DNA from: a phage
Strand: one strand, 5' to 3'
Assembly: GCA_025677605.1 (NCBI GenBank)
Contig: GCA_025677605.1_4110.1
DNA length: 64,000 nt
Each line of letters starts with the position of its first letter. Position 1 is the stretch's first letter. This document shows positions 1-64,000 of the stretch, piece after piece. A program made the position numbers and the translations under genes. The notes under the pieces are model-generated. The model was not told the DNA's origin. It saw only the letters and a list, made by a program, of their open reading frames with translations, and did not search any database.

Positions 1-203
1 ACTTGATGCATAACTTCCCAAAGTTCAACAGAAGCTTGTCCACGACCCATAACTAAATCGGTTACAGCAGATACATATGCTTCTGGAAGTGAGTCACGAT
101 ACACAACAAGACAATGATCATGATCATCTGGAAGTGAACGCCAAACAACGAAAACACGAGAACCAGTATTACGAATTACACCTGTGTGACGAATAGCAGC
201 CAT
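1..203 (-). CDS. hypothetical protein, 5' part only (gene runs off the window start)
   Basis: ATG at 203-201 overlaps the stop of the upstream gene (TAATG coupling); frame stays open to position 1. Not in the ORF track because truncated. Confidence 0.3.
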   Translation of the reverse strand, partial: MAAIRHTGVIRNTGSRVFVVWRSLPDDHDHCLVVYRDSLPEAYVSAVTDLVMGRGQASVELWEVMHQ

Positions 204-445
204 TATTCTTCCCCTTCTGTACCAGCGGTATCTTGTGCTTGAGCAGCAGCTTCTTCACGTTCTTTGATATCAGCAAGTGCTTTATCAGCAAATTTAACGA
301 ACTTGGAAACAATTGGTGCTACGTTCACTAGTTCATCAACTTGAAACGCATTACGTGCAACCGCAGATTCCATAATACGAGCAGCGTTGATTAGGTCAAC
401 TAGGTCTAGGATTACTTCGTCTTGTGCATTGTTTTCAGTACTCAT
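203..445 (-). CDS. hypothetical protein (80 aa)
   Basis: ORF in track; ATG at 445 preceded by GGAGAG RBS; promoter-like element just upstream. Confidence 0.5.
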   Translation of the reverse strand: MSTENNAQDEVILDLVDLINAARIMESAVARNAFQVDELVNVAPIVSKFVKFADKALADIKEREEAAAQAQDTAGTEGEE

Positions 446-478
446 ATATTACTCTCCATGTATGTTATTACAATTTCC

Positions 479-506
479 ATTATATCATAGTTAATTGGGT
501 TGTCCC
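479..506 (-). promoter_or_regulatory. sigma70-like promoter: -35 GGGACA (501-506), 16-nt spacer, extended -10 TGaTATAAT (479-487)
   Basis: Read on the minus strand as AATTGGGACA-N16-TATAAT; sits between the terminator at 511-542 and the ATG at 445. The same AATTGGGACA/TATAAT arrangement recurs at 30396-30423. Confidence 0.45.
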
Positions 507-510
507 AATT

Positions 511-542
511 ATAAAATAAAAGAGAACGACGAATCGTTCTCT
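511..542 (-). terminator. rho-independent terminator
   Basis: Perfect 8-bp stem AGAGAACG/CGTTCTCT with 6-nt loop (521-542), followed on the minus strand by a U-rich run (plus 511-520), about 10 nt after the stop of the VWA gene. Confidence 0.6.
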
Positions 543-552
543 ATATTTATTT

Positions 553-1956
553 TTACGAACGTTGGCGTTTTTTGTCCGCTTCATATTCGTAGTGAACAGT
601 TTCACCAAATGGTGCTACTTTGTTCGGGTTACTGTGAATCACAAACAGTGTTTTACAGTAGTTAGGATCACCCCATGACTGCCACGGTTCACCATCGGTA
701 AACATGATAAGCTGTTTAGGCTTATAATTGTCATGCTTCATGTGAACCCAAACTGCTTCAAAGTCAGTACCGCCACCACCTTTTACTGGATATTCAAGAA
801 TCTTACGTTCTTCACCAGTTTTATAATCCATCACAGTATAAACTTCAGTATCAAATGTCATGATACGAATTTTAAACTGCTTGAATTGTTTAGTGATGCC
901 TAGTACTTCACTGATGAAATCACGAAGCATATCTTCACTGATAGAGCCTGATGCATCGAGTGCAATTGCAATATCAATATCGTCATCTGGTTTCATGCCT
1001 GGGAAGATTGGATTCCCGTAGAATGAACCGTTAGAACCAAAACCAGCACCCCACGAACGGCGGCTTGGGCTTTGATAGGTCGCATCGGACTTCAACCAGC
1101 TACGAAGAGTACGTTGAAGTTTAGAACGCCAGTCAATTTTTGGTTCTTTAAAGTTATTGATCATACGAGCGATTTCAGCAGGAGTACCACCTGCACGAGC
1201 AGCATTCATCATTGCTGTTTTGAAATCGTCCATGTATTCACGTTTTTGTGCTTCAGATGCACCACCTTCACCATCTTGTGGTACATCGTGTTGGTCAATG
1301 GTAGTGCCTTTGCCTTTACCATTTTGGATATCACCAAAAGTACCGCGTGATTTACCTTCACCTTCACCACTACCAGATTGTGGTTGTCCTTCACCTTCAC
1401 CTTGTTCTTGTTTATCTTCTTCTTCTAGAAGAATATAAATCTCTTCTGCGGTCATACCATCATACTTCTTATCATACAACCATTGACTTTGAATCTTACC
1501 AATTTTTTCACGAACAATAATTTGGTTGATTGCATAGTCTGCTGCACGGTTGTATCGTTGTGGATCACGCATCCCACGACGAAGGAAGTGATCGTATGCA
1601 CAGTGAAGAATTTCATGACAGATAACTGCAATCAGGTTTTCATCAGTCAAACCTTCGGTCATTTCTTTCAATTGTTCTTCAGTTACTTCAGGATGCTTCT
1701 CACGAATTGCTTCTTCGTATGCTTCTTTCTTGCTTGGGTCTTGAATACCCATGATAAATTCTACGTTATAGAATAAATGTTTACCATCTACTGCTAAGGT
1801 ACGACACCATGTATTGTTTGCAACTGGACGCAGACGTGAAGCCAGTACACCAAAGAATGGAGCAGTTAACATCAGAGAAGTACGAGCAAGAATCAAACGG
1901 TCTTGGCATTCTTTCTGGAGTTGTGGTGTTACGTCGCTAAATTTCTTATCGGACAT
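553..1956 (-). CDS. VWA-domain protein with N-terminal HExxH metallopeptidase-like domain
   Basis: HEILH zinc-protease motif in the N-terminal half; C-terminal MIDAS-like motif (DIAIALDASGSISEDM). ATG at 1956 has a GAGGAAA RBS; the track's longer start at 2019 lacks one. Confidence 0.7.
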   Translation of the reverse strand: MSDKKFSDVTPQLQKECQDRLILARTSLMLTAPFFGVLASRLRPVANNTWCRTLAVDGKHLFYNVEFIMGIQDPSKKEAYEEAIREKHPEVTEEQLKEMTEGLTDENLIAVICHEILHCAYDHFLRRGMRDPQRYNRAADYAINQIIVREKIGKIQSQWLYDKKYDGMTAEEIYILLEEEDKQEQGEGEGQPQSGSGEGEGKSRGTFGDIQNGKGKGTTIDQHDVPQDGEGGASEAQKREYMDDFKTAMMNAARAGGTPAEIARMINNFKEPKIDWRSKLQRTLRSWLKSDATYQSPSRRSWGAGFGSNGSFYGNPIFPGMKPDDDIDIAIALDASGSISEDMLRDFISEVLGITKQFKQFKIRIMTFDTEVYTVMDYKTGEERKILEYPVKGGGGTDFEAVWVHMKHDNYKPKQLIMFTDGEPWQSWGDPNYCKTLFVIHSNPNKVAPFGETVHYEYEADKKRQRS

Positions 1957-2030
1957 GATATTTCCTCGTTTAGTTAAGATAAAAGAAGGATACCATGTGG
2001 CATCCTTCTTGTCAAACATTCTTTTAGTTA

Positions 2031-3356
2031 TTAACCAAGAGAACGTGCTTTGCGTACTAGGTCAGAGTACTTCATAACGAAGTCTTTGAACGCTGGAACA
2101 TCTTTGTACGCAATCGCTACCTTATGTTGAGTGATGGTACGAATTGCTAGTACTGCCAGTTCTGCCTGAGTTTCGGAGAAGTTACGGTCCAGGAAGGTGA
2201 TGAAGTTGTTGCACAGCTTGCCCCACTCTTCAACTGGAAGACGTTGTTCTTGCTTCTCATTGTACAGGTCGATAATTTTATAAACCAGATTCAGAGAGAT
2301 GAAGTAGTTCGCAGAAATATCCAGCGTTGCATCAATCTCTTTAATCTCACCCTGTAGGATGGACATAGTATCTGGTAGTTTAGATACGTTTTCTACGTAT
2401 TCGATATATTCAGTTGCTACACCTTCACCAACACGACCAGCGATTAGAGCACGGAACACTTCTTTATCAATGTTGTTGCCTTTCTTCAGGTCTTCGTAGC
2501 GTGCTACTGCTTCCCATGAACGTGGAGAAGTACCACCACTGTGAGAAGGATCTTGTGGGCTAAGGGTGTTGAAGTACTTAGCACCAGTGTTGTTGATGAA
2601 CGCAACAGTACCTGGGTTCAAACGCTTAGCAATCGCGTAATCGTCAATCCAATCTTGATGGTAAGGAACCATTTCGATGTGGGTCATACGGTCACGTAGT
2701 GGCGTTGCCAGAGAGAACGTTACGCCGCCATCAGTTTCACGGTTACCTGCTGCGAGAATCAGTGCAGTCTTAGGTAGCTTCATCTCACCAACACAACGGT
2801 CGAGGATTAGCTGATAAGACGCTGCCTGTACAATCGGCATAGCAGAGTTAATTTCGTCAAACAGGATAACACCTTTCCAATCTGGAGACAGTTTCAGTAC
2901 TTTAGGTGCTGCCCATACAACTGCTGTTTCAGCGATATAATCTTTAGCTGTTTCCAGTTCAGATTCAATCAGTTGTTTGCCATCCATATCCAGGAACACT
3001 TTTTCAGGGACTGGGATACCACGTAGGTCACTTGGTTCAATCTGTGACAAACGGAAGTCGATGAAGTTAGTGTCTTGGTCAATCAGTTTTGCTTCAAACG
3101 CTGCCAGTTCGCGGCGAAGTGCATCAGCATTTTCAGTATCAACTTCAATTTGTTGTTTCATGAACTCGATTTTAGCCAAGTTATCCTTACGAAGAGGATA
3201 GTTCTCGTCAGCGTATTGACGTGCAATCGCAGACTTACCGATACCAGGGCTACCCCAAATCATCAGACTATCCTGAATTTTATCTGCCAGAGCCATAGCC
3301 ATTTTTGCTTTCTTAGGAGTCAGTTTTACGTTCAGGATATCTTGTTGTTCGCTCAT
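2031..3356 (-). CDS. MoxR/CbbQ-like AAA+ ATPase
   Basis: Walker A GSPGIGKS and Walker B ILFDEINSA; 441 aa; RBS AAAAGGAAAA before ATG at 3356; immediately upstream of, and co-oriented with, the VWA gene. Confidence 0.8.
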   Translation of the reverse strand: MSEQQDILNVKLTPKKAKMAMALADKIQDSLMIWGSPGIGKSAIARQYADENYPLRKDNLAKIEFMKQQIEVDTENADALRRELAAFEAKLIDQDTNFIDFRLSQIEPSDLRGIPVPEKVFLDMDGKQLIESELETAKDYIAETAVVWAAPKVLKLSPDWKGVILFDEINSAMPIVQAASYQLILDRCVGEMKLPKTALILAAGNRETDGGVTFSLATPLRDRMTHIEMVPYHQDWIDDYAIAKRLNPGTVAFINNTGAKYFNTLSPQDPSHSGGTSPRSWEAVARYEDLKKGNNIDKEVFRALIAGRVGEGVATEYIEYVENVSKLPDTMSILQGEIKEIDATLDISANYFISLNLVYKIIDLYNEKQEQRLPVEEWGKLCNNFITFLDRNFSETQAELAVLAIRTITQHKVAIAYKDVPAFKDFVMKYSDLVRKARSLG

Positions 3357-3523
3357 GTGTATTTTCCTTTTGTTGGATAAAAAACTAGGTTTATATTATA
3401 ACCAATCCGTTGGCAAAAGTAAAGGAACTGTGTTAAAAGTATTTTAACTTATCAGTTCCTTATCTTCAGTGAATCATCCGTGTGTTTAAAAAGGTCAATC
3501 TTGTTTGCCGTCTTGATGTGGTC

Positions 3524-3551
3524 ATTATATCACATCGTTCAGGCTTGTCAA
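3524..3551 (-). promoter_or_regulatory. consensus sigma70 promoter P-A1: TTGACA-N16-TGaTATAAT
   Basis: Minus strand: -35 TTGACA (3546-3551), 16-nt spacer, -10 TATAAT (3524-3529) with extended TG; A-rich UP-like tract upstream; about 170 nt upstream of the AAA+ ATPase start. Confidence 0.6.
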
Positions 3552-3616
3552 CAACTTTTTTTCTTTCTTTTTCAATCTCACATCTTGTGATTTTGAAATC
3601 TTGCTTCGTGACGTTC

Positions 3617-3644
3617 ATTATATCACGTTAATCTGTACTGTCAA
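3617..3644 (-). promoter_or_regulatory. consensus sigma70 promoter P-A2: TTGACA-N16-TGaTATAAT
   Basis: Minus strand: -35 TTGACA (3639-3644), 16-nt spacer, -10 TATAAT (3617-3622); shares the 12-mer GTGATATAATGA with P-A1, 93 bp away. Confidence 0.6.
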
Positions 3645-3708
3645 CATCTTTTTCATTTTTATTTTCGAAGCGTTCTACATATGCATCGAAAATAACTGCT
3701 TGAAATCA

Positions 3709-4053
3709 TCACCGACACAATGTTAATTCAGTAACTACCATTGCGTCGGAGAGATATATGTAGTAGCCATCAACATAATAAGGACTTCTACATATTCTAT
3801 CAAGCGATGTAAATATTATAGAGCTTTTGAACTCTCTTAGCAAGGGGATTTTTGTAAATTCATAAAGATTATTTTCTTCACAAATCATAAATCCATACTT
3901 ACTAAGCCTCAAACCACCACCAGTTCTGAAGTTTTCAAAAATAGACATCAGAAGCATTCTGTCAGTGATTTCAGCGTCCGATTCATGTACTTCTTTAACT
4001 TTTATAAGTACTTCATTTTGAAATTCAGTGCTGTTAGTGGGTTGTGGTATCAT
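3709..4053 (-). CDS. hypothetical protein (114 aa)
   Basis: ORF in track; co-oriented and tightly packed with neighbours. Confidence 0.45.
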   Translation of the reverse strand: MIPQPTNSTEFQNEVLIKVKEVHESDAEITDRMLLMSIFENFRTGGGLRLSKYGFMICEENNLYEFTKIPLLREFKSSIIFTSLDRICRSPYYVDGYYIYLSDAMVVTELTLCR

Positions 4054-4055
4054 AA

Positions 4056-4457
4056 TTACATCCCCACAAAACCTTGTCTGGCAGCATAAGAAGGAGCATC
4101 TTTAACTTTATAGCTACGATGACCTTCACTGTCAACTTTAGGAGCCATATCTTCAGTACCGAAATCTTCTTCAATTTCTTTAGTACTGTCTTTTGCTTCT
4201 AAGTCATCATTATATTCCACATCTGCCAAAATGTCACATGCTTTTTTAAGTTTTTCTGCGATTTCTTTATGGTCAGAACCTTCTTCTTTTGCTTTATCAA
4301 CTAAAGCAACTAAAGATGTAGTGATTTCCTTTAGTAAATCAACGATAACGTTGTCCGAATCTTCTTGGACAACGATACCATTTTCTTCTTGAGGAACTTC
4401 TTCTTCTGCCATAATCGCATCTAGTGATTCCACTAGTTCACGATAGTTGTATGACAT
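4056..4457 (-). CDS. acidic hypothetical protein (133 aa)
   Basis: ORF in track; strongly D/E-rich composition. Confidence 0.5.
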   Translation of the reverse strand: MSYNYRELVESLDAIMAEEEVPQEENGIVVQEDSDNVIVDLLKEITTSLVALVDKAKEEGSDHKEIAEKLKKACDILADVEYNDDLEAKDSTKEIEEDFGTEDMAPKVDSEGHRSYKVKDAPSYAARQGFVGM

Positions 4458-4458
4458 A

Positions 4459-5403
4459 TTACTTATCTCCTAGAAACTTATTGTACTTACTTTGGAGACT
4501 TTCAAAAATGTCTTCTACAGATTCGTCTTCTTCAGACTCTTCTTCTTCAGCTTCGTAAACATTAAGTGGGTTATCACCTAGAGCAGTACCAGGTGCTTTT
4601 GGCTTGAATTCATGTACACGATGTACATTGCCTTCATTATCATATTCTTCTGGATTTGGAACATTGTCAAGTTCTTCTTGAACAACACGTCTCCAGTAGA
4701 ATTGGTTTCCTTTAGGAACTACGATGAAGTTATCACCTTCAACACCATTGGTTTTAGCTTGACCATCTTGAACAGCATCGTATTCAGAACGGAAAGGACC
4801 AAAATCAGTTGTGTCAAGTGCTGGACTCTCTTCTTCTAGACTTAGGTCAGGAAGGATTTGAGATTCAGTAACTTCTTCTTCAATTTCTTCTTCATCTTCA
4901 TCTACTGCTTCAGTAACAGGAAGACCAGCTAGAGACATCATACGACCGAAATCGAATTCTTCTTCAATAACTTCTTCGTCTTCATCTGATAGAGTAGATT
5001 CTAGCTTAGGTTGACCACTCATGTCAAGAGAAAGTTCATCTTCTTCACCAGGAGCTTCAACATCGATAACTGGAATGTCAGCTTCACCTTCTGCATCAGC
5101 ACCGAAATCAGTTACTGAACCAGATAGATCATCAACAGCTTGTGCTAGTGGGTCTTCTTCACCAATTTCTGGAACAGGTGCTACATCAGCACCCATTTCT
5201 GGAGCAACAACTTCTGGTTCTTCCGCTGAACCACCAAAAGAACCGAAGTCAAGTGGAGCGATTGGAGAAACAGTAGGTGCTACGGATGATTGCTTTTCAG
5301 CTTGACCAGCTAGTGCAAGCATACGGGATAGTGCTTCTAGATCATCAGATTCTAGACCAGCAATATCAATTTTAACCTGTGCTTCATTAATTTTTTTTGC
5401 CAT
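4459..5403 (-). CDS. highly acidic protein (about 314 aa)
   Basis: Extremely D/E-rich with long acidic runs; ATG at 5403 (the track's 5409 start is TTG); AAGGA upstream. Confidence 0.5.
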   Translation of the reverse strand: MAKKINEAQVKIDIAGLESDDLEALSRMLALAGQAEKQSSVAPTVSPIAPLDFGSFGGSAEEPEVVAPEMGADVAPVPEIGEEDPLAQAVDDLSGSVTDFGADAEGEADIPVIDVEAPGEEDELSLDMSGQPKLESTLSDEDEEVIEEEFDFGRMMSLAGLPVTEAVDEDEEEIEEEVTESQILPDLSLEEESPALDTTDFGPFRSEYDAVQDGQAKTNGVEGDNFIVVPKGNQFYWRRVVQEELDNVPNPEEYDNEGNVHRVHEFKPKAPGTALGDNPLNVYEAEEEESEEDESVEDIFESLQSKYNKFLGDK

Positions 5404-5422
5404 TTTCAATAAATCCTTTTAG

Positions 5423-6895
5423 TTATTCATCATTATTATTTAATGATTTTAAAATCTGCACTACTTCATCTTTATTACCAGCTAATAGAATGTCAGCGGC
5501 TAGTAAAGAAACCTTATCACCACGGGTTAGCAGTACTGTAATCTTTTTCGCATAAGGAGAAGATTTAATTTGTGATGCAAGTGCTTCCATACCATTCCCT
5601 TGCTCAACTTCTGGTTCAGGGGTCGGTTCTGGTTTAGGCTCTTCCTTTGGTTCTTCTTTCGGTTCAGCCTGTGCTTCAGGTTTAGGTTCTTCTTGTGCTT
5701 TTGGTTCTTCTTGTGGTGCGTCATTTGGTTTAGGTTCATTCTCTGATTTAGAAGATTCAAAACGATCCAGAATAGCTTGTGCAGCACTTTTTGGAATCAT
5801 TTTACCATCTGGACCAATGAATCGATCACCACCAACGTATACATATTCTTTACCTTTCTTAGAAGTAACTTTTGTTCCGATTTTCATTGCACCGGATTCG
5901 TTATGTTTAAGAATAGCTTGTTGTGCAGCACGCTCAATACTTTGTGCAGCACCTGAATTTAATTGTTTTTTAGTTTCAACATCAAACCAAGCACCACGTT
6001 GTTTAGCATAAGTTTTGTTTTTACCAGAAGTAAAACGGTATCCATCTGGTACACCAACTGCTGGTTCATCTTCAGCTTCGGTAACTTTTTCTGGCTTCTG
6101 TACAGAACCAAAACGTTGTTCTTCACCAGTACTAGCACCAGTTAAAGAAGGGAAATCTTCAGGATTTGCCTTAACGAACTGTGAATATGCTTGGAAAATA
6201 GCTTTCGAGCCTTGTTCAGATACTACCACATTACCGTCATTATCGCAAAATTCTTTACCGTTCCATTCAGAACGAACATTACCTTGAATCAATACAGATT
6301 TCAATGGGATTAGCTTATTGTTTGTAGATAATTGGCGAGCAATGCGAAGACCTTCTTCACTTAGCTTACGTGTCATTTCTGGGCTTACAGGGCGACCGCT
6401 TTTTAGTTCAACAAAGCGATGACTGTTAGGAATAAACTTATATCCTTGAACTACCATACCTGCTGGGATAGAAATATCTTGTGCATGTGGGGGTAGAATA
6501 TAAAATTTCAAAGTACTCCACTCTTTTTGTAGAGTTTCTTTGGAAACTTGATATACACGTTGTTCATCACCCATTAGTTCTGTAATCACTTCACTTTCAG
6601 AAAGAATAGTACCGTCATCACTATGGAAGCGGCTTTCACCGATGAACGTACACTCTTTTCCATTGTGAAGATAGTTTTCGCCAATTTTAAATGCAGTGTT
6701 TGATTTATTGTTGTGCTCAACAATTTGTTGTCGAGCACAAGCATACATATTTGGATATTTTTGTGGATCAACCATCATCATATTACTATCATTGAACCAC
6801 ATACCTTCTAAGAAGACATATTTTGCTCCAGTATGGGAAGTATAGATATACCCATTAGGAACTACCGTACTTTCAGTACTGAATAATTTAAGCAT
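5423..6895 (-). CDS. hypothetical protein with internal repeats and an EPK-rich linker (490 aa)
   Basis: RBS AAGGGGA before ATG at 6895; four copies of a G-K-x-Y/T-x(3)-G-x(2)-F-x(2)-DG-like motif; low-complexity P/E/K linker near the C-terminus. Confidence 0.5.
   Translation of the reverse strand: MLKLFSTESTVVPNGYIYTSHTGAKYVFLEGMWFNDSNMMMVDPQKYPNMYACARQQIVEHNNKSNTAFKIGENYLHNGKECTFIGESRFHSDDGTILSESEVITELMGDEQRVYQVSKETLQKEWSTLKFYILPPHAQDISIPAGMVVQGYKFIPNSHRFVELKSGRPVSPEMTRKLSEEGLRIARQLSTNNKLIPLKSVLIQGNVRSEWNGKEFCDNDGNVVVSEQGSKAIFQAYSQFVKANPEDFPSLTGASTGEEQRFGSVQKPEKVTEAEDEPAVGVPDGYRFTSGKNKTYAKQRGAWFDVETKKQLNSGAAQSIERAAQQAILKHNESGAMKIGTKVTSKKGKEYVYVGGDRFIGPDGKMIPKSAAQAILDRFESSKSENEPKPNDAPQEEPKAQEEPKPEAQAEPKEEPKEEPKPEPTPEPEVEQGNGMEALASQIKSSPYAKKITVLLTRGDKVSLLAADILLAGNKDEVVQILKSLNNNDE
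5590..5720 (-). repeat. low-complexity coding repeat (E-P-K rich)
   Basis: Reiterated gaa/cca/aaa-type codons encoding EEPKPE-like units inside CDS 5423-6895. Confidence 0.4.
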
Positions 6896-6907
6896 TGTAT
6901 TATCCCC

Positions 6908-7459
6908 TTACGAAATCATTCGAAGTAGTTGCTCACGTTCAGCAGGACTTAGACCTTGTAGAATACCAGCAATACCTTGTGATTGGGTAGATGGATTCGC
7001 CGCTGGTTGTGGTGGTTCATTTGAAGCTTGTGGTGCTGCTGCTGGTTCACTTTGTGGTTTAGCTGGTGCTGGCTCTTCTTGATCACGATATGTGTTCATG
7101 TATTCACGAGCAGCCTGTAATAGAGCGTTACCAACATCTTTTGGTGTAAAAGAACGGCGTTGATTATTACCGAGGAATTTCACATCCAATTGATTACCTT
7201 TGAAGAATTGTGCAACATCAGCATATGGAACAGAGCTTTGTGCTTTGCCATATTTTTTACCAATATATCGTTTAAATTCAGCCCATAGGCGGTTAGCTTC
7301 TGCACCAACTTCCTGTGCACCTTGCTCAATCTGCCCACTACCGAACATACCTTTTACTTTCCCTTTAGCACTATCAATAGCACTTTGAGAACGACTATAA
7401 GGACGAGCTTCATTCAGTTCATTGTCCTCATACTCAAACATTTCATTAAGTATACTCAT
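6908..7459 (-). CDS. hypothetical protein (183 aa)
   Basis: ORF in track; ATG at 7459. Confidence 0.45.
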   Translation of the reverse strand: MSILNEMFEYEDNELNEARPYSRSQSAIDSAKGKVKGMFGSGQIEQGAQEVGAEANRLWAEFKRYIGKKYGKAQSSVPYADVAQFFKGNQLDVKFLGNNQRRSFTPKDVGNALLQAAREYMNTYRDQEEPAPAKPQSEPAAAPQASNEPPQPAANPSTQSQGIAGILQGLSPAEREQLLRMIS

Positions 7460-7462
7460 CGT

Positions 7463-7993
7463 TTATTCCTTTTTACCAAAACCAGCACTCATATATTGAG
7501 AGTATTTATTATCACGTTTAATCTCTTCTTTTGCGTCTTCAACTGCTTTATCAGCACGTTCTTGACCAGAAATACCAGTACTATCTACTGCATCACCGAA
7601 ATCTTTTCCGATAACACGAATTTCGTCAAAATCAACGTCATCTTCACTGATTGACATTTCGATTTGACGTGGTTCATCTTTACCGCGAACACGAATAAGT
7701 GCTTCAGTAACAGATAGAAGGTTTCCAATTTCATACATTAGTACATTAGACTGTACACCACGATTACATTTGAAATCAAACATCCAGATTTCACCACAAT
7801 CTAGTTCATAAAAGTCTAGTGGTTTTTCCATGAAAATAGTTTTCTTCAGAGCACCAACTTCGAAAGCATCATAGCGATCTACTAGACGTTGGGTAACTTT
7901 ACTCAATTGTTCAGTACTAGGTTCAAATGCAAATTTGACACGATATTCATATACAGGTTTATTTTCTGTTAGAATTTGTTGTAGTTTGTTCAT
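7463..7993 (-). CDS. hypothetical protein (176 aa)
   Basis: ORF in track; 3-nt spacing to the downstream gene. Confidence 0.45.
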   Translation of the reverse strand: MNKLQQILTENKPVYEYRVKFAFEPSTEQLSKVTQRLVDRYDAFEVGALKKTIFMEKPLDFYELDCGEIWMFDFKCNRGVQSNVLMYEIGNLLSVTEALIRVRGKDEPRQIEMSISEDDVDFDEIRVIGKDFGDAVDSTGISGQERADKAVEDAKEEIKRDNKYSQYMSAGFGKKE

Positions 7994-8021
7994 TTAATAA
8001 CTCCATTAATGGTCGTTTAAG

Positions 8022-10135
<2,114 letters not shown>

Positions 10136-10146
10136 AGTACTTCTCC

Positions 10147-10923
10147 TTAAAATCCTATATTACCGAATACACGGTCAATGATATCTAGTCCTTGATTAAC
10201 TTTTTCTGGTAGTAATGAATTAATGCGAGTACTATACATTTCTTCAATATTATCAAATTGAATACAATTATCAGGCTTAATTGTAATATCCATAGTTACT
10301 GGTGCACTAGAGCTATATTCCAATGTATCGTAACTGATATTGGTGATGATACACCCTGTAAGAACAAAGTATTCCATTACACCAGCACTGTTATAGTTTG
10401 AGCCACCAATGAACTGATCTACTGCATTAACTAACCCACCATTATTTGTCACAGCGGTTGCAGCAGAAACAGCCGTATTTCTTGCCAAATCTTCAATACT
10501 ATCATCTGTGTTACGTCCATTTAGCATTTGAATAACCATACCAAATTTATACGAACCATAGTCTTGTTCACTTCTGGAGGTAATACGTCTTTGAAAATCT
10601 AATTGTTTTTGTAACTGTCTAGACAATGCTTTAGCACTTTCATTGCCAATTGAATCACGAATTGTTAGTGTGATGGGTTCCCAGTTATGATTACCAATAT
10701 ATGTAGTATTGGTAGTAAAATGGTTCAATTTATGAGTACTGAATGTTACTGTTGGTCTATCAACTTTATCAACATCTAATGCGATGTGATCACGCTCATC
10801 AATATCAGTACCGAAATTATAAACAATAACTCTAAATTTGTACTTCGCTTTAGGTTGTAGCATTGTTTTATTTCTTCCTGATGGTAATGGAACGCCATAT
10901 TTACTAATCATGTTTTTTGCCAT
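10147..10923 (-). CDS. tail tube protein paralogue (258 aa)
   Basis: N-terminus (M..YGVPLP.G...M.QPKAKYKFRVI) is paralogous to the adjacent tube protein; RBS AAAGAGG before ATG at 10923. Confidence 0.55.
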   Translation of the reverse strand: MAKNMISKYGVPLPSGRNKTMLQPKAKYKFRVIVYNFGTDIDERDHIALDVDKVDRPTVTFSTHKLNHFTTNTTYIGNHNWEPITLTIRDSIGNESAKALSRQLQKQLDFQRRITSRSEQDYGSYKFGMVIQMLNGRNTDDSIEDLARNTAVSAATAVTNNGGLVNAVDQFIGGSNYNSAGVMEYFVLTGCIITNISYDTLEYSSSAPVTMDITIKPDNCIQFDNIEEMYSTRINSLLPEKVNQGLDIIDRVFGNIGF

Positions 10924-10965
10924 AGCAACCTCTTTTAATTTAAGGTATTATACTTTATTTAGCAT

Positions 10966-10993
10966 AAAAAAAGCCCCGAAATAGTTTCGAGGC
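10966..10993 (-). terminator. rho-independent terminator
   Basis: Minus-strand hairpin GCCUCGAAA-CUA-UUUCGGGGC (one G-U pair) followed by UUUUUU; lies between the two tube paralogues. Confidence 0.5.
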
Positions 10994-11010
10994 TTTAGAA
11001 GTATCTTTAA

Positions 11011-11694
11011 TTAATCAAAGAAGTTTGTATCAGGTAGTGTAGTACTACTAATGTTGGTTTGTGCACCACTAATAGAAGATGCAGTACTTGGATTACCGAA
11101 ACCAGTAACTTCATCACCGAATGCTTCACCGTTTGGACCCAACTTAGCACAACCATCTGGTTGAACAGTCATAGTAATAACTTGTGCTTCGCTTGAAGAA
11201 TAATCCCAATCACCAAAGTTGCTGGATTCAATAAAGCAACCCTGACAAACCCAAGTACTTAGAGTACCTTCAAAAAGGTTTGTTGCATTTTCGCTATTAG
11301 AACCATCTAGTTCTTGAATCCACATTTCAAATTTAAACTGGGAATCAGTCATACGTGATTCTTGACTATAGTAGTTGAATTCTTTACGCATTTGGTTGTA
11401 AAGTGCTTTTGCTGAAGCATTACCAACTGAATCACGGAAAGCAACTTCAATCGCATCCCAAGTATATTTGCCTTTATAGTGTGCGGAACTGTTATAACTA
11501 TGAACAGTTACGTTTTCATGCGATACAGATACTGCACCAACAGTGTTTGTATCTAGTGTAATCATGTTGCCATCATCATTGGCACCAAAACCAAAGAAAA
11601 TTACACGGAATTTATATTTTGCTTTTGGTTGTTTCATTGAAATACGACCACCACCAGCAAGCGGAACGCCATATCGATCTAGCATAGTAGCCAT
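11011..11694 (-). CDS. tail tube protein (227 aa)
   Basis: Immediately downstream of the sheath gene; size and position typical of a myovirus tube protein; strong RBS AGGAGAA before ATG at 11694. Confidence 0.6.
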   Translation of the reverse strand: MATMLDRYGVPLAGGGRISMKQPKAKYKFRVIFFGFGANDDGNMITLDTNTVGAVSVSHENVTVHSYNSSAHYKGKYTWDAIEVAFRDSVGNASAKALYNQMRKEFNYYSQESRMTDSQFKFEMWIQELDGSNSENATNLFEGTLSTWVCQGCFIESSNFGDWDYSSSEAQVITMTVQPDGCAKLGPNGEAFGDEVTGFGNPSTASSISGAQTNISSTTLPDTNFFD

Positions 11695-11840
11695 TAATTA
11701 ATTCTCCTATTAGGAAATGAGATCTTTATATTATTTATAAAAATTAACATACTTTATGTAGTACTTAATGATATGTTTTATCTATAGGGAACCAATCCAT
11801 ATTAATACAATATGTGTACTGGAATTCACCAGTATATAGC

Positions 11841-12011
11841 TTAAACCTTACACCGAACTGACCATCTGCCATTTGTATAAGCAGAAAAATCACTCACAAT
11901 ACCCACATCTTTTAATACTTCCATTAAGGCTTCTATAAGATTTTGGGCTTCTTCTTGTGATTCTGAATTAAAGGCCAATTCTTGCAGGATACTTTTAATT
12001 ATTTCGTCCAT
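11841..12011 (-). CDS. small hypothetical protein (56 aa)
   Basis: Unlisted ORF (below track size cutoff): ATG at 12011 with GAGAGGGA RBS, in the 395-bp gap between sheath and tube genes. Confidence 0.3.
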   Translation of the reverse strand: MDEIIKSILQELAFNSESQEEAQNLIEALMEVLKDVGIVSDFSAYTNGRWSVRCKV

Positions 12012-12054
12012 ATATCCCTCTCACCTTACTGAATATATGGTATTTAATTTAAAC

Positions 12055-12081
12055 AATAAAAAAGGGAACCATATGGTTCCC
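12055..12081 (-). terminator. rho-independent terminator after the sheath gene
   Basis: Perfect 7-bp stem GGGAACC/GGTTCCC with ATAT loop, 8 nt after the sheath stop, followed by UUUUUU on the minus strand. Confidence 0.6.
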
Positions 12082-12089
12082 TTAGTGTG

Positions 12090-14753
12090 TTATTGAGTCT
12101 TTTCAATACGAATCGGTACGTAAATGAAGTTGATAGACTTAGTAGGTTGGATTGCGATATCCATCCAAAGTTCGTTACGGTCAATACGCTCGGAGGTGTT
12201 GTTACTTTCATCACAAACAACTGCGAAGTTATATAGACCTTGTTGTTGAACGATTTCAGCTAGGAAGCTATTAACTACACCACTGAATTCCTGACGAGTA
12301 CTTGGAGTATTCAAACGGAATAGGAATGGTTCAGAAATAATTTCTAGTTGACGACGAATATAAACAACTAAACGTGCAACGTTAACACGGCTTAATGCGG
12401 AAGTTTGGTTAGGAGATAGTGTTTTATCACCATATACTAGCAAACCACGATTTGGACGCATTGCAATTGGGTTAATGTTGTTGGTGTACATTACATCACG
12501 TTGACCTTGGTTATAAACTACTGGCTGATATTCACCTTCATCATTGATGAAGCCAACAGATGCAGCGTTTGTTACAACACCACGAGTAGTACCAGCAGGT
12601 GGATACCATACATAACTTACGCTGTCGCTGTATGCATAGGTACGCATTGCAATAGTACTGCCAGGAACTGCAACTTCTTCACCATCAACGTTAGTACTTA
12701 AGCACCAGCCCATATATTGAGCAGCATAATCATATGCAGTAGTACGACCAACATCACCATTACTTGGTGCGTTATTTGCGTTAGTTGCCCATTGTTGAAC
12801 AGCATTACCGTTACCAGTTGGGTTCAAACGTGCTGGAACATCAGTTACGATGAAAGCAGTTTCTTTACGGTCGGTGTTTAGGGTCACACACTCATCTAAA
12901 CATTCAACATAACCAGGAACAGAAATTAGGTTAAAGTCAATGAATTCAGAACGGATATCATCGTTTCCAACGATAACTGCATTTAGTGCTTCTACAACCA
13001 ATTGGCGTTGAGCAGCACGACCAAACAAGCCATTCCCATCAAGACCAACACCACTGACAACATGCCAAAATCCATCGATCATTTTCTTAACCACACCTTC
13101 AGTATTTCCAAGGTCGATTGCGAGCATACCGTTTTGGTATAGAGCAGCCGCTGGAACTTGTTCAGGGAAGTTAAAGTCTTTGAAGATCATACCGTTTAGT
13201 GTACTTTGATCAGTACTGTCAAGTTTAACCCACTCACCATTAACATTACGATAGAAATCGTAGCCATCAATACCTTGTGATTTAGGAGAAACCCAGATTG
13301 TACGGTCAGCAGCAGGTTCGTCAACTTGCACATATTTGTTAGCTTCGTCAACTTCAACCCATTTGTCATTAGCAACATCAGCTAGATACATGGTAACATT
13401 TAGATTATCAGAATTACTGAAATCATACCATAGAGTACCTTCTTTAGCGATACTACGTGGAACGTTACTATCAACACGGAAATTGTTAACGTTAATCAAA
13501 GCATAGTTATTACTATCAACAGTTAGTTTTGCAAATTCATCTTCATCAAATAGTACACTACCACTTTGTGCAGTTTTGAAACTATAACCTTTAGAACTAT
13601 TAATTACTAGGCCACCATTACTTTCTCTTTTAAATTTAAAGCCATCATTGATTAGTTCAGATGAAGCATTTAGATTGTCAAGAATAGTTTGGGTGTTGAT
13701 AACACCACCTAGTGCAACTGCTAGTACTTTAACAGTTTTGGTCAAATAAGAGAAAGTCAAGTAAGAATCTTGGTCTGCTTGAACAACTACAGTTTCACCA
13801 ACTGGAATCGCTGGAGCACTTAGTGCTGGTAGTTTTGCACTTTGAATATAGAAAGAGAAACTCTTACTATCCCAGTCAAAACGAGTAGCGATGAAGCTGT
13901 TATTTAGAACACCACTTTTGGATTCAATTTCTTGGAAACTGTTACCAGTGAATGCTTGTACTTGATTCCAAACTTGAGTTAGGGATGCATAACGTTTAAT
14001 AACAAAACGAGTACCGAAGTAATTAGCACCATTTTGAGTGTAACCATCACGAATCCAGATATTACCTTTCTCAACTGTATTACCTACTGGTACTTTGTTG
14101 ATTGGTGAAAGGTAAGTTTCAACTTGAACTAGACCAGATGCTGCACGTTTGTACATTAGCATTTGACCATTGCTTGGCTTATAACGTAGTACTAGATCGT
14201 CAACGTTAATACCAACTAGGCTAACATCACTAACTTCTTCAGCACTAACAATAGTTACTGGTTTTAGTTGCCAGTCATAGAAACTGGTTGGTGAATCCAC
14301 TTTAGAAACATATGCTTCAACTTGTGATTGAGCAACATCTAGCCACAATGTACCGTTTGGTACTGGACCAGTTGGAGCAGTAGCAGAAGGTGATAGTTGT
14401 GCCAAGTCGATATCTGCACGTACAACATAAGCACGGTTAGTAATACCAAGGTAAGAATAAGCAGCATGTAGGCCGTATTCGTTTAGTTCGTCACCTTGAA
14501 CAACTGAACCATTACTTGATTGAAAAATCGGTGTGCCGTAAGTGTCTAGTGAACTTTTCTGAGAAGTTAGAAGTTGCAACTTACCAGCATTTGCTTTTGT
14601 GGTTCCAGCAGCGATTGTGTTGCTACCTGGTACTAATTTATCTTCTGCGGTAGCAATGATGAATAGTGGTACTGTTCCAGGTGCGGAAGCAGTGCTCATA
14701 CTTTCATCAGTAACTGAAATGGAAACGCCAGGCGATAGGAGTTCTCCTGCCAT
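12090..14753 (-). CDS. tail sheath protein (887 aa)
   Basis: C-terminal domain (SRVNVARLVVYIRRQLE...FAVVCDES...IQPTKSINFIYVPIRIEK) matches the conserved contractile-sheath C-terminus as recalled from T4 gp18; strong RBS GGAGGA; tube gene follows. Confidence 0.85.
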   Translation of the reverse strand: MAGELLSPGVSISVTDESMSTASAPGTVPLFIIATAEDKLVPGSNTIAAGTTKANAGKLQLLTSQKSSLDTYGTPIFQSSNGSVVQGDELNEYGLHAAYSYLGITNRAYVVRADIDLAQLSPSATAPTGPVPNGTLWLDVAQSQVEAYVSKVDSPTSFYDWQLKPVTIVSAEEVSDVSLVGINVDDLVLRYKPSNGQMLMYKRAASGLVQVETYLSPINKVPVGNTVEKGNIWIRDGYTQNGANYFGTRFVIKRYASLTQVWNQVQAFTGNSFQEIESKSGVLNNSFIATRFDWDSKSFSFYIQSAKLPALSAPAIPVGETVVVQADQDSYLTFSYLTKTVKVLAVALGGVINTQTILDNLNASSELINDGFKFKRESNGGLVINSSKGYSFKTAQSGSVLFDEDEFAKLTVDSNNYALINVNNFRVDSNVPRSIAKEGTLWYDFSNSDNLNVTMYLADVANDKWVEVDEANKYVQVDEPAADRTIWVSPKSQGIDGYDFYRNVNGEWVKLDSTDQSTLNGMIFKDFNFPEQVPAAALYQNGMLAIDLGNTEGVVKKMIDGFWHVVSGVGLDGNGLFGRAAQRQLVVEALNAVIVGNDDIRSEFIDFNLISVPGYVECLDECVTLNTDRKETAFIVTDVPARLNPTGNGNAVQQWATNANNAPSNGDVGRTTAYDYAAQYMGWCLSTNVDGEEVAVPGSTIAMRTYAYSDSVSYVWYPPAGTTRGVVTNAASVGFINDEGEYQPVVYNQGQRDVMYTNNINPIAMRPNRGLLVYGDKTLSPNQTSALSRVNVARLVVYIRRQLEIISEPFLFRLNTPSTRQEFSGVVNSFLAEIVQQQGLYNFAVVCDESNNTSERIDRNELWMDIAIQPTKSINFIYVPIRIEKTQ

Positions 14754-14847
14754 ATTAAATCCTCCAAAAATAATTGGTTATTCGAATATATTTCGTATAG
14801 TCTTATTTATTGGTGGATTTAATTGACTTGAGCTAATTGATTTTTTA

Positions 14848-15474
14848 TCAGTTTTTCGTATAAATAATATCCAGTGCTTTGTTTTCTAGGTCTTTTATAG
14901 TTCCATTATTCTTGATAATATAATGTGGGTTGTTAATACCAATCCATGCCCATTCAGATTCATGTACTGATTCCAGTTCAACTGGTTTCATTTGGATATC
15001 ACCTTTATTGTATGATGCTGCTAGACCATACCAGAATGGTAAATTGCGTTGAACTTCAATGATGATACCGTTATTTTCACGAATCATTTTCAATTCATTT
15101 GGAAAACGACAATCAGTAATGATAATGTTACCTTCTATGTCCATCATAGAACGTTCTAAACTGAATACCCAAATGTCATTATGCAAATAACGACGAACTA
15201 CATTAGTACCGTAATTTTGCAGTACCCAACGTGGTGAAACATCATCACGTCCTAATTTATTACACCAGTACTGATCCGGTTGTTCACGAATAGCACGACC
15301 TTCTTTAGTAGTTCCTTCTAGCATTTCCCTGTCCCAGCCAAAAATAGCTGCAACTGAATCTTTCAGGTTCTTTGCAAACGACATACGGGTATATCCATTA
15401 TCGATGAATGTTTTAGCGTATGTATCTTTACCACTTCCTATTGAGCCATTGATGGCTACGATTTTTCTTTCCAT
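14848..15474 (-). CDS. deoxynucleoside monophosphate kinase (T4 gene 1-like)
   Basis: P-loop GSIGSGKDT at the N-terminus and overall resemblance to the T4 dNMP kinase pattern; 208 aa. Confidence 0.65.
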   Translation of the reverse strand: MERKIVAINGSIGSGKDTYAKTFIDNGYTRMSFAKNLKDSVAAIFGWDREMLEGTTKEGRAIREQPDQYWCNKLGRDDVSPRWVLQNYGTNVVRRYLHNDIWVFSLERSMMDIEGNIIITDCRFPNELKMIRENNGIIIEVQRNLPFWYGLAASYNKGDIQMKPVELESVHESEWAWIGINNPHYIIKNNGTIKDLENKALDIIYTKN

Positions 15475-15476
15475 AG

Positions 15477-15734
15477 TTACACTTCCTTCATATATTCATC
15501 ACCAACTAAGCTTCTAACTATATCAATAATAGTTTCATTACCGTTGTATACTGACACATATACAACATAAAATGTTTTTCCATTATCATCCCTGCATATA
15601 CTTGCCCATGCGTTAATTACATCCCTGGTGAATACATCAACTAATGCATTTTTGATAAATCGCCAGTACTGTTCTGATTCGAAATAATTGTCGCTTAATT
15701 TTCCACATCTGAATTTTGCATATTCAATTGTCAT
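15477..15734 (-). CDS. hypothetical protein (about 85 aa)
   Basis: ORF in track trimmed to ATG at 15734, because the longer version would run through a terminator hairpin; the ATG sits inside a GTGATATAATG motif, so the start is uncertain. Confidence 0.35.
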   Translation of the reverse strand: MTIEYAKFRCGKLSDNYFESEQYWRFIKNALVDVFTRDVINAWASICRDDNGKTFYVVYVSVYNGNETIIDIVRSLVGDEYMKEV

Positions 15735-15750
15735 TATATCACCGTATATG

Positions 15751-15779
15751 AAAAAAGACCCCAACATGGAGTCTTTTTT
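15751..15779 (-). terminator. rho-independent terminator
   Basis: Minus-strand hairpin AAAGACUCC-AUGUU-GGGGUCUUU followed by UUUUUU, just after the stop of CDS 15784-16575. Confidence 0.5.
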
Positions 15780-15783
15780 TATT

Positions 15784-16575
15784 TTAACCAATAATCATAC
15801 CAAGTGGTTCACCACCATCTTTGTATCTCTTCAACTGTTCTTTAAGTTGTTCCTGGAGTTGCATACCTTCATTACGAAGTGTATCACCATCCATTGAAAA
15901 TGTTCCTTGTGGTCCTGGTAAAGAAGCAAACTTAGCACGGTTGCGACCTAACATAATCATCGCTTCCGATAAAGCCCAATCACGAAGCCACGGATAACTC
16001 ATTTGACGTTGGAATAGTAGTGGTTCTGGGATGTTATGATACACATGAACCAGTACTTCTTCTGTGCCGCGAATATCACGGTCAATAACCAGTTTCTTAG
16101 TCATAGGGTTAAACTGGAAAATAATCTCACGTCCAAACATACGTCCTACTAATTCCTGAAACTGGAAACTGAAGTCATAGGTTGTTAAATCATAACCACC
16201 AGCGTTGCGAGCAGACGTTAGTAGATATGTGTTTGTAAATGCAATTGAAAATGGATCAACTGAGTTACCACTACCAGAACTCAAATAACCATTACCATAA
16301 CGATAAATTTTCTTAACAATTTCCACTTCAGTTGGTAACATGTAAACTGATTGAGAATCATAGAATTTCATGCTTAAAAAAGCTTCTTCTTTTGATGCAG
16401 AACTCCATGCTCTGTAGTTTGATACCGCATTATCGATTGCGATTTCTAATTGTCCATCAGTAATTTCAACTTCAACAGCACCAGCACCCAACATTTGTGT
16501 AATCACATCTTTTAATTTTTCACGGTGATCGTAATTTGGGGCATCTGGATTTCCACCCATATAGTCATATGACAT
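15784..16575 (-). CDS. hypothetical protein, possibly virion-associated (263 aa)
   Basis: ORF in track; ATG at 16575 with the SD AGAGGTG lying in the 3' arm of the upstream terminator hairpin. Confidence 0.5.
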   Translation of the reverse strand: MSYDYMGGNPDAPNYDHREKLKDVITQMLGAGAVEVEITDGQLEIAIDNAVSNYRAWSSASKEEAFLSMKFYDSQSVYMLPTEVEIVKKIYRYGNGYLSSGSGNSVDPFSIAFTNTYLLTSARNAGGYDLTTYDFSFQFQELVGRMFGREIIFQFNPMTKKLVIDRDIRGTEEVLVHVYHNIPEPLLFQRQMSYPWLRDWALSEAMIMLGRNRAKFASLPGPQGTFSMDGDTLRNEGMQLQEQLKEQLKRYKDGGEPLGMIIG

Positions 16576-16620
16576 AAAAAAGCACCTCTTTAATGTTTAT
16601 ATACATTATTTAGAGGTGCT
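16576..16620 (-). terminator. terminator/attenuator hairpin embedding the downstream SD
   Basis: 9-bp perfect stem AGCACCTCT/AGAGGTGCT with 22-nt loop, followed on the minus strand by UUUUUU then AUG at 16575. Confidence 0.45.
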
Positions 16621-16626
16621 ATTGAT

Positions 16627-16839
16627 TTAGCTTAGTCTATCGTACCAACAACGCAAATAAACTAAGTTAACAAAGTGTTCAGTATCTATCATATCAAGGA
16701 AACCAAATATACTAACTGAATATATATGTTTCCCATCATGATAGTATATTATATAGTCTTGATTTGGCTCAATCCAGTAATGAGTATTTCCGACTATTAA
16801 TTTATGATTATAAACACCTGTTAAAAGATGATCGCTCAT
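16627..16839 (-). CDS. hypothetical protein (70 aa)
   Basis: ORF in track; TAATG overlap with the upstream gene. Confidence 0.4.
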   Translation of the reverse strand: MSDHLLTGVYNHKLIVGNTHYWIEPNQDYIIYYHDGKHIYSVSIFGFLDMIDTEHFVNLVYLRCWYDRLS

Positions 16840-17216
16840 TAACTTATCTTTGTACAGTTAGTGACAATGTGTTCAATATCTTTTTTAGTGAAGGGGCCGA
16901 GTACTAGAACCTCTTCCCCATTACCAAACATACTTAGTGGTACTGACTGCTGATTCGCAAGATATTCAATCTGCATCATTTCATCCATGTCATCTGCTTC
17001 ATAGACAACTTGTTCCAGTTCATTGTCTTTAATCCATGAATCCCAATGAGCTTTAAACTGTTTGGCTTCATATTCTTGAACATAGTTAGGGGATGCTGGG
17101 TTGTACTGATGTAGCATAGTCATGCCAGCCATAACCAATTCTTTTGGTGATGGGGTTTTACCTTTCAGTACTACGATAGCTTGAATAGTTTTTGCTTTCA
17201 CTTCATTAGCAGCCAT
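16839..17216 (-). CDS. hypothetical protein (125 aa)
   Basis: ORF in track; ATG at 17216. Confidence 0.45.
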   Translation of the reverse strand: MAANEVKAKTIQAIVVLKGKTPSPKELVMAGMTMLHQYNPASPNYVQEYEAKQFKAHWDSWIKDNELEQVVYEADDMDEMMQIEYLANQQSVPLSMFGNGEEVLVLGPFTKKDIEHIVTNCTKIS

Positions 17217-17228
17217 TTTATACCTCTA

Positions 17229-17537
17229 TTATAGGATGATTTTGTTGTCAGGGACAATCAACGCTGGCTTATCTTCTAGAGTCTTAATTGCTTCAACATA
17301 AGCATCAACCAGTGCAGGGTTTGCATCACTGATACTGATGATGTTAGATTTGAAGAAAATAACACCTTTTTCTGAACTAATAAATTCTAGATAATCACGT
17401 AGAATGATTTCACCTTTTTCGTCAGTACCTAGCTGTGCTGGGTAGTTAACTACTACTGCTTCTGGAGCATCGGTTTGTAGAACTGCTAGTACTGGGCCAA
17501 CGTTGTTGATGTTTAGTAGTTTAACGGTAATAGTCAT
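17229..17537 (-). CDS. hypothetical protein (about 103 aa)
   Basis: Track ORF trimmed to internal ATG at 17537 (RBS AAAAGGA) to remove a 130-nt overlap with the macro-domain gene. Confidence 0.4.
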   Translation of the reverse strand: MTITVKLLNINNVGPVLAVLQTDAPEAVVVNYPAQLGTDEKGEIILRDYLEFISSEKGVIFFKSNIISISDANPALVDAYVEAIKTLEDKPALIVPDNKIIL

Positions 17538-17556
17538 TTTTGTCAAGTCCTTTTGT

Positions 17557-18033
17557 TTATTTGAGAATATATAAATGTTTTTCAGCATTAACCAGCCTGT
17601 GGTCAATGATTTCTTTGATAACGTTCCAGTTACCACCGCCCAAATCGGCTCCAATTTTCGGAAAGTGTACATGAACATTTCGTTCAATTTTACAGAAAAA
17701 ATTCAAATGCATGAAAACGTCATCAATGGCATCATAGCTTACGTATTTTGCACCATCAGTTCCGTACCATTTTTGAGTAATGCAGTTTGCGATAATCAAA
17801 TCATCATTAATTGCTGAATATGCAATTTGTCCGGTTCTTAGAAAACCCATTCTCTTTTCATATTCTTTATAATCATCATATGCCTTTGGGTACTGCATTC
17901 TGAGTTCTTTTGCAAAACCAGAACCCATTTTACCTTGAGCATTACAACCATGAGCTATAATATGTAATGCAGTATGATCATCAGTTACAGTACTGAATAA
18001 TTCAAACAGATTACCGTGATGTTCATGTATCAT
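17557..18033 (-). CDS. macro domain protein (ADP-ribose binding/processing)
   Basis: Macro-like motifs HIIAHGCNAQGKMGSGFA and C-terminal FPKIGADLGGGNW; ATG at 18033 with GGAG RBS (the track start at 18069 is TTG). Confidence 0.6.
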   Translation of the reverse strand: MIHEHHGNLFELFSTVTDDHTALHIIAHGCNAQGKMGSGFAKELRMQYPKAYDDYKEYEKRMGFLRTGQIAYSAINDDLIIANCITQKWYGTDGAKYVSYDAIDDVFMHLNFFCKIERNVHVHFPKIGADLGGGNWNVIKEIIDHRLVNAEKHLYILK

Positions 18034-18087
18034 GTGTTCTCCGAAAAGAAAAGGACTCGAATATATCAAGTCCTTTATATTATTAGG

Positions 18088-18330
18088 TTATTCTTCTTCA
18101 CCGAAACGAATTTTCTTCAATTCTTTTCGATGCTTTCTTGCTATTGTACTTTTGTGAAGTCTATTACTACGTTTTGTGTCTTTTTCAATATACCAGCTAT
18201 CTTCTGGTGGATTGAAGTCACAATAACCATCTTCCGTAATTGTTCCTAAGAATGCAGATTTTTTAGGAATATTTGTTTGAGCTTTAGTCTGAAATTGACC
18301 TTTTGCTAATTGTTCACGAAAACTGAGCAT
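18088..18330 (-). CDS. hypothetical protein (about 80 aa)
   Basis: ORF in track; ATG at 18330 with GGGAGA RBS. Confidence 0.4.
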   Translation of the reverse strand: MLSFREQLAKGQFQTKAQTNIPKKSAFLGTITEDGYCDFNPPEDSWYIEKDTKRSNRLHKSTIARKHRKELKKIRFGEEE

Positions 18331-18380
18331 AATAGTATCTCCCAAATTGTTAAGAAGAACTTGTTGTTCTTCAATATTAT

Positions 18381-18620
18381 TTAGGGGTTTTTTACAACCT
18401 CATGTGAAGCAATAAATGCTAAAATATCATCTTTACTAAACACTTCAATAATGTGAGAAATAGCAGCATCGTATTCTTCACGTCTTGATGTGTATTCTTT
18501 CATTTCATGAATTTTCTTTTGAGCTTTTTGTTTTGATTGGTTGATATCTGGAGTTTCAAATTTAACTCCCAAACTGTCAGCCAATGCACGTGCTCGTGAT
18601 GATACCTTATCGATATTCAT
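18381..18620 (-). CDS. hypothetical protein (79 aa)
   Basis: ORF in track. Confidence 0.4.
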   Translation of the reverse strand: MNIDKVSSRARALADSLGVKFETPDINQSKQKAQKKIHEMKEYTSRREEYDAAISHIIEVFSKDDILAFIASHEVVKNP

Positions 18621-18868
18621 TAGTTCCAGCGACCTTCTTTTAGCCCGTTAACAAAACCAGTACATCCACCAGGAACATACTCATCATTTACGAAAATTTG
18701 TGGAACTTGACGAACTGGCTCACCGCAAATTTCTGATAGTTTAGCACCATCAATACCTTCAGAAACCACATCGATAAAATCCATTTCAAATGAATTGTTC
18801 TCACAAATTGCTTTTGCTGTATCACAGAAATTACAACCAGTCGTGCGACCATAAATTTTCACTTTCAT
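18620..18868 (-). CDS. glutaredoxin/NrdC-like thiol-disulfide oxidoreductase
   Basis: CxxC active site (CNFC) near the N-terminus, 82 aa, C-terminal VPQIFVNDEYVPGG pattern typical of phage glutaredoxins. Confidence 0.65.
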   Translation of the reverse strand: MKVKIYGRTTGCNFCDTAKAICENNSFEMDFIDVVSEGIDGAKLSEICGEPVRQVPQIFVNDEYVPGGCTGFVNGLKEGRWN

Positions 18869-18872
18869 ATAA

Positions 18873-19289
18873 CTATCCTTTATTTTTTTGAAACAATTTA
18901 ACAGCTTTAATTATACTGTTACACATTCGTTCGGTCAAATACTTTTGACAATCTTGAACATCAATGTACATGAATTTATCCAATTCTGGATGGCTTTTAC
19001 CATATCGATTGGTATAAGTACTGTTACACTTCAGTTCATCCGGTTCGGGTTTGTATTTAGCTGTATAGAAAAATAAAACTAATCTTTTCCCTTTCCTGTA
19101 TGATACATCACCTAATAAGAGAAGATCCTTTTCATCAATCTCAAATCCTGTTTCTTCATAGCACTCACGAACAGCAGCTTCAGCAAATGTTTCATTGCCC
19201 TCGGTTTTACCTTTTGGTAAATCCCAATGCTTCTGTCCGTGTTGTGTGTCCAACAAGTATCTGACCATCACGATAAAATATAATGCCAC
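18873..19289 (-). CDS. NUDIX hydrolase
   Basis: Canonical Nudix box GKTEGNETFAEAAVRECYEETGF (GX5EX7REUXEEXGU). Confidence 0.8.
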   Translation of the reverse strand: MALYFIVMVRYLLDTQHGQKHWDLPKGKTEGNETFAEAAVRECYEETGFEIDEKDLLLLGDVSYRKGKRLVLFFYTAKYKPEPDELKCNSTYTNRYGKSHPELDKFMYIDVQDCQKYLTERMCNSIIKAVKLFQKNKG

Positions 19290-19341
19290 AACTATAACGC
19301 ATAATCTTATCTCTTAATAGCAATGATGCCCAGATACAATT

Positions 19342-19350
19342 ATTATATCA
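19342..19350 (-). promoter_or_regulatory. extended -10 element TGaTATAAT (no clear -35)
   Basis: Minus-strand TGATATAAT about 50 nt upstream of the NUDIX ATG, in the 86-bp gap after the CCA gene; same 9-mer as the consensus promoters at 3524 and 3617. Confidence 0.3.
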
Positions 19351-19375
19351 GAAGTCGTTCTCTTTTCCCAGAGTT

Positions 19376-20488
19376 TTAAAACATTTGTTGAATTGCTTCA
19401 CAACGTAAAACTGAAACAAAATCACGGATTTCAGATGCTTCTAACTCACCGTCTTTTACCAGTTGTTGAATATCTGGAAGTACTACATCAGTGTAACGAT
19501 CATATACCTTAATGATTAAATCTTCAAGGTCTAAATCAATCTCTTTACGTAGAATAAAATATTCCAGTACTTTGTAAAGGAATTCTTCACCGCCGTTATT
19601 CTTGATATTCATATCCAGTAATAATTGTCCCATTTCATTTGGGGTCTTTTTACGGAATGCCTTGATATCATCACGGAAACGTTTGATGTAATTACTGAAT
19701 TTAACGTACTTAACGGGCATTTTAATAGCACCATTCAGTACTGAATCCTCACCAATTTCTTCTTTCTCAAGAAGCACAGACCATAAGAAATATGGCTTAT
19801 ATGCTTCAGTACAATTATCAGAGATATGATCAATGAGTTCCAATGACTTTTTGGTTAATGTAGCATTAAATGCTTTTTCATAGTAACCAAACTTACTTAG
19901 TGTTTTAAGGAACTTAGCTGGCTTTTCTTCTGACAGTGCTTTTTCAAATTCAACATAAACACGGTCTGGAACAAGGTGATTTAGCTCACCAGACGCTACC
20001 ATATCGATTGCAAGTGCTTCAGTAGTCTCGTGTATAGAGAAATCAGAATAACGCGTAGCAAAGCGAGCTAGACGTAATACACGCAATGGATCTTCTTTGA
20101 AGTGTTCGGATACATGACGTAGTACTTTATTCTTGATATCAGCTTTACCACCGTATGGGTCGATGTGAATTTGCAGTACTGGATCATACGCGATTGCATT
20201 AATTGTAAGATCACGACGATACAAATCTTGTTCCAGTGTTACACCTTTTGTATCCACTTCGAAGCCACCGTATCCAGTACCAGTTTTTCGTTCAGTACGG
20301 GCTAATGCGTGTTCGTTACCTTCTGGGCTTAGATAAACTGGAAAATCTTTACCAACCTGTTTATATCCAATACTTTCTAAGTATTTGATATCAGATTCAG
20401 TTGCACCAACAATGACATAATCTTTGTCCTTTGCACGAATGCCCATTAGACGGTCGCGGCAGTATCCACCAACAAGGTATTTTTTCAT
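19376..20488 (-). CDS. cca: tRNA nucleotidyltransferase (CCA-adding enzyme)
   Basis: N-terminal LVGGYCRDRLMG with DxD-type nucleotidyltransferase motif; about 370 aa; ATG at 20488 with GGGAGAA RBS. Confidence 0.8.
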   Translation of the reverse strand: MKKYLVGGYCRDRLMGIRAKDKDYVIVGATESDIKYLESIGYKQVGKDFPVYLSPEGNEHALARTERKTGTGYGGFEVDTKGVTLEQDLYRRDLTINAIAYDPVLQIHIDPYGGKADIKNKVLRHVSEHFKEDPLRVLRLARFATRYSDFSIHETTEALAIDMVASGELNHLVPDRVYVEFEKALSEEKPAKFLKTLSKFGYYEKAFNATLTKKSLELIDHISDNCTEAYKPYFLWSVLLEKEEIGEDSVLNGAIKMPVKYVKFSNYIKRFRDDIKAFRKKTPNEMGQLLLDMNIKNNGGEEFLYKVLEYFILRKEIDLDLEDLIIKVYDRYTDVVLPDIQQLVKDGELEASEIRDFVSVLRCEAIQQMF

Positions 20489-20624
20489 TCTTATTCTCCC
20501 ATCAACCAATCACGCAGACTTTCCCAGAAGCCTTTTGGCTTGTATTCTGGAACTTGATATTCGTCGGTTCCTTGTTCAGAAACACCCCAATCTTCTTCTA
20601 ACATTGCAATCATAAAGCCTCCAA

Positions 20625-21047
20625 TTAAATTAATCTGTCACGCAAGCGGGATTCATATTGTTTATGTATAGATAGTATATACTGAAATGAAGAATAGTCA
20701 ATACCAAATGTGTCATCAATGAACATATACTGGGCCAGTACTTCAGGTCCATCATCAACTACAGGCAATGAACCTGCTTTTTTTTCTAACACATTCCATG
20801 CAAACTCATCGGAAGTATCAAATCTATGGTATTGTAGTTCTATCTTACTTTTTCTTAGTATAATTAATAATTCATCACCATCATCATATGCATTACGGAT
20901 TTTAATACGTACTGTTCCTTGTAACTGGTTAGTATACATTACGCGATATTGGTTGTATGTGACTAAACCACGTCTTTCAGTACTGAACTCTTGTTCAGAA
21001 AAGTACTTTAACGTTTCGTTGAATTTGGGTATTTTAGTAACGTCCAA
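20625..21047 (-). CDS. hypothetical protein, tandem paralogue A (140 aa)
   Basis: C-terminal region (QYMFIDDTFGIDYSSFQYILSIHKQYE) is paralogous to the next gene; apparent TTG start at 21047 with GAGGA RBS. Confidence 0.45.
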   Translation of the reverse strand: MDVTKIPKFNETLKYFSEQEFSTERRGLVTYNQYRVMYTNQLQGTVRIKIRNAYDDGDELLIILRKSKIELQYHRFDTSDEFAWNVLEKKAGSLPVVDDGPEVLAQYMFIDDTFGIDYSSFQYILSIHKQYESRLRDRLI

Positions 21048-21444
21048 TTACGTAATCCTCATACTGTTCGTATACACGCATTATACTCTGATATGTCACA
21101 AAGTCAATACCAAAGGTATCATCAATGAACTGATATTGCATAAACTCTTCCTCGGTAGCACCAATAGGAAGTGTGCCGTTTCGTTGATCGTTTGATTGAA
21201 CATCTTCAATGTACATCAAACCTATACTTTCATCTAAAGTGATATCTATCATAAAAACATCTTCACTATAAAACATGTTATATGAACGGATGAAAAGATT
21301 ACCAGTTCTATCAAAACTTGATACATGTGTTTCAACGTAGGTTCTATCTAAACTAAAGAATAAACCAGTACCATCGGGTTTTCGTTGGTCTTTCAATTTA
21401 ATTTCGATAGCATCAAATATCGGTTTAATATTAAACTTTTTCAT
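21034..21444 (-). CDS. hypothetical protein, tandem paralogue B (about 136 aa)
   Basis: Paralogue of 20625-21047; ATG at 21444 overlaps the stop of the upstream gene (ATGA). Confidence 0.45.
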   Translation of the reverse strand: MKKFNIKPIFDAIEIKLKDQRKPDGTGLFFSLDRTYVETHVSSFDRTGNLFIRSYNMFYSEDVFMIDITLDESIGLMYIEDVQSNDQRNGTLPIGATEEEFMQYQFIDDTFGIDFVTYQSIMRVYEQYEDYVIGRY

Positions 21445-21629
21445 AAGCAAATCACATACTTATTACTATGTGGATCGTAACAGTAAGAGTCGTTCACCTT
21501 AATGCCAGGTTTGAGTTCCAGGGTTGTACCCATTTCAGTACTGGGTTCTGCATCAAAGTAAATCATCACACCAATGCCACCGAGTAAGGCTATGATACAT
21601 ATAACTGCACCTATTGTATATTCCATCAC
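21441..21629 (-). CDS. small membrane protein (62 aa)
   Basis: One predicted TM helix (IGAVICIIALLGGIGVMIYF); ORF in track. Confidence 0.4.
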   Translation of the reverse strand: MMEYTIGAVICIIALLGGIGVMIYFDAEPSTEMGTTLELKPGIKVNDSYCYDPHSNKYVICL

Positions 21630-21643
21630 TATACCTCTGTTAT

Positions 21644-21729
21644 AAAAAGTAATTATACATTTTATTGTACAATATAAAAAGGTCTTAAAAAGTAATTATA
21701 CATTTTATTGTACAATATAAAAAGGTCTT
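21644..21729. repeat. perfect 43-bp tandem direct repeat (2 copies), each with the 12-bp palindrome TATTGTACAATA
   Basis: Copy 1 at 21644-21686 and copy 2 at 21687-21729 are identical; the repeat overlaps the 3' end of CDS 21662-22075. Confidence 0.8.
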
Positions 21730-22075
21730 TCACATTATCATAAGTAATGTTAGATAGATCATAAATCAATGATAACTGAAAAAATGAAGCTTCGTCTATA
21801 TCTACTGGGATTATAACATCATCATCTTCTGCCATTTTATTATCGTAGTATTTTATGTGGTCTTCATTAAACTCAATAGAGATTGATACTGCGTTGGATT
21901 TCATATCTTCAATTAATCCAATCAAATTAGATTTATCATTAATAAAAAATCCAATTCCAACCCTACGGTCCTCTGGATATGGATAGTACCATCTATTAAA
22001 TACTAGACTATCTGGTAAATCAACATCATGTGTTGATACGAGAGATTTTACAATTTCCATCCAAGCATAATTCAT
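21662..22075 (-). CDS. hypothetical protein (137 aa; C-terminus encoded by the tandem repeat)
   Basis: ORF in track; the last approximately 22 codons lie inside the duplicated 43-bp unit. Confidence 0.4.
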   Translation of the reverse strand: MNYAWMEIVKSLVSTHDVDLPDSLVFNRWYYPYPEDRRVGIGFFINDKSNLIGLIEDMKSNAVSISIEFNEDHIKYYDNKMAEDDDVIIPVDIDEASFFQLSLIYDLSNITYDNVKDLFILYNKMYNYFLRPFYIVQ

Positions 22076-22089
22076 AATTAAAACTCCAT

Positions 22090-22117
22090 AAGAAAAGGGA
22101 CAGAATTAATCTGTCCC
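22090..22117 (-). terminator. putative terminator hairpin after hpf
   Basis: 7-bp perfect stem GGGACAG/CTGTCCC with 7-nt loop directly after the HPF stop; the U-run is short. Confidence 0.35.
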
Positions 22118-22126
22118 TTTATTATA

Positions 22127-22459
22127 TTACTCTTCTTCGTCAGTTACATCAACTACAACTGGACGGTCTGGATGGTTTCGGCGGTGCAATTTAATGCTTT
22201 TGTCTTTACTGAATACAGTTTCCATTTTTTCGAATGAATCGACAATCGCCTTGTATAAATCTGCATCATCGGCAGTAACAGACTTACCACCTGATGTTAA
22301 AGTTACTGCGTACTGTGTCTTATGCTCTTTTTTCACATGAACACCAATATTCAGTACTGAAGAATCACTAAATTTATTTAGAGTGTTTGCTTCTTGATGA
22401 ATTGCGTCATGGATTGCTGGAGTAATATCAACATTACCTTGAATAACTAGATTTAGCAT
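22127..22459 (-). CDS. hpf: ribosome hibernation promoting factor (HPF/YfiA/RaiA family)
   Basis: 110 aa; N-terminus MLNLVIQGNVDITPAI and the DLYKAIVD core align with the bacterial HPF pattern as recalled; RBS AAGGAAGG. Confidence 0.75.
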   Translation of the reverse strand: MLNLVIQGNVDITPAIHDAIHQEANTLNKFSDSSVLNIGVHVKKEHKTQYAVTLTSGGKSVTADDADLYKAIVDSFEKMETVFSKDKSIKLHRRNHPDRPVVVDVTDEEE

Positions 22460-22473
22460 ACTTCACCTTCCTT

Positions 22474-23400
22474 TTAGATTGAGCTTAACAAAGTATCCGC
22501 TCTGTTTGTTACTTGCCTATACCATAAGGAATTTTTGATTTCTCTTTTAAACTTCTTATGATTTTCAGCTTCAGCACTTCTCCATAGTTTATTAAATGAG
22601 GCCAACTTATCAACACCCATCGTGTAAGCCATGTCAAAGAGAATACGTTGTTGGTCTTTTGTAAGATTTACTGCATTTTTTTTCTTCATTAGAGTTGTAA
22701 AGTCATTATATGTCCTTTTCAAATCTTGAAGTAATAGTTTATGTGCTTGTGCGTTGGTAATACCGTTTCTGTACTTAATTGCATCAGATTCTTTCTTACC
22801 TAAGTAATGTCCATAACCTATTGTATAATTACCTTTCATATCCTTATAAGGATGAAATTTTGAATTGTAGAAAGGAACTCCAACTTTTCCCCCAAGTAAA
22901 CGTCTTTTGTTCTTGGACTGAAATTCAATTGAACCTTCAGCTTCTTTGATGTGTGCTACTATTTCAGGATCATTATAATCGAAAAGTACTACCACATCAG
23001 GTAACAGTACGTCTTTCAAATCCTCTTTTGTTGGGATAAAGATACCCTGCGATGTATGAAGTTTAGCATTAAGATTGATATTCTTCAATACTGTAACGTA
23101 ATCTTCAAACAACACATTATGCGGTTTAAACTTCTTAGCTATCGAATGATAACTATCACCGTATTCAACAGTATAATGTTTCTCGCTGCCTGGAACTACT
23201 TTAGGTGTATACCCTTTAGGTAATTCCTGCTTTTGAATTTGTGTAACTTGCGGTTTTAAATTGTGCACCTGACTTTCGCCCGATGATGATGCACGATCAT
23301 GTTGAGAAAAACCATAAAATCCAAACGCAGCGATGATAACAAGTGAAACTAATAAGCCTATAGCTGTCTTAGTTTTAGGTGTTTGTATCGCTATTGTCAA
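22474..23400 (-). CDS. membrane-anchored lysozyme (T4-type GH24 fold) with LysM-like segment
   Basis: N-terminal TM/signal-anchor (LLVSLVIIAAFGFYGF), LysM-like YTVEYGDSYHSIAKKF, lysozyme motif NYTIGYGHYL; strong RBS AAGGAGG before a TTG start at 23400. Confidence 0.7.
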   Translation of the reverse strand: MTIAIQTPKTKTAIGLLVSLVIIAAFGFYGFSQHDRASSSGESQVHNLKPQVTQIQKQELPKGYTPKVVPGSEKHYTVEYGDSYHSIAKKFKPHNVLFEDYVTVLKNINLNAKLHTSQGIFIPTKEDLKDVLLPDVVVLFDYNDPEIVAHIKEAEGSIEFQSKNKRRLLGGKVGVPFYNSKFHPYKDMKGNYTIGYGHYLGKKESDAIKYRNGITNAQAHKLLLQDLKRTYNDFTTLMKKKNAVNLTKDQQRILFDMAYTMGVDKLASFNKLWRSAEAENHKKFKREIKNSLWYRQVTNRADTLLSSI

Positions 23401-23647
23401 AAACGCCTCCTTTGTTTGCGTGTTATGATGAGCAATTACAAAGAGGGCTTATGAGGCCATTTGCAAAAGCCTCATCGGACTTTCTACAATACTTTCAGTA
23501 CTGAAAAGGTAACTTTCATTCTGTACATGTAAGTAGTATAGCATCTTTCAATTTCATATCAAGTAAAATCTTGATATTTCTTTTGGTTATAATTATGGGT
23601 ATATTAATACCCATTTTATTTAGCCAATTGTATGACAAACCTATAGG

Positions 23648-24058
23648 TTAGTCGTAGTACGTTCTCCCTACTGTGAGGTGATAACGTAAGTACTTTGATT
23701 GTAATCCTAGTTCATTGCGAATGTGTCCAATGAATTCATCATCGAACTCTATGATAAAGAACGAGCCTGGTTTCTTTTTATCTTTCACTTGAACAATATC
23801 AGGATTGAATTTTATTTTAATTTTTTGACCATCGTACTTTTTCCAGTACTCTGGATTTGGTGGCACTTCACCTCGAACAATACTGACGTGTGCTCCCCAT
23901 TGTGGGTCTTTAACATCAATGTGTAGATCAGTTCTGATGAAGTACTGGTAGTATCTAACCAACTGTAATGGAAGTTGCAGTACTAACCAGAAGTCCTTCT
24001 TCTTTTTCATAGTGCCACGGTCTGGATCATACACCAGAGTTCCTTCCATTTCAATCAT
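23648..24058 (-). CDS. 2H phosphoesterase superfamily protein (LigT/cyclic phosphodiesterase-like)
   Basis: Two H-x-S/T-x motifs (HVSIV near residue 57, HLTVG near residue 127) at the spacing typical of the 2H fold; 136 aa. Confidence 0.5.
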   Translation of the reverse strand: MIEMEGTLVYDPDRGTMKKKKDFWLVLQLPLQLVRYYQYFIRTDLHIDVKDPQWGAHVSIVRGEVPPNPEYWKKYDGQKIKIKFNPDIVQVKDKKKPGSFFIIEFDDEFIGHIRNELGLQSKYLRYHLTVGRTYYD

Positions 24059-24065
24059 ATTTTAC

Positions 24066-24269
24066 CTATAAATGTACATATATGTTTTTATTTTCAATAC
24101 GAACATATGTTTCCAAAACATCTTTTGGAATTTTATTACTTGTTTTGTACCATGTAGTATTATCTACTAAAACAAAAGTTTCACCGTCAGTTTCACCAAA
24201 TGTACTCAATGCATAAATGAAGTAATTTGGTGCTGCACTACAATAGATATCAGCATTAATTTCAATCAT
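24066..24269 (-). CDS. hypothetical protein (67 aa)
   Basis: ORF in track. Confidence 0.35.
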   Translation of the reverse strand: MIEINADIYCSAAPNYFIYALSTFGETDGETFVLVDNTTWYKTSNKIPKDVLETYVRIENKNIYVHL

Positions 24270-24272
24270 ATT

Positions 24273-24407
24273 TTACACCACTACAAAGCTTAACACAACT
24301 AATGTAATAAACACACCGACAATGGCGGTCATTTCTGGATTTGCATCATAAGTGTAGCGAATACACTTAACAAAATCCGATCCAAATTTCTTTAATCCTT
24401 TCATCAT
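24273..24407 (-). CDS. small membrane protein (44 aa)
   Basis: Unlisted ORF: ATGATG at 24407 with AAGGAAAAA RBS; hydrophobic C-terminal helix. Confidence 0.3.
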   Translation of the reverse strand: MMKGLKKFGSDFVKCIRYTYDANPEMTAIVGVFITLVVLSFVVV

Positions 24408-24456
24408 TTTTTTCCTTTTTTAACATCAAACATAAAGACTTCTACGTATACCACGG

Positions 24457-24843
24457 TCAATTCCCCAAATCTGATAAGATATCTAAGATTATATCATGAA
24501 TTTCGAAATCTGTGTAAGAAAAGTTTCGTGTGAGCTTATCATTAACTTCATCAATGGACAACATTTGATATCCGACTAGTACACCCTGAACACGACTGCG
24601 TTTAACTCTTGAGTACAGGTAAGAAGGTACTGAAATACGAGTCCCAAGAAATGTAGTACCTTCCCCATATAACTCTACTGTATATCGGTTCTTACTTTTG
24701 TTTCTTACATTAACATAGCATTGTGGATAACGTCTAGGTGTAATACTTTCATACAACATAGATGCAAAACTATCTTTAGAATTATAATACTTTTTGACGA
24801 TCTCAGTAAATCGTTTAGTATGTCTTTTTTTCCATCTCATCAT
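24457..24843 (-). CDS. hypothetical protein (128 aa)
   Basis: ORF in track. Confidence 0.4.
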   Translation of the reverse strand: MMRWKKRHTKRFTEIVKKYYNSKDSFASMLYESITPRRYPQCYVNVRNKSKNRYTVELYGEGTTFLGTRISVPSYLYSRVKRSRVQGVLVGYQMLSIDEVNDKLTRNFSYTDFEIHDIILDILSDLGN

Positions 24844-25301
24844 TTAGATCCTATAAAAACTAATGGAAAATATATCTCATCATAAGTTGAGAGTGATTTA
24901 CATTTCTGAATCATCTCATAATGGATAATTTCAGATTCAATATTAGGATATGGAACAGGTGTAGGTGTGGATGGTTGTAATGCATAAAATGTATCTAATC
25001 TATTATATTCACCCATTGGTGTATTACTCCCATCTGGATATCTAACTTCGATCATAACCTGACAATTCGTTGTGTCATCCCACACATAAAATAACTCTTG
25101 TGCTACGCATTGGACTGAATAATTACCATCAAATGCACTAAACATCGCACCGTCATAGTATCGGAATTGAGGATTTGTATATCCAAGAATTTCAGCTAAT
25201 ATATTAGCTTTGTGTTCATAAAAATCCATTTTCAATAGATTAGTATCTTTACAAACATCAACCAAACGATACAAGCATTGCAATATTTCACGATTAATCA
25301 T
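24840..25301 (-). CDS. hypothetical protein (153 aa)
   Basis: ORF in track; 4-bp overlap with the downstream gene. Confidence 0.4.
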   Translation of the reverse strand: MINREILQCLYRLVDVCKDTNLLKMDFYEHKANILAEILGYTNPQFRYYDGAMFSAFDGNYSVQCVAQELFYVWDDTTNCQVMIEVRYPDGSNTPMGEYNRLDTFYALQPSTPTPVPYPNIESEIIHYEMIQKCKSLSTYDEIYFPLVFIGSK

Positions 25302-25347
25302 AATATTACCTTAAAAATATTCCCCACATAGTGAGGAATATAAAGTT

Positions 25348-25581
25348 TTAGTCATCTTTATCAAGCAACTCTTGCAATTCTTCACGATATGTGAAATACG
25401 AGATGATGATAAGTAGAACGACAATTGCAGTAATTACAATCCATACTGGTACAAAATGTAATACTAATGCGAACATCAATATTACTAAAATGCTCATTGC
25501 AGTACTGAATAGTAGTTTCACTGTATCAACAAAACCATCCAACAAGCGTACTGCAATATTTTTAAGTAGTTTATCAACCAT
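25348..25581 (-). CDS. small membrane protein with two TM helices and charged C-terminus (holin-like topology)
   Basis: 77 aa; two hydrophobic helices then EELQELLDKDD tail; overlaps the tdk stop by 8 nt. Confidence 0.4.
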   Translation of the reverse strand: MVDKLLKNIAVRLLDGFVDTVKLLFSTAMSILVILMFALVLHFVPVWIVITAIVVLLIIISYFTYREELQELLDKDD

Positions 25582-26158
25582 TTTTATTCCTCATATAGTT
25601 TTTATAACATTTTCTACACAGGCTCTTATATGATTCATCACCACCAATAAACACTTTATCAGTACTATCTACGATGCGAGCATTCATTATGGCATTTCTT
25701 CCGCACTTTTGATTTTCACATACGTTCTTTAATTCATGGATCTCATCTGCTATTTCAAATAACCTTTGAGAACCTTCAAATGTATTTGATTCAAAATCGG
25801 TTTTAATACCATAACAATATACATCAACCATATGCTCATCAGCAATATCGGCTAATAAATCAATTTGTTTTCGATTTAAAAACTGACATTCATCAACGTA
25901 GATACTATTATAATCATTGTCAACCTGTAATAGTTTTATTACGTCATGAATAACGCTTAGGTCATCTTTTGGAATAACTTGAGCTTCAGATTCTATACCG
26001 ATTCTCGATGTTATTTTACCAGTACCATAACGATCATCTAATGCACTCGTTAAGTAGATGACTTTCATCCCGTTCTTCTTGTGGTTATATGCGTTCTGTA
26101 AAAGATGTGTACTCTTTCCTGATGACATACTCCCACTAAAGAAAATAAGTTTACCCAT
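25574..26158 (-). CDS. tdk: thymidine kinase
   Basis: P-loop GSMSSGKST, C-terminal zinc-ribbon cysteines (CENQKC...CRKC); ATG at 26158 with AAGGA RBS. Confidence 0.85.
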   Translation of the reverse strand: MGKLIFFSGSMSSGKSTHLLQNAYNHKKNGMKVIYLTSALDDRYGTGKITSRIGIESEAQVIPKDDLSVIHDVIKLLQVDNDYNSIYVDECQFLNRKQIDLLADIADEHMVDVYCYGIKTDFESNTFEGSQRLFEIADEIHELKNVCENQKCGRNAIMNARIVDSTDKVFIGGDESYKSLCRKCYKNYMRNKNG

Positions 26159-26335
26159 AACCAATCCTTAGTTTATAAACTTGTTTCTGTTGTACTAATT
26201 ACACTACCTCCGTATAGTAATTTTACAGTAATGCGTTTATGTGGTGAAGTACTACCATCACTATTCCACAGTTCTACATCTTCTGATTCTATTTCTACAC
26301 TAAGATTATTTCGAATTAGTAATTCTATATCTGTT

Positions 26336-26671
26336 TCATCCATTTTTAATTCTCAAAAAAGTATGTTTACATTTTACTCTTTGTCCGTAATAAGAAACAC
26401 CTTCATTGAACATTTCAATCTTACCTTCTTTAAGAAGACGTAAGATATCAGGGTCATTCTTCGTTTGAACACAATGTTTTCCATTAACCTGTAATTCTGC
26501 ACCGCTTTTCAGAATTTCATAAATCAATTTGCGGCGTTTCCCGCCATAAGGTGCATCACGCACTGTATCAAGTAATACCTTACATTCAGGCTTTAAATCT
26601 CGGTGTAGTTTTCCATCTTTCGAAACGTATGTTTCAAAAGCATTATAGTTCTTACTACCTCTAAGTGCCAT
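26336..26671 (-). CDS. hypothetical protein (111 aa)
   Basis: ORF in track. Confidence 0.4.
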   Translation of the reverse strand: MALRGSKNYNAFETYVSKDGKLHRDLKPECKVLLDTVRDAPYGGKRRKLIYEILKSGAELQVNGKHCVQTKNDPDILRLLKEGKIEMFNEGVSYYGQRVKCKHTFLRIKNG

Positions 26672-27158
26672 AATTTTTCACCATATCAGGATACTTTTCC
26701 ATTAGTTCAGTAAGACGTTTACGTTCTTGTTCTTCAAGTAAGCTATTAGAATATAGTGTTTTTAACTTTATACCTAATACATTTTCTTCGTTTTTAATTC
26801 GCTCACAGAAAACATAATTTTTTGAGAATTTCTTACTTTCTGATAACATTATATCACCAACATCGAAAATGTACTTTTCTTCTTCAGTACTGAATTCTGG
26901 TGCTTCAGCAACTATATAGATATCTTCAGAATATTGTGGGTACGTACTAAAAACTTTACCATTATACAAGGCAGTGATTGCAATATCAGCAAATACATTC
27001 GTTGGTTCAGAACGTACACGGTAATGTTCAGTTCGTACAATCTCTTTAATGGTATCAATCGCATCTGATGTACTATGTGCGTAATCAAAACTCATTATAC
27101 CATCAGTTGCACAATCAGATTCACCATATGAACTACGCAATAATATAATTGTATACAT
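26661..27158 (-). CDS. hypothetical protein (165 aa)
   Basis: ORF in track. Confidence 0.4.
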   Translation of the reverse strand: MYTIILLRSSYGESDCATDGIMSFDYAHSTSDAIDTIKEIVRTEHYRVRSEPTNVFADIAITALYNGKVFSTYPQYSEDIYIVAEAPEFSTEEEKYIFDVGDIMLSESKKFSKNYVFCERIKNEENVLGIKLKTLYSNSLLEEQERKRLTELMEKYPDMVKNYGT

Positions 27159-27165
27159 AAAACCT

Positions 27166-27447
27166 CTACATTGCTGGTACTGTACTCAACATTAGAAGTA
27201 CTGCATTTTCATCAAGGGACTCTGCTGAATCCATAATTACAGAGTTAAACAAATCAGAATCATACTCAAATGCTTCGTAGTCTGTGTCATTAGGGATAAG
27301 CTGGTACGTATAGACGATATCGAATGTATCATCGTCAGTGGTTTTCTTGAAATGCTTTAAATCATTTACATTTTCAAGGATTGCATATTCTTCAAAGCCT
27401 TTAGTACCATCATTCATCAACATCCATGCTACGCCAACAATTTTCAT
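27166..27447 (-). CDS. hypothetical protein (93 aa)
   Basis: ORF in track. Confidence 0.4.
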   Translation of the reverse strand: MKIVGVAWMLMNDGTKGFEEYAILENVNDLKHFKKTTDDDTFDIVYTYQLIPNDTDYEAFEYDSDLFNSVIMDSAESLDENAVLLMLSTVPAM

Positions 27448-27462
27448 ATATTTGAATCCTTA

Positions 27463-28032
27463 TTATTTGTTTACAAAGAAATTACGTGCTTCTTCAAAGG
27501 TCATTGAAGTATATACTGGATTCCACGCATCGTCAACAGAAGTCAGTACTTTAACTTCCATTACATCTTGTGGTGTATAGAATTGCCATGTATTGTGATC
27601 TGGCTCATAGTTAGGGTCCAGAACAAAAACTGTTCCATCCTGACCATAAACTTGACCATCCTCGAATAGCTCACGGAAGAAGTCTTCCCCAGTAGTTGGG
27701 TCTTCGTATGCATTATAAAAACGAAAAACAACATTCTCAACATCAGTTCTGGTAGTACCATCGTCTTCATCATATTCTACCAAACGGTCCTGATGAAATA
27801 CGAGGTCAATAGCACCAATGCGAGGTTTATTATGTGGAGTTTTGATTTCTTGCTGGGAATTGAAATCAACACGTTCAGTACTGATGAATACACCACTTGG
27901 AGTAATTTCAATACCAGTGACATTTTCAGCAGAATAGTAAACCTCACACATATCATCAATGTGCATGTGCTCATGATACACTTCCATTTCAGGATTCTGC
28001 ATCAACAGTGCTGCTAAGTCTTTTGCTTTCAA
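27463..28032 (-). CDS. hypothetical protein (189 aa)
   Basis: ORF in track. Confidence 0.4.
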   Translation of the reverse strand: MKAKDLAALLMQNPEMEVYHEHMHIDDMCEVYYSAENVTGIEITPSGVFISTERVDFNSQQEIKTPHNKPRIGAIDLVFHQDRLVEYDEDDGTTRTDVENVVFRFYNAYEDPTTGEDFFRELFEDGQVYGQDGTVFVLDPNYEPDHNTWQFYTPQDVMEVKVLTSVDDAWNPVYTSMTFEEARNFFVNK

Positions 28033-28421
28033 TCTTCAATCTCCATAGAATTATCATCATCATAATCGTCACTTGTGTACTTAGTTTTTACCTCAATACC
28101 ATTCTCGTGAAGGTATGTGATAAAACCATTACCATAAACGAATTGATTATAGTAAATGTTTTCTTCCACATGAGTGTCATATTCATCTTCATAATATGTG
28201 GGCATTGTAACATCATGCCCTGCACTTTGCAAGTACTGGAACAACTCTTTCAGTACTACTTCAATATCACCTTCTTCTGTACCATAACAATACGCAGGTT
28301 CACCATGTGTGAATTTGAATCCTTTACAGGAAACTGTAAAAATATCACTCATACACATACCACAGTCATCACATTCATGAATTGAGCAATGCTGATGGAA
28401 TTTAATTTTTTTGATTTGCAT
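28029..28421 (-). CDS. hypothetical cysteine/histidine-rich protein (130 aa)
   Basis: ORF in track; N-terminal HQHCSIHECDDCGMC cluster suggests metal binding. Confidence 0.4.
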   Translation of the reverse strand: MQIKKIKFHQHCSIHECDDCGMCMSDIFTVSCKGFKFTHGEPAYCYGTEEGDIEVVLKELFQYLQSAGHDVTMPTYYEDEYDTHVEENIYYNQFVYGNGFITYLHENGIEVKTKYTSDDYDDDNSMEIED

Positions 28422-28755
28422 TCAGGAAATCACCGATTTCAGTAGTTGACATTGGACTATCAGCACCATCATACCATAAAGATACATAAGGCTTAATAGA
28501 AGAAGTATCAATGCAAAGACCTTCTCGTTCACATTTAGTACTGAATTCTGTACTGTCACTTGGTTCTCCAATGAGAATATCAAACTCGTACATTGTAACA
28601 TCTTTATCAGTACTGTACACTAGCATACCATCATAAGAAATATGAAGGTTTACATCTGCTTGAAACAGACGGTCAGTGATAGATTCCCAATCTTCTCGTG
28701 GTACTGGATCTACTAAACGTGCAATAAGACCTGCTGTTATGCGATAATCACTCAT
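28402..28755 (-). CDS. hypothetical protein (about 117 aa)
   Basis: ORF in track; ATG at 28755 with GAGG RBS; terminator upstream. Confidence 0.4.
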   Translation of the reverse strand: MSDYRITAGLIARLVDPVPREDWESITDRLFQADVNLHISYDGMLVYSTDKDVTMYEFDILIGEPSDSTEFSTKCEREGLCIDTSSIKPYVSLWYDGADSPMSTTEIGDFLNANQKN

Positions 28756-28775
28756 AGTCAACCTCTTTTTTATAG

Positions 28776-28806
28776 TAAAAGAAAAGGAGAGTCAAAATGA
28801 CTCTCC
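28776..28806 (-). terminator. rho-independent terminator
   Basis: Perfect 9-bp stem GGAGAGTCA/TGACTCTCC with AAA loop, followed on the minus strand by UUUUCUUUU; 10 nt after the stop at 28816. Confidence 0.6.
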
Positions 28807-28815
28807 ATGTTTATA

Positions 28816-29277
28816 TTATTCAAGATACTTAAGTTTATATAAAGTACCCTCAATGAAACTCATTATATCTTCAAGGGTATTAGTACTGCCATAGTCTTCA
28901 GCTTCTTCAAGCATAGCATGAACGTACTTACATTGTTCACAGTATTCTTCAAGAATCGGAATACACTGTTCAATTGGTGTGAACTTATAACTGTGTCCAG
29001 TACCAATTTGTAAAGCACCACGAGTGTTCATAATTCCTTCAATGAACGCATCGACATATTCTGGTAACTCTTTATACAACTCATCTAATTGTAGATGTTT
29101 TGTGTAGTGTTTACTTTGTAAATGCCAGCTATGTGCAATTGCTGGTAGTATAATGCTGTTTTCAATAAATGTCAATAGTACTTCATCATAAGCACTGTCT
29201 TCTTCAGTACAGCCAATGAAGTCCATAACATGTCGCAAGTCGTTAATATTTTCCATAAAATCTCTCCAGGGAGTCAT
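28816..29277 (-). CDS. hypothetical protein (153 aa)
   Basis: ORF in track. Confidence 0.4.
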   Translation of the reverse strand: MTPWRDFMENINDLRHVMDFIGCTEEDSAYDEVLLTFIENSIILPAIAHSWHLQSKHYTKHLQLDELYKELPEYVDAFIEGIMNTRGALQIGTGHSYKFTPIEQCIPILEEYCEQCKYVHAMLEEAEDYGSTNTLEDIMSFIEGTLYKLKYLE

Positions 29278-29288
29278 TCTATGTCTAT

Positions 29289-29705
29289 TTATTTGATCAG
29301 AAATGTAAATTCGGGATTCATATCTCTTATTACTGAATTACGTCTTCTATCCCATACAACTTTACTAAAATACTCGGAGTCATCACATACTATCAGTATA
29401 CAATTCCTAAGAGAACTCGTTGTGTAAGTACTTAAATCATTTTCTGTAATGAAATGAACATTCCTGTTGACTTGTACTGGATAATCTCGTTTAAAAAACA
29501 AAACTACTATAGGTCTTTCAGTACTCAATGCATTAATAAATTCAATTACACTATCATAGATTTCAGTACGGATATTATTAGTTTTTATTGTACTTATGTA
29601 ATTCTGTTTAATTCCGTACTCTTCATTGATTTGATACTCAAAAAACTTTTTAAACAATTCTTTGGTTAAATCAGATGAATTTTTAATATTCGTTGCGTTA
29701 CTCAT
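29289..29705 (-). CDS. hypothetical protein (138 aa)
   Basis: ORF in track. Confidence 0.4.
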   Translation of the reverse strand: MSNATNIKNSSDLTKELFKKFFEYQINEEYGIKQNYISTIKTNNIRTEIYDSVIEFINALSTERPIVVLFFKRDYPVQVNRNVHFITENDLSTYTTSSLRNCILIVCDDSEYFSKVVWDRRRNSVIRDMNPEFTFLIK

Positions 29706-29846
29706 TCACTTCGTTCTCTCGTAACTCAAGAATTCGTTTCGTTATCTACGATAACTCACTCATTCATATTAATTAATATTGTATTGTACTTTTAAAGATT
29801 GACGGGATTTGTTGAGGACATTTTCATCCCCCCGCAGGGGAATGAT

Positions 29847-29872
29847 ATTAAAAAAGAACCAATGAAGGTTCT
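29847..29872 (-). terminator. rho-independent terminator
   Basis: Minus-strand hairpin AGAACC-UUCAUU-GGUUCU followed by UUUUUU. Confidence 0.45.
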
Positions 29873-30389
29873 TGATTTTGACGCTGATGGCATCGGAATT
29901 TATCGAATTGCGAATTTCTCCATATTTTGGACGGATCAAGGGTGTCCAATTTTTGGAGAACGAAAGCGGGTTGCTCTGTTTCTCTCTATCGCAGTCATAT
30001 GCAACGGTCGCAGGTATTTTCATCCCCTGCACTAAAGTACTGGAACTATTCGATCAATTCAGTACTCGTTTTACTCAAATTTTGGGTGCAACTTTCCCGT
30101 AGAAAAATTGACCGCTTGTTTTAAGTAAAACTCCCTTAGCAAATCTGGTAAGGTGCGATCCTTATACATCTATCGAGGAACTCTCTGTATGCTTATCGGA
30201 GTTCTTTATTGAGCCGTGTCGCCGTGTGATCCGTGTCTTATTTCGCGTTTGTATGAATGCACTTGGATGGTACTAACGGGTTTCTTTTGCTCATCGCCTC
30301 AGTGGGAAGGCTCATCTATCCTTTACATTTTCAAGAGAAGTAGGTTCTTCTTGTCCGTTGTTAAAACGTCCACTGACATTTTCCATTAC
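29847..30389 (-). ncRNA. candidate promoter-to-terminator transcript without a convincing ORF (structured RNA or leader)
   Basis: Bounded by the promoter at 30396-30423 and the terminator at 29847-29872; GC-richer than flanks; strong hairpin 29824-29845; three ACACGG repeats (minus strand) at 30203-30228; only short or overlapping ORFs. Confidence 0.3.
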
Positions 30390-30395
30390 AATATA

Positions 30396-30423
30396 ATTAT
30401 AGCACAATATAAAGTATTGTCCC
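30396..30423 (-). promoter_or_regulatory. sigma70-like promoter: AATTGGGACA-N16-TATAAT
   Basis: Minus strand: -35 GGGACA (30418-30423), 16-nt spacer, -10 TATAAT (30396-30401); begins right after the stop of CDS 30426-30839 and points into the ORF-poor region. Confidence 0.45.
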
Positions 30424-30425
30424 AA

Positions 30426-30839
30426 TTACATATAAACTTTTTTCAATTCTTTGCTGCTTCGTTCAAATACTGTTTCAATGAACTCAATATCCTGAAGAAG
30501 CTGAAGAGTACTGGCATCTGTCTCATTGCGTGACACATTTCTGTACTTTTGTTCAGGGTGATTGAATACCACCTTGACTACACTATTTAGGTCTACAAAA
30601 TTTGACGTTTTTTTCGTATAGGAAGCCTGAAGCTTAATATACTTCCCATTATCTTGTAGATTAGTTTTATGAATTAGTTCTTCAATACCTGTAAGATGTA
30701 AATAACTATCTTCTTCTTTGACAAATGTAATAGTTAACAGTACTGTCTTTTCGTCTCCCATGTCAGAGATATTTTTCACAGCACTAACAATTTCTAAGTT
30801 TGAAAAATCTAAATCTTTAAGCATTACACATATTTCCAC
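30426..30839 (-). CDS. hypothetical protein (137 aa)
   Basis: ORF in track. Confidence 0.4.
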   Translation of the reverse strand: MEICVMLKDLDFSNLEIVSAVKNISDMGDEKTVLLTITFVKEEDSYLHLTGIEELIHKTNLQDNGKYIKLQASYTKKTSNFVDLNSVVKVVFNHPEQKYRNVSRNETDASTLQLLQDIEFIETVFERSSKELKKVYM

Positions 30840-31180
30840 AAAGTTCTATAAGTGATAATTTCTTCTCTGGTAACAGAAACTTCATTGCACTTAACACCAT
30901 CCGTTTCATACTCGAATGGTCGTTGTGGTCGATATTCTGTTAAACCTCGTTCATACGTACAATGATAATACTTGTTCTCGTTCATGTCAAGAAAAACAAG
31001 ATCAAATTCTTCAGTAAATCGTCTATGCCCTTTACTTTCATTGCAAATGATTTTGTACTGCACATCTGGACCAAAGGTTTCAGTACTGTCATCCCATGTA
31101 CCATAGTCAGTATACACATCATCTTCATCTAACTCTGCAAGATGCCACATTAACTGTGGTAAAAAGATTTTTGATTTCAT
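30824..31180 (-). CDS. hypothetical protein (118 aa)
   Basis: ORF in track. Confidence 0.4.
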   Translation of the reverse strand: MKSKIFLPQLMWHLAELDEDDVYTDYGTWDDSTETFGPDVQYKIICNESKGHRRFTEEFDLVFLDMNENKYYHCTYERGLTEYRPQRPFEYETDGVKCNEVSVTREEIITYRTLWKYV

Positions 31181-31233
31181 TTATTTTCTCCATTAAAAAA
31201 GGACTTGATTTCTCAAGTCCCTATTATAACATA

Positions 31234-31845
31234 TTACTCATGTTTATCCAACAGCTTTTGTGCCTTTTTTAATGCTTTCATGTGTCGCCCGTACTCACGA
31301 ACATGCCACAGATGATCGTTATCCCATAGCTCTTGACGCAATCTACGTTCTTCGAGCATTTCTGGTGTAGGACGTTTACTTTCCTTCTCAATCTTATTGA
31401 AATAACGATTCATATGTTCTTCAAGAAGATTACGTCCCTTCACTTTATCAAGAAATTCATCAACTGTTTCAGTTTTATTTGAACGCAACTGATTACATCT
31501 CGCACACATAGTATTGAAGTTTGACTCCAAATCAGCACCACCTTTAGATGCAAGATGATTATGATCTACAGTCATCATAACTTCATAAAGACCACATACT
31601 GCATACACATTTAAATGCGGTTTACCATATACCGGATCACTACAGTTAGAACGTTCGATTCGAACTTCTGTAGCCTCGATGCCACAAGCAACGCACTTAC
31701 AATTCTTAACGAATGTTAGTACTTTTTGTGGAAAGTATCTGAAAGTAATACCATTATAAGTATAACGTTTCATTTTGGTACTAGTATGATTGAGTTCATC
31801 TAGTAAACTCAATTTGGTTACATAATAAACATGATATTTAGACAT
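31234..31845 (-). CDS. HNH endonuclease (free-standing, homing-endonuclease-like)
   Basis: HNH core TVDHNHLASKGG...NFNTMCARCN with a Cys-rich zinc-binding region; 203 aa. Confidence 0.7.
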   Translation of the reverse strand: MSKYHVYYVTKLSLLDELNHTSTKMKRYTYNGITFRYFPQKVLTFVKNCKCVACGIEATEVRIERSNCSDPVYGKPHLNVYAVCGLYEVMMTVDHNHLASKGGADLESNFNTMCARCNQLRSNKTETVDEFLDKVKGRNLLEEHMNRYFNKIEKESKRPTPEMLEERRLRQELWDNDHLWHVREYGRHMKALKKAQKLLDKHE

Positions 31846-31846
31846 A

Positions 31847-32161
31847 CTATTCCTTAACTTTTATGTTAACACGAATATTTTGGTCTTGGAGTTTGCGAAT
31901 TGTATCAATTAGTGCATCATATCTCAGTGCACATTCATTGTACATGGAATCCCAACGCGTCAGAACGTTAAGAATTTCATCACCAGCATATCCTCTATTA
32001 CCATGTGAGTCAACAACAATTTTTTTAGGAATTGGTGTATCTTCTTCGCATCGTTCTAATAAGATTTCCTGGGTGATTATTGGTGACGCTTGAACTGGAA
32101 CCTTATTAGAACACCCAGTGATAAACATAAAAGTAATCAAGAATGTTAATATGTATTTCAT
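31847..32161 (-). CDS. lipoprotein, o-spanin-like
   Basis: Signal peptide with lipobox FITGC; 4-bp overlap with the upstream membrane protein gene. Confidence 0.45.
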   Translation of the reverse strand: MKYILTFLITFMFITGCSNKVPVQASPIITQEILLERCEEDTPIPKKIVVDSHGNRGYAGDEILNVLTRWDSMYNECALRYDALIDTIRKLQDQNIRVNIKVKE

Positions 32162-32532
32162 TTAAATTTCTCTCTAGCTGCAAGTGAATTTTGTTTTAGA
32201 TCATTCAAAAGTTTTACCCCTTCTTCATCTAAACATACATTTCTATACACTTCACGCTCAATAATAACTGGTACTTTAGTTTCTATTACCTTTGCATTAT
32301 TTTGCATTATCTGTTTAGTTTCTACATAGTTTTTAGTATTTTGGCTTTCAATTTTACTTAAAGCCGCATCTACTTTCTTCTCTATTTTTAATTCAATACT
32401 TTCTTTATACCCAGTATAAAAAGTATTAGCCTTCCAGCCACCAAAAGTACATGATGCCATCAGGAGAACAAACGCAATTGGTTTCCAGAACGGTATCAGT
32501 ACTTTTGAAACAATAATATCTAGTACACTCAT
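32158..32532 (-). CDS. type II membrane protein, i-spanin-like
   Basis: N-terminal TM helix then charged coiled-coil periplasmic domain; 124 aa; overlaps the lipoprotein gene. Confidence 0.45.
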   Translation of the reverse strand: MSVLDIIVSKVLIPFWKPIAFVLLMASCTFGGWKANTFYTGYKESIELKIEKKVDAALSKIESQNTKNYVETKQIMQNNAKVIETKVPVIIEREVYRNVCLDEEGVKLLNDLKQNSLAAREKFK

Positions 32533-32577
32533 AATAATATCTCCTATAGATGATGATATTATTTAGAGTGCTGAAAA

Positions 32578-33003
32578 TTATCGTTTATCGATCATTGTTT
32601 GTACATGTGCTACGAGATGTACGATTCTGGTATCACCTGATTCATACTTATCTTCGATCTCAACCTTAAATTCATCTTCAAGTTCCATGATCATTTCTAC
32701 CCAGTCCAGTGAATCAAATTTGAATTTTTCTTCAATTTCTAAGGAGGTTAAATGTAAATTCATCAGTACATCTTTCTCTGATACATCACTATAACGACCA
32801 GAAATGAATTTTGCAATTGCTTTTTCAACGTCAGATGGTTCACGTGTACGGTATTCTGGTTCAAGGAACCATTCACCCTTATTGATAGCTTCTAATTCTA
32901 GTTTAATTTCATGCATTACTTTATAACGATCAGTACTTTTATGGATGCGACTAACTTCGCGATTCAGTACACGTAGTGCGTCTTTGATTTGTTCGTTTAG
33001 CAT
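32578..33003 (-). CDS. protein with C-terminal acyl-carrier-protein-like (phosphopantetheine attachment) domain
   Basis: C-terminal FDSLDWVEMIMELEDEFKVEIED matches the ACP DSL motif around the 4'-PP serine; ATG at 33003 with AAGGTGA RBS. Confidence 0.5.
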   Translation of the reverse strand: MLNEQIKDALRVLNREVSRIHKSTDRYKVMHEIKLELEAINKGEWFLEPEYRTREPSDVEKAIAKFISGRYSDVSEKDVLMNLHLTSLEIEEKFKFDSLDWVEMIMELEDEFKVEIEDKYESGDTRIVHLVAHVQTMIDKR

Positions 33004-33015
33004 TTTTTTCACCTT

Positions 33016-33048
33016 ATAAAAAAAGAGAACCTCTCATGAAGTTCTCTT
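33016..33048 (-). terminator. rho-independent terminator
   Basis: 8-bp stem AAGAGAAC/GTTCTCTT with 10-nt loop, followed on the minus strand by UUUUUUAU; about 30 nt after the stop of the 927-aa gene. Confidence 0.5.
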
Positions 33049-33078
33049 AGTTTATATCACTGTTTGTTGGTTGTCAAC

Positions 33079-35862
33079 TTATAATTCACTATAACGATTG
33101 TGTGAGTTCAGTCTGTACATTGAGTACAAACCAAGACCACGCATGATTTCACCAGCCCAAAATCCAAAGAACATCCCATTGTCTGAATCTTCTCGAACTG
33201 CTGGACTCCATGAGCCGTTCATCGGTGAACCTGGTTTTGTTATTACATAGTTATTTTGCAATTCATCAACCAATCTGTCAACCATTTCTGGTAAGCGTTC
33301 AATCTTGCACCCAGCTAAGCCACATGCACTACCACCTGCCAACCACAATCCACACATATGTCCTGTGAAATCCCATGCTGGGCCTTCAACTGTTCCATCT
33401 TTATTAAAGATTGTTGGTGAACGACCTTCATTTTCATCCTGGAATTGAATTAAAAAGTTAATCCAGTTCTCACAGAACTCAACCAATTCAACTGGTGGTT
33501 CTTCACCACGCTCTGCTAATTCTTGCCAGCAACGAGCCGCCCCAAAGAATGCACGTGGTTCATATCCACTCCATGCTTCATCACCCCAGTGTAACATTGT
33601 AAACGTATCAGGTTCACCATATTTGAGGTTGTCCCAGCGGTTCCATACATATGCCTGTGCACAAGGACCAACTGTACCGAATTGGTTTGTAAACCATTCT
33701 TGTGAATCTTTCATAAAATCCAACATATTACCCATTCTTGTATGGTCTACTGGTTCGTCTTTAAAGCAGTAAATTACTGGGTATTGGTATCCAGGATATG
33801 GTAGTCCACGCCACCCACCGTACTGATTTGCATATGGGTCAGTAATATTTGAAAATGGAATAGTACCAGGAGTGTAACGTAACGAATTTAATTCATAATC
33901 TTTAATTACACAATCCCCCAAATACGCCGAATATGCTGCTGTTCCAGAAACAGTAATAGAGAATGTCATTGTATAGTCATCGCCATTTTCGGATGTATAT
34001 AGTGGTGGAATATCATTTATACAATACCATTGGATTTTAGCAGTCCCATTGATTGGTGTTGTATCGGGTAATAGAGTGAAATCTTCCAATTCACTATATA
34101 CTGGGGCTTCTGGGTCAGGATCATCGCTGTGATTTGGCTGATACCCAGAAAGATGTAAATCCTCTGGTTTCAATTCTATTGTGGTCCATTCGCCATGTGT
34201 AGCAGGAATCATCCACCACCAACGCCATCCATTATCATCTTCGATTCTGATATTAAAATCATCATCATATGAACGATATGTAAAAGAATTAATAGGTGCT
34301 TTTTCTGAATCCAGTAGCCAGAATCCAACAACTATACCACCATCTTCACCAGTACTGATATCGCATATAGTATCAACTCTGGAACCAAGAATATCAGTAC
34401 TATATTCCATTTTATATATAGCCCCACCATAATCCACTACTGAACGACTGTCAGCCATAATATAAGAGCTACCATCATCTTTCTTCTCACGGACAAAAAC
34501 ACTTAATGGAGTTTCAGAGTGTTTAATTTCAGTACTGGTACTCAGTGGTAAACCACAACGGTATCTTATAGCATCATTATCACTTTTTGTTTTTGATAAG
34601 TCAAGTACTGGCTTAAATGTTAATGGAGAACCATCATCACATATTCCACCATAATCAACAACCAATTTCGAATCAGAATTTAGTCTGAACCATATTGCTT
34701 GCTGTTCAAGAGTACTTTGTGCACTTTGTTCCTGGCGTATTCTGATATAACCATCAACGTTGCGGGAATATGTAGCAATCGCATCACTTGGATAAAAATA
34801 ATCATATGAAATACCATCAGTAAATGGCGTAGATACTTTAGTACTTTGTCTGAAGAATTTATCAAATGCATCAATGTCACCATATGCATAACAAGTAAGT
34901 AAAGAACATTTCCATCCAAGATAATGTTTTCTTTCCTTTGTTATTTTATATAACAAGTAAGAAGCATCACTGAACCATAATTCAGCATCAGATGCGTTAT
35001 CAGCAAAGTCAAGCGTAATAGGAACATGTAATGGACGGTTGTGTTGCATCTGATTACGTGCGATGTACGTACCACCAAATTCAACAGGTTGTCTATTAGC
35101 GAAGTTTAATTTATAAACACCATTTAATGTTCTGTCTTTTACCTGTACTGTTCCTTTTTCTGACTCATAGTGTCCAGTACTGATAATATCCCCATTATAA
35201 TCTACTTTACGTCCTAAGTAATCAATTACCCAATCAACATCATATTGTTCACCAGGGTTATCCCAGTCAGTACTACCATCTGGTAATATTGCCTGTACTG
35301 ACGCGTTAATCTGATTCCATGCAAGTGCACCTTTGAATGCAAAAGTAACTTTATCAAGGAATTGACCATAATACGGCTCATCATGTGGAATACGACATTG
35401 ACCATCTATGAAATTAAATTCTACGCCTTTGAATCCACCGTGAGTAGGCCAATCATCATCTGACAAAGGCCAGTTAGCAAGTATTGGTTCTTTAGCATTC
35501 ACAATCCAGTTACATTGTAATGGACGTGGTGGATCTGGAAACTGTCTATTAGCATAAAAATATTTGTGATATGCGTCCCAATAATACTTAGCTTTATCCA
35601 AAAACATTTCATCATTAGTTGCAAGATAAGCATAGATATAACCAATGATCAAAAGACTTTGACCCTCAGTTGTCCCGTCACCATTTGGTTGACCTTCCAT
35701 TGCACTGAAATTAATAAAATGACGGTTATTTGCTAATACACCTTGATCGTTTATTACGTAATGCTGTTTTGTTGGATCTACTGTATCACCTGTATTTCTT
35801 TCTAAAAATCTATGATGACCATAAAGTAATTGTATAACGTTATCTATGTTATATTTTGTCAT
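33079..35862 (-). CDS. large virion-associated protein, possible polysaccharide-degrading enzyme (about 927 aa)
   Basis: ORF in track; ATG at 35862 removes a 50-nt overlap with the upstream gene; W/Y/G-rich C-terminal half reminiscent of glycoside hydrolase folds (inference only). Confidence 0.45.
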   Translation of the reverse strand: MTKYNIDNVIQLLYGHHRFLERNTGDTVDPTKQHYVINDQGVLANNRHFINFSAMEGQPNGDGTTEGQSLLIIGYIYAYLATNDEMFLDKAKYYWDAYHKYFYANRQFPDPPRPLQCNWIVNAKEPILANWPLSDDDWPTHGGFKGVEFNFIDGQCRIPHDEPYYGQFLDKVTFAFKGALAWNQINASVQAILPDGSTDWDNPGEQYDVDWVIDYLGRKVDYNGDIISTGHYESEKGTVQVKDRTLNGVYKLNFANRQPVEFGGTYIARNQMQHNRPLHVPITLDFADNASDAELWFSDASYLLYKITKERKHYLGWKCSLLTCYAYGDIDAFDKFFRQSTKVSTPFTDGISYDYFYPSDAIATYSRNVDGYIRIRQEQSAQSTLEQQAIWFRLNSDSKLVVDYGGICDDGSPLTFKPVLDLSKTKSDNDAIRYRCGLPLSTSTEIKHSETPLSVFVREKKDDGSSYIMADSRSVVDYGGAIYKMEYSTDILGSRVDTICDISTGEDGGIVVGFWLLDSEKAPINSFTYRSYDDDFNIRIEDDNGWRWWWMIPATHGEWTTIELKPEDLHLSGYQPNHSDDPDPEAPVYSELEDFTLLPDTTPINGTAKIQWYCINDIPPLYTSENGDDYTMTFSITVSGTAAYSAYLGDCVIKDYELNSLRYTPGTIPFSNITDPYANQYGGWRGLPYPGYQYPVIYCFKDEPVDHTRMGNMLDFMKDSQEWFTNQFGTVGPCAQAYVWNRWDNLKYGEPDTFTMLHWGDEAWSGYEPRAFFGAARCWQELAERGEEPPVELVEFCENWINFLIQFQDENEGRSPTIFNKDGTVEGPAWDFTGHMCGLWLAGGSACGLAGCKIERLPEMVDRLVDELQNNYVITKPGSPMNGSWSPAVREDSDNGMFFGFWAGEIMRGLGLYSMYRLNSHNRYSEL

Positions 35863-35863
35863 T

Positions 35864-36493
35864 TTATACCCCTGCTCGAATAAGAGCACCGTACCATGTA
35901 ATACCACCATCATAGGTTTCTAGGGAAATTATATCTTTTTGGGATTGTTCATATGAAAGAAGAACTTGACGATTGAATGACCATTTCACATTAGAACTCC
36001 AGCTTACAAGATTTGAACCTGTGCCTTGTTCTATGATAACAGTGCAATCATATACTTGAGTTTTAGCATTAGGAAGGATATTAATTGTAGTGTTTGGTTT
36101 GTTTAGAGTTAAATTAAAAACTTTATTACCAGTACTGGTATCTATATCGTAACTATCAGCTTGTGGTAATACTGTCACAGTACTGTTGGAGCTATCATAT
36201 AATGTAACCCATTCAGTACTGTTTGTGTCATTTGTTGTGCGTGCTTGTATTTTAACACCGTTATTAGTCTCTGTCATCCCAGCCCACGCAGCAATCTGTA
36301 ACGATTGGTTGCTATCTGTTCCTAGTGTTGTAATCACTGAATTACTTAAATGATTATCTGCACCAGAAATTTCGTGTGTTCTGATAATATTAAAAGACGA
36401 TGTATCAAATGTTAATATTGGTTTTTTAAATTCAGCTTTCGAGAATTTAACAACACCAGTAACTTCCATTGTGGTGTAAAAGGAAATAGCCAT
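35864..36493 (-). CDS. hypothetical structural protein (209 aa)
   Basis: ORF in track; T/S/N-rich beta-type composition typical of fibre or adhesin proteins. Confidence 0.4.
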   Translation of the reverse strand: MAISFYTTMEVTGVVKFSKAEFKKPILTFDTSSFNIIRTHEISGADNHLSNSVITTLGTDSNQSLQIAAWAGMTETNNGVKIQARTTNDTNSTEWVTLYDSSNSTVTVLPQADSYDIDTSTGNKVFNLTLNKPNTTINILPNAKTQVYDCTVIIEQGTGSNLVSWSSNVKWSFNRQVLLSYEQSQKDIISLETYDGGITWYGALIRAGV

Positions 36494-36577
36494 AATCCAT
36501 CCTTAAATTAGTTATTATTGGGTATTTATTGGTCTAAGTGGATTTTTTAGACCCATTTAGACCAATATTCAATAATA

Positions 36578-37819
36578 CTATTTCTTACCGTACCACTGCA
36601 TTTCTCGAATATCGATTAGAACTTTTGCAGCTAGTTGAATGTTTGGTTTCTTTGGTAGAACTGACTTAGGATACACCACATTGCGGATATAGTCAACCTT
36701 TTCATTGAAATAATCCATGACTTCTTCATACTTCCATTTACCGTTGCGGATATCCATTAGCATATCAGCATCAGGACGTTTAACAAGGATAATACCGCTT
36801 TGTAATGCTTCTTCGGCACTATTTAGCAGCCTGATCGTATGCATAGCATGTTTTAGATCGAAGCCGTGCTGTGATTCCATAAGAGCACGTTTAGCATTAC
36901 GATTCTCTTTCCATTTGTGATAACTTTTACGGTTCTCACTGTTCTCACTGTATTCTTTTTCATTGAATTTGACAATGAGTTCAGGTCGTACTTTCAATTC
37001 TTCAGTACTGCGTTCTTTGTTGAAATAACGTAAAGAACCATCAGCGTTAATTGTACTTTCATTAGGATTGATAATAACACCAAAGATATTTTCACCGTAA
37101 TGAATTAATTCGTACCCATTGTTATAATCCAATAAGTTGAAATCACGGTCTAGTACTTTATCAGTACTGTAATTATGTACTAAACGTACAAAATGATACT
37201 GTTTCAACGGATGAGTTGAAACTAACTGCAATGAAGTATCACGCATGTATTTTTCAAAATCTATTTTCTTAGCATTAAATGGATGTAGTTTAGAAGTATC
37301 TAAACGTTCTACCAAATAGTGTGGGAAGTTTTCATACATCCATGCTAAAGTTTCATCTACTGGAAAATCTTCTAAGATTTCATTTAGACGTTTTTCAGCA
37401 ATACGCTCTTTATCCATCCACCCGTGGTGATTGGACATACGCTTAACCTGATTATATGCATAACCGGTATAAGAGAATGCAATCTTAGAACTAAGTAATT
37501 GTTGATTGAATGTACGTAGATAATCATAGATTTCAGTACTTTCTACGATGTGTTCAGGATCAACCCATAGTGATTCAAGGATATTTGGGTTAGCCTCTGT
37601 GTATAGTCTTAAGTACTGATTTAGTTCATAGAATTTAGTATCTTCTTCTCTTGAATCAGAAACTTCTTTTACATTATAAAAAGGTGTCAGAATGAACTCT
37701 TTGTTAGCAAGAAAAATACCACGATAATCCGTATCACTTTCAGGTGTACTGGTTCCATACGCTTGTGAACCTGCTAAGTGCTTCACAATTGTTTGTTCAA
37801 GAAATTTGTTATTATTCAT
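36578..37819 (-). CDS. polymerase-beta superfamily nucleotidyltransferase (413 aa)
   Basis: N-terminal hG[GS]x9-13Dh[DE]h motif (LAGSQAYGTSTPESDTDYRGIF); ATGA overlap with the upstream gene. Confidence 0.55.
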   Translation of the reverse strand: MNNNKFLEQTIVKHLAGSQAYGTSTPESDTDYRGIFLANKEFILTPFYNVKEVSDSREEDTKFYELNQYLRLYTEANPNILESLWVDPEHIVESTEIYDYLRTFNQQLLSSKIAFSYTGYAYNQVKRMSNHHGWMDKERIAEKRLNEILEDFPVDETLAWMYENFPHYLVERLDTSKLHPFNAKKIDFEKYMRDTSLQLVSTHPLKQYHFVRLVHNYSTDKVLDRDFNLLDYNNGYELIHYGENIFGVIINPNESTINADGSLRYFNKERSTEELKVRPELIVKFNEKEYSENSENRKSYHKWKENRNAKRALMESQHGFDLKHAMHTIRLLNSAEEALQSGIILVKRPDADMLMDIRNGKWKYEEVMDYFNEKVDYIRNVVYPKSVLPKKPNIQLAAKVLIDIREMQWYGKK

Positions 37820-38217
37820 AGATGTAATGTTAGCTCCTTAAGAAACCCATTATAGTACTTCATGAAATCTTTATGAAGAACTTTGTATTCTGATAAACTA
37901 AAACCTAGATTGATTATAGTATCTTCTTGAAAGAACTTTTCTTCTTCGGATAAATCCAGAGAAATAGATTGTTTGCCACCATTTAATATTTTAGTAAAGT
38001 GTAAACCATCATTATTGATTTCAACGTACATGAAGTTATTTTCACGGTCACGAGGGCAAACAATATTAATGGAACTTTCACCAGTATCATCGTATTCGAA
38101 TGATATTACATCATACTCCCCGATTCCATAAAATTGTTTATCACTCTTGTAACCACTATATACTTTTTTATACGAATCCATCTGTCTTATGGTGCTATAC
38201 ACATCATCAAGATCCAT
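37816..38217 (-). CDS. hypothetical protein (133 aa)
   Basis: ORF in track. Confidence 0.4.
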   Translation of the reverse strand: MDLDDVYSTIRQMDSYKKVYSGYKSDKQFYGIGEYDVISFEYDDTGESSINIVCPRDRENNFMYVEINNDGLHFTKILNGGKQSISLDLSEEEKFFQEDTIINLGFSLSEYKVLHKDFMKYYNGFLKELTLHL

Positions 38218-38220
38218 ATA

Positions 38221-38724
38221 TTAACTCCTGTAATATTGTAAGTATTCGTTCTTTGCATCATCCAATTCTTTTTGTTCCTGAATTTTATTGTCGATATCTT
38301 TCACGTTAGTAATACTGTTATATAGTGCGTGAAGTACAAGAAAATCAGATACAGAAGTTGAAAAATCCTTCCACCCAACCGATATTTTAATACGCACACG
38401 TATATCACGTCCGTCCATCCAGAACATGAACCCTCGATTCCCACGTAAATCATTAATCATATACACTTTAAAACAAGAATCTCGTGTGCTGCTTTCTAGT
38501 CTTTCAAAATCTACATGAATACTGAACAAGTTTTTTGAACAGTACTTACAAAATGCATAGATAACAGGATCACATTTTGAAAGAAGATATTTGTTTTGGA
38601 TAATTTCTCTGCGATCTTTGTCTGATTTAATATTAGGTACTAATAAAGTACTTTTGTTTAAAATCAACGCAACTAAGTACTGAATAATATCATTATCTTT
38701 TACTTTATGTTTACCGAAGATCAT
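38221..38724 (-). CDS. hypothetical protein, member 3 of a tandem paralogue trio (167 aa)
   Basis: Shares N-terminal (…SD/TD-x-D/E-R-R/K…LS-K/S-H/C) and C-terminal (L-x-L/F-H-x-L…) blocks with the two adjacent genes. Confidence 0.45.
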   Translation of the reverse strand: MIFGKHKVKDNDIIQYLVALILNKSTLLVPNIKSDKDRREIIQNKYLLSKCDPVIYAFCKYCSKNLFSIHVDFERLESSTRDSCFKVYMINDLRGNRGFMFWMDGRDIRVRIKISVGWKDFSTSVSDFLVLHALYNSITNVKDIDNKIQEQKELDDAKNEYLQYYRS

Positions 38725-39224
38725 TAGTATAATCCTTTTAGTTTATTAAATTCATTAAGTTTATGCTGCTCGTATTCTAACTTCTTGTACTTTGTTTCAA
38801 GCTCACGAAGTGCAACGAGTAAATGAAACAAAAACATTTGTTCATGTTTAGGTAGAATATTCGCATCTCCGTTAATATAAACAAATGTATGTTTTTCATC
38901 ATAATCTTTAGATGAATATGTTACTGCATTAAAATCAACCTTAGTTTCGGTATCAAACAATTTTACACGGTTGATATGATTACCATATATGAATACTGGT
39001 TCATATAACCAACGTTCACCGTATGGTTCTTTAACTAGGTCTGTGATTAGTTTCATTAGAGAATGAGAACTTAACATTTCTTTAATTTTAAGTATAGTTC
39101 TACGATCTTCATCAGTACGGATAATTTCTTTTAAAGAATAGCTTTTCATCAGTACTGGAAGAATTAATGTACACCACTCTACATTTTCTCTTTTGTGATC
39201 ATTATTTTTCTTTTTGAAAAACAT
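38724..39224 (-). CDS. hypothetical protein, member 2 of a tandem paralogue trio (166 aa)
   Basis: SLKEIIRTDEDRRTILKIKEMLSSH and MFLFHLLVALRELE blocks paralogous to neighbours. Confidence 0.45.
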   Translation of the reverse strand: MFFKKKNNDHKRENVEWCTLILPVLMKSYSLKEIIRTDEDRRTILKIKEMLSSHSLMKLITDLVKEPYGERWLYEPVFIYGNHINRVKLFDTETKVDFNAVTYSSKDYDEKHTFVYINGDANILPKHEQMFLFHLLVALRELETKYKKLEYEQHKLNEFNKLKGLY

Positions 39225-39233
39225 AGTAACCTC

Positions 39234-39794
39234 TTAATATAAATCAGTTATTCTCTTTTGGATTTTGAATTTACGCTGTTCTTCTTCAATTTGTGATAAC
39301 TTTTCTTTAATATCTTCAGCACCAATAATCACATGGAACAGGATCATTAACTCATCGTCATCAAGCATATCATAATGAACACCGAAGTTTGAAGAAACAA
39401 CACATGATAAATCTCTTGATTGAATGATAGTTTCTTCGGTTCTGTGTTCAATCCCTGCTGGTGTATAATCGACCTTAAACATGATTGCATTTTTTAAATC
39501 ACGTAGTGTGAATTCTTCATCACCACCCCACAGTTTTTTTTGAACCATAGACCAACGATCACTGAATGGATTTTGGGTGTATTCTGCCAGTAATCCATAT
39601 AGTTTATGCTTACTTAACTTGTACTTAAGTTCGATAAGTGATTTACGTTCATTATCGGTTTTCACAAAATCTTTAAGAGTTACACTTTTGCATAGCAAAC
39701 GAACTACTAGGGTATTCTGAAAGTGCTGCTCTTTTTCTTTTAAACGTTGTAACTGTGCTGGTGACAGCGGTGGTCTAAAACGTGATTGTACCAT
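39234..39794 (-). CDS. hypothetical protein, member 1 of a tandem paralogue trio (186 aa)
   Basis: TLKDFVKTDNERKSLIELKYKLSKH and LMILFHVIIGAEDIKE blocks; strong RBS AGGAGGA; consensus promoter immediately upstream. Confidence 0.45.
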   Translation of the reverse strand: MVQSRFRPPLSPAQLQRLKEKEQHFQNTLVVRLLCKSVTLKDFVKTDNERKSLIELKYKLSKHKLYGLLAEYTQNPFSDRWSMVQKKLWGGDEEFTLRDLKNAIMFKVDYTPAGIEHRTEETIIQSRDLSCVVSSNFGVHYDMLDDDELMILFHVIIGAEDIKEKLSQIEEEQRKFKIQKRITDLY

Positions 39795-39816
39795 AGTTTC
39801 CTCCTAGTTTTTTAGC

Positions 39817-39845
39817 ATTATACGGATAAAAGAAAAGCCTGTCAA
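39817..39845 (-). promoter_or_regulatory. consensus sigma70 promoter TTGACA-N17-TATAAT
   Basis: Minus strand: -35 TTGACA (39840-39845) inside the terminator hairpin, 17-nt spacer, -10 TATAAT (39817-39822), about 20 nt upstream of the ATG at 39794. Confidence 0.55.
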
Positions 39846-39866
39846 TAGACAGGCTTAATTTTTTTA
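39835..39866. terminator. bidirectional rho-independent terminator
   Basis: Perfect 9-bp stem AAGCCTGTC/GACAGGCTT with AATA loop; T-runs on both sides; overlaps the tail-fibre stop codon. Confidence 0.6.
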
Positions 39867-42605
39867 ACTCCAACGAGTACCAGATTGTGATGGTAACCCA
39901 GAACTAGCTGGGATAGCAGAACCACGATTGTAGGTACTTGGGCGGTATAGCAAGAATCTGGACACTTTTTCAGACTCGATTGATGCAATACCATTAGCAT
40001 CAGTTACTATCTTACCAATGTAGGTTGATGTCATAGTTTCTGATAATTGATATAGTGATATCTGATACGAAGCTGTAGATGTACCTCTATCCATAACCGC
40101 ATATATGTAGAATGTTGAATTATCTGGTGTAGTACTTATGGTAGATAAGTCTATCATAGTCGGTGGTATCTTTGCAAACTTTCCACCCAAGAAAACTGGT
40201 ACTTCTTGTGAAAAGTACACGTTGAACCCTTGTGCCACATCCTGTGAAGCAACAACTAAGTACTGTGATATCGTTTCATTACCAGATATTAGTTTATCCA
40301 TATCTGCTTCAGTAGTACCACATACAGCAAAAACTGATTTAGTTTGATAATCGTTTTTGTTCATTTGGTAATATCCAAACCCAATCCCTGGAATTGTACC
40401 TATATCAAATTGTGCGTTTGAAATATAAGTTGTTTCCATATATCGTTGACTTGAAATAATACCATTTTTCACTTTAGCAATCATGTTAGGATAACGAGTC
40501 CAACCTGGGGTATCAATGCCATATAAAATGTTCACACCTAAGTAGTTAAAACCACTAAACTTAGCAACAGTCATACCAGCCCAACGTTTGATCATTTCAT
40601 TTGGTGAAATTTGGAATGTATTCGTGATTGATGTATATCTTGCTGTATCAACACTAATACCACGTAAAATTATAGTACCACTTGTACCCAGTGCACTACA
40701 TGATATTTCGGAAAAAATAATATAACACACGTTGGTAGTACCGTTTAGTGCAGAAGTGACTGCAATAGATTTAGAATATGTAGTATCAGGTACATAATAA
40801 AAAACAGTTTTATGTTCAGTTATTCCAGTCAATCCGGCTTTAGCAACGGCATTATAACCTATACCTGATAATGTAGTTCCTGAAATTTCATATCTATCAC
40901 TGTTAAAGTCCATTGTAACAGGGTCGAATTTTCCATAAGCTGGTTTATCGATACCTTCTATTAAAGAAGATCCATAAGTGCTGACATTTCCATTGGCATC
41001 AACCAATGTTACCATACCTGCATATTTGTAATCAGTACTTAAATAGTGTCTATTACCTGATGGTGCAAAACCATTCATTGTGGTATTTTGTTCCAAGTTT
41101 TTATAACTATAAGTTGGATTCTCACCTATTTCAGTAAAAACTGTACTATCATAACCATAAGAAATTCCATCAGCAGTACCAGAACATGCAACAAGTATCT
41201 TACGTTTATCTACGAAACGAACACCTATTAAGTTTTCACCGACAGGGGAGCCATAAACTGGCATTACTTCTACACGTTTTAAATTACTACCAGTACGTGT
41301 TTTAGCAACCCAACTATCATAAGGTGTACCAGAAACTTTGTATGTTTGTACTGCATAGGTCGGCATGGATGACCATCTTGCTTTGGTAGTGAAAACAAAA
41401 CCATCAGAAGTTTGACAGATTGAACCATAGTTACCAAGTGCACCATCATAAAACCCTGTAAAGTTTTCCATATTGATTGAAAACGGGTTACTCACTGTTA
41501 TACTACCAGTTGATGTATTAGCTGATACTCTGATTGGACCACGTTCAGAACCGTCAAGTGTCATTGTTTTAGTACTGATATCATATGTAAAGCTGATACC
41601 AAGTGCATATACACCAGATGTTTTTGTTGCGGTAAAGACACGAAACCCTGGATATATCGCTACTCTTATTTTTGTACCATCAGGACTGATAACTGCTTGT
41701 GTATTAAATGCGTTATTTTCCCAATAATCTATTCTGGAAACACCATTATCATATGCTATTAGTGCATCACCACCTGAACCCAACACTGAATAACTATCAT
41801 AAACACGAATATTATTAGATGCAGTGTATGTTACATTTCTTATAGTTCTTCCTGAATAACCACTAATCTGTGTTACTGTCGAAACTGAACCAGTATTAAA
41901 TGCAGTTAAAGGTACTGTGTATATGATAAATGCACACCCGCGAACACTACTCAATACACTTGAATCCATACACCATATATAAACTGAATCATTTACGATG
42001 TGTGCATAGATTGGTTTATTTGTTATTGCTGTTTTTGGAATTCTGCAATGTTTGTGTGCTGATTCATTTAATGTTTCATTTGTTAATGTAAGGTAGTATG
42101 ATGCTCTATCAGTTGATTCCCAAAATAGTAATTCATATGCATTTGACCCATAAAATTCATAAATGTAATCAGTGCTTGGTAGCACAGAAGGTCTATACAT
42201 CGTGTTGGTTGTAATTATATTATCTTGAGTTAGTGTTTCTATATCTCTTATATTTTTAATATAAGCATAATAGTAACCATACGAACTTCCATTTGTACCT
42301 GCACGTAAAATTACACCAGTACCATCATTTTCAATGATACAAGGTTGCATTATTTTTGCAAATGAAAAGGAAGAAGCACCTTCAAATGTACCGTTAATAC
42401 TCATCGGTAGGTAATCTTGATCACCTACCCTTGAAACTGGAAGCATATCAAACATCTGATCTACTTCCGCTTTGTCATAATATTGGTAAGTGATTTTACC
42501 AGCAGAATCAGCAGGGAATCCATTAAAGGAACGTAATGCATACTTTCCATTAATTTTCAAATTCCCTAGTATTTCTGCGTTTCCTATAATTCGTCTCGAA
42601 GCCAT
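39864..42605 (-). CDS. tail fibre protein (about 913 aa)
   Basis: N-terminal and C-terminal domains paralogous to the 894-aa fibre; C-terminal approximately 190 aa shared with two other genes and ending in a Trp; ATG at 42605 with AAAGGAA RBS. Confidence 0.6.
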   Translation of the reverse strand: MASRRIIGNAEILGNLKINGKYALRSFNGFPADSAGKITYQYYDKAEVDQMFDMLPVSRVGDQDYLPMSINGTFEGASSFSFAKIMQPCIIENDGTGVILRAGTNGSSYGYYYAYIKNIRDIETLTQDNIITTNTMYRPSVLPSTDYIYEFYGSNAYELLFWESTDRASYYLTLTNETLNESAHKHCRIPKTAITNKPIYAHIVNDSVYIWCMDSSVLSSVRGCAFIIYTVPLTAFNTGSVSTVTQISGYSGRTIRNVTYTASNNIRVYDSYSVLGSGGDALIAYDNGVSRIDYWENNAFNTQAVISPDGTKIRVAIYPGFRVFTATKTSGVYALGISFTYDISTKTMTLDGSERGPIRVSANTSTGSITVSNPFSINMENFTGFYDGALGNYGSICQTSDGFVFTTKARWSSMPTYAVQTYKVSGTPYDSWVAKTRTGSNLKRVEVMPVYGSPVGENLIGVRFVDKRKILVACSGTADGISYGYDSTVFTEIGENPTYSYKNLEQNTTMNGFAPSGNRHYLSTDYKYAGMVTLVDANGNVSTYGSSLIEGIDKPAYGKFDPVTMDFNSDRYEISGTTLSGIGYNAVAKAGLTGITEHKTVFYYVPDTTYSKSIAVTSALNGTTNVCYIIFSEISCSALGTSGTIILRGISVDTARYTSITNTFQISPNEMIKRWAGMTVAKFSGFNYLGVNILYGIDTPGWTRYPNMIAKVKNGIISSQRYMETTYISNAQFDIGTIPGIGFGYYQMNKNDYQTKSVFAVCGTTEADMDKLISGNETISQYLVVASQDVAQGFNVYFSQEVPVFLGGKFAKIPPTMIDLSTISTTPDNSTFYIYAVMDRGTSTASYQISLYQLSETMTSTYIGKIVTDANGIASIESEKVSRFLLYRPSTYNRGSAIPASSGLPSQSGTRWS

Positions 42606-42615
42606 ATATATTCCT

Positions 42616-43206
42616 TTACCATTCTGTCCCACTATTCACATCTGGTGTACCAGAACTGATAGGGATAGCTGAACCAATTTTTGTAGCACTTACTCTGAAG
42701 TCGTCAAATCTTGACACTTTATTTATACTGACCCCTGTAATGCCATCTGGGAAAACTGTCAGTTGTCCTATGTACATATTAACACTACTTTCAGGGCGTT
42801 GAGTTTTAGAAATGAGGTAGTCAGCTACCCCAACATCTAATATAACATATACATAATGTGTTTCAATATTAGTACCAGTAACTCCTGGGTCCGTTATTGT
42901 TTTAGCAGGGAGGGTATAAACCGCTCCCGCCATGAACAATGGTAATTCTTTACTGAAAGTCAATTTGAATCCAGCGGCAGTAATACCTAATGGTTCATTA
43001 CTGTAAAGTGAACCAAATTGTGATAACGGAAAGGAACTGGTAATGTAATTCACATCATCTGTACTCATGAGTGGTACATCAACATTCCCATTAGCATCAG
43101 CTTGATACACATTACCAGAACGATCAGTTATCGTGGTCCCAGTATTTTTTCCTTGTGATTTAACGGAAGCATACGCTTCCACATCAGATCTAAATTTATA
43201 AGCCAT
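42616..43206 (-). CDS. tail fibre C-terminal-domain paralogue (196 aa)
   Basis: Aligns with the last approximately 190 aa of both long fibre proteins (…KVSRFDDFRV…SSGTPDVNSGTEW); GGAG RBS. Confidence 0.5.
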   Translation of the reverse strand: MAYKFRSDVEAYASVKSQGKNTGTTITDRSGNVYQADANGNVDVPLMSTDDVNYITSSFPLSQFGSLYSNEPLGITAAGFKLTFSKELPLFMAGAVYTLPAKTITDPGVTGTNIETHYVYVILDVGVADYLISKTQRPESSVNMYIGQLTVFPDGITGVSINKVSRFDDFRVSATKIGSAIPISSGTPDVNSGTEW

Positions 43207-43216
43207 ATTATCTCCA

Positions 43217-45901
43217 TTACCAATTCACATTACCAGAACTTGAAGGGAACCCAGAACTAACTGGGAAGGAACTTCCGGCAGCGTCGAATGATGAACCAAA
43301 CAGGTCTAAACGCGAACGTTTTGCTATATTAATTTCGGTTATTTGTAAATTATCAGTTTTCACTGTACCAATCCAGAATATTGAATGAGTTTCAGCTAAT
43401 TCAGTTGTTGATATATGATAGTTTGCAATACCCTGTACTAATTTAATATACACATAAAATGTAGTATTGGCAGGATTTGCTTTCACAGTTGTTAAATCTA
43501 TATTTGATATTGGTAATGTATAGTGTTTACCGGATATCAGTACTGGTGTCTCTTCGGTGAAGTATATAATAAAACCTTGAGCAACATCTTGGGAAACAAG
43601 ACATATAAATGGATTTCCTTTATCAGTCCATGCATTATAATCCGCTAATGTTGTACCATATGTTCTAAAAATTGTTTTGTTATTATTATCTATACTTTGA
43701 AGAATACCAAACCCAATGTTAGGTAAAGCGAATGGTTGACCATCTAATGCATAGATCGGACGTGCACCAGCTATATGGAAATTATTAAATTGGGCTGTCG
43801 CTTTATCCACTGTAGCACGGAAAAATGGAGAGTTTGTATTACCAACTGTATTAAAGAAACCAGGAATACCACCACCAATGAAGTAGAAAGAACCCGCATC
43901 ATATATAGTAATACCAATACTTCCACTATCAAGATGATATGCGGTATCTGTTTTGTAATCCCCAGCTTGAACACTTTCATGTACTAAACGTTTGAACGAC
44001 CATGTTGTAATATCACCAGTTCTTGTATTGACATTCAATTCAACAACTCGAATATATAGACCACGGGCTGTAGTAGATGCTGCAAGAACACCAAAAACAG
44101 GAATATCAGTTTGTTGTGGAACAAATACAGATAATGTTTTTATTGATGCTGGTGATATATTCCATGAACTAGCAACTTTAGCAAATTCGGAATTTCTAAT
44201 GGAATTCATTATATCTTGTGACATACTGATTGTACCATTATTCAGTACATTACCTTTATAATCAAAACTAATTGGCGTTGATGTTCTATTATCAGCCACC
44301 AAAACACCACCATTAGTCGTTACCGTTGAACCAGAAATTGAACTTATAAAAATTCTAGATTCTGGTGTAGTTATAAACGCTCGGTCTGGTGTTGGTTCAT
44401 AGCCAAGAACATTACCATAGTCTAGAGACTTAAATGTAAAGTTCGGGGTAGCTTTATGTACAGCATAGGATGGATAAAAACGACCATCACCTGAACGTCT
44501 TGAATATTGCTTAGTACTGTTATTTGGTAATAACTCCACACCCACTTGGAATGAACCAACTGCTGAACCAAATCTTGGTGATACGACACCATTAATAAAA
44601 TCAGTTGCCGATACACTTCTAACATCCATTAAATCAAATAATGATTTGGGTGGGTATTTTGCATATGATATATTCAATGCTTCTGCAAGGTTTGGTGAAA
44701 ATGAGCAAAACGCATCCCCAGTTGATGGAACATAGCAATAATTACTGAAAATGTTACGTCCACCTGCGTGAAGATAAAACGGGTCAGTTGTTAAACATGG
44801 ACCAGATTCATTCATGCTTGTACCATTATCATAAACAGCAACTGGTGTAGTAGTTGTCATATTATCCAATGCACATTGCTTAGTAGCAATATCAAAAGTC
44901 ATACTAAAACTGTGTTGTGGTCGTATATCATATCTGCCGTTAGTCATCCACATATCGCCACATAATCTAAATTTAAATGTAGTTGTACCTGATTTCTGTG
45001 CAACATATAAATCTGGATCTGTCATATAAATACCAAACCCAATAATACCACTTGGAATTAAAACGTATGGATTATCATTGGTATTTGTTGAATTTATTTT
45101 CATAGTTGGAACAATATTGTCATCATATACCATTGCATTATAAAAAGTTCTTGTGGCCCAACCAGTAATTCTAGTAACACTATAAGTACCACCACCTGGG
45201 TTATTACTTGGACTAAAAGTAACTTTAACCACTGATATTTTAAGAGTATTGCTTGGTGTATCTAAACTGAAAAAGTATAATGCACCATCTTCTGCACGAA
45301 TAACAAATTGTACTTCACCAATTGGCCTAACTGAAGCATAGTCATCAATTAAAATTCCGGTATGCATTGCATCGTTCATTGTGCCATTATTAACGGATAC
45401 AAAAAGTTTATTAATTGAACCATTACTTGCCATACCACATGTAATATCATCACTACATGAATATAAATGGTATGCATAATAATCACCAAAATAATTTGGT
45501 TTATATGCACGAGTAGTATTAACCATACGACTTGTATTTGTTGTACCAACCGCCTGGGTCATATAACTATAATAAACCCCTTGTGTACTCCCATTTGTAC
45601 CAGGACGTAGCATTACTAAAGTGTTATCATCTTCCAAAAATAATTTTGTATTTCTGGATTTAGTATTTTCTGAAGAACCAACTGTTGTACCATTGACACC
45701 AGCAGGTAGATAGTTTTGTGTACCATAACGAGAAATGGGTAACATACCAACCATTTCCAGCATATCATCTTGTGTATATGCATCTATTGTGAGATTGCCA
45801 TTTTCATCAAATACGTTATCATTGATGCTCTGAACACTTCTCTTACCTTTGACTGTTACATTATGTGTAACATCAATGCCACCATATATTTTCTTTGCCA
45901 T
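43217..45901 (-). CDS. tail fibre protein (894 aa)
   Basis: Paralogue of the 913-aa fibre; 5' UTR AAAGGGATATAT-ATG nearly identical to that of the paralogue. Confidence 0.6.
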   Translation of the reverse strand: MAKKIYGGIDVTHNVTVKGKRSVQSINDNVFDENGNLTIDAYTQDDMLEMVGMLPISRYGTQNYLPAGVNGTTVGSSENTKSRNTKLFLEDDNTLVMLRPGTNGSTQGVYYSYMTQAVGTTNTSRMVNTTRAYKPNYFGDYYAYHLYSCSDDITCGMASNGSINKLFVSVNNGTMNDAMHTGILIDDYASVRPIGEVQFVIRAEDGALYFFSLDTPSNTLKISVVKVTFSPSNNPGGGTYSVTRITGWATRTFYNAMVYDDNIVPTMKINSTNTNDNPYVLIPSGIIGFGIYMTDPDLYVAQKSGTTTFKFRLCGDMWMTNGRYDIRPQHSFSMTFDIATKQCALDNMTTTTPVAVYDNGTSMNESGPCLTTDPFYLHAGGRNIFSNYCYVPSTGDAFCSFSPNLAEALNISYAKYPPKSLFDLMDVRSVSATDFINGVVSPRFGSAVGSFQVGVELLPNNSTKQYSRRSGDGRFYPSYAVHKATPNFTFKSLDYGNVLGYEPTPDRAFITTPESRIFISSISGSTVTTNGGVLVADNRTSTPISFDYKGNVLNNGTISMSQDIMNSIRNSEFAKVASSWNISPASIKTLSVFVPQQTDIPVFGVLAASTTARGLYIRVVELNVNTRTGDITTWSFKRLVHESVQAGDYKTDTAYHLDSGSIGITIYDAGSFYFIGGGIPGFFNTVGNTNSPFFRATVDKATAQFNNFHIAGARPIYALDGQPFALPNIGFGILQSIDNNNKTIFRTYGTTLADYNAWTDKGNPFICLVSQDVAQGFIIYFTEETPVLISGKHYTLPISNIDLTTVKANPANTTFYVYIKLVQGIANYHISTTELAETHSIFWIGTVKTDNLQITEINIAKRSRLDLFGSSFDAAGSSFPVSSGFPSSSGNVNW

Positions 45902-45946
45902 ATATATCCCTTTTATCTAGATATCCATAGTGTATTTATAATAGTA

Positions 45947-45970
45947 TAAAAAAAGCACCCAAAGGGTGCT
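45947..45970 (-). terminator. rho-independent terminator
   Basis: Perfect 7-bp stem AGCACCC/GGGTGCT with AAA loop, followed on the minus strand by UUUUUUU; 8 nt after the small ORF stop. Confidence 0.6.
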
Positions 45971-45977
45971 TCTTCAT

Positions 45978-46137
45978 ATTAACCGCCGTGTTTAGAAAAT
46001 TCAACTGCTCTTAATTGTTTAAGTGCTTCTTTTCTGGTTGGGTGACGACCGAGAACTTTCTTCCCTGTGTGGTCAGTAACAACCCACTCATTTCCACGTT
46101 TCTGTATCTTTTCAGAAATAATATCAAGATAACGCAT
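45978..46137 (-). CDS. small hypothetical protein (52 aa)
   Basis: Unlisted ORF with strong RBS AAAGGAG before ATG at 46137; followed by the terminator. Confidence 0.35.
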
Positions 46138-46603
46138 AATCTACTCCTTTACGAAGAATACGTTGATTATTAGAGCCTCTAAATGGTAATTCTAAATTCT
46201 TTTCTTCAAGAATAAATTTACCATCAACTAATACATCAATGTACTCTAGTATTGCGGAGGCATGATTATTTATTATTTCCTCTAAAGTATAACCACTCCA
46301 GCACCAAATATCTTTATTTGGATATTTTTCTTTTACTACTTTACATAACTCAATAACAGTACTGATATTCTTTGGCATCAATGGATCACCACCTAAAAGG
46401 GATAATCCTTGTACATATGGCTTGTTAAGTTCATTCAGGATGATTTCAACTGTTTCAGTACTGAATACTTCCCCACTGCGATAATCCCATGCTTTTTCGT
46501 TGAAGCATTCTTCACATCCGTGGCTACACCCTGAAACAAAAAGGGAGCATCTAACTCCCTCCCCATTAACTAAATCATCCTTGATTATCGTTTGGTAATT
46601 CAT
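46124..46603 (-). CDS. nrdG: anaerobic ribonucleotide reductase activating protein (radical SAM)
   Basis: Radical-SAM cysteine motif CSHGCEEC near the N-terminus; 159 aa; in the nrdD cluster. Confidence 0.85.
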   Translation of the reverse strand: MNYQTIIKDDLVNGEGVRCSLFVSGCSHGCEECFNEKAWDYRSGEVFSTETVEIILNELNKPYVQGLSLLGGDPLMPKNISTVIELCKVVKEKYPNKDIWCWSGYTLEEIINNHASAILEYIDVLVDGKFILEEKNLELPFRGSNNQRILRKGVDYALS

Positions 46604-46910
46604 CTAATATTGCACTCACTATTTCCACAAGAACATCACCATGACATGATTTTGGCTTACAAAAGCACCCAAGACGCTTCCCAGCCAATTCAAGTAGTTC
46701 TTCGATAGTAACCTCACCATTTTCAATTCTTTGGATAAGATACTCTCTGAACTTCTCAATCGACTCTTCTCGTGTCGGAACTATAAACTCTGCCTTTGTT
46801 TGTTTGTCATTAATGTGGGTAAATGGATTTCCCCATTTGGACCCACGACCAATATACACATCATATGGTTCTTTATATTTGTTAACTACAATTGGTTTTA
46901 AGTCCATCAT
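46575..46910 (-). CDS. conserved hypothetical protein with G-x-W-G-N-P-F and C-x-C-x-P-x-x-C-H-G-D motifs
   Basis: 111 aa; motifs [12 protein letters not shown] and [14 protein letters not shown]; sits between grcA-like and nrdG. Confidence 0.45.
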
Positions 46911-47269
46911 AGACCTTTAGTAAAAGTACGATTGATTACATCATCTTGTTGTTCTTTTGTTAGTGAATTGAAACGAACTGCATAACCACTAACACGAATT
47001 GTAAGTTGCGGATACTTTTCTGGATTATTTTGTGCATCAATGAGTTGTTCTTTAGATAGAACATTTACATTCAAGTGCTGACCACCTTCAATATTCGGTG
47101 CGTGTTGAATTTCCACATCACGCAGTACCTCGCCATCAAAAGTACTCAAAAGTACTTCATCATCTTCGGAAAAGGTCTTTGATACAATAATACGTGCAAT
47201 ATCATTTTCTATTAGCATGATAGTTCCACGGTGCTCACCTGACATGACTTGTTTACCTTGAATTGACAT
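46907..47269 (-). CDS. grcA: autonomous glycyl radical cofactor (GrcA/YfiD-like)
   Basis: C-terminal half ([11 protein letters not shown]…[32 protein letters not shown]) closely matches E. coli GrcA as recalled, including the RVSGYAV glycyl-radical motif. Confidence 0.85.
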
Positions 47270-47278
47270 AATATCTCC

Positions 47279-49084
47279 TTACATGTGTTGTATACGTTGA
47301 ATAACTTCAGCTTGTTTACCTTTATTGAACGGGCGACTATTTGGTGCACTAAGATATCCTGATACTCTGCGAATAACCGACATTGTACGTTCATTGCGGT
47401 TGTCACATACCGGACAATGGAAACCATTTTTATCTACACTAAATTCACCCTCAAAATCACATTCAAAACACTTATCGACCTTCTGATTAATACCAAAATA
47501 TGGAATTTTAGTATAAGCAAAATTTATTAATGTTTCAAGTGCTTGTATATTATTAGCTAGATTTGGTGTTTCGACATAGCTAATATTACCACCATTGCTT
47601 AGATAAGCAAAGTTTTCCTCATAATCCCATTTAGCAAAAGGTGTACTTTCAACCCATACTGGTTGATGGAATGAGTTAGTGATAAAGTCACGTTTCAGTA
47701 CTGAAGGATGTTTTGCCTCAATACAACGTGCAAATTTATAACATAGTGATTCTGCTGGTGTACCGTAAAGACTAAATGCAATGTTACTCTCTTTTTTGAA
47801 TTCATCACATTTTGCTTTCATGTAGTTCAAAATACTCATACAGAACTCTTTACTAATTGAACCAGTGAGGATCTCTGAGCACTCAGATAACCCAACATAA
47901 CCAATACTGATACTAGCATAACCATTATAAAATAAATGGTCAATAGTGTCTTCAGGATCAAGACGTGCAATCGCACCTTCAGCGAAAAGTATAGGGTTTT
48001 GTTTTGCCTTTGTACCTTTTAAACGTTCTACACGGTTCATCTGTGCTCTGTAAGCAATATTCATGTGCTCGTCAATCTTATCAAAGAAATCACCATCAGA
48101 CTCACTCTCAAGAGCAATTAGTGGTAAGTTGATAGACACAACGCCAAGGTTGAATCTACCATTGTATTTTTCTTCTCCTTGTATATTTTCCCATTTCCCT
48201 AAGAAACTTCTGCATCCCATAGGAGTAACAGGAATAGTTGTGCTTCCAGTAACTTTTTGATTCAAAGGTACTGATACAAAATCAGGATAGATGCGTTTAG
48301 CTGCACAACGCATAGCTAATTGTTTTAAGTCATAATTACAATCAGTACTGTTCATATTAATTCCATCCTGAAGAAAGAATATTACTTTAGGGAATACTGG
48401 AGTAATCTTATCTTTACCTAGTCCATTTTCATGTACTTTCAAATATTGTTCAGTGATTAGTTTTTCAAATTTAGATGTACCTAATCCTAAACTCAAAGAA
48501 ATGAACGCAGCCTGACCATTAGTACTGATCATTGAGTTTGTTTGATATAGAATTGTTTGACAACCGTCATAAACTTCCTTACGCAACTCATCTTCGATGA
48601 ATTCAGTACTAAGATTGTATTTCTTTTGTTTTTCTAGAAGTTTATCCCATGACTTTTGTACATATGGTGCAAGGCCAGTGTCAATGTGAGCCAACGACTG
48701 ACCACCGTACTGTGAACTTGCCACAGCCTGAACAATCTGTGTTAGTACTGTACAAGCTACCCCAAAGCTTTTTGGTTCTTCAATCTTGGCACAACCAATC
48801 ATGAAGCCATTAGCAAGCATATCAGGATAATTAACTAAACAACAGTTTGTTAATGGGCTAATGTAATAGTCTAAATCATGAATATGACCGTAACCTTCAT
48901 TATGCCACTTCATCAATTCATCAGGAATCACATCTTGGGAATAATGTTTAGAAAGAATACCTGCCAATAAATCACGATGTGTATTAACACATTTAGCGTC
49001 TTTATTTGCATTTTCGTTTGTTAAATCAGCGTTACTCTGGTTGAGGAAGTTAGTTACGTCCGTATATAATTTATCTATTTGCAT
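47279..49084 (-). CDS. nrdD: anaerobic ribonucleoside-triphosphate reductase (class III)
   Basis: 601 aa; C-terminal zinc ribbon (CFECDFEG…CPVCDN) followed by the glycyl-radical motif RRVSGYLS. Confidence 0.9.
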   Translation of the reverse strand: MQIDKLYTDVTNFLNQSNADLTNENANKDAKCVNTHRDLLAGILSKHYSQDVIPDELMKWHNEGYGHIHDLDYYISPLTNCCLVNYPDMLANGFMIGCAKIEEPKSFGVACTVLTQIVQAVASSQYGGQSLAHIDTGLAPYVQKSWDKLLEKQKKYNLSTEFIEDELRKEVYDGCQTILYQTNSMISTNGQAAFISLSLGLGTSKFEKLITEQYLKVHENGLGKDKITPVFPKVIFFLQDGINMNSTDCNYDLKQLAMRCAAKRIYPDFVSVPLNQKVTGSTTIPVTPMGCRSFLGKWENIQGEEKYNGRFNLGVVSINLPLIALESESDGDFFDKIDEHMNIAYRAQMNRVERLKGTKAKQNPILFAEGAIARLDPEDTIDHLFYNGYASISIGYVGLSECSEILTGSISKEFCMSILNYMKAKCDEFKKESNIAFSLYGTPAESLCYKFARCIEAKHPSVLKRDFITNSFHQPVWVESTPFAKWDYEENFAYLSNGGNISYVETPNLANNIQALETLINFAYTKIPYFGINQKVDKCFECDFEGEFSVDKNGFHCPVCDNRNERTMSVIRRVSGYLSAPNSRPFNKGKQAEVIQRIQHM

Positions 49085-49210
49085 TTCACATTCCTTGTAT
49101 GTTATTCGTTTGGGTGAATTTATTTAACTTCAACAAAGAGCATTATAGCCTCATATTGGCCTTTTTCTCTTGACCTAAATCAAGGAAAAGTGCAATTGAT
49201 TAAGTACTGT

Positions 49211-49240
49211 ACAAACACAAAAAGCACCACTTGGGTGCTT
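49211..49240 (-). terminator. rho-independent terminator
   Basis: 7-bp stem AAGCACC/GGTGCTT, followed on the minus strand by UUUUGUGUUUGU; between CDS 49319-49504 and nrdD. Confidence 0.45.
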
Positions 49241-49318
49241 TTATAGAATAGACAAAATAACAACTGACCAGATTAGCATAACATATAAATTGCAATTGCA
49301 CTGCAACCAATGAATAGT

Positions 49319-49504
49319 TTAATTAGTCTCATCTGGACTCCATGTAATAGTTACAGTAAATGTACCTTCCTGGAATCCATACTCATCTTGTGGAATTTGA
49401 GCAACTAATGGATTGAATCTGGAATTAAACGCTTCATGTACATCACGTTGGATATCACAGATACTTTCACCATCATATTCTTTTTTAAAAATTTCAATCT
49501 GCAT
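49319..49504 (-). CDS. hypothetical protein (61 aa)
   Basis: ORF in track. Confidence 0.35.
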   Translation of the reverse strand: MQIEIFKKEYDGESICDIQRDVHEAFNSRFNPLVAQIPQDEYGFQEGTFTVTITWSPDETN

Positions 49505-49904
49505 TTAAACGTAATGACCCTCGTATTGTCTCTGGATAACTGTCTAATAGATCGATTAGCCTATTAAACGCATGAGTACTGATGAATGGATGTTTCTTCG
49601 CGAGTTCGATGCGTTTCTCAAAATCCATTAATGTAATCTCGGTTCTATTGAAACTACCTTTACGTCTGTACGTTAGTAAACGCTCTTTGTGTCCATTAAG
49701 CTGGAAATCAAAATATGTTGTTGCAGTATAATCACTATCATCACTGATAGGCTTTGAAATATCCAGATTATACGTAGATCCAAATGCGAAAAAGAAACCA
49801 CCATCTTCCAATGGGATATCTTTATCGCTTAGATTGAAATCTGTTTCATCACCTAGTATATCAAATATCTTTCTACTTAATTTTAGAAACTCATCTTCTA
49901 ACAT
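49494..49904 (-). CDS. hypothetical protein (136 aa)
   Basis: ORF in track. Confidence 0.4.
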   Translation of the reverse strand: MLEDEFLKLSRKIFDILGDETDFNLSDKDIPLEDGGFFFAFGSTYNLDISKPISDDSDYTATTYFDFQLNGHKERLLTYRRKGSFNRTEITLMDFEKRIELAKKHPFISTHAFNRLIDLLDSYPETIRGSLRLNAD

Positions 49905-49906
49905 AG

Positions 49907-50128
49907 TTATTCCTCGTTTTCATTTGGAATACAATATACAAATACTAAATGCTTAAAGTGATCAGTACTGGAATATAATGCCAATTCATGTAATGGGAAA
50001 TTGGTATCTTTAAATTTACCATTTTCGTATATAGTTATTTGTAACGAATGTTTTGGCTCAAAAATATAATAGTACATTATTGATTCACCAAACAGTACAG
50101 TATGGTGCTGATATCGTTCAATTTTCAT
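49907..50128 (-). CDS. hypothetical protein (about 73 aa)
   Basis: Track ORF trimmed to ATG at 50128, which overlaps the deaminase stop (ATGA). Confidence 0.4.
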   Translation of the reverse strand: MKIERYQHHTVLFGESIMYYYIFEPKHSLQITIYENGKFKDTNFPLHELALYSSTDHFKHLVFVYCIPNENEE

Positions 50129-50493
50129 GTATGGATAATCTCTTTTACCCCGTACTCCTGAATTGCTAATGTACAAATCTCACAAGGTTTTGCTGAAACT
50201 GGAATTCCATCTTTACTTACACGAGCGATAAGAAGAGTATGTACTTCAGCACGAGCAGCAAGAAGACACGAAATTTCAGCGTGTAAAAATTCCCCTTGAG
50301 GGCGACCAGCACGAATTGCAAAGCCTTTCTGCTTAGGGTGAGTCTGTGTGTAAGAGTTGGTACGAGTAGCCAGTACTCGACCTTTCTTATCCAGTGCACG
50401 AGCAATTACTCTATACCGTTTGTAATTGCCAACTTGTTCAATCGGCGGCATCTCACGGAGTTCTTCTACCAGTTTAAGCAATTTCGGGTTCAT
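50125..50493 (-). CDS. zinc-dependent nucleoside/nucleotide deaminase (CDA fold, TadA/dCMP-deaminase-like)
   Basis: HAE…PCxxC zinc-binding signature (HAEISCL … PCEICTLAI); 122 aa; ATGA overlaps on both sides. Confidence 0.6.
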   Translation of the reverse strand: MNPKLLKLVEELREMPPIEQVGNYKRYRVIARALDKKGRVLATRTNSYTQTHPKQKGFAIRAGRPQGEFLHAEISCLLAARAEVHTLLIARVSKDGIPVSAKPCEICTLAIQEYGVKEIIHT

Positions 50494-51107
50494 ATGTTGT
50501 AGTCTATGCCTTTTCTAAGTGATTCCTCAAGCACCCATAGTTTACATTCCTCGGATTGTAAATGTTTGTTTGCCTCTTCTTGTTCTTCTATTGTACAAGT
50601 TTTGAGGAATTCTTTCAAGGCTTTTATTGTACCTTTAATGTTTTCAATATCACCTGGAATATAATCAAGTTCAATTTCAGATAATTTTGAGTTCTCCCAT
50701 GTGTTACGAAGTTCTGCTGGTTGGAACATTGATGAAGGAAAAGCACTTTTCGTCACTACACGCTGATGTACAGCATCATACTTAGCTTCCGCTTCTTCTT
50801 GTGTGTAATCACCGTACTTTTCTAGGATCTTGGTGTATAAATTATCAATTGCTTCTTCATATGTATCACCACCACAATCCAACTCGTACTCATGTCCACG
50901 AACGAACTTCCCTTCGTCTTCATCGAAAAACGGAGTTAGCATTTCGATCCAGTACTGTGTTTTTGTATTCAGTGCCGGATAATCTTCAATACGATTGGTG
51001 ATAGGACATACATCGTGTGGCTCAACATCAATGCGAGCATCAACGTAGTCTTTATTGATAAATTCAGGGTGTCCCAAAATCCACCAGTACTTTTGTGATG
51101 TTGTCAT
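50490..51107 (-). CDS. hypothetical protein (205 aa)
   Basis: ORF in track. Confidence 0.4.
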   Translation of the reverse strand: MTTSQKYWWILGHPEFINKDYVDARIDVEPHDVCPITNRIEDYPALNTKTQYWIEMLTPFFDEDEGKFVRGHEYELDCGGDTYEEAIDNLYTKILEKYGDYTQEEAEAKYDAVHQRVVTKSAFPSSMFQPAELRNTWENSKLSEIELDYIPGDIENIKGTIKALKEFLKTCTIEEQEEANKHLQSEECKLWVLEESLRKGIDYNI

Positions 51108-51114
51108 GATATCC

Positions 51115-51474
51115 TCAAATGTAACGTTTCTTTTTATAATCGTACCCTATTGCTTTGTAAAAGTCAAATAACGAAGCATGTTCAAACGTAGGTAATAGAT
51201 CATATGGGTGCTGATAGTTTGCAATGCCAACAATTTTAAGCATTGATACCGCAGTTCTTGCATTCTCTTCATCCCATTCGTCTAAACGCCAAAGGGAACA
51301 AAGTACTGCTCGTTCATGTTGCTTACCGAGAAAGAATTCAGCTTCACGGTCACGGAATGCACCTACGCTGATAGTACTTTTGTACCAGTCTTTCTCACCA
51401 TAAGCTGGTAGACGAATGATGTGCTTTTCTTCAGCTTTACCAAAACGATGTAGGAATGCAACATAATCACTCAT
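51115..51474 (-). CDS. hypothetical protein (119 aa)
   Basis: ORF in track. Confidence 0.4.
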   Translation of the reverse strand: MSDYVAFLHRFGKAEEKHIIRLPAYGEKDWYKSTISVGAFRDREAEFFLGKQHERAVLCSLWRLDEWDEENARTAVSMLKIVGIANYQHPYDLLPTFEHASLFDFYKAIGYDYKKKRYI

Positions 51475-51496
51475 AGTTTATATCCCATTACGTCTT

Positions 51497-51730
51497 TCAT
51501 TGAGCATCCTTTGGGACTGTTGTTAAGCGTTTGCGGTTAACAATTTTGCGACACATAAGATTTAGATCCTGTCCGTGACGCATCTCATGACAGGCATAGA
51601 GTGTGCCATTATGATTCAGTTTAGTTAAGTCCTTACGGATCATTTCTGCATCCATCTCGTTAACTTTAGGTGCACAGCCTACGAGTAAGGTTGCCCCAGC
51701 AACTAAACAAGAAATGATAATCTTTTTCAT
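51497..51730 (-). CDS. small lipoprotein (77 aa)
   Basis: Signal peptide with lipobox LVGC. Confidence 0.45.
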   Translation of the reverse strand: MKKIIISCLVAGATLLVGCAPKVNEMDAEMIRKDLTKLNHNGTLYACHEMRHGQDLNLMCRKIVNRKRLTTVPKDAQ

Positions 51731-51733
51731 GAA

Positions 51734-51919
51734 TTAATCCTCTTTGCAAATGTATTGTAATTTTGTTTCACCATTAATGACATACATCTGATTACTTTCT
51801 AGTAAACAGTTATCTGGTGCTTCTTCAAACACTGAATAGTATTGTGTACTGTATTTAAAGTCCATTAGTGAACAAGATGATATTAACATTAATACTAATA
51901 CATATGCAAGTCTTTTCAT
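51734..51919 (-). CDS. small lipoprotein (61 aa)
   Basis: Signal peptide with lipobox ISSC. Confidence 0.4.
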   Translation of the reverse strand: MKRLAYVLVLMLISSCSLMDFKYSTQYYSVFEEAPDNCLLESNQMYVINGETKLQYICKED

Positions 51920-51937
51920 GATTATTTTCCAATGTTT

Positions 51938-52588
51938 TTAAGTTTTGGTCTTAGCTAATGCAATCTGGATTCGTGTAATGAACTCACGCTCAATTTCATC
52001 GGCATTTGTACCTTGGTATTGCGTCTTGAATAGTTCCATAGCTTTAAGTGCCATTTGTACTGAAATGTCAGCAATGCTCTCAGTACTGGAATTGTCAAAT
52101 ACACATTTGAGGCTTAGTTCACCGTCACTTACATCATCTACTAAAATTGGCGTTTTGTTCTGTTCATCAATGTAACGCAACGCTTTGAACTCTGCTTTGG
52201 TTAGATTTTCATACCAACGTGGATGGTTGAACAAATCATACATTGTAACTTTCGCTGATTCCATGAGAAGCAATAGCTCTTCATTTCTGCGAATATGTTT
52301 TTCTTCACCTTTGTGATTTTTGTAAGCATATGCACAACGCATAATGGCTAAACGAACTTCACCTGCTTTGGTGATAGTATATGAATGTGTTGCATTATCA
52401 TAATCACTTTCCCATTGCTGTCCAGCGTATTCATACCAAAGAACATTAGTTTCCCATTTCAGGAAATCAAATTCCAATAAATTATCAATCAACTTAGCCA
52501 TATGACCAACGTATTCTCGGCTAATAATATTGAAAGAACCGTTATGTTTAGCGTGATACAGAATCTTTTCTTGAGTTACATTTTTCAT
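51938..52588 (-). CDS. hypothetical protein (216 aa)
   Basis: ORF in track. Confidence 0.4.
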   Translation of the reverse strand: MKNVTQEKILYHAKHNGSFNIISREYVGHMAKLIDNLLEFDFLKWETNVLWYEYAGQQWESDYDNATHSYTITKAGEVRLAIMRCAYAYKNHKGEEKHIRRNEELLLLMESAKVTMYDLFNHPRWYENLTKAEFKALRYIDEQNKTPILVDDVSDGELSLKCVFDNSSTESIADISVQMALKAMELFKTQYQGTNADEIEREFITRIQIALAKTKT

Positions 52589-52917
52589 TACATGTAATCC
52601 TTGATATATTTTAGAAGTTTAGATTTCTCTTCAGTACTTAATGATTTCTTGTTCATTAAATGTTTCATTTCTTGACGTTCAATTTCTTCGCGACGTTGTG
52701 ATTCTAACTGCAAACGGATATTGTATTCTTCATCCGTTTCTTCTCGTGTCCAAATTACATTGTATCCATCGAAACCGCCGTAACCACCGTCTGGTGAAAG
52801 ACTAATGTGTCCCTTGTACTCTGCACGGTACTTATTAAGAGTGTCAATCAATGTATCAATACAACACTGTTCAATTTCAATATAGCCAATAACTACATCA
52901 ACATCAACTTTGCTCAT
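52588..52917 (-). CDS. hypothetical protein (about 109 aa)
   Basis: Track ORF trimmed to ATG at 52917 to remove the overlap with the upstream gene. Confidence 0.4.
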   Translation of the reverse strand: MSKVDVDVVIGYIEIEQCCIDTLIDTLNKYRAEYKGHISLSPDGGYGGFDGYNVIWTREETDEEYNIRLQLESQRREEIERQEMKHLMNKKSLSTEEKSKLLKYIKDYM

Positions 52918-52945
52918 AACGTTTAACCTATAAAAATAGGGAGCA

Positions 52946-53503
52946 TTAGCTCCCTTTGTATTGTTTTTTACGCTTAGTACTGTATTTCCAGCCAGTACTG
53001 TGTCTTGTTCTAAAATCGTCCCAATATGTCGGTAGTGAACGCATCTTGCGTTTTCCACGAATATCAGGTTCACCATCATCCTTCAGTACTACACACGCCA
53101 TACGACGCTCTTGTTGGGTCTTAGGACGTTTGTAGCGAGAATGGTTATGCTTGTACATGTAAGAGCGTTTGTGTCGCCATTCGGTGTCACGGGCCTTACG
53201 TTTATGTTCCCAGTACTCATTATAGAGAACCATGTATTCACCCATAAGTAAATCAGGCGATACTAATAAACCTTTTTCAGTACAGAGATAATAACCGACA
53301 AACTTTTCAGGATACATTTCGTAATAGAAACGATTTTTCCAGAATGATTCACGATTCTTCTTGTTGAACTCGGATAAATCAAATTTCATTTTGCTGTGAA
53401 ATAGTTCAACCCCTTCGTGGTCAGCAATATATTGTAGAAGATTATCAACAATCTCTACTTTTCCAGAATCATGGTACAACGTAAATGTTTGGTCAAAGAA
53501 CAT
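52946..53503 (-). CDS. hypothetical basic protein (185 aa)
   Basis: ORF in track; K/R-rich C-terminal third. Confidence 0.4.
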   Translation of the reverse strand: MFFDQTFTLYHDSGKVEIVDNLLQYIADHEGVELFHSKMKFDLSEFNKKNRESFWKNRFYYEMYPEKFVGYYLCTEKGLLVSPDLLMGEYMVLYNEYWEHKRKARDTEWRHKRSYMYKHNHSRYKRPKTQQERRMACVVLKDDGEPDIRGKRKMRSLPTYWDDFRTRHSTGWKYSTKRKKQYKGS

Positions 53504-53566
53504 ATTATTTTCTCCATTAAGTTAAAGTTCCTTAATGGAAAGTCATGCGACCTCTGAAAGTATCTT

Positions 53567-54313
53567 TCATACATCCTCCTTGGGGTATAATTTTCTAAAT
53601 TCAGTCATCAGTTTGTTACGAATCGGTTTCGCATAATCAATAACAGCTTGTGCTTTTACATGATAATCACCATATGTTTCATCATATATCTTATAGATGT
53701 TGTCGCGAATGTTCAGCATTTCAAGCACATCAAACTCTTGTTTCATTGACGCAATATTCATTTCATGTTCAGTATTGGATCTGTACAGATTGTAATAATG
53801 CGTAATGATATAGATGAAGTGAATGCTATGCCAGATGTTCTTCAGTCCTAACATCTTATCGTAATCTTCCAGTACTGTCAACTTCTTTTTTCCTTTATTA
53901 AAGGCTTTATCTGATGCAGTACTGCAAATTTTACGAATCTCACTGTTACGGCGTGTCATCATAACCGAACCGATATGACCAAGGTACATCAAAAGATGAT
54001 TTGCACATTTCGGTACAATAGTACCAAAACCGATGGTATAGTATTTAACATCACCACGCATTAATTCGACACGAAGATGATTGAGAGTCATACATTCAAT
54101 ATTGACAGGTATATCAATACAATCTAATTTTACAGAGAACTCACCTTCTTCAAACTCTTCTGGTACTATATTAATAACATCAATATCATTTGGTAATTTG
54201 TCATCATACTTATACAAACAAAAAGTATTCCACGAACCATAGATAAATGGGCATTTATAACCAATTTTGATTAGTTCGGTGATGATTGCTTCGGTTTGTT
54301 TTTCAAGATCCAT
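53567..54313 (-). CDS. hypothetical protein with possible nucleotidyltransferase-like motif (248 aa)
   Basis: N-terminal FIYGSWNTF…DIDV resembles the G[SG]…DxD NTase pattern (weak); GGTGG RBS before ATG at 54313. Confidence 0.4.
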   Translation of the reverse strand: MDLEKQTEAIITELIKIGYKCPFIYGSWNTFCLYKYDDKLPNDIDVINIVPEEFEEGEFSVKLDCIDIPVNIECMTLNHLRVELMRGDVKYYTIGFGTIVPKCANHLLMYLGHIGSVMMTRRNSEIRKICSTASDKAFNKGKKKLTVLEDYDKMLGLKNIWHSIHFIYIITHYYNLYRSNTEHEMNIASMKQEFDVLEMLNIRDNIYKIYDETYGDYHVKAQAVIDYAKPIRNKLMTEFRKLYPKEDV

Positions 54314-54326
54314 AGTTTACCACCAA

Positions 54327-54354
54327 TAAAAAATCCCTGCCAATTGACAGGGAT
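54327..54354 (-). terminator. rho-independent terminator
   Basis: Perfect 7-bp stem ATCCCTG/CAGGGAT with 8-nt loop, followed on the minus strand by UUUUUUAUUGG. Confidence 0.5.
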
Positions 54355-54457
54355 GAAAAACTTACTGAAATAACACATGGAGTTCTTTTTAAATTCATAA
54401 AAAGTATTATTATTCTTATGAAAGTATTTATTAAGAACTCCAAAAAAACGCGTTAAA

Positions 54458-54646
54458 TCAAAAACCTTTTTGTGCAACCAGTTCACGATATTGTGCACGT
54501 GTTAGTACACCTTGCTTACGTAGAGACTGAAGCCCACTTAAAGTTTCAGCTTTACGTAGCTCATAAGTGCGTTGTTCTTTGGATTGAATAACTTTCACTT
54601 TTTTAACTTTAACTTCTGGTTCTTTTTTCTTAGGTTGTTTAGCCAT
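54458..54646 (-). CDS. small basic protein, possible nucleic-acid binding (62 aa)
   Basis: K/R-rich N-terminus (MAKQPKKKEPEVKVKKVKV); RBS GAAGGAAG before ATG at 54646. Confidence 0.45.
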   Translation of the reverse strand: MAKQPKKKEPEVKVKKVKVIQSKEQRTYELRKAETLSGLQSLRKQGVLTRAQYRELVAQKGF

Positions 54647-54714
54647 GATTTACTTCCTTCTTCGATAATGGTGTGTTCATTATAGCAATGAACACATTTA
54701 ATGTCAATAATAGA

Positions 54715-56154
54715 TTACATATTTTCTTCTGCAAACTCTGCAAGTGCAGAACGTACAACACCTTCCAATTCAATGATACGACACCCTTCCCAATCTTTGA
54801 ATTTTTCAGTTACATATGTCAAACCACTATTAACTGGACTAATAAACTTACTATCAATCTGTGCTAAGTTACCCATAATGATAACCTTACAGTTTTGACC
54901 TGCACGGGTAAGAATAGTTTTTGCCTGTGCAGGGGTGATGTTCTGGAATTCATCAACAATTAGAATTGTATTAGTAAAAGAACGACCACGAATAAAGTTC
55001 AATGCTTTAAACTGCATTACGTTACGTTTGAGAATCTCTTCAATGCTACCTTGTGGGTTAGCATCATCTTTGTGTAGATACTCTAGAGCATCGATTGCAG
55101 CCCCACAGAATGGGATGACCTTTTCAGCTTCAGAACCGGGTAAGAAACCAATTTCTTCAAATTGTGAATCTTGTGTTTTGGAGAAGATGATACGATCGTA
55201 TTTACGCTTCTCTAGTACTAATTCGAGTGAAGTAGCAACAGTAATCAATGTTTTACCAGTACCTGCTGAACCAAGTAGTACTGTCAAATGTACATCAGGG
55301 TCAAGAATACTGTTAATTGCTAGTGCCTGTTGAATATTCTTTGCTTTAATATCCCAAACTTTAGCACGAAGAGCGATACTTTGACCAATATCCTGGAATA
55401 CCAAAATATCTTCAGGTGTTAGTGAACCGTCTTCTTCTTCGATAGCAGATTGACCTTCGTATACGAATAGTACATCAGCATTATCATATAGATAATCACC
55501 AATACATAGATTATCTGGAAGAACATCTTGAATCAATGCGGTTGGAATATAGTGATATAGACGGCGACCTTCTTGTTGGGATTTAATTTCAGCATTGTTA
55601 ACTTCACTGAATGTTTTCCAGAAATCAATATCAAGGTGGTGCTGCCCAATATGAATCAACTCACTATCTTCGATTGCAACGTCATGACGGTAATCTTGTA
55701 CCTCAACACCGTAGCTCATTGCTTTGATACGCATGTTAATGTCGCGAGTTACCAGTACTGATTGTGATGCCAAAGCCACTAGAATGATTTTGTCATCTGG
55801 TACAGTACTTTTAAGTAGAGTTTCTACTTTATCTTCACTGCCGCCCATACGAATAAGTGCTTCAGCTTCTTCATTCGTCATAACGAATAGCTTACTGGAT
55901 GCATCCATATTTTTGTGGATATTGGCAATATTAACACCAGTACTGCTGATTTCTTCATGAGTAGCATCTTTCAAAATTGCATCGATGTTACGGATTGCGA
56001 AACGTGCATCACGTGATACGTCAACATTACGGCTCTTGATTGAATCAAGTTCTTCAAGAACAGTGAATGGTAGAATCACTGCTGCCCCATCAAATGCTAC
56101 GGTTGCATTTGGATCGGATAGTAGTACGTTTGTGTCAATTGTGTATTTTTTCAT
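54715..56154 (-). CDS. phoH: PhoH-like ATPase with N-terminal PIN domain (PhoH2-type)
   Basis: N-terminal PIN-like segment (YTIDTNVLLSDPNA…), Walker A GSAGTGKT, Walker B ILIVDEFQN; ATG at 56154 with AAGGA RBS (the track start at 56178 is GTG). Confidence 0.8.
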   Translation of the reverse strand: MKKYTIDTNVLLSDPNATVAFDGAAVILPFTVLEELDSIKSRNVDVSRDARFAIRNIDAILKDATHEEISSTGVNIANIHKNMDASSKLFVMTNEEAEALIRMGGSEDKVETLLKSTVPDDKIILVALASQSVLVTRDINMRIKAMSYGVEVQDYRHDVAIEDSELIHIGQHHLDIDFWKTFSEVNNAEIKSQQEGRRLYHYIPTALIQDVLPDNLCIGDYLYDNADVLFVYEGQSAIEEEDGSLTPEDILVFQDIGQSIALRAKVWDIKAKNIQQALAINSILDPDVHLTVLLGSAGTGKTLITVATSLELVLEKRKYDRIIFSKTQDSQFEEIGFLPGSEAEKVIPFCGAAIDALEYLHKDDANPQGSIEEILKRNVMQFKALNFIRGRSFTNTILIVDEFQNITPAQAKTILTRAGQNCKVIIMGNLAQIDSKFISPVNSGLTYVTEKFKDWEGCRIIELEGVVRSALAEFAEENM

Positions 56155-56218
56155 AAAACATCCTTGAGTTATGAGCACATCCTTGTGCTCTACGGTAGAT
56201 TATAGACTCAGACACTTC

Positions 56219-56518
56219 TTATTGTGGCTCATAGTCAACGTAGCAGCGGTGACCGCGAGCCTTTTCTGTCCAGCATTCATTGTAAACAATTTGCCCAACT
56301 GAAACTGGTTTCCTTGATGCTCCATACTTAATAGACCCATCTTCAGTCTTATAAGTAAATGAACATGTATTTTCTTCACACTGCCCTATGTCAGTAACAA
56401 CAGCAGTACGGTAGTATATATCTCTGTGTTTGGTTTGATCTTGATGATAAAAGAACCAAAACCCAATAAGAAATATAATACTTGTGATTATAAAGCTTTG
56501 TATATGATGTTTTGTCAA
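56219..56518 (-). CDS. small membrane protein (99 aa)
   Basis: N-terminal TM helix (FIITSIIFLIGFWFFY), Cys-rich C-terminal part. Confidence 0.4.
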   Translation of the reverse strand: MTKHHIQSFIITSIIFLIGFWFFYHQDQTKHRDIYYRTAVVTDIGQCEENTCSFTYKTEDGSIKYGASRKPVSVGQIVYNECWTEKARGHRCYVDYEPQ

Positions 56519-56847
56519 TTGTCCCCTCTCAAAAATCTAAAACCATTCTGTAAGTACGTGTCAATGTTGACCTTCCCTACAGGATTACTGCTATGGATGA
56601 TATAATCGAATTCAGTACTGATATTGTTTTCGACCATATAATCAATTAGAAATTTTGCAAATGAATACCCTGTCTTTTCATCCTCCCCAACATCACCTAA
56701 GTCATGATCGAAGCTAATAAATTGTGGTAAACCATGTTCATTTACATAAGCACATGCACTTTCATAATCACGACATAAAACCATGTTTTGATTTGGATAA
56801 TACTTTTCAGGATCACGAATATCATCCAGAAACATTGAGTAAGACAT
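56515..56847 (-). CDS. hypothetical protein with FLDDIRDP and FDHDLGD motifs (110 aa)
   Basis: ORF in track; co-transcribed immediately downstream of the NUDIX-like and SIR2 genes. Confidence 0.4.
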   Translation of the reverse strand: MSYSMFLDDIRDPEKYYPNQNMVLCRDYESACAYVNEHGLPQFISFDHDLGDVGEDEKTGYSFAKFLIDYMVENNISTEFDYIIHSSNPVGKVNIDTYLQNGFRFLRGDN

Positions 56848-56858
56848 TATAATTCACC

Positions 56859-57407
56859 TTATAAGTAACTAATCAGTAAATTCTCGGATTGAACAAGATG
56901 TTCTAATTCCATTTTAGCAGTTCCTATGAAGTTTTGTGTCATAAGATTATTATATCCTGCTTCTCGGTTTTGTCCCTTTGAATAACGAGAAATGTGACAT
57001 AAATTAACACCAGCCACTTCTGCACTTGCATGTTTAGCAGTACTGTATCCATCGCGAATCGCTTTCAATTCTTCGTAAGTAACTTCATAACTATAGCTAT
57101 GGGTATGTGCTCCTAGATATAGTTCGTAAGTTTTCAATGGTTTCAATTGTTCGATGAAAATATTATAATTCATCTCTTCCTGAATTTCACGGAATAGTGC
57201 ATCTTCTAAGGTGGCATCGGTATCTTCGACTGTTCCACCACAACCACCCAGTAAACCATCCCAACGAAGCTGGAGTAATACCAGATTCACAACAGGGATA
57301 TCATTTAATTCATAACCTTTATATGGGTTACAATTTCGAGCAAAGAAGTAACAGAATACAAAGTTTGCTCGTTTACCATACTCACCTAGAGGTACTTCTC
57401 GAATCAT
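56859..57407 (-). CDS. NUDIX-like hydrolase (degenerate Nudix box)
   Basis: Segment GGCGGTVEDTDATLEDALFREIQEEM contains the REUxEE core with non-canonical spacing and no trailing Gly; ATG overlaps the SIR2 stop (ATGA). Confidence 0.5.
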   Translation of the reverse strand: MIREVPLGEYGKRANFVFCYFFARNCNPYKGYELNDIPVVNLVLLQLRWDGLLGGCGGTVEDTDATLEDALFREIQEEMNYNIFIEQLKPLKTYELYLGAHTHSYSYEVTYEELKAIRDGYSTAKHASAEVAGVNLCHISRYSKGQNREAGYNNLMTQNFIGTAKMELEHLVQSENLLISYL

Positions 57408-58156
57408 TTCATTCTATCCTTAATGATAGTTTCCAGTACTGGAATCGCTTTTGTAGCTGGTTTTATAATTTTTTCATTGAACATGAAATCGTTATCATTT
57501 TTTCTGATGTTGATATTAATACTAAAGCATGGCAAACAAGCAACCAGATGTGACCATTTCAGTACTGTGTCACTGCTACCAATGACTACAACTGTATCAT
57601 CTTCTGTTAAGGATTGCAATACTAAATTACGCTCATCGTATATTGGGAGTTTTTCACCATCAACATAACGATAATATTCACCAATGAACACTACGTTTGG
57701 TTTCGCAAAGACACCTTCTTTCGGAATGTACGGTTCATAACCACAATCCACAATACTATAATCGTCACCACCAATTGTAAAATTCTCAATAACTTCTTTT
57801 AAATTACCATGTAACTTTAATTCATTGCCACCAATACGAGTATAGAGATCATCCATATTCGAAGTCATATGTAAAAAGTTATCACCGTATGTATCTTCTA
57901 GAGATTTGATATAATAATGCATATCATTAGGAACACAATCTTTCATTTTAACACGTAATGTGTTATAGAAAGTATGCACTAAATGGTACTTAGTACTAAG
58001 ACGTGCAATGTTACATACATCATTTATTTGAAATTGATCCCATAGGCCATCGTCCATGCGAAACGGTTCCATCCCACTTTCAACGGATAGACCTGCACCG
58101 GAAATAACCAATACACGTTTATTACCTTTATTTTTTATAAAAGAGTCAGAAATCAT
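57404..58156 (-). CDS. SIR2-family (sirtuin-like) NAD-dependent protein
   Basis: Sirtuin catalytic motifs in order: GAGLSVESGMEPFR, TSNMDDL (NID-like), LHG (catalytic His), GSSDTV; no zinc-ribbon cysteines seen; 250 aa. Confidence 0.7.
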   Translation of the reverse strand: MISDSFIKNKGNKRVLVISGAGLSVESGMEPFRMDDGLWDQFQINDVCNIARLSTKYHLVHTFYNTLRVKMKDCVPNDMHYYIKSLEDTYGDNFLHMTSNMDDLYTRIGGNELKLHGNLKEVIENFTIGGDDYSIVDCGYEPYIPKEGVFAKPNVVFIGEYYRYVDGEKLPIYDERNLVLQSLTEDDTVVVIGSSDTVLKWSHLVACLPCFSININIRKNDNDFMFNEKIIKPATKAIPVLETIIKDRMK

Positions 58157-58365
58157 AGCTTACCTACTGTACCTAATGAACTCAAATCGTATACAAATAA
58201 GATACACACAACCGAGATGACAATGTGATATATCATCCATCCATTGAATTTCTCTTTGTTTTTGATAATTTTATATATACATTTAATATTATTGTACGCT
58301 ACAACTGCTAGAAATACAACAACAAAATAAACAAAGCATAGTGAAAAGTAATTGATAGTTATCAT
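58153..58365 (-). CDS. small membrane protein (70 aa)
   Basis: Two predicted TM helices; ATGA overlap with the SIR2 start. Confidence 0.4.
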   Translation of the reverse strand: MITINYFSLCFVYFVVVFLAVVAYNNIKCIYKIIKNKEKFNGWMIYHIVISVVCILFVYDLSSLGTVGKL

Positions 58366-58425
58366 AGTTATAATACTCTCCTTATTAAATTAATATAGGG
58401 GATTATAAGAATCCCCTTTTTTGTA

Positions 58426-59028
58426 TTACAGCTTAGGATAGCTTAGTAAATCATACTCAGCACTAACGCTGGTAACATTATCACTTACAATTTTGAAGAT
58501 AGAATCGGTGCGATCAACCATCTTAACACCTGTTTCTTTTTGAACTTCAATATATGCTTGCATAGCTGCAATTGCATGATATGTACCACTACCAACAGAT
58601 GTAATTTGTGTCTTAGGTTGGAGTACTGAAAAATCCTCTTGAACTTCATAAATTGTATGATTATGAAGAATAATAAACTGTCCACCACCAACGTCTTGAG
58701 TTGTATCACGAGCACCCCATTCTTCTTTAAATAGTGTGCGAATACGTGGGATTACCTCAAGTACTAAGTACTGTGAGAATGTTTGGTTTGATTGCTGTTC
58801 AGGTAAATCAAGTTTATACGTCAGCAATTGTCCCATGCGGAAGCTCGACGTGTATCCCATTGCCATAACTTCTTTGGTGCGATTCAATCCACTTTCATCG
58901 ATTTTGATGAATTCTTTTTCAAACACTTTTGGTTCAGTTTGAATTGCTTTAGTGAAACCATTACTACCCAGTTTGTCACCCGCGATAAAAGATGTGTTAC
59001 CATCAGTGTAAGCAATAATACAAGTCAT
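58426..59028 (-). CDS. Ntn-hydrolase, proteasome beta/HslV-like peptidase
   Basis: Thr at position 2 (MTCIIAYTDGNTSFIAGDK) and later SVGSGTYHAIAAMQA follow the HslV/proteasome-beta pattern; GGAG RBS. Confidence 0.5.
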   Translation of the reverse strand: MTCIIAYTDGNTSFIAGDKLGSNGFTKAIQTEPKVFEKEFIKIDESGLNRTKEVMAMGYTSSFRMGQLLTYKLDLPEQQSNQTFSQYLVLEVIPRIRTLFKEEWGARDTTQDVGGGQFIILHNHTIYEVQEDFSVLQPKTQITSVGSGTYHAIAAMQAYIEVQKETGVKMVDRTDSIFKIVSDNVTSVSAEYDLLSYPKL

Positions 59029-59039
59029 TGATATCTCCG

Positions 59040-59336
59040 TTATAAAAGATGCATTACATCTAAGATTGTGTACATGAAATACAATAGTAAACCCAAAATT
59101 ATGAGTAAAATTGTATACGAAATTTTAAAGAAATAATAAAAGTACTTTTCAGTTTTAGAAGAAAACTCACCATTTTCTTCAAGAAAACCACTCTTGAAAT
59201 CACTTGCCATAATCACTGATAAAAGAACAATGATTCCATATGTAACTATAGTAGCATAGAAGATGAACTCTGTCCAGCCTTGAAGATGTGATAATTCTGT
59301 CATTTTTTGTTTCCTTGGTTGATAATGTACAACCAT
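59040..59336 (-). CDS. small membrane protein (98 aa)
   Basis: Two to three predicted TM helices. Confidence 0.4.
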   Translation of the reverse strand: MVVHYQPRKQKMTELSHLQGWTEFIFYATIVTYGIIVLLSVIMASDFKSGFLEENGEFSSKTEKYFYYFFKISYTILLIILGLLLYFMYTILDVMHLL

Positions 59337-59430
59337 TATATCTTAAAATCGGGTGGCAGTACACCACCCTTAACCAAAATCATGAATTAGTATTAGGATT
59401 ATATCATTGCTTCATAAAAAATACAACTTT

Positions 59431-60036
59431 TTATTGAATGATTCCCCATTTAACGAGATCTGATCTTCGTAATACAACGATATCCTCACCATGTTTAGTA
59501 CTGATATCAATGAGTGTTTCAGCGGGGATACCGTTATGTGCGTACAGTGTAAAAAGATACCCAACTTTAGTTGAGACTTGATGTGTAAACTCCATCAACT
59601 GTCTAACTGAAACGAATGTCGTATCTGGATCTGCACCATTCGTAGATACTAGTGAGATGTTATGTAAACCCATCACTGCGGTATCACTCATATCCCTACG
59701 TTCAGATGATGCAGAGAAAAAAACCAGACTACAAGACGAATTACATTGCTTTGGGACATAAACAGTTAACTTTTTAGCAGCCACAAAAAATCCCAAATCT
59801 AATCCTGCATCAAAATCTCCACCAGGTGATGTTATTGTTATAATTTTAAATCTTGTTTCTTTCCACAACTTCTTCACTTCTTGTACAGTTTCATCATTTA
59901 GTTCACCATCAATTGACACAACATGTTCATTTAATAGAAAAACAGATGATTTTTTTGAAACTTCTGCCGCTGCCGGAAAGTTTAATGCAGCGATTAAAAC
60001 AACGGTTTGTACAATCTCTTTCAAGATTCGTTTCAT
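59431..60036 (-). CDS. exported ClpP/S49-like serine peptidase
   Basis: Signal peptide (…LIAALNFPAAA-EV) then ClpP-like ITITSPGGDFDAGLDLGFF block; GAGG RBS before ATG at 60036. Confidence 0.5.
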   Translation of the reverse strand: MKRILKEIVQTVVLIAALNFPAAAEVSKKSSVFLLNEHVVSIDGELNDETVQEVKKLWKETRFKIITITSPGGDFDAGLDLGFFVAAKKLTVYVPKQCNSSCSLVFFSASSERRDMSDTAVMGLHNISLVSTNGADPDTTFVSVRQLMEFTHQVSTKVGYLFTLYAHNGIPAETLIDISTKHGEDIVVLRRSDLVKWGIIQ

Positions 60037-60164
60037 TGATTACCTCGGATTTGAGTTAAGGAACATAAATAATAGTACAATAATTGATCAATTATGTCAA
60101 GTGCAAAACTGAACAATTATGACTGTAGTATCAAGTGTTTTTGTTAAGTTCATTGATTTACCAA

Positions 60165-60193
60165 TTGACCATTTGAACTATGGTATCATATTG
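60165..60193 (+). promoter_or_regulatory. candidate promoter for the plus-strand island (TTGACC-N16-CATATT)
   Basis: Good -35 but weak -10, in the divergent intergenic region; low confidence. Confidence 0.25.
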
Positions 60194-60234
60194 GGAGGCA
60201 GTTTACAATCCCATTTTTAAGGTAAGGAGATGTT

Positions 60235-60750
60235 ATGAAACCAATAGCTGGCTTAGATCAATTTCCATTTGTTATAGGTGGATTGCAGGTTACTGCTGCA
60301 AAGATAGAAGGGCAAGTATTTGTTAAAGAATTGTATGTTATAAAACAAAGAACATTCGATTCATATGATTTAATATCTGAAAATTTCAAGATTTACAAAG
60401 ATATAAAAATCACAGGTAGAAATAAAGATAAATCAACATTGTTGTATGATGATGACGATGCTGAAATTGCTAAATCTTTAGCAAATAATACATTTTGCAT
60501 AAAAGAAGCTGATGCTATTAATAATAAGTATGGTTTTGGTATTCAATATCAAAGTAATAAAATAAAATTACATAATGGTGAAATAATTTTCAGAAGAACG
60601 AACGTGGAGCCAAATTCGTTGTCTAAAGTTATAATAAAGCCAGATGATTTTGTTCTTTATTCAAATGATAAAATGCAATTCACTGCTTACTTCTCTCCGA
60701 AAGATTGGCCTGACCAAACCAGATTTCCACCGTATGCTCGTTTCCAATAA
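60235..60750 (+). CDS. hypothetical protein, paralogue 1 of the plus-strand island (171 aa)
   Basis: RBS AAGGAG 6 nt before ATG; N-terminal approximately 130 aa paralogous to 60855-63023 and 63081-63455; followed by a terminator. Confidence 0.55.
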   Translation: MKPIAGLDQFPFVIGGLQVTAAKIEGQVFVKELYVIKQRTFDSYDLISENFKIYKDIKITGRNKDKSTLLYDDDDAEIAKSLANNTFCIKEADAINNKYGFGIQYQSNKIKLHNGEIIFRRTNVEPNSLSKVIIKPDDFVLYSNDKMQFTAYFSPKDWPDQTRFPPYARFQ

Positions 60751-60761
60751 CTTTATATTTT

Positions 60762-60788
60762 AAGGAGTCTTCGGACTCCTTTTTTTAA
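60762..60788 (+). terminator. rho-independent terminator
   Basis: Perfect 8-bp stem AAGGAGTC/GACTCCTT with TTCG loop followed by TTTTTTT. Confidence 0.7.
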
Positions 60789-60811
60789 TCCTAAAATACT
60801 TTTGGTATAAT
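60783..60811 (+). promoter_or_regulatory. extended -10 promoter (TTTTAA-N17-TGgTATAAT)
   Basis: TGgTATAAT at 60803-60811, about 40 nt upstream of the ATG at 60855. Confidence 0.4.
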
Positions 60812-60854
60812 ATAAATAATATAACACTACAATACAATTTATAAAGGAAAGTAT

Positions 60855-63023
60855 ATGAAAGCAATATCTAGTGAAGGTAAATTGCCTTTTGGTATTGGTG
60901 GTATTAAAGTTTCTGTCGCTAAAATCGATGGTAAGGTGTTAACCGAAACTTTATATATTAACCGTCAACGTTCCGGTAACGTGTATGATCTCATCAATGA
61001 TAATGGTGATATCTATTACAAAGTTTCCATGCGTTGGTATGATACTCGTGGTATCGACATTCCAAATTCTGTTGAACCAGCAGACGCAATTAATATGGTT
61101 CAAGACAATTCATTCATGATCTATGTTGATGATGGTATTAGCATGGGATATACTATGCTTTATATGGGTCGTGTTATTAAATTAAATAATGGTCGCATCG
61201 TAAAACGCGATTATGTTAATGCTGATATCCCCGTAACTGGTGTTGTAATTACACCCAAAGATGCATCTCTTAAAGTTGGTGCAACAAAACAACTATCAGC
61301 CCAAGTAGTTCCATCTAATGCAAAAGACAAGGCAGTAACCTACTCTTCATCTGCTCCTACAATCGTTGAAGTTGATGCTCAAACAGGTCTAGCAACTGCA
61401 CTTGCAAATGGCAATGCTGATGTAACCGTAACAACTCACGATGGTGATTTCACAGATGTGTGTTCTATCGTTGTCAGTACTGGTGTTACAGGTGTTACTG
61501 TTTCTCCTAAAACTGCAACGGTGAATGTTGGAGAAACTCAACAATTGTTAGCTGAAGTTTCTCCTGCATCTGCAACTGATAAGAAAGTTACATGGGCTTC
61601 ATCTGCTCCATCCGTTGCAACAGTTGATAAAGATTCTGGGTTGGTAACAGGTGTATCCAATGGTGATGTTACTATTACTGCAACAACTGAAGATGGTTCA
61701 TTGACTGATACTTCTTCTATTAAAGTTCAAACAGCAGTAACTGGTGTTACGTTAACACCTGAAACATATACATTCACTACTATTGGTGCAAATGAACCAT
61801 TAACAGCAACGGTACTACCAAGAACTGCATCAAATCAGGAAGTTCGTTATGAATCTTCTGCACCTACAGTAGCAGAAGTTGATGATGACGGTTTAGTAAC
61901 TTCTGTTAATAATGGTACTGCCACTATTACCGTAACAACTATTGATGGTGAAAAAACCGCACAATCAATTATTGATGTGACGATCCCAGTAACTGGTATT
62001 AACCTAACACCTGCAACCGCTTCATTAACTTCTGTTGGTGCAACACAGCAATTAACTGCAACTGTTCTACCAGCTAATGCTCGTAACAAAGCAGTAACAT
62101 ACGCAACTTCTGCTGCTGGTGTTGCAACCGTTAGTACAAGTGGTTTAATCACTGCGGTAGCGAATGGCACTGCTAATATCACGGCTACTACTGCTGATGG
62201 TGGCTTTAGTAAAGTTTGTGCAGTAACTGTAGCAATTCCAGTTCCAGTAACAACTATTAATGTTACTCCAGCAACTAAAACATTGACTGCTGTTAACGCA
62301 ACTCAAGCAATGGCTGCTGAAGTTCTTCCAGCTAACGCAACTAATAAAGCTGTAACATGGTCTTCTAGTGCACCTGCTGTAGCGAAAGTTGATGCTAGTA
62401 CTGGTGTTGTAACTGCGTTAACTAACGGTACTGCAAACATTATCGCAACTGCCGCTGATGGAAGTGGTAAAACAGGTCAAGGTGTCATTACTGTGTCAAT
62501 CCCAGTTCCTGTAGCTAGTGTTTCTGTTTCTCCAACAACAGCAACATTAACATCTGTTGGTGCAACTCAACAACTAACACCAACTGTACTACCAGCTAAT
62601 GCTACTAACAAAGCAGTAACTTATAGTACTTCTGCTGCTGGGGTCGCAACTGTTAGTGCAAGTGGTTTAATCACTGCTGTTGCAAACGGTACTGCTGATA
62701 TCACTGTAAAAACTACTGATGGTGCAAAAACTGCAAAATGTGCTGTAACTGTTAATATTCCAGTACCAGTATCCAGCGTTGGTTTAACACCTAAAGCCAC
62801 TGATCTTTCACTATCAGGTACTAAAACAGTTCAACTAGTTCCAGAAGTTCTTCCAGCTAACGCAACTAACAAATCAGTAACTTATAGTGCAGATGAACCT
62901 ACTAAAGTATCTATTAGTGATGATGGATTAGTAACTGCTCTAGAAGAAGGTACTGTAGTCATTACAGTGACTACTGTGAATGGCAATAAAACTGATACTG
63001 CAACTGTAACAATCAGTGCTTAA
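60855..63023 (+). CDS. Ig-like (Big_2) repeat protein with paralogue N-terminal domain (722 aa)
   Basis: N-terminal approximately 130 aa paralogous to neighbours; then about seven tandem approximately 80-aa repeats with the Big_2-type pattern (VTGVTVSP…VTWSSSAP.VATVD..GLVT.V.NG.A.ITATT.DG); RBS AAGGAAA. Confidence 0.7.
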   Translation: MKAISSEGKLPFGIGGIKVSVAKIDGKVLTETLYINRQRSGNVYDLINDNGDIYYKVSMRWYDTRGIDIPNSVEPADAINMVQDNSFMIYVDDGISMGYTMLYMGRVIKLNNGRIVKRDYVNADIPVTGVVITPKDASLKVGATKQLSAQVVPSNAKDKAVTYSSSAPTIVEVDAQTGLATALANGNADVTVTTHDGDFTDVCSIVVSTGVTGVTVSPKTATVNVGETQQLLAEVSPASATDKKVTWASSAPSVATVDKDSGLVTGVSNGDVTITATTEDGSLTDTSSIKVQTAVTGVTLTPETYTFTTIGANEPLTATVLPRTASNQEVRYESSAPTVAEVDDDGLVTSVNNGTATITVTTIDGEKTAQSIIDVTIPVTGINLTPATASLTSVGATQQLTATVLPANARNKAVTYATSAAGVATVSTSGLITAVANGTANITATTADGGFSKVCAVTVAIPVPVTTINVTPATKTLTAVNATQAMAAEVLPANATNKAVTWSSSAPAVAKVDASTGVVTALTNGTANIIATAADGSGKTGQGVITVSIPVPVASVSVSPTTATLTSVGATQQLTPTVLPANATNKAVTYSTSAAGVATVSASGLITAVANGTADITVKTTDGAKTAKCAVTVNIPVPVSSVGLTPKATDLSLSGTKTVQLVPEVLPANATNKSVTYSADEPTKVSISDDGLVTALEEGTVVITVTTVNGNKTDTATVTISA
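61230..62990 (+). repeat. tandem coding repeats (approximately 240-bp period) encoding the Big_2 Ig-like domains
   Basis: Reiterated Ig-like domain units within CDS 60855-63023; copies are diverged, not identical. Confidence 0.6.
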
Positions 63024-63037
63024 TTTTTAATAATATA

Positions 63038-63059
63038 GTGCATGAAAATTATCATGCAC
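63038..63059 (+). promoter_or_regulatory. inverted repeat (GTGCATGA-N6-TCATGCAC) between paralogues 2 and 3
   Basis: Perfect 8-bp inverted repeat in the 57-bp intergenic spacer; possible operator or RNA hairpin. Confidence 0.3.
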
Positions 63060-63080
63060 TTTACTTGGAGAAGTATAATA

Positions 63081-63455
63081 ATGGGTAAACCAATTGCATT
63101 AACCGGAAGACTTCCTTTTTCTATTAATGGTATCGAAATTACTGGTGCTAAAATTAATGGAGCAGCTATTCTTGGTAAACTATATATTTTAAAACAACGT
63201 TCAGCACATACTTATGATCTAATCGATGAAAGCGGTAAGGTTTATGAATATGTTCAGATGGTGTATAGAAATAAAGATTCATATATCATGAATTTCGAAG
63301 ATTCAGATGAAAGCCTTGTAGAAAGCCTAAGAGATAATACTTTCTTCATTAAATTGAAAGATGAAGAAGCAGGTATTGAAGGGTTTTGCACTATGTACAT
63401 GATTCACAAAATTAAATTACATAATGGACAATACATCCTACGTAAAAAAGCATAA
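63081..63455 (+). CDS. hypothetical protein, paralogue 3 of the plus-strand island (about 124 aa)
   Basis: ATG at 63081 with GGAGAAG RBS; paralogous to the N-terminal domains of 60235-60750 and 60855-63023. Confidence 0.5.
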   Translation: MGKPIALTGRLPFSINGIEITGAKINGAAILGKLYILKQRSAHTYDLIDESGKVYEYVQMVYRNKDSYIMNFEDSDESLVESLRDNTFFIKLKDEEAGIEGFCTMYMIHKIKLHNGQYILRKKA

Positions 63456-63460
63456 TAAAA

Positions 63461-63487
63461 AAGGAGCCATAGGCTCCTTTTCTCATT
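63461..63487. terminator. bidirectional rho-independent terminator between convergent genes
   Basis: Perfect 8-bp stem AAGGAGCC/GGCTCCTT with ATA loop, A-run upstream and T-run downstream. Confidence 0.65.
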
Positions 63488-63743
63488 TATTTAACTTTTC
63501 AACAACATAATCAACATCAATTTGGTTATCATAGTAAATTGTAAAGCCAAATCTACCAGTTACTTTCATTTCACGACCAGTAGTGTGGCTAACATTCACA
63601 ATGTAGTACTTGTTATTATGCGGGGAAAAACGTACTTGATAATTCTTATTACCACGCATTGAATAATCAGTATCAACTAAACAATAGATAGCAAACAATA
63701 CAAATATAACAATACAACCTAGAAACAAATATACCATTGTCAT
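63483..63743 (-). CDS. small membrane protein (86 aa)
   Basis: N-terminal TM helix (VYLFLGCIVIFVLFAIYCLV); ORF in track. Confidence 0.4.
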   Translation of the reverse strand: MTMVYLFLGCIVIFVLFAIYCLVDTDYSMRGNKNYQVRFSPHNNKYYIVNVSHTTGREMKVTGRFGFTIYYDNQIDVDYVVEKLNK

Positions 63744-64000
63744 TTATTGAGTCCATTATCATAGATACAATTTACAATAATCCCAGCATCTTCCAGTACT
63801 TTAATAGCTTCTGGTGGAGTGCGAGGATACGATTTTTCGTAAATTACACGAGAAATACCACTACCAGCGATTAACTTAGAACAAGTATAGCACGGTTGGA
63901 GTGTGGTGTAAAGTGTTGCACCCTGACGTTCTTGTGGTGAACTATATAGTAATGCATTCATTTCCGCATGGATCTCATGAATGTTGCTCCACTCGTGATG
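63740..64000 (-). CDS. dCMP deaminase, 3' part only (N-terminus beyond the window end)
   Basis: C-terminal zinc motif LYTTLQPCYTCSKLIAGSGISRVIY; frame stays open to the window edge and reads …IHAEMNA… (the HAE motif) just upstream. Confidence 0.75.
   Translation of the reverse strand, partial: HHEWSNIHEIHAEMNALLYSSPQERQGATLYTTLQPCYTCSKLIAGSGISRVIYEKSYPRTPPEAIKVLEDAGIIVNCIYDNGLNK

What the first reader, a model, noticed from the sequence alone, without database searches (positions are those of the whole stretch)
60100..63487. Isolated plus-strand island of three paralogues, one carrying about seven Big_2 Ig-like domains
These are the only plus-strand genes in the window. They are bracketed by terminators (60762-60788 and bidirectional 63461-63487) and preceded by their own promoter-like elements, which is moron-like. 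All three share an approximately 130-aa N-terminal domain (…LPFGIGGIKV..AKIDGKV…Y.LKQRS…YDLI…KIKLHNG…); the middle one adds an array of Ig-like repeats. The paralogues could be alternative forms of one function, for example capsid decoration or surface adhesion with and without the Ig arm.
Basis: partly seen in the sequence, partly recalled or inferred. Interest (0 to 1): 0.65.

Follow-up and report, generated by a model that had tools for sequence, protein, structure and literature searches.

The report
Variable virion surface-fibre locus, jumbo phage
Three late genes of a 350-kb E. coli jumbo phage share a small, so far undescribed N-terminal domain that most likely fastens them to the virus particle, one of them also carrying a string of seven Ig-like domains, which makes this an ordinary kind of phage surface decoration with an unfamiliar anchor.

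Summary
Three plus-strand ORFs (171, 722 and 124 aa) share a ~120-aa N-terminal domain at 32-43% identity. The middle one carries exactly seven Big_2 domains, and two rho-independent terminators are real. The window is an Asteriusvirus (RaK2-like jumbo coliphage), 99% identical to Escherichia phage A4.

The genes are not moron-like. The locus is occupied in every relative examined, its base composition is unremarkable, and ORF2 has the phage's late-promoter motif at the same distance as the tail sheath gene. Published proteomics found the products of the syntenic genes in virions of phAPEC6, CBB and RaK2.

The N-domain defines a family of about 93 clusters. It always sits at residue 1 and is followed by 0 to about 1,740 aa of mostly Ig-like repeats. 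It has no Pfam or NCBIfam model and no solved structural relative.

ORF1 is a deletion remnant of a 1,859-aa gene and is a pseudogene in A4. ORF3 has the domain alone.

Best reading: a Hoc/pb10-like modular surface protein, with an N-terminal anchor and a displayed Ig fibre, in a locus with fast gene turnover. The attachment site, capsid or tail, is unknown.

The parts
60064..60071 (+). Late-promoter-like motif CATAAATA, 163 nt upstream of ORF1
   Evidence: One of only 4 plus-strand ATAAATA in 64 kb. Conserved in the four genomes that keep an ORF1-type gene, present as TATAAATA in 121Q, and mutated in UE-S1 and ph0011, which have lost ORF1. The distance to the ATG is atypically long, so the assignment is tentative.
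60235..60750 (+). ORF1, 171 aa: N-domain (aa 1-~120) plus about 50 aa of a cut-off Ig-like repeat. A deletion remnant of a giant Ig-array gene.
   Evidence: 76-78% identical over aa 1-166 to the N-termini of 1,859-aa and 1,095-aa proteins. About 12.2 kb is missing relative to contig SRR23924980_33567. AF2 gives pLDDT 92-98 for the domain and 35-57 for aa 121-171. In A4 it has a 12-bp deletion and a nonsense codon. Matches phrog_33171 at E 5e-20.
60762..60788 (+). Rho-independent terminator after ORF1
   Evidence: 8-bp GC-rich stem, UUCG loop and U7 tail. Folds at -11.7 kcal/mol, z -3.6. In the relative it follows the last gene before the ORF2-type gene.
60811..60818 (+). Late promoter motif TATAAATA, 36 nt upstream of ORF2
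   Evidence: Identical motif and spacing in A4, UE-S1, ph0011 and the SRR contig. The same motif lies 29-50 nt upstream of the tail sheath and other structural genes of this window. CBB and GAP32 late genes carry ATAAATA (PMC5259590).
60855..61232 (+). ORF2 N-domain (aa 1-126): presumed virion-anchoring module
   Evidence: Matches phrog_33171 at E 1.5e-13. The profile search places this domain at residue 1 in nearly all family members.
61233..63023 (+). ORF2 array of seven Big_2 Ig-like domains (aa 127-722), acidic (pI 4.6)
   Evidence: PF02368 at 380 bits with 7 stretches. Domain boundaries and 39-74% mutual identity. pI. Copy number in orthologues is 4, 6 and 9.
63037..63060 (+). 9-bp inverted repeat between ORF2 and ORF3 (RNA hairpin with no clear U-run)
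   Evidence: with a small downstream hairpin, -14.5 kcal/mol in all, z -4.5. Conserved in UE-S1. Role unknown; possibly a partial terminator or an RNA-stability element.
63081..63455 (+). ORF3, 124 aa: N-domain only
   Evidence: Matches phrog_10468 and phrog_33171 at E 3e-18 and 3e-16. AF2 pLDDT 91, pTM 0.83. No late motif of its own, so it is probably co-transcribed with ORF2. Only relics of it remain in UE-S1 and ph0011.
63457..63483 (.). Bidirectional rho-independent terminator shared with the convergent minus-strand gene
   Evidence: Folds at -14.1 kcal/mol on the plus strand and -16.4 kcal/mol on the minus strand, with U-runs on both.

Best explanation
This is a late-expressed accessory locus for proteins on the surface of the virion of a RaK2-like jumbo coliphage.

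The shared ~120-aa N-terminal domain is the module that fastens the protein to the particle. It consists of a conserved, probably flexible arm (MGKPIAG..PF) followed by two small beta-barrels. Whatever follows the domain is displayed outward.

- ORF2 is the working fibre. Its anchor carries seven acidic Big_2 Ig-like domains. These would form a flexible rod of roughly 25-30 nm that makes weak, reversible contacts with glycans or surfaces, as proposed for T4 Hoc and T5 pb10.
- ORF3 is the anchor alone. It probably occupies attachment sites without a fibre.
- ORF1 is the stump left by a ~12-kb deletion in a giant Ig-array gene and is on its way to being lost.

The locus turns over quickly among relatives through deletion, pseudogenisation and change of Ig copy number.

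Shown here or in papers: the paralogy, the domain content, the late-promoter motif, the terminators, the deletion history, and virion presence of the products of the syntenic genes.

Inferred: that the N-domain is the anchor, where it binds (my preference is the centre of capsid hexamers, stated weakly), and the adhesion role.
For: 1. The family always has the N-domain at residue 1 with a variable C-terminus. There are 93 clusters at 50% identity, 102-1,859 aa long. Of 82 scanned, 42 have Big_2 and others have Invasin_D3, Big_1 or HYDIN-type Ig domains.
2. Virion MS on relatives: phAPEC6 gp347 (domain only) gave 8 peptides and 75.2% coverage, as high as the major head protein at 74.9%. phAPEC6 gp077 gave 10 peptides and 37.8%. 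CBB_112 and CBB_496 were detected, as was RaK2 gp496.
3. Late motif: ATAAATA lies 36 nt before ORF2. The same motif lies 29-50 nt before the tail sheath and other structural genes, and 25-37 nt before CBB_112, CBB_496 and gp077.
4. A conserved second paralogue (phrog_10468, ~380 aa) matches in all 70 records with a hit, and its product is a virion protein.
5. The N-terminal arm is among the most conserved stretches but is predicted unstructured with lower confidence. That is typical of a segment that orders on binding.
6. Unassigned densities exist on 121Q and phAPEC6 particles: a protein at each hexamer centre that anchors a fibre, and decorations on the tail.
7. Turnover.
Against: - No experiment or structure shows what the N-domain binds. 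'Anchor' is deduced from architecture alone.
- In phAPEC6 and 121Q, fibres are seen on capsid and tail although their variable locus encodes only the bare domain. Those fibres are therefore not Ig arrays from this locus.
- MS sequence coverage is not copy number.
- ORF1 and ORF3 are lost or broken in close relatives, so they may contribute nothing.
- The late motif for ORF1 is 163 nt from the ATG, which is atypical.
- No expression or proteomic data exist for this phage itself.
Confidence: 0.7

Rival explanations
1. Same modular protein, but attached to the tail (sheath, collar or baseplate region) rather than the capsid. It would be a tail decoration or whisker base.
For: - phAPEC6 maps show 12 elongated decoration proteins at two levels of the tail and rings of fibres along the sheath, none assigned to a gene.
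- 121Q and CBB have fibres on the sheath.
- Big_2 domains are common on tail tube proteins.
Against: - The database label 'major tail protein' rests only on the Big_2 match. The N-domain matches no tail family.
- Coverage of gp347 as high as the major head protein hints at many copies, but this is weak evidence.
- Nothing here discriminates the two sites.
Confidence: 0.25
2. Only ORF2 is functional. ORF1 and ORF3 are decaying leftovers of past duplications and deletions with no role of their own.
For: - ORF1 is a deletion product with an unfoldable tail and is a pseudogene in A4.
- ORF3 survives only as relics in UE-S1 and ph0011.
- 121Q gp472 is another such relic.
Against: - A domain-only protein is the sole gene at this locus in 121Q, phAPEC6 and PBECO4, and it is found in virions at 75% coverage.
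- ORF3 is intact, has a good ribosome-binding site, and has intact relatives at 62-96% identity.
- ORF1 is intact in this window.
Confidence: 0.3
3. A moron-like or foreign insertion expressed independently of the phage programme for the benefit of the host or of infection, and not a particle component.
For: - Opposite strand to all neighbours, with its own promoter-like motifs and terminators.
- Gene content differs between close relatives.
Against: - The locus is occupied in every relative examined and the syntenic products are virion proteins in three phages.
- GC content is 0.34-0.37, against 0.32-0.40 elsewhere in the window.
- The lineage is described as strictly lytic.
- The promoter motif is the phage's own late motif.
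Confidence: 0.04

Closest known systems
T4 Hoc (highly immunogenic outer capsid protein) family
   Same: A conserved particle-binding domain is joined to a string of variable Ig-like domains. The protein is dispensable, acidic and late-expressed. Relatives differ in Ig number, and some phages carry two copies or swap the displayed cargo (PMC10385173).
   Different: - The Hoc anchor is C-terminal, whereas this one is N-terminal.
- The Ig domains here are Big_2 type and number seven.
- The binding site here is unknown.
T5 pb10 decoration protein
   Same: Same order of modules: an N-terminal capsid-binding domain followed by a C-terminal Ig-like domain displayed outward (from my own knowledge of pb10, not tested here beyond the fold search).
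   Different: - pb10 has a single Ig-like domain.
PHROG families 33171 and 10468 ('virion structural protein') of RaK2-like jumbo phages, for example phAPEC6 gp347 and gp077, CBB_112 and CBB_496, RaK2 gp496, 121Q gp471
   Same: Direct homologues. phrog_33171 matches ORF1, ORF2 and ORF3 (E 5e-20, 1.5e-13, 2.7e-16) and phrog_10468 matches ORF1 and ORF3 (E 4e-10, 2.8e-18). They share synteny between a ClpP-like gene and dCMP deaminase and were detected in virions by MS.
   Different: - These families are named only from proteomics. The papers I searched and read describe no domain definition, structure, binding site or function.
- This window has three copies at the locus, where most relatives have one.
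Ig-like domains on phage structural proteins (Fraser et al. 2006, cited in PMC5259590)
   Same: Big_2 domains are appended to virion proteins as accessory adhesion modules.
   Different: That work concerns Ig domains added to known capsid, tail or fibre proteins. Here the carrier is a separate small domain of its own family.

Membership tests
Pfam Big_2 (PF02368) | Score above the gathering threshold (22.8 bits) for the ~79-residue Ig-like domain | tested here: met
   ORF2 scores 380.5 bits with 7 stretches. ORF1 and ORF3 have none. The ORF1 tail is a fragment of a different, HYDIN-type repeat.
PHROG 33171 / 10468 (RaK2-like virion structural protein; the N-domain family) | Significant profile match over the N-terminal ~120 aa | tested here: met
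   phrog_33171: E 5.3e-20 (ORF1), 1.5e-13 (ORF2), 2.7e-16 (ORF3). phrog_10468: E 4e-10 (ORF1), 2.8e-18 (ORF3). A profile search finds 93 clusters.
PHROG 33171 / 10468 | Product is present in purified virions | not testable with these tools
   Shown by MS for homologues in phAPEC6, CBB and RaK2, not for this phage.
T4 Hoc family | [quoted passage not shown] | tested here: not met
T4 Hoc family | String of Ig-like domains attached to the anchor | tested here: met
   Seven Big_2 domains in ORF2.
T4 Hoc family | One molecule binds the centre of each major-capsid-protein hexamer | not testable with these tools
   121Q and phAPEC6 have an unassigned density at each hexamer centre, but it has not been linked to this family.
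T5 pb10-type decoration protein | N-terminal capsid-binding domain of the pb10 fold | tested here: not met
Moron (autonomous accessory unit of temperate phages) | Own promoter and terminator between genes of the normal programme | tested here: inconclusive
   The terminators are real. The promoter motif is the phage's own late motif, not an independent one.
Moron | Base composition different from the flanks, and present or absent among relatives as a unit | tested here: not met
   GC is 0.344-0.370, against 0.32-0.40 across the window. The locus is occupied in all relatives examined.
Moron | Temperate phage, with the gene expressed from the prophage | tested here: not met
   Asteriusvirus/RaK2-like phages, including A4, are described as strictly lytic (PMC9355613).
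Major tail (tube) protein, the label given to some homologues in RefSeq | Tail-tube fold or family match outside the Ig domain | tested here: not met
   All 'major tail protein' PHROG and PDB matches fall on the Big_2 repeats only.

The most novel reading that the evidence does not exclude
The N-domain is a general docking module of RaK2-like jumbo phages and is the still unidentified protein at the centre of each hexamer of their T=28 capsids, the 'fibre-anchoring' density in 121Q and phAPEC6. The variable locus would then be a plug-in cassette. Phages exchange, lengthen (0 to more than 20 Ig repeats) or delete the displayed cargo while a conserved core paralogue keeps the site. Domain-only paralogues such as ORF3 would compete for the same sites and so set the density of fibres on the particle.
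Probability: 0.2. Interest if true: 0.55.

Novelty: new variant of a known kind. Interest (0 to 1): 0.36.

Why it matters
Ig-bearing accessory proteins on phage particles are well known, so the biology is not surprising. Three things are new.

1. The carrier is a compact domain family with no Pfam or NCBIfam model and no solved structural relative. It appears to be restricted to RaK2-like jumbo phages and a few uncultured relatives.
2. Each genome has one conserved paralogue plus a locus where further paralogues are gained, truncated and lost. Displayed arrays range from none to about 1,740 aa.
3. It gives named candidates (gp347- and gp077-type proteins) for decoration densities that the 121Q and phAPEC6 cryo-EM papers left unassigned.

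If the anchor site were established, the domain could be used to display cargo on very large capsids, as Hoc is used on T4.

Tried and rejected
- **Sigma-70 promoter scan.** No enrichment (19 sites found, 19.8 expected), so I dropped host-type promoters as the basis of the 'own promoter' claim.
- **Tandem Repeats Finder.** Nothing was found at DNA level in the Ig array. The repeats are too diverged (51-76% DNA identity).
- **Word-indexed protein search.** It returned only 3-6 close relatives. The exhaustive profile search was needed to see the family.
- **PDB by sequence, single and profile.** Nothing for the N-domain.
- **'Late genes lie on the opposite strand, as in T4'.** I considered this as the reason for the orientation and rejected it as a general rule. 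The minus strand of this window also carries the tail sheath and other structural genes with the same late motif.
- **Ig arrays from this locus as the 'hairs' of CBB, phAPEC6 and 121Q.** Rejected, because phAPEC6 and 121Q are hairy while their locus encodes only the bare domain.
- **Literature.** Searches and paper look-ups found no description of this domain or of the variability of the locus.
Full report
**What the window is.** The region 60000-63600 is 99% identical to Escherichia phage A4. A4 is a 355-kb member of Asteriusvirus, the RaK2-like jumbo myoviruses. The region is 80-88% identical in parts to phages UE-S1 and ph0011.

**The observation.**
- Three plus-strand ORFs lie at 60235-60750 (171 aa), 60855-63023 (722 aa) and 63042-63455.
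- The third most likely starts at 63081, giving 124 aa. GGAG lies 9-10 nt upstream of that ATG, and A4 is annotated that way.
- Their first ~120 residues are 32-43% identical, with E 9e-34 to 3e-21. No other copy exists in the window.
- ORF2 has exactly seven Big_2 domains (PF02368, 380 bits). They start at aa 127, 211, 295, 379, 465, 553 and 639 and are 39-74% identical to each other.
- The hairpins at 60762-60781 and 63457-63483 are stable, are followed by U-runs, and are much better than shuffled controls.
- The first hairpin separates ORF1 from ORF2, so it does not bracket the island.
- All other plus-strand ORFs of at least 110 aa overlap longer minus-strand ORFs. There are no tRNA genes.

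**Transcription.**
- Sigma-70-like sites are not enriched.
- The late motif reported for CBB and GAP32, ATAAATA, resembles T4's TATAAATA (PMC5259590).
- On the plus strand of the 64-kb window the motif occurs only 4 times. Two of these are at 60065 (163 nt before ORF1) and 60812 (36 nt before ORF2).
- On the minus strand, 9 of 11 copies lie 8-111 nt before a gene start. These genes include the tail sheath (50 nt), several structural proteins (29-43 nt) and a tail-fibre-like gene (29 nt).
- The motif sits 25-37 nt before the homologues CBB_112, CBB_496 and phAPEC6 gp077, and before the ORF2-type genes of A4, UE-S1, ph0011 and a metagenomic relative.
- The ORF1 motif is conserved where an ORF1-type gene is kept and mutated in the two phages that lost it.
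- ORF3 has no motif of its own. It follows a hairpin without a clear U-run, so it is probably co-transcribed with ORF2.
- I conclude these are late genes in their own insulated units within a region of metabolic genes.

**The family.**
- A profile of the N-domain searched against 1.84 billion representatives finds 93 clusters. The domain starts at residue 1 in nearly all of them.
- Total lengths run from 102 to 1,859 aa.
- Of 82 members scanned, 42 carry Big_2. Others carry Invasin_D3, Big_1 or HYDIN-type Ig domains, and a ~600-aa group has no recognised domain.
- tblastn finds the domain in 70 phage records, all of them RaK2-like jumbo phages of enterobacteria and Xanthomonas apart from one 47-kb Klebsiella phage record.
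- Each genome also has a conserved ~380-aa paralogue (phrog_10468; phAPEC6 gp077, CBB_496). This too is a lone gene on the opposite strand to its neighbours.

**Virion presence (published MS).**
- phAPEC6 gp347 is the domain-only gene at this locus. It gave 8 peptides and 75.2% coverage, against 74.9% for the major head protein and 68% for the sheath.
- phAPEC6 gp077 gave 10 peptides and 37.8% coverage.
- CBB_112, the syntenic gene with one Big_2 domain, gave 4 peptides and 24.3%. CBB_496 gave 4 peptides and 17.5%.
- RaK2 gp496 gave 4 peptides and 22.2%.

**Structure.**
- AF2 on a 64-sequence alignment gives a confident model of ORF3 (pLDDT 91, pTM 0.83). It is all-beta with one helix.
- BFVD returns the family itself, plus uncharacterised proteins of Agrobacterium jumbo phage Atu_ph07 and of uncultured phages.
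- There is no Pfam, NCBIfam or PDB sequence match.
- The first 13 residues (MGKPIAG....PF) are 60-90% conserved, yet they are predicted without secondary structure and with lower confidence. I read this as a binding arm, which is an inference.

**History of the locus.** The position between a ClpP-like gene and a small gene next to dCMP deaminase is constant, but the content is not.

| Phage or contig | Genes at the locus |
|---|---|
| 121Q, phAPEC6 | one 125-aa domain-only gene, plus in 121Q a 43-aa relic of another (gp472) |
| RaK2, CBB | domain plus one Big_2 |
| UE-S1 | domain plus six Big_2 |
| ph0011 | domain plus nine Big_2 |
| Contig SRR23924980_33567 | 1,859-aa ORF1-type gene, four Ig-array genes without the domain, a four-Big_2 ORF2-type gene, an ORF3-type gene |
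| GCA_012813795.2 | 1,095-aa ORF1-type gene plus three more genes |

- Window 60014-60717 aligns to the first 483 nt of the 1,859-aa gene and its upstream region. Alignment resumes at 60762, just after the last of the four extra genes. About 12.2 kb is therefore missing.
- The ORF1 tail (aa 121-171) is predicted disordered. In A4, ORF1 carries a 12-bp deletion and a TTG-to-TAG nonsense mutation.
- UE-S1 and ph0011 keep only the ORF1 leader and 3' end, plus relics of ORF3.
- The N-domain types (ORF1, ORF2, ORF3, 121Q gp471, and the core gp077 type) are 21-46% identical to one another. They are old paralogues, not recent duplicates.

**Mechanism.** The architecture is a constant terminal domain, variable displayed repeats, late expression and dispensability. 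That is the architecture of T4 Hoc (PMC10385173) and, from my own knowledge, of T5 pb10. I therefore propose that the N-domain anchors the protein to the particle and that ORF2 displays an acidic seven-Ig rod (pI 4.6) for weak adhesion. Cryo-EM of 121Q and phAPEC6 shows an unassigned protein at each hexamer centre that anchors a fibre, and unassigned decorations on the tail. Which of these, if either, is this family cannot be decided here.

**Verdict.** This is a new variant of a known kind, namely a Hoc/pb10-like display protein on an undescribed anchor domain, in a fast-evolving locus.

Noticed in passing
window 60072-60100 (minus strand): The best sigma-70-like promoter in the region (TTGACA-17-TACTAT, 10/12) points at the divergent ClpP/crotonase-like gene 59431-60036. 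Its -10 box abuts the plus-strand CATAAATA motif, so the 200-bp intergenic region may hold back-to-back promoters of different classes.
   Followed up: partly
whole window, both strands: ATAAATA occurs 4 times on the plus strand and 11 times on the minus strand. My rough composition-based estimate is about 24 per strand. Nearly all minus-strand copies sit just upstream of genes. The motif looks counter-selected outside promoters.
   Followed up: partly
L005 (121Q) 4870-5001, gene 472: The annotated 43-aa 'hypothetical protein' gp472 begins MGEPIAGQDQFPFTLGGYLVDG. It is a truncated relic of another N-domain gene directly upstream of gp471.
   Followed up: yes
L009 1412-8456 and L010 11325-17745: Relatives carry 3-4 extra large genes (541-874 aa) at this locus, made of diverged Ig-like repeats but lacking the N-domain. 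In one contig, two adjacent genes overlap (4003 versus 4036). They might be pieces of a once continuous giant gene or separate fibre subunits.
   Followed up: partly
window 1-15500 (minus strand): By correspondence with the A4 annotation, the same strand that carries the metabolic genes also carries the tail sheath (12090-14753), head completion protein and several MS-type 'structural proteins'. Strand alone does not separate early from late genes in this phage.
   Followed up: partly
window 57404-60036 and relatives: The island's upstream neighbours are a Sir2-like protein, a ClpYQ-like protease and a ClpP/crotonase-like protein. Further upstream in the relatives are Nudix and PhoH-like genes, and a second ClpP gene lies beyond the dCMP deaminase on the other side. 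This cluster of proteases and NAD-related genes is conserved across RaK2-like phages.
   Followed up: no
window about 29105-29254 (plus strand): The A4 record annotates one more small (49-aa) opposite-strand ORF here (A4_511), in a gap between minus-strand genes. A minus-strand ATAAATA lies at 29286-29292. I did not check whether the ORF is real.
   Followed up: no
P0010-P0035 (metagenomic proteins, about 600-645 aa): This is a large subgroup of the family. The N-domain is up to about 50% identical to ORF3, and the ~480-aa C-terminal part has no Pfam match (P0010 and P0024 scanned). P0010 has no full-length counterpart in the phage collection.
   Followed up: partly
PMC9355613 (phage A4): The closest relative, A4, reaches high titres but does not visibly lyse its host in broth. 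The same authors report the same behaviour for CBB.
   Followed up: no
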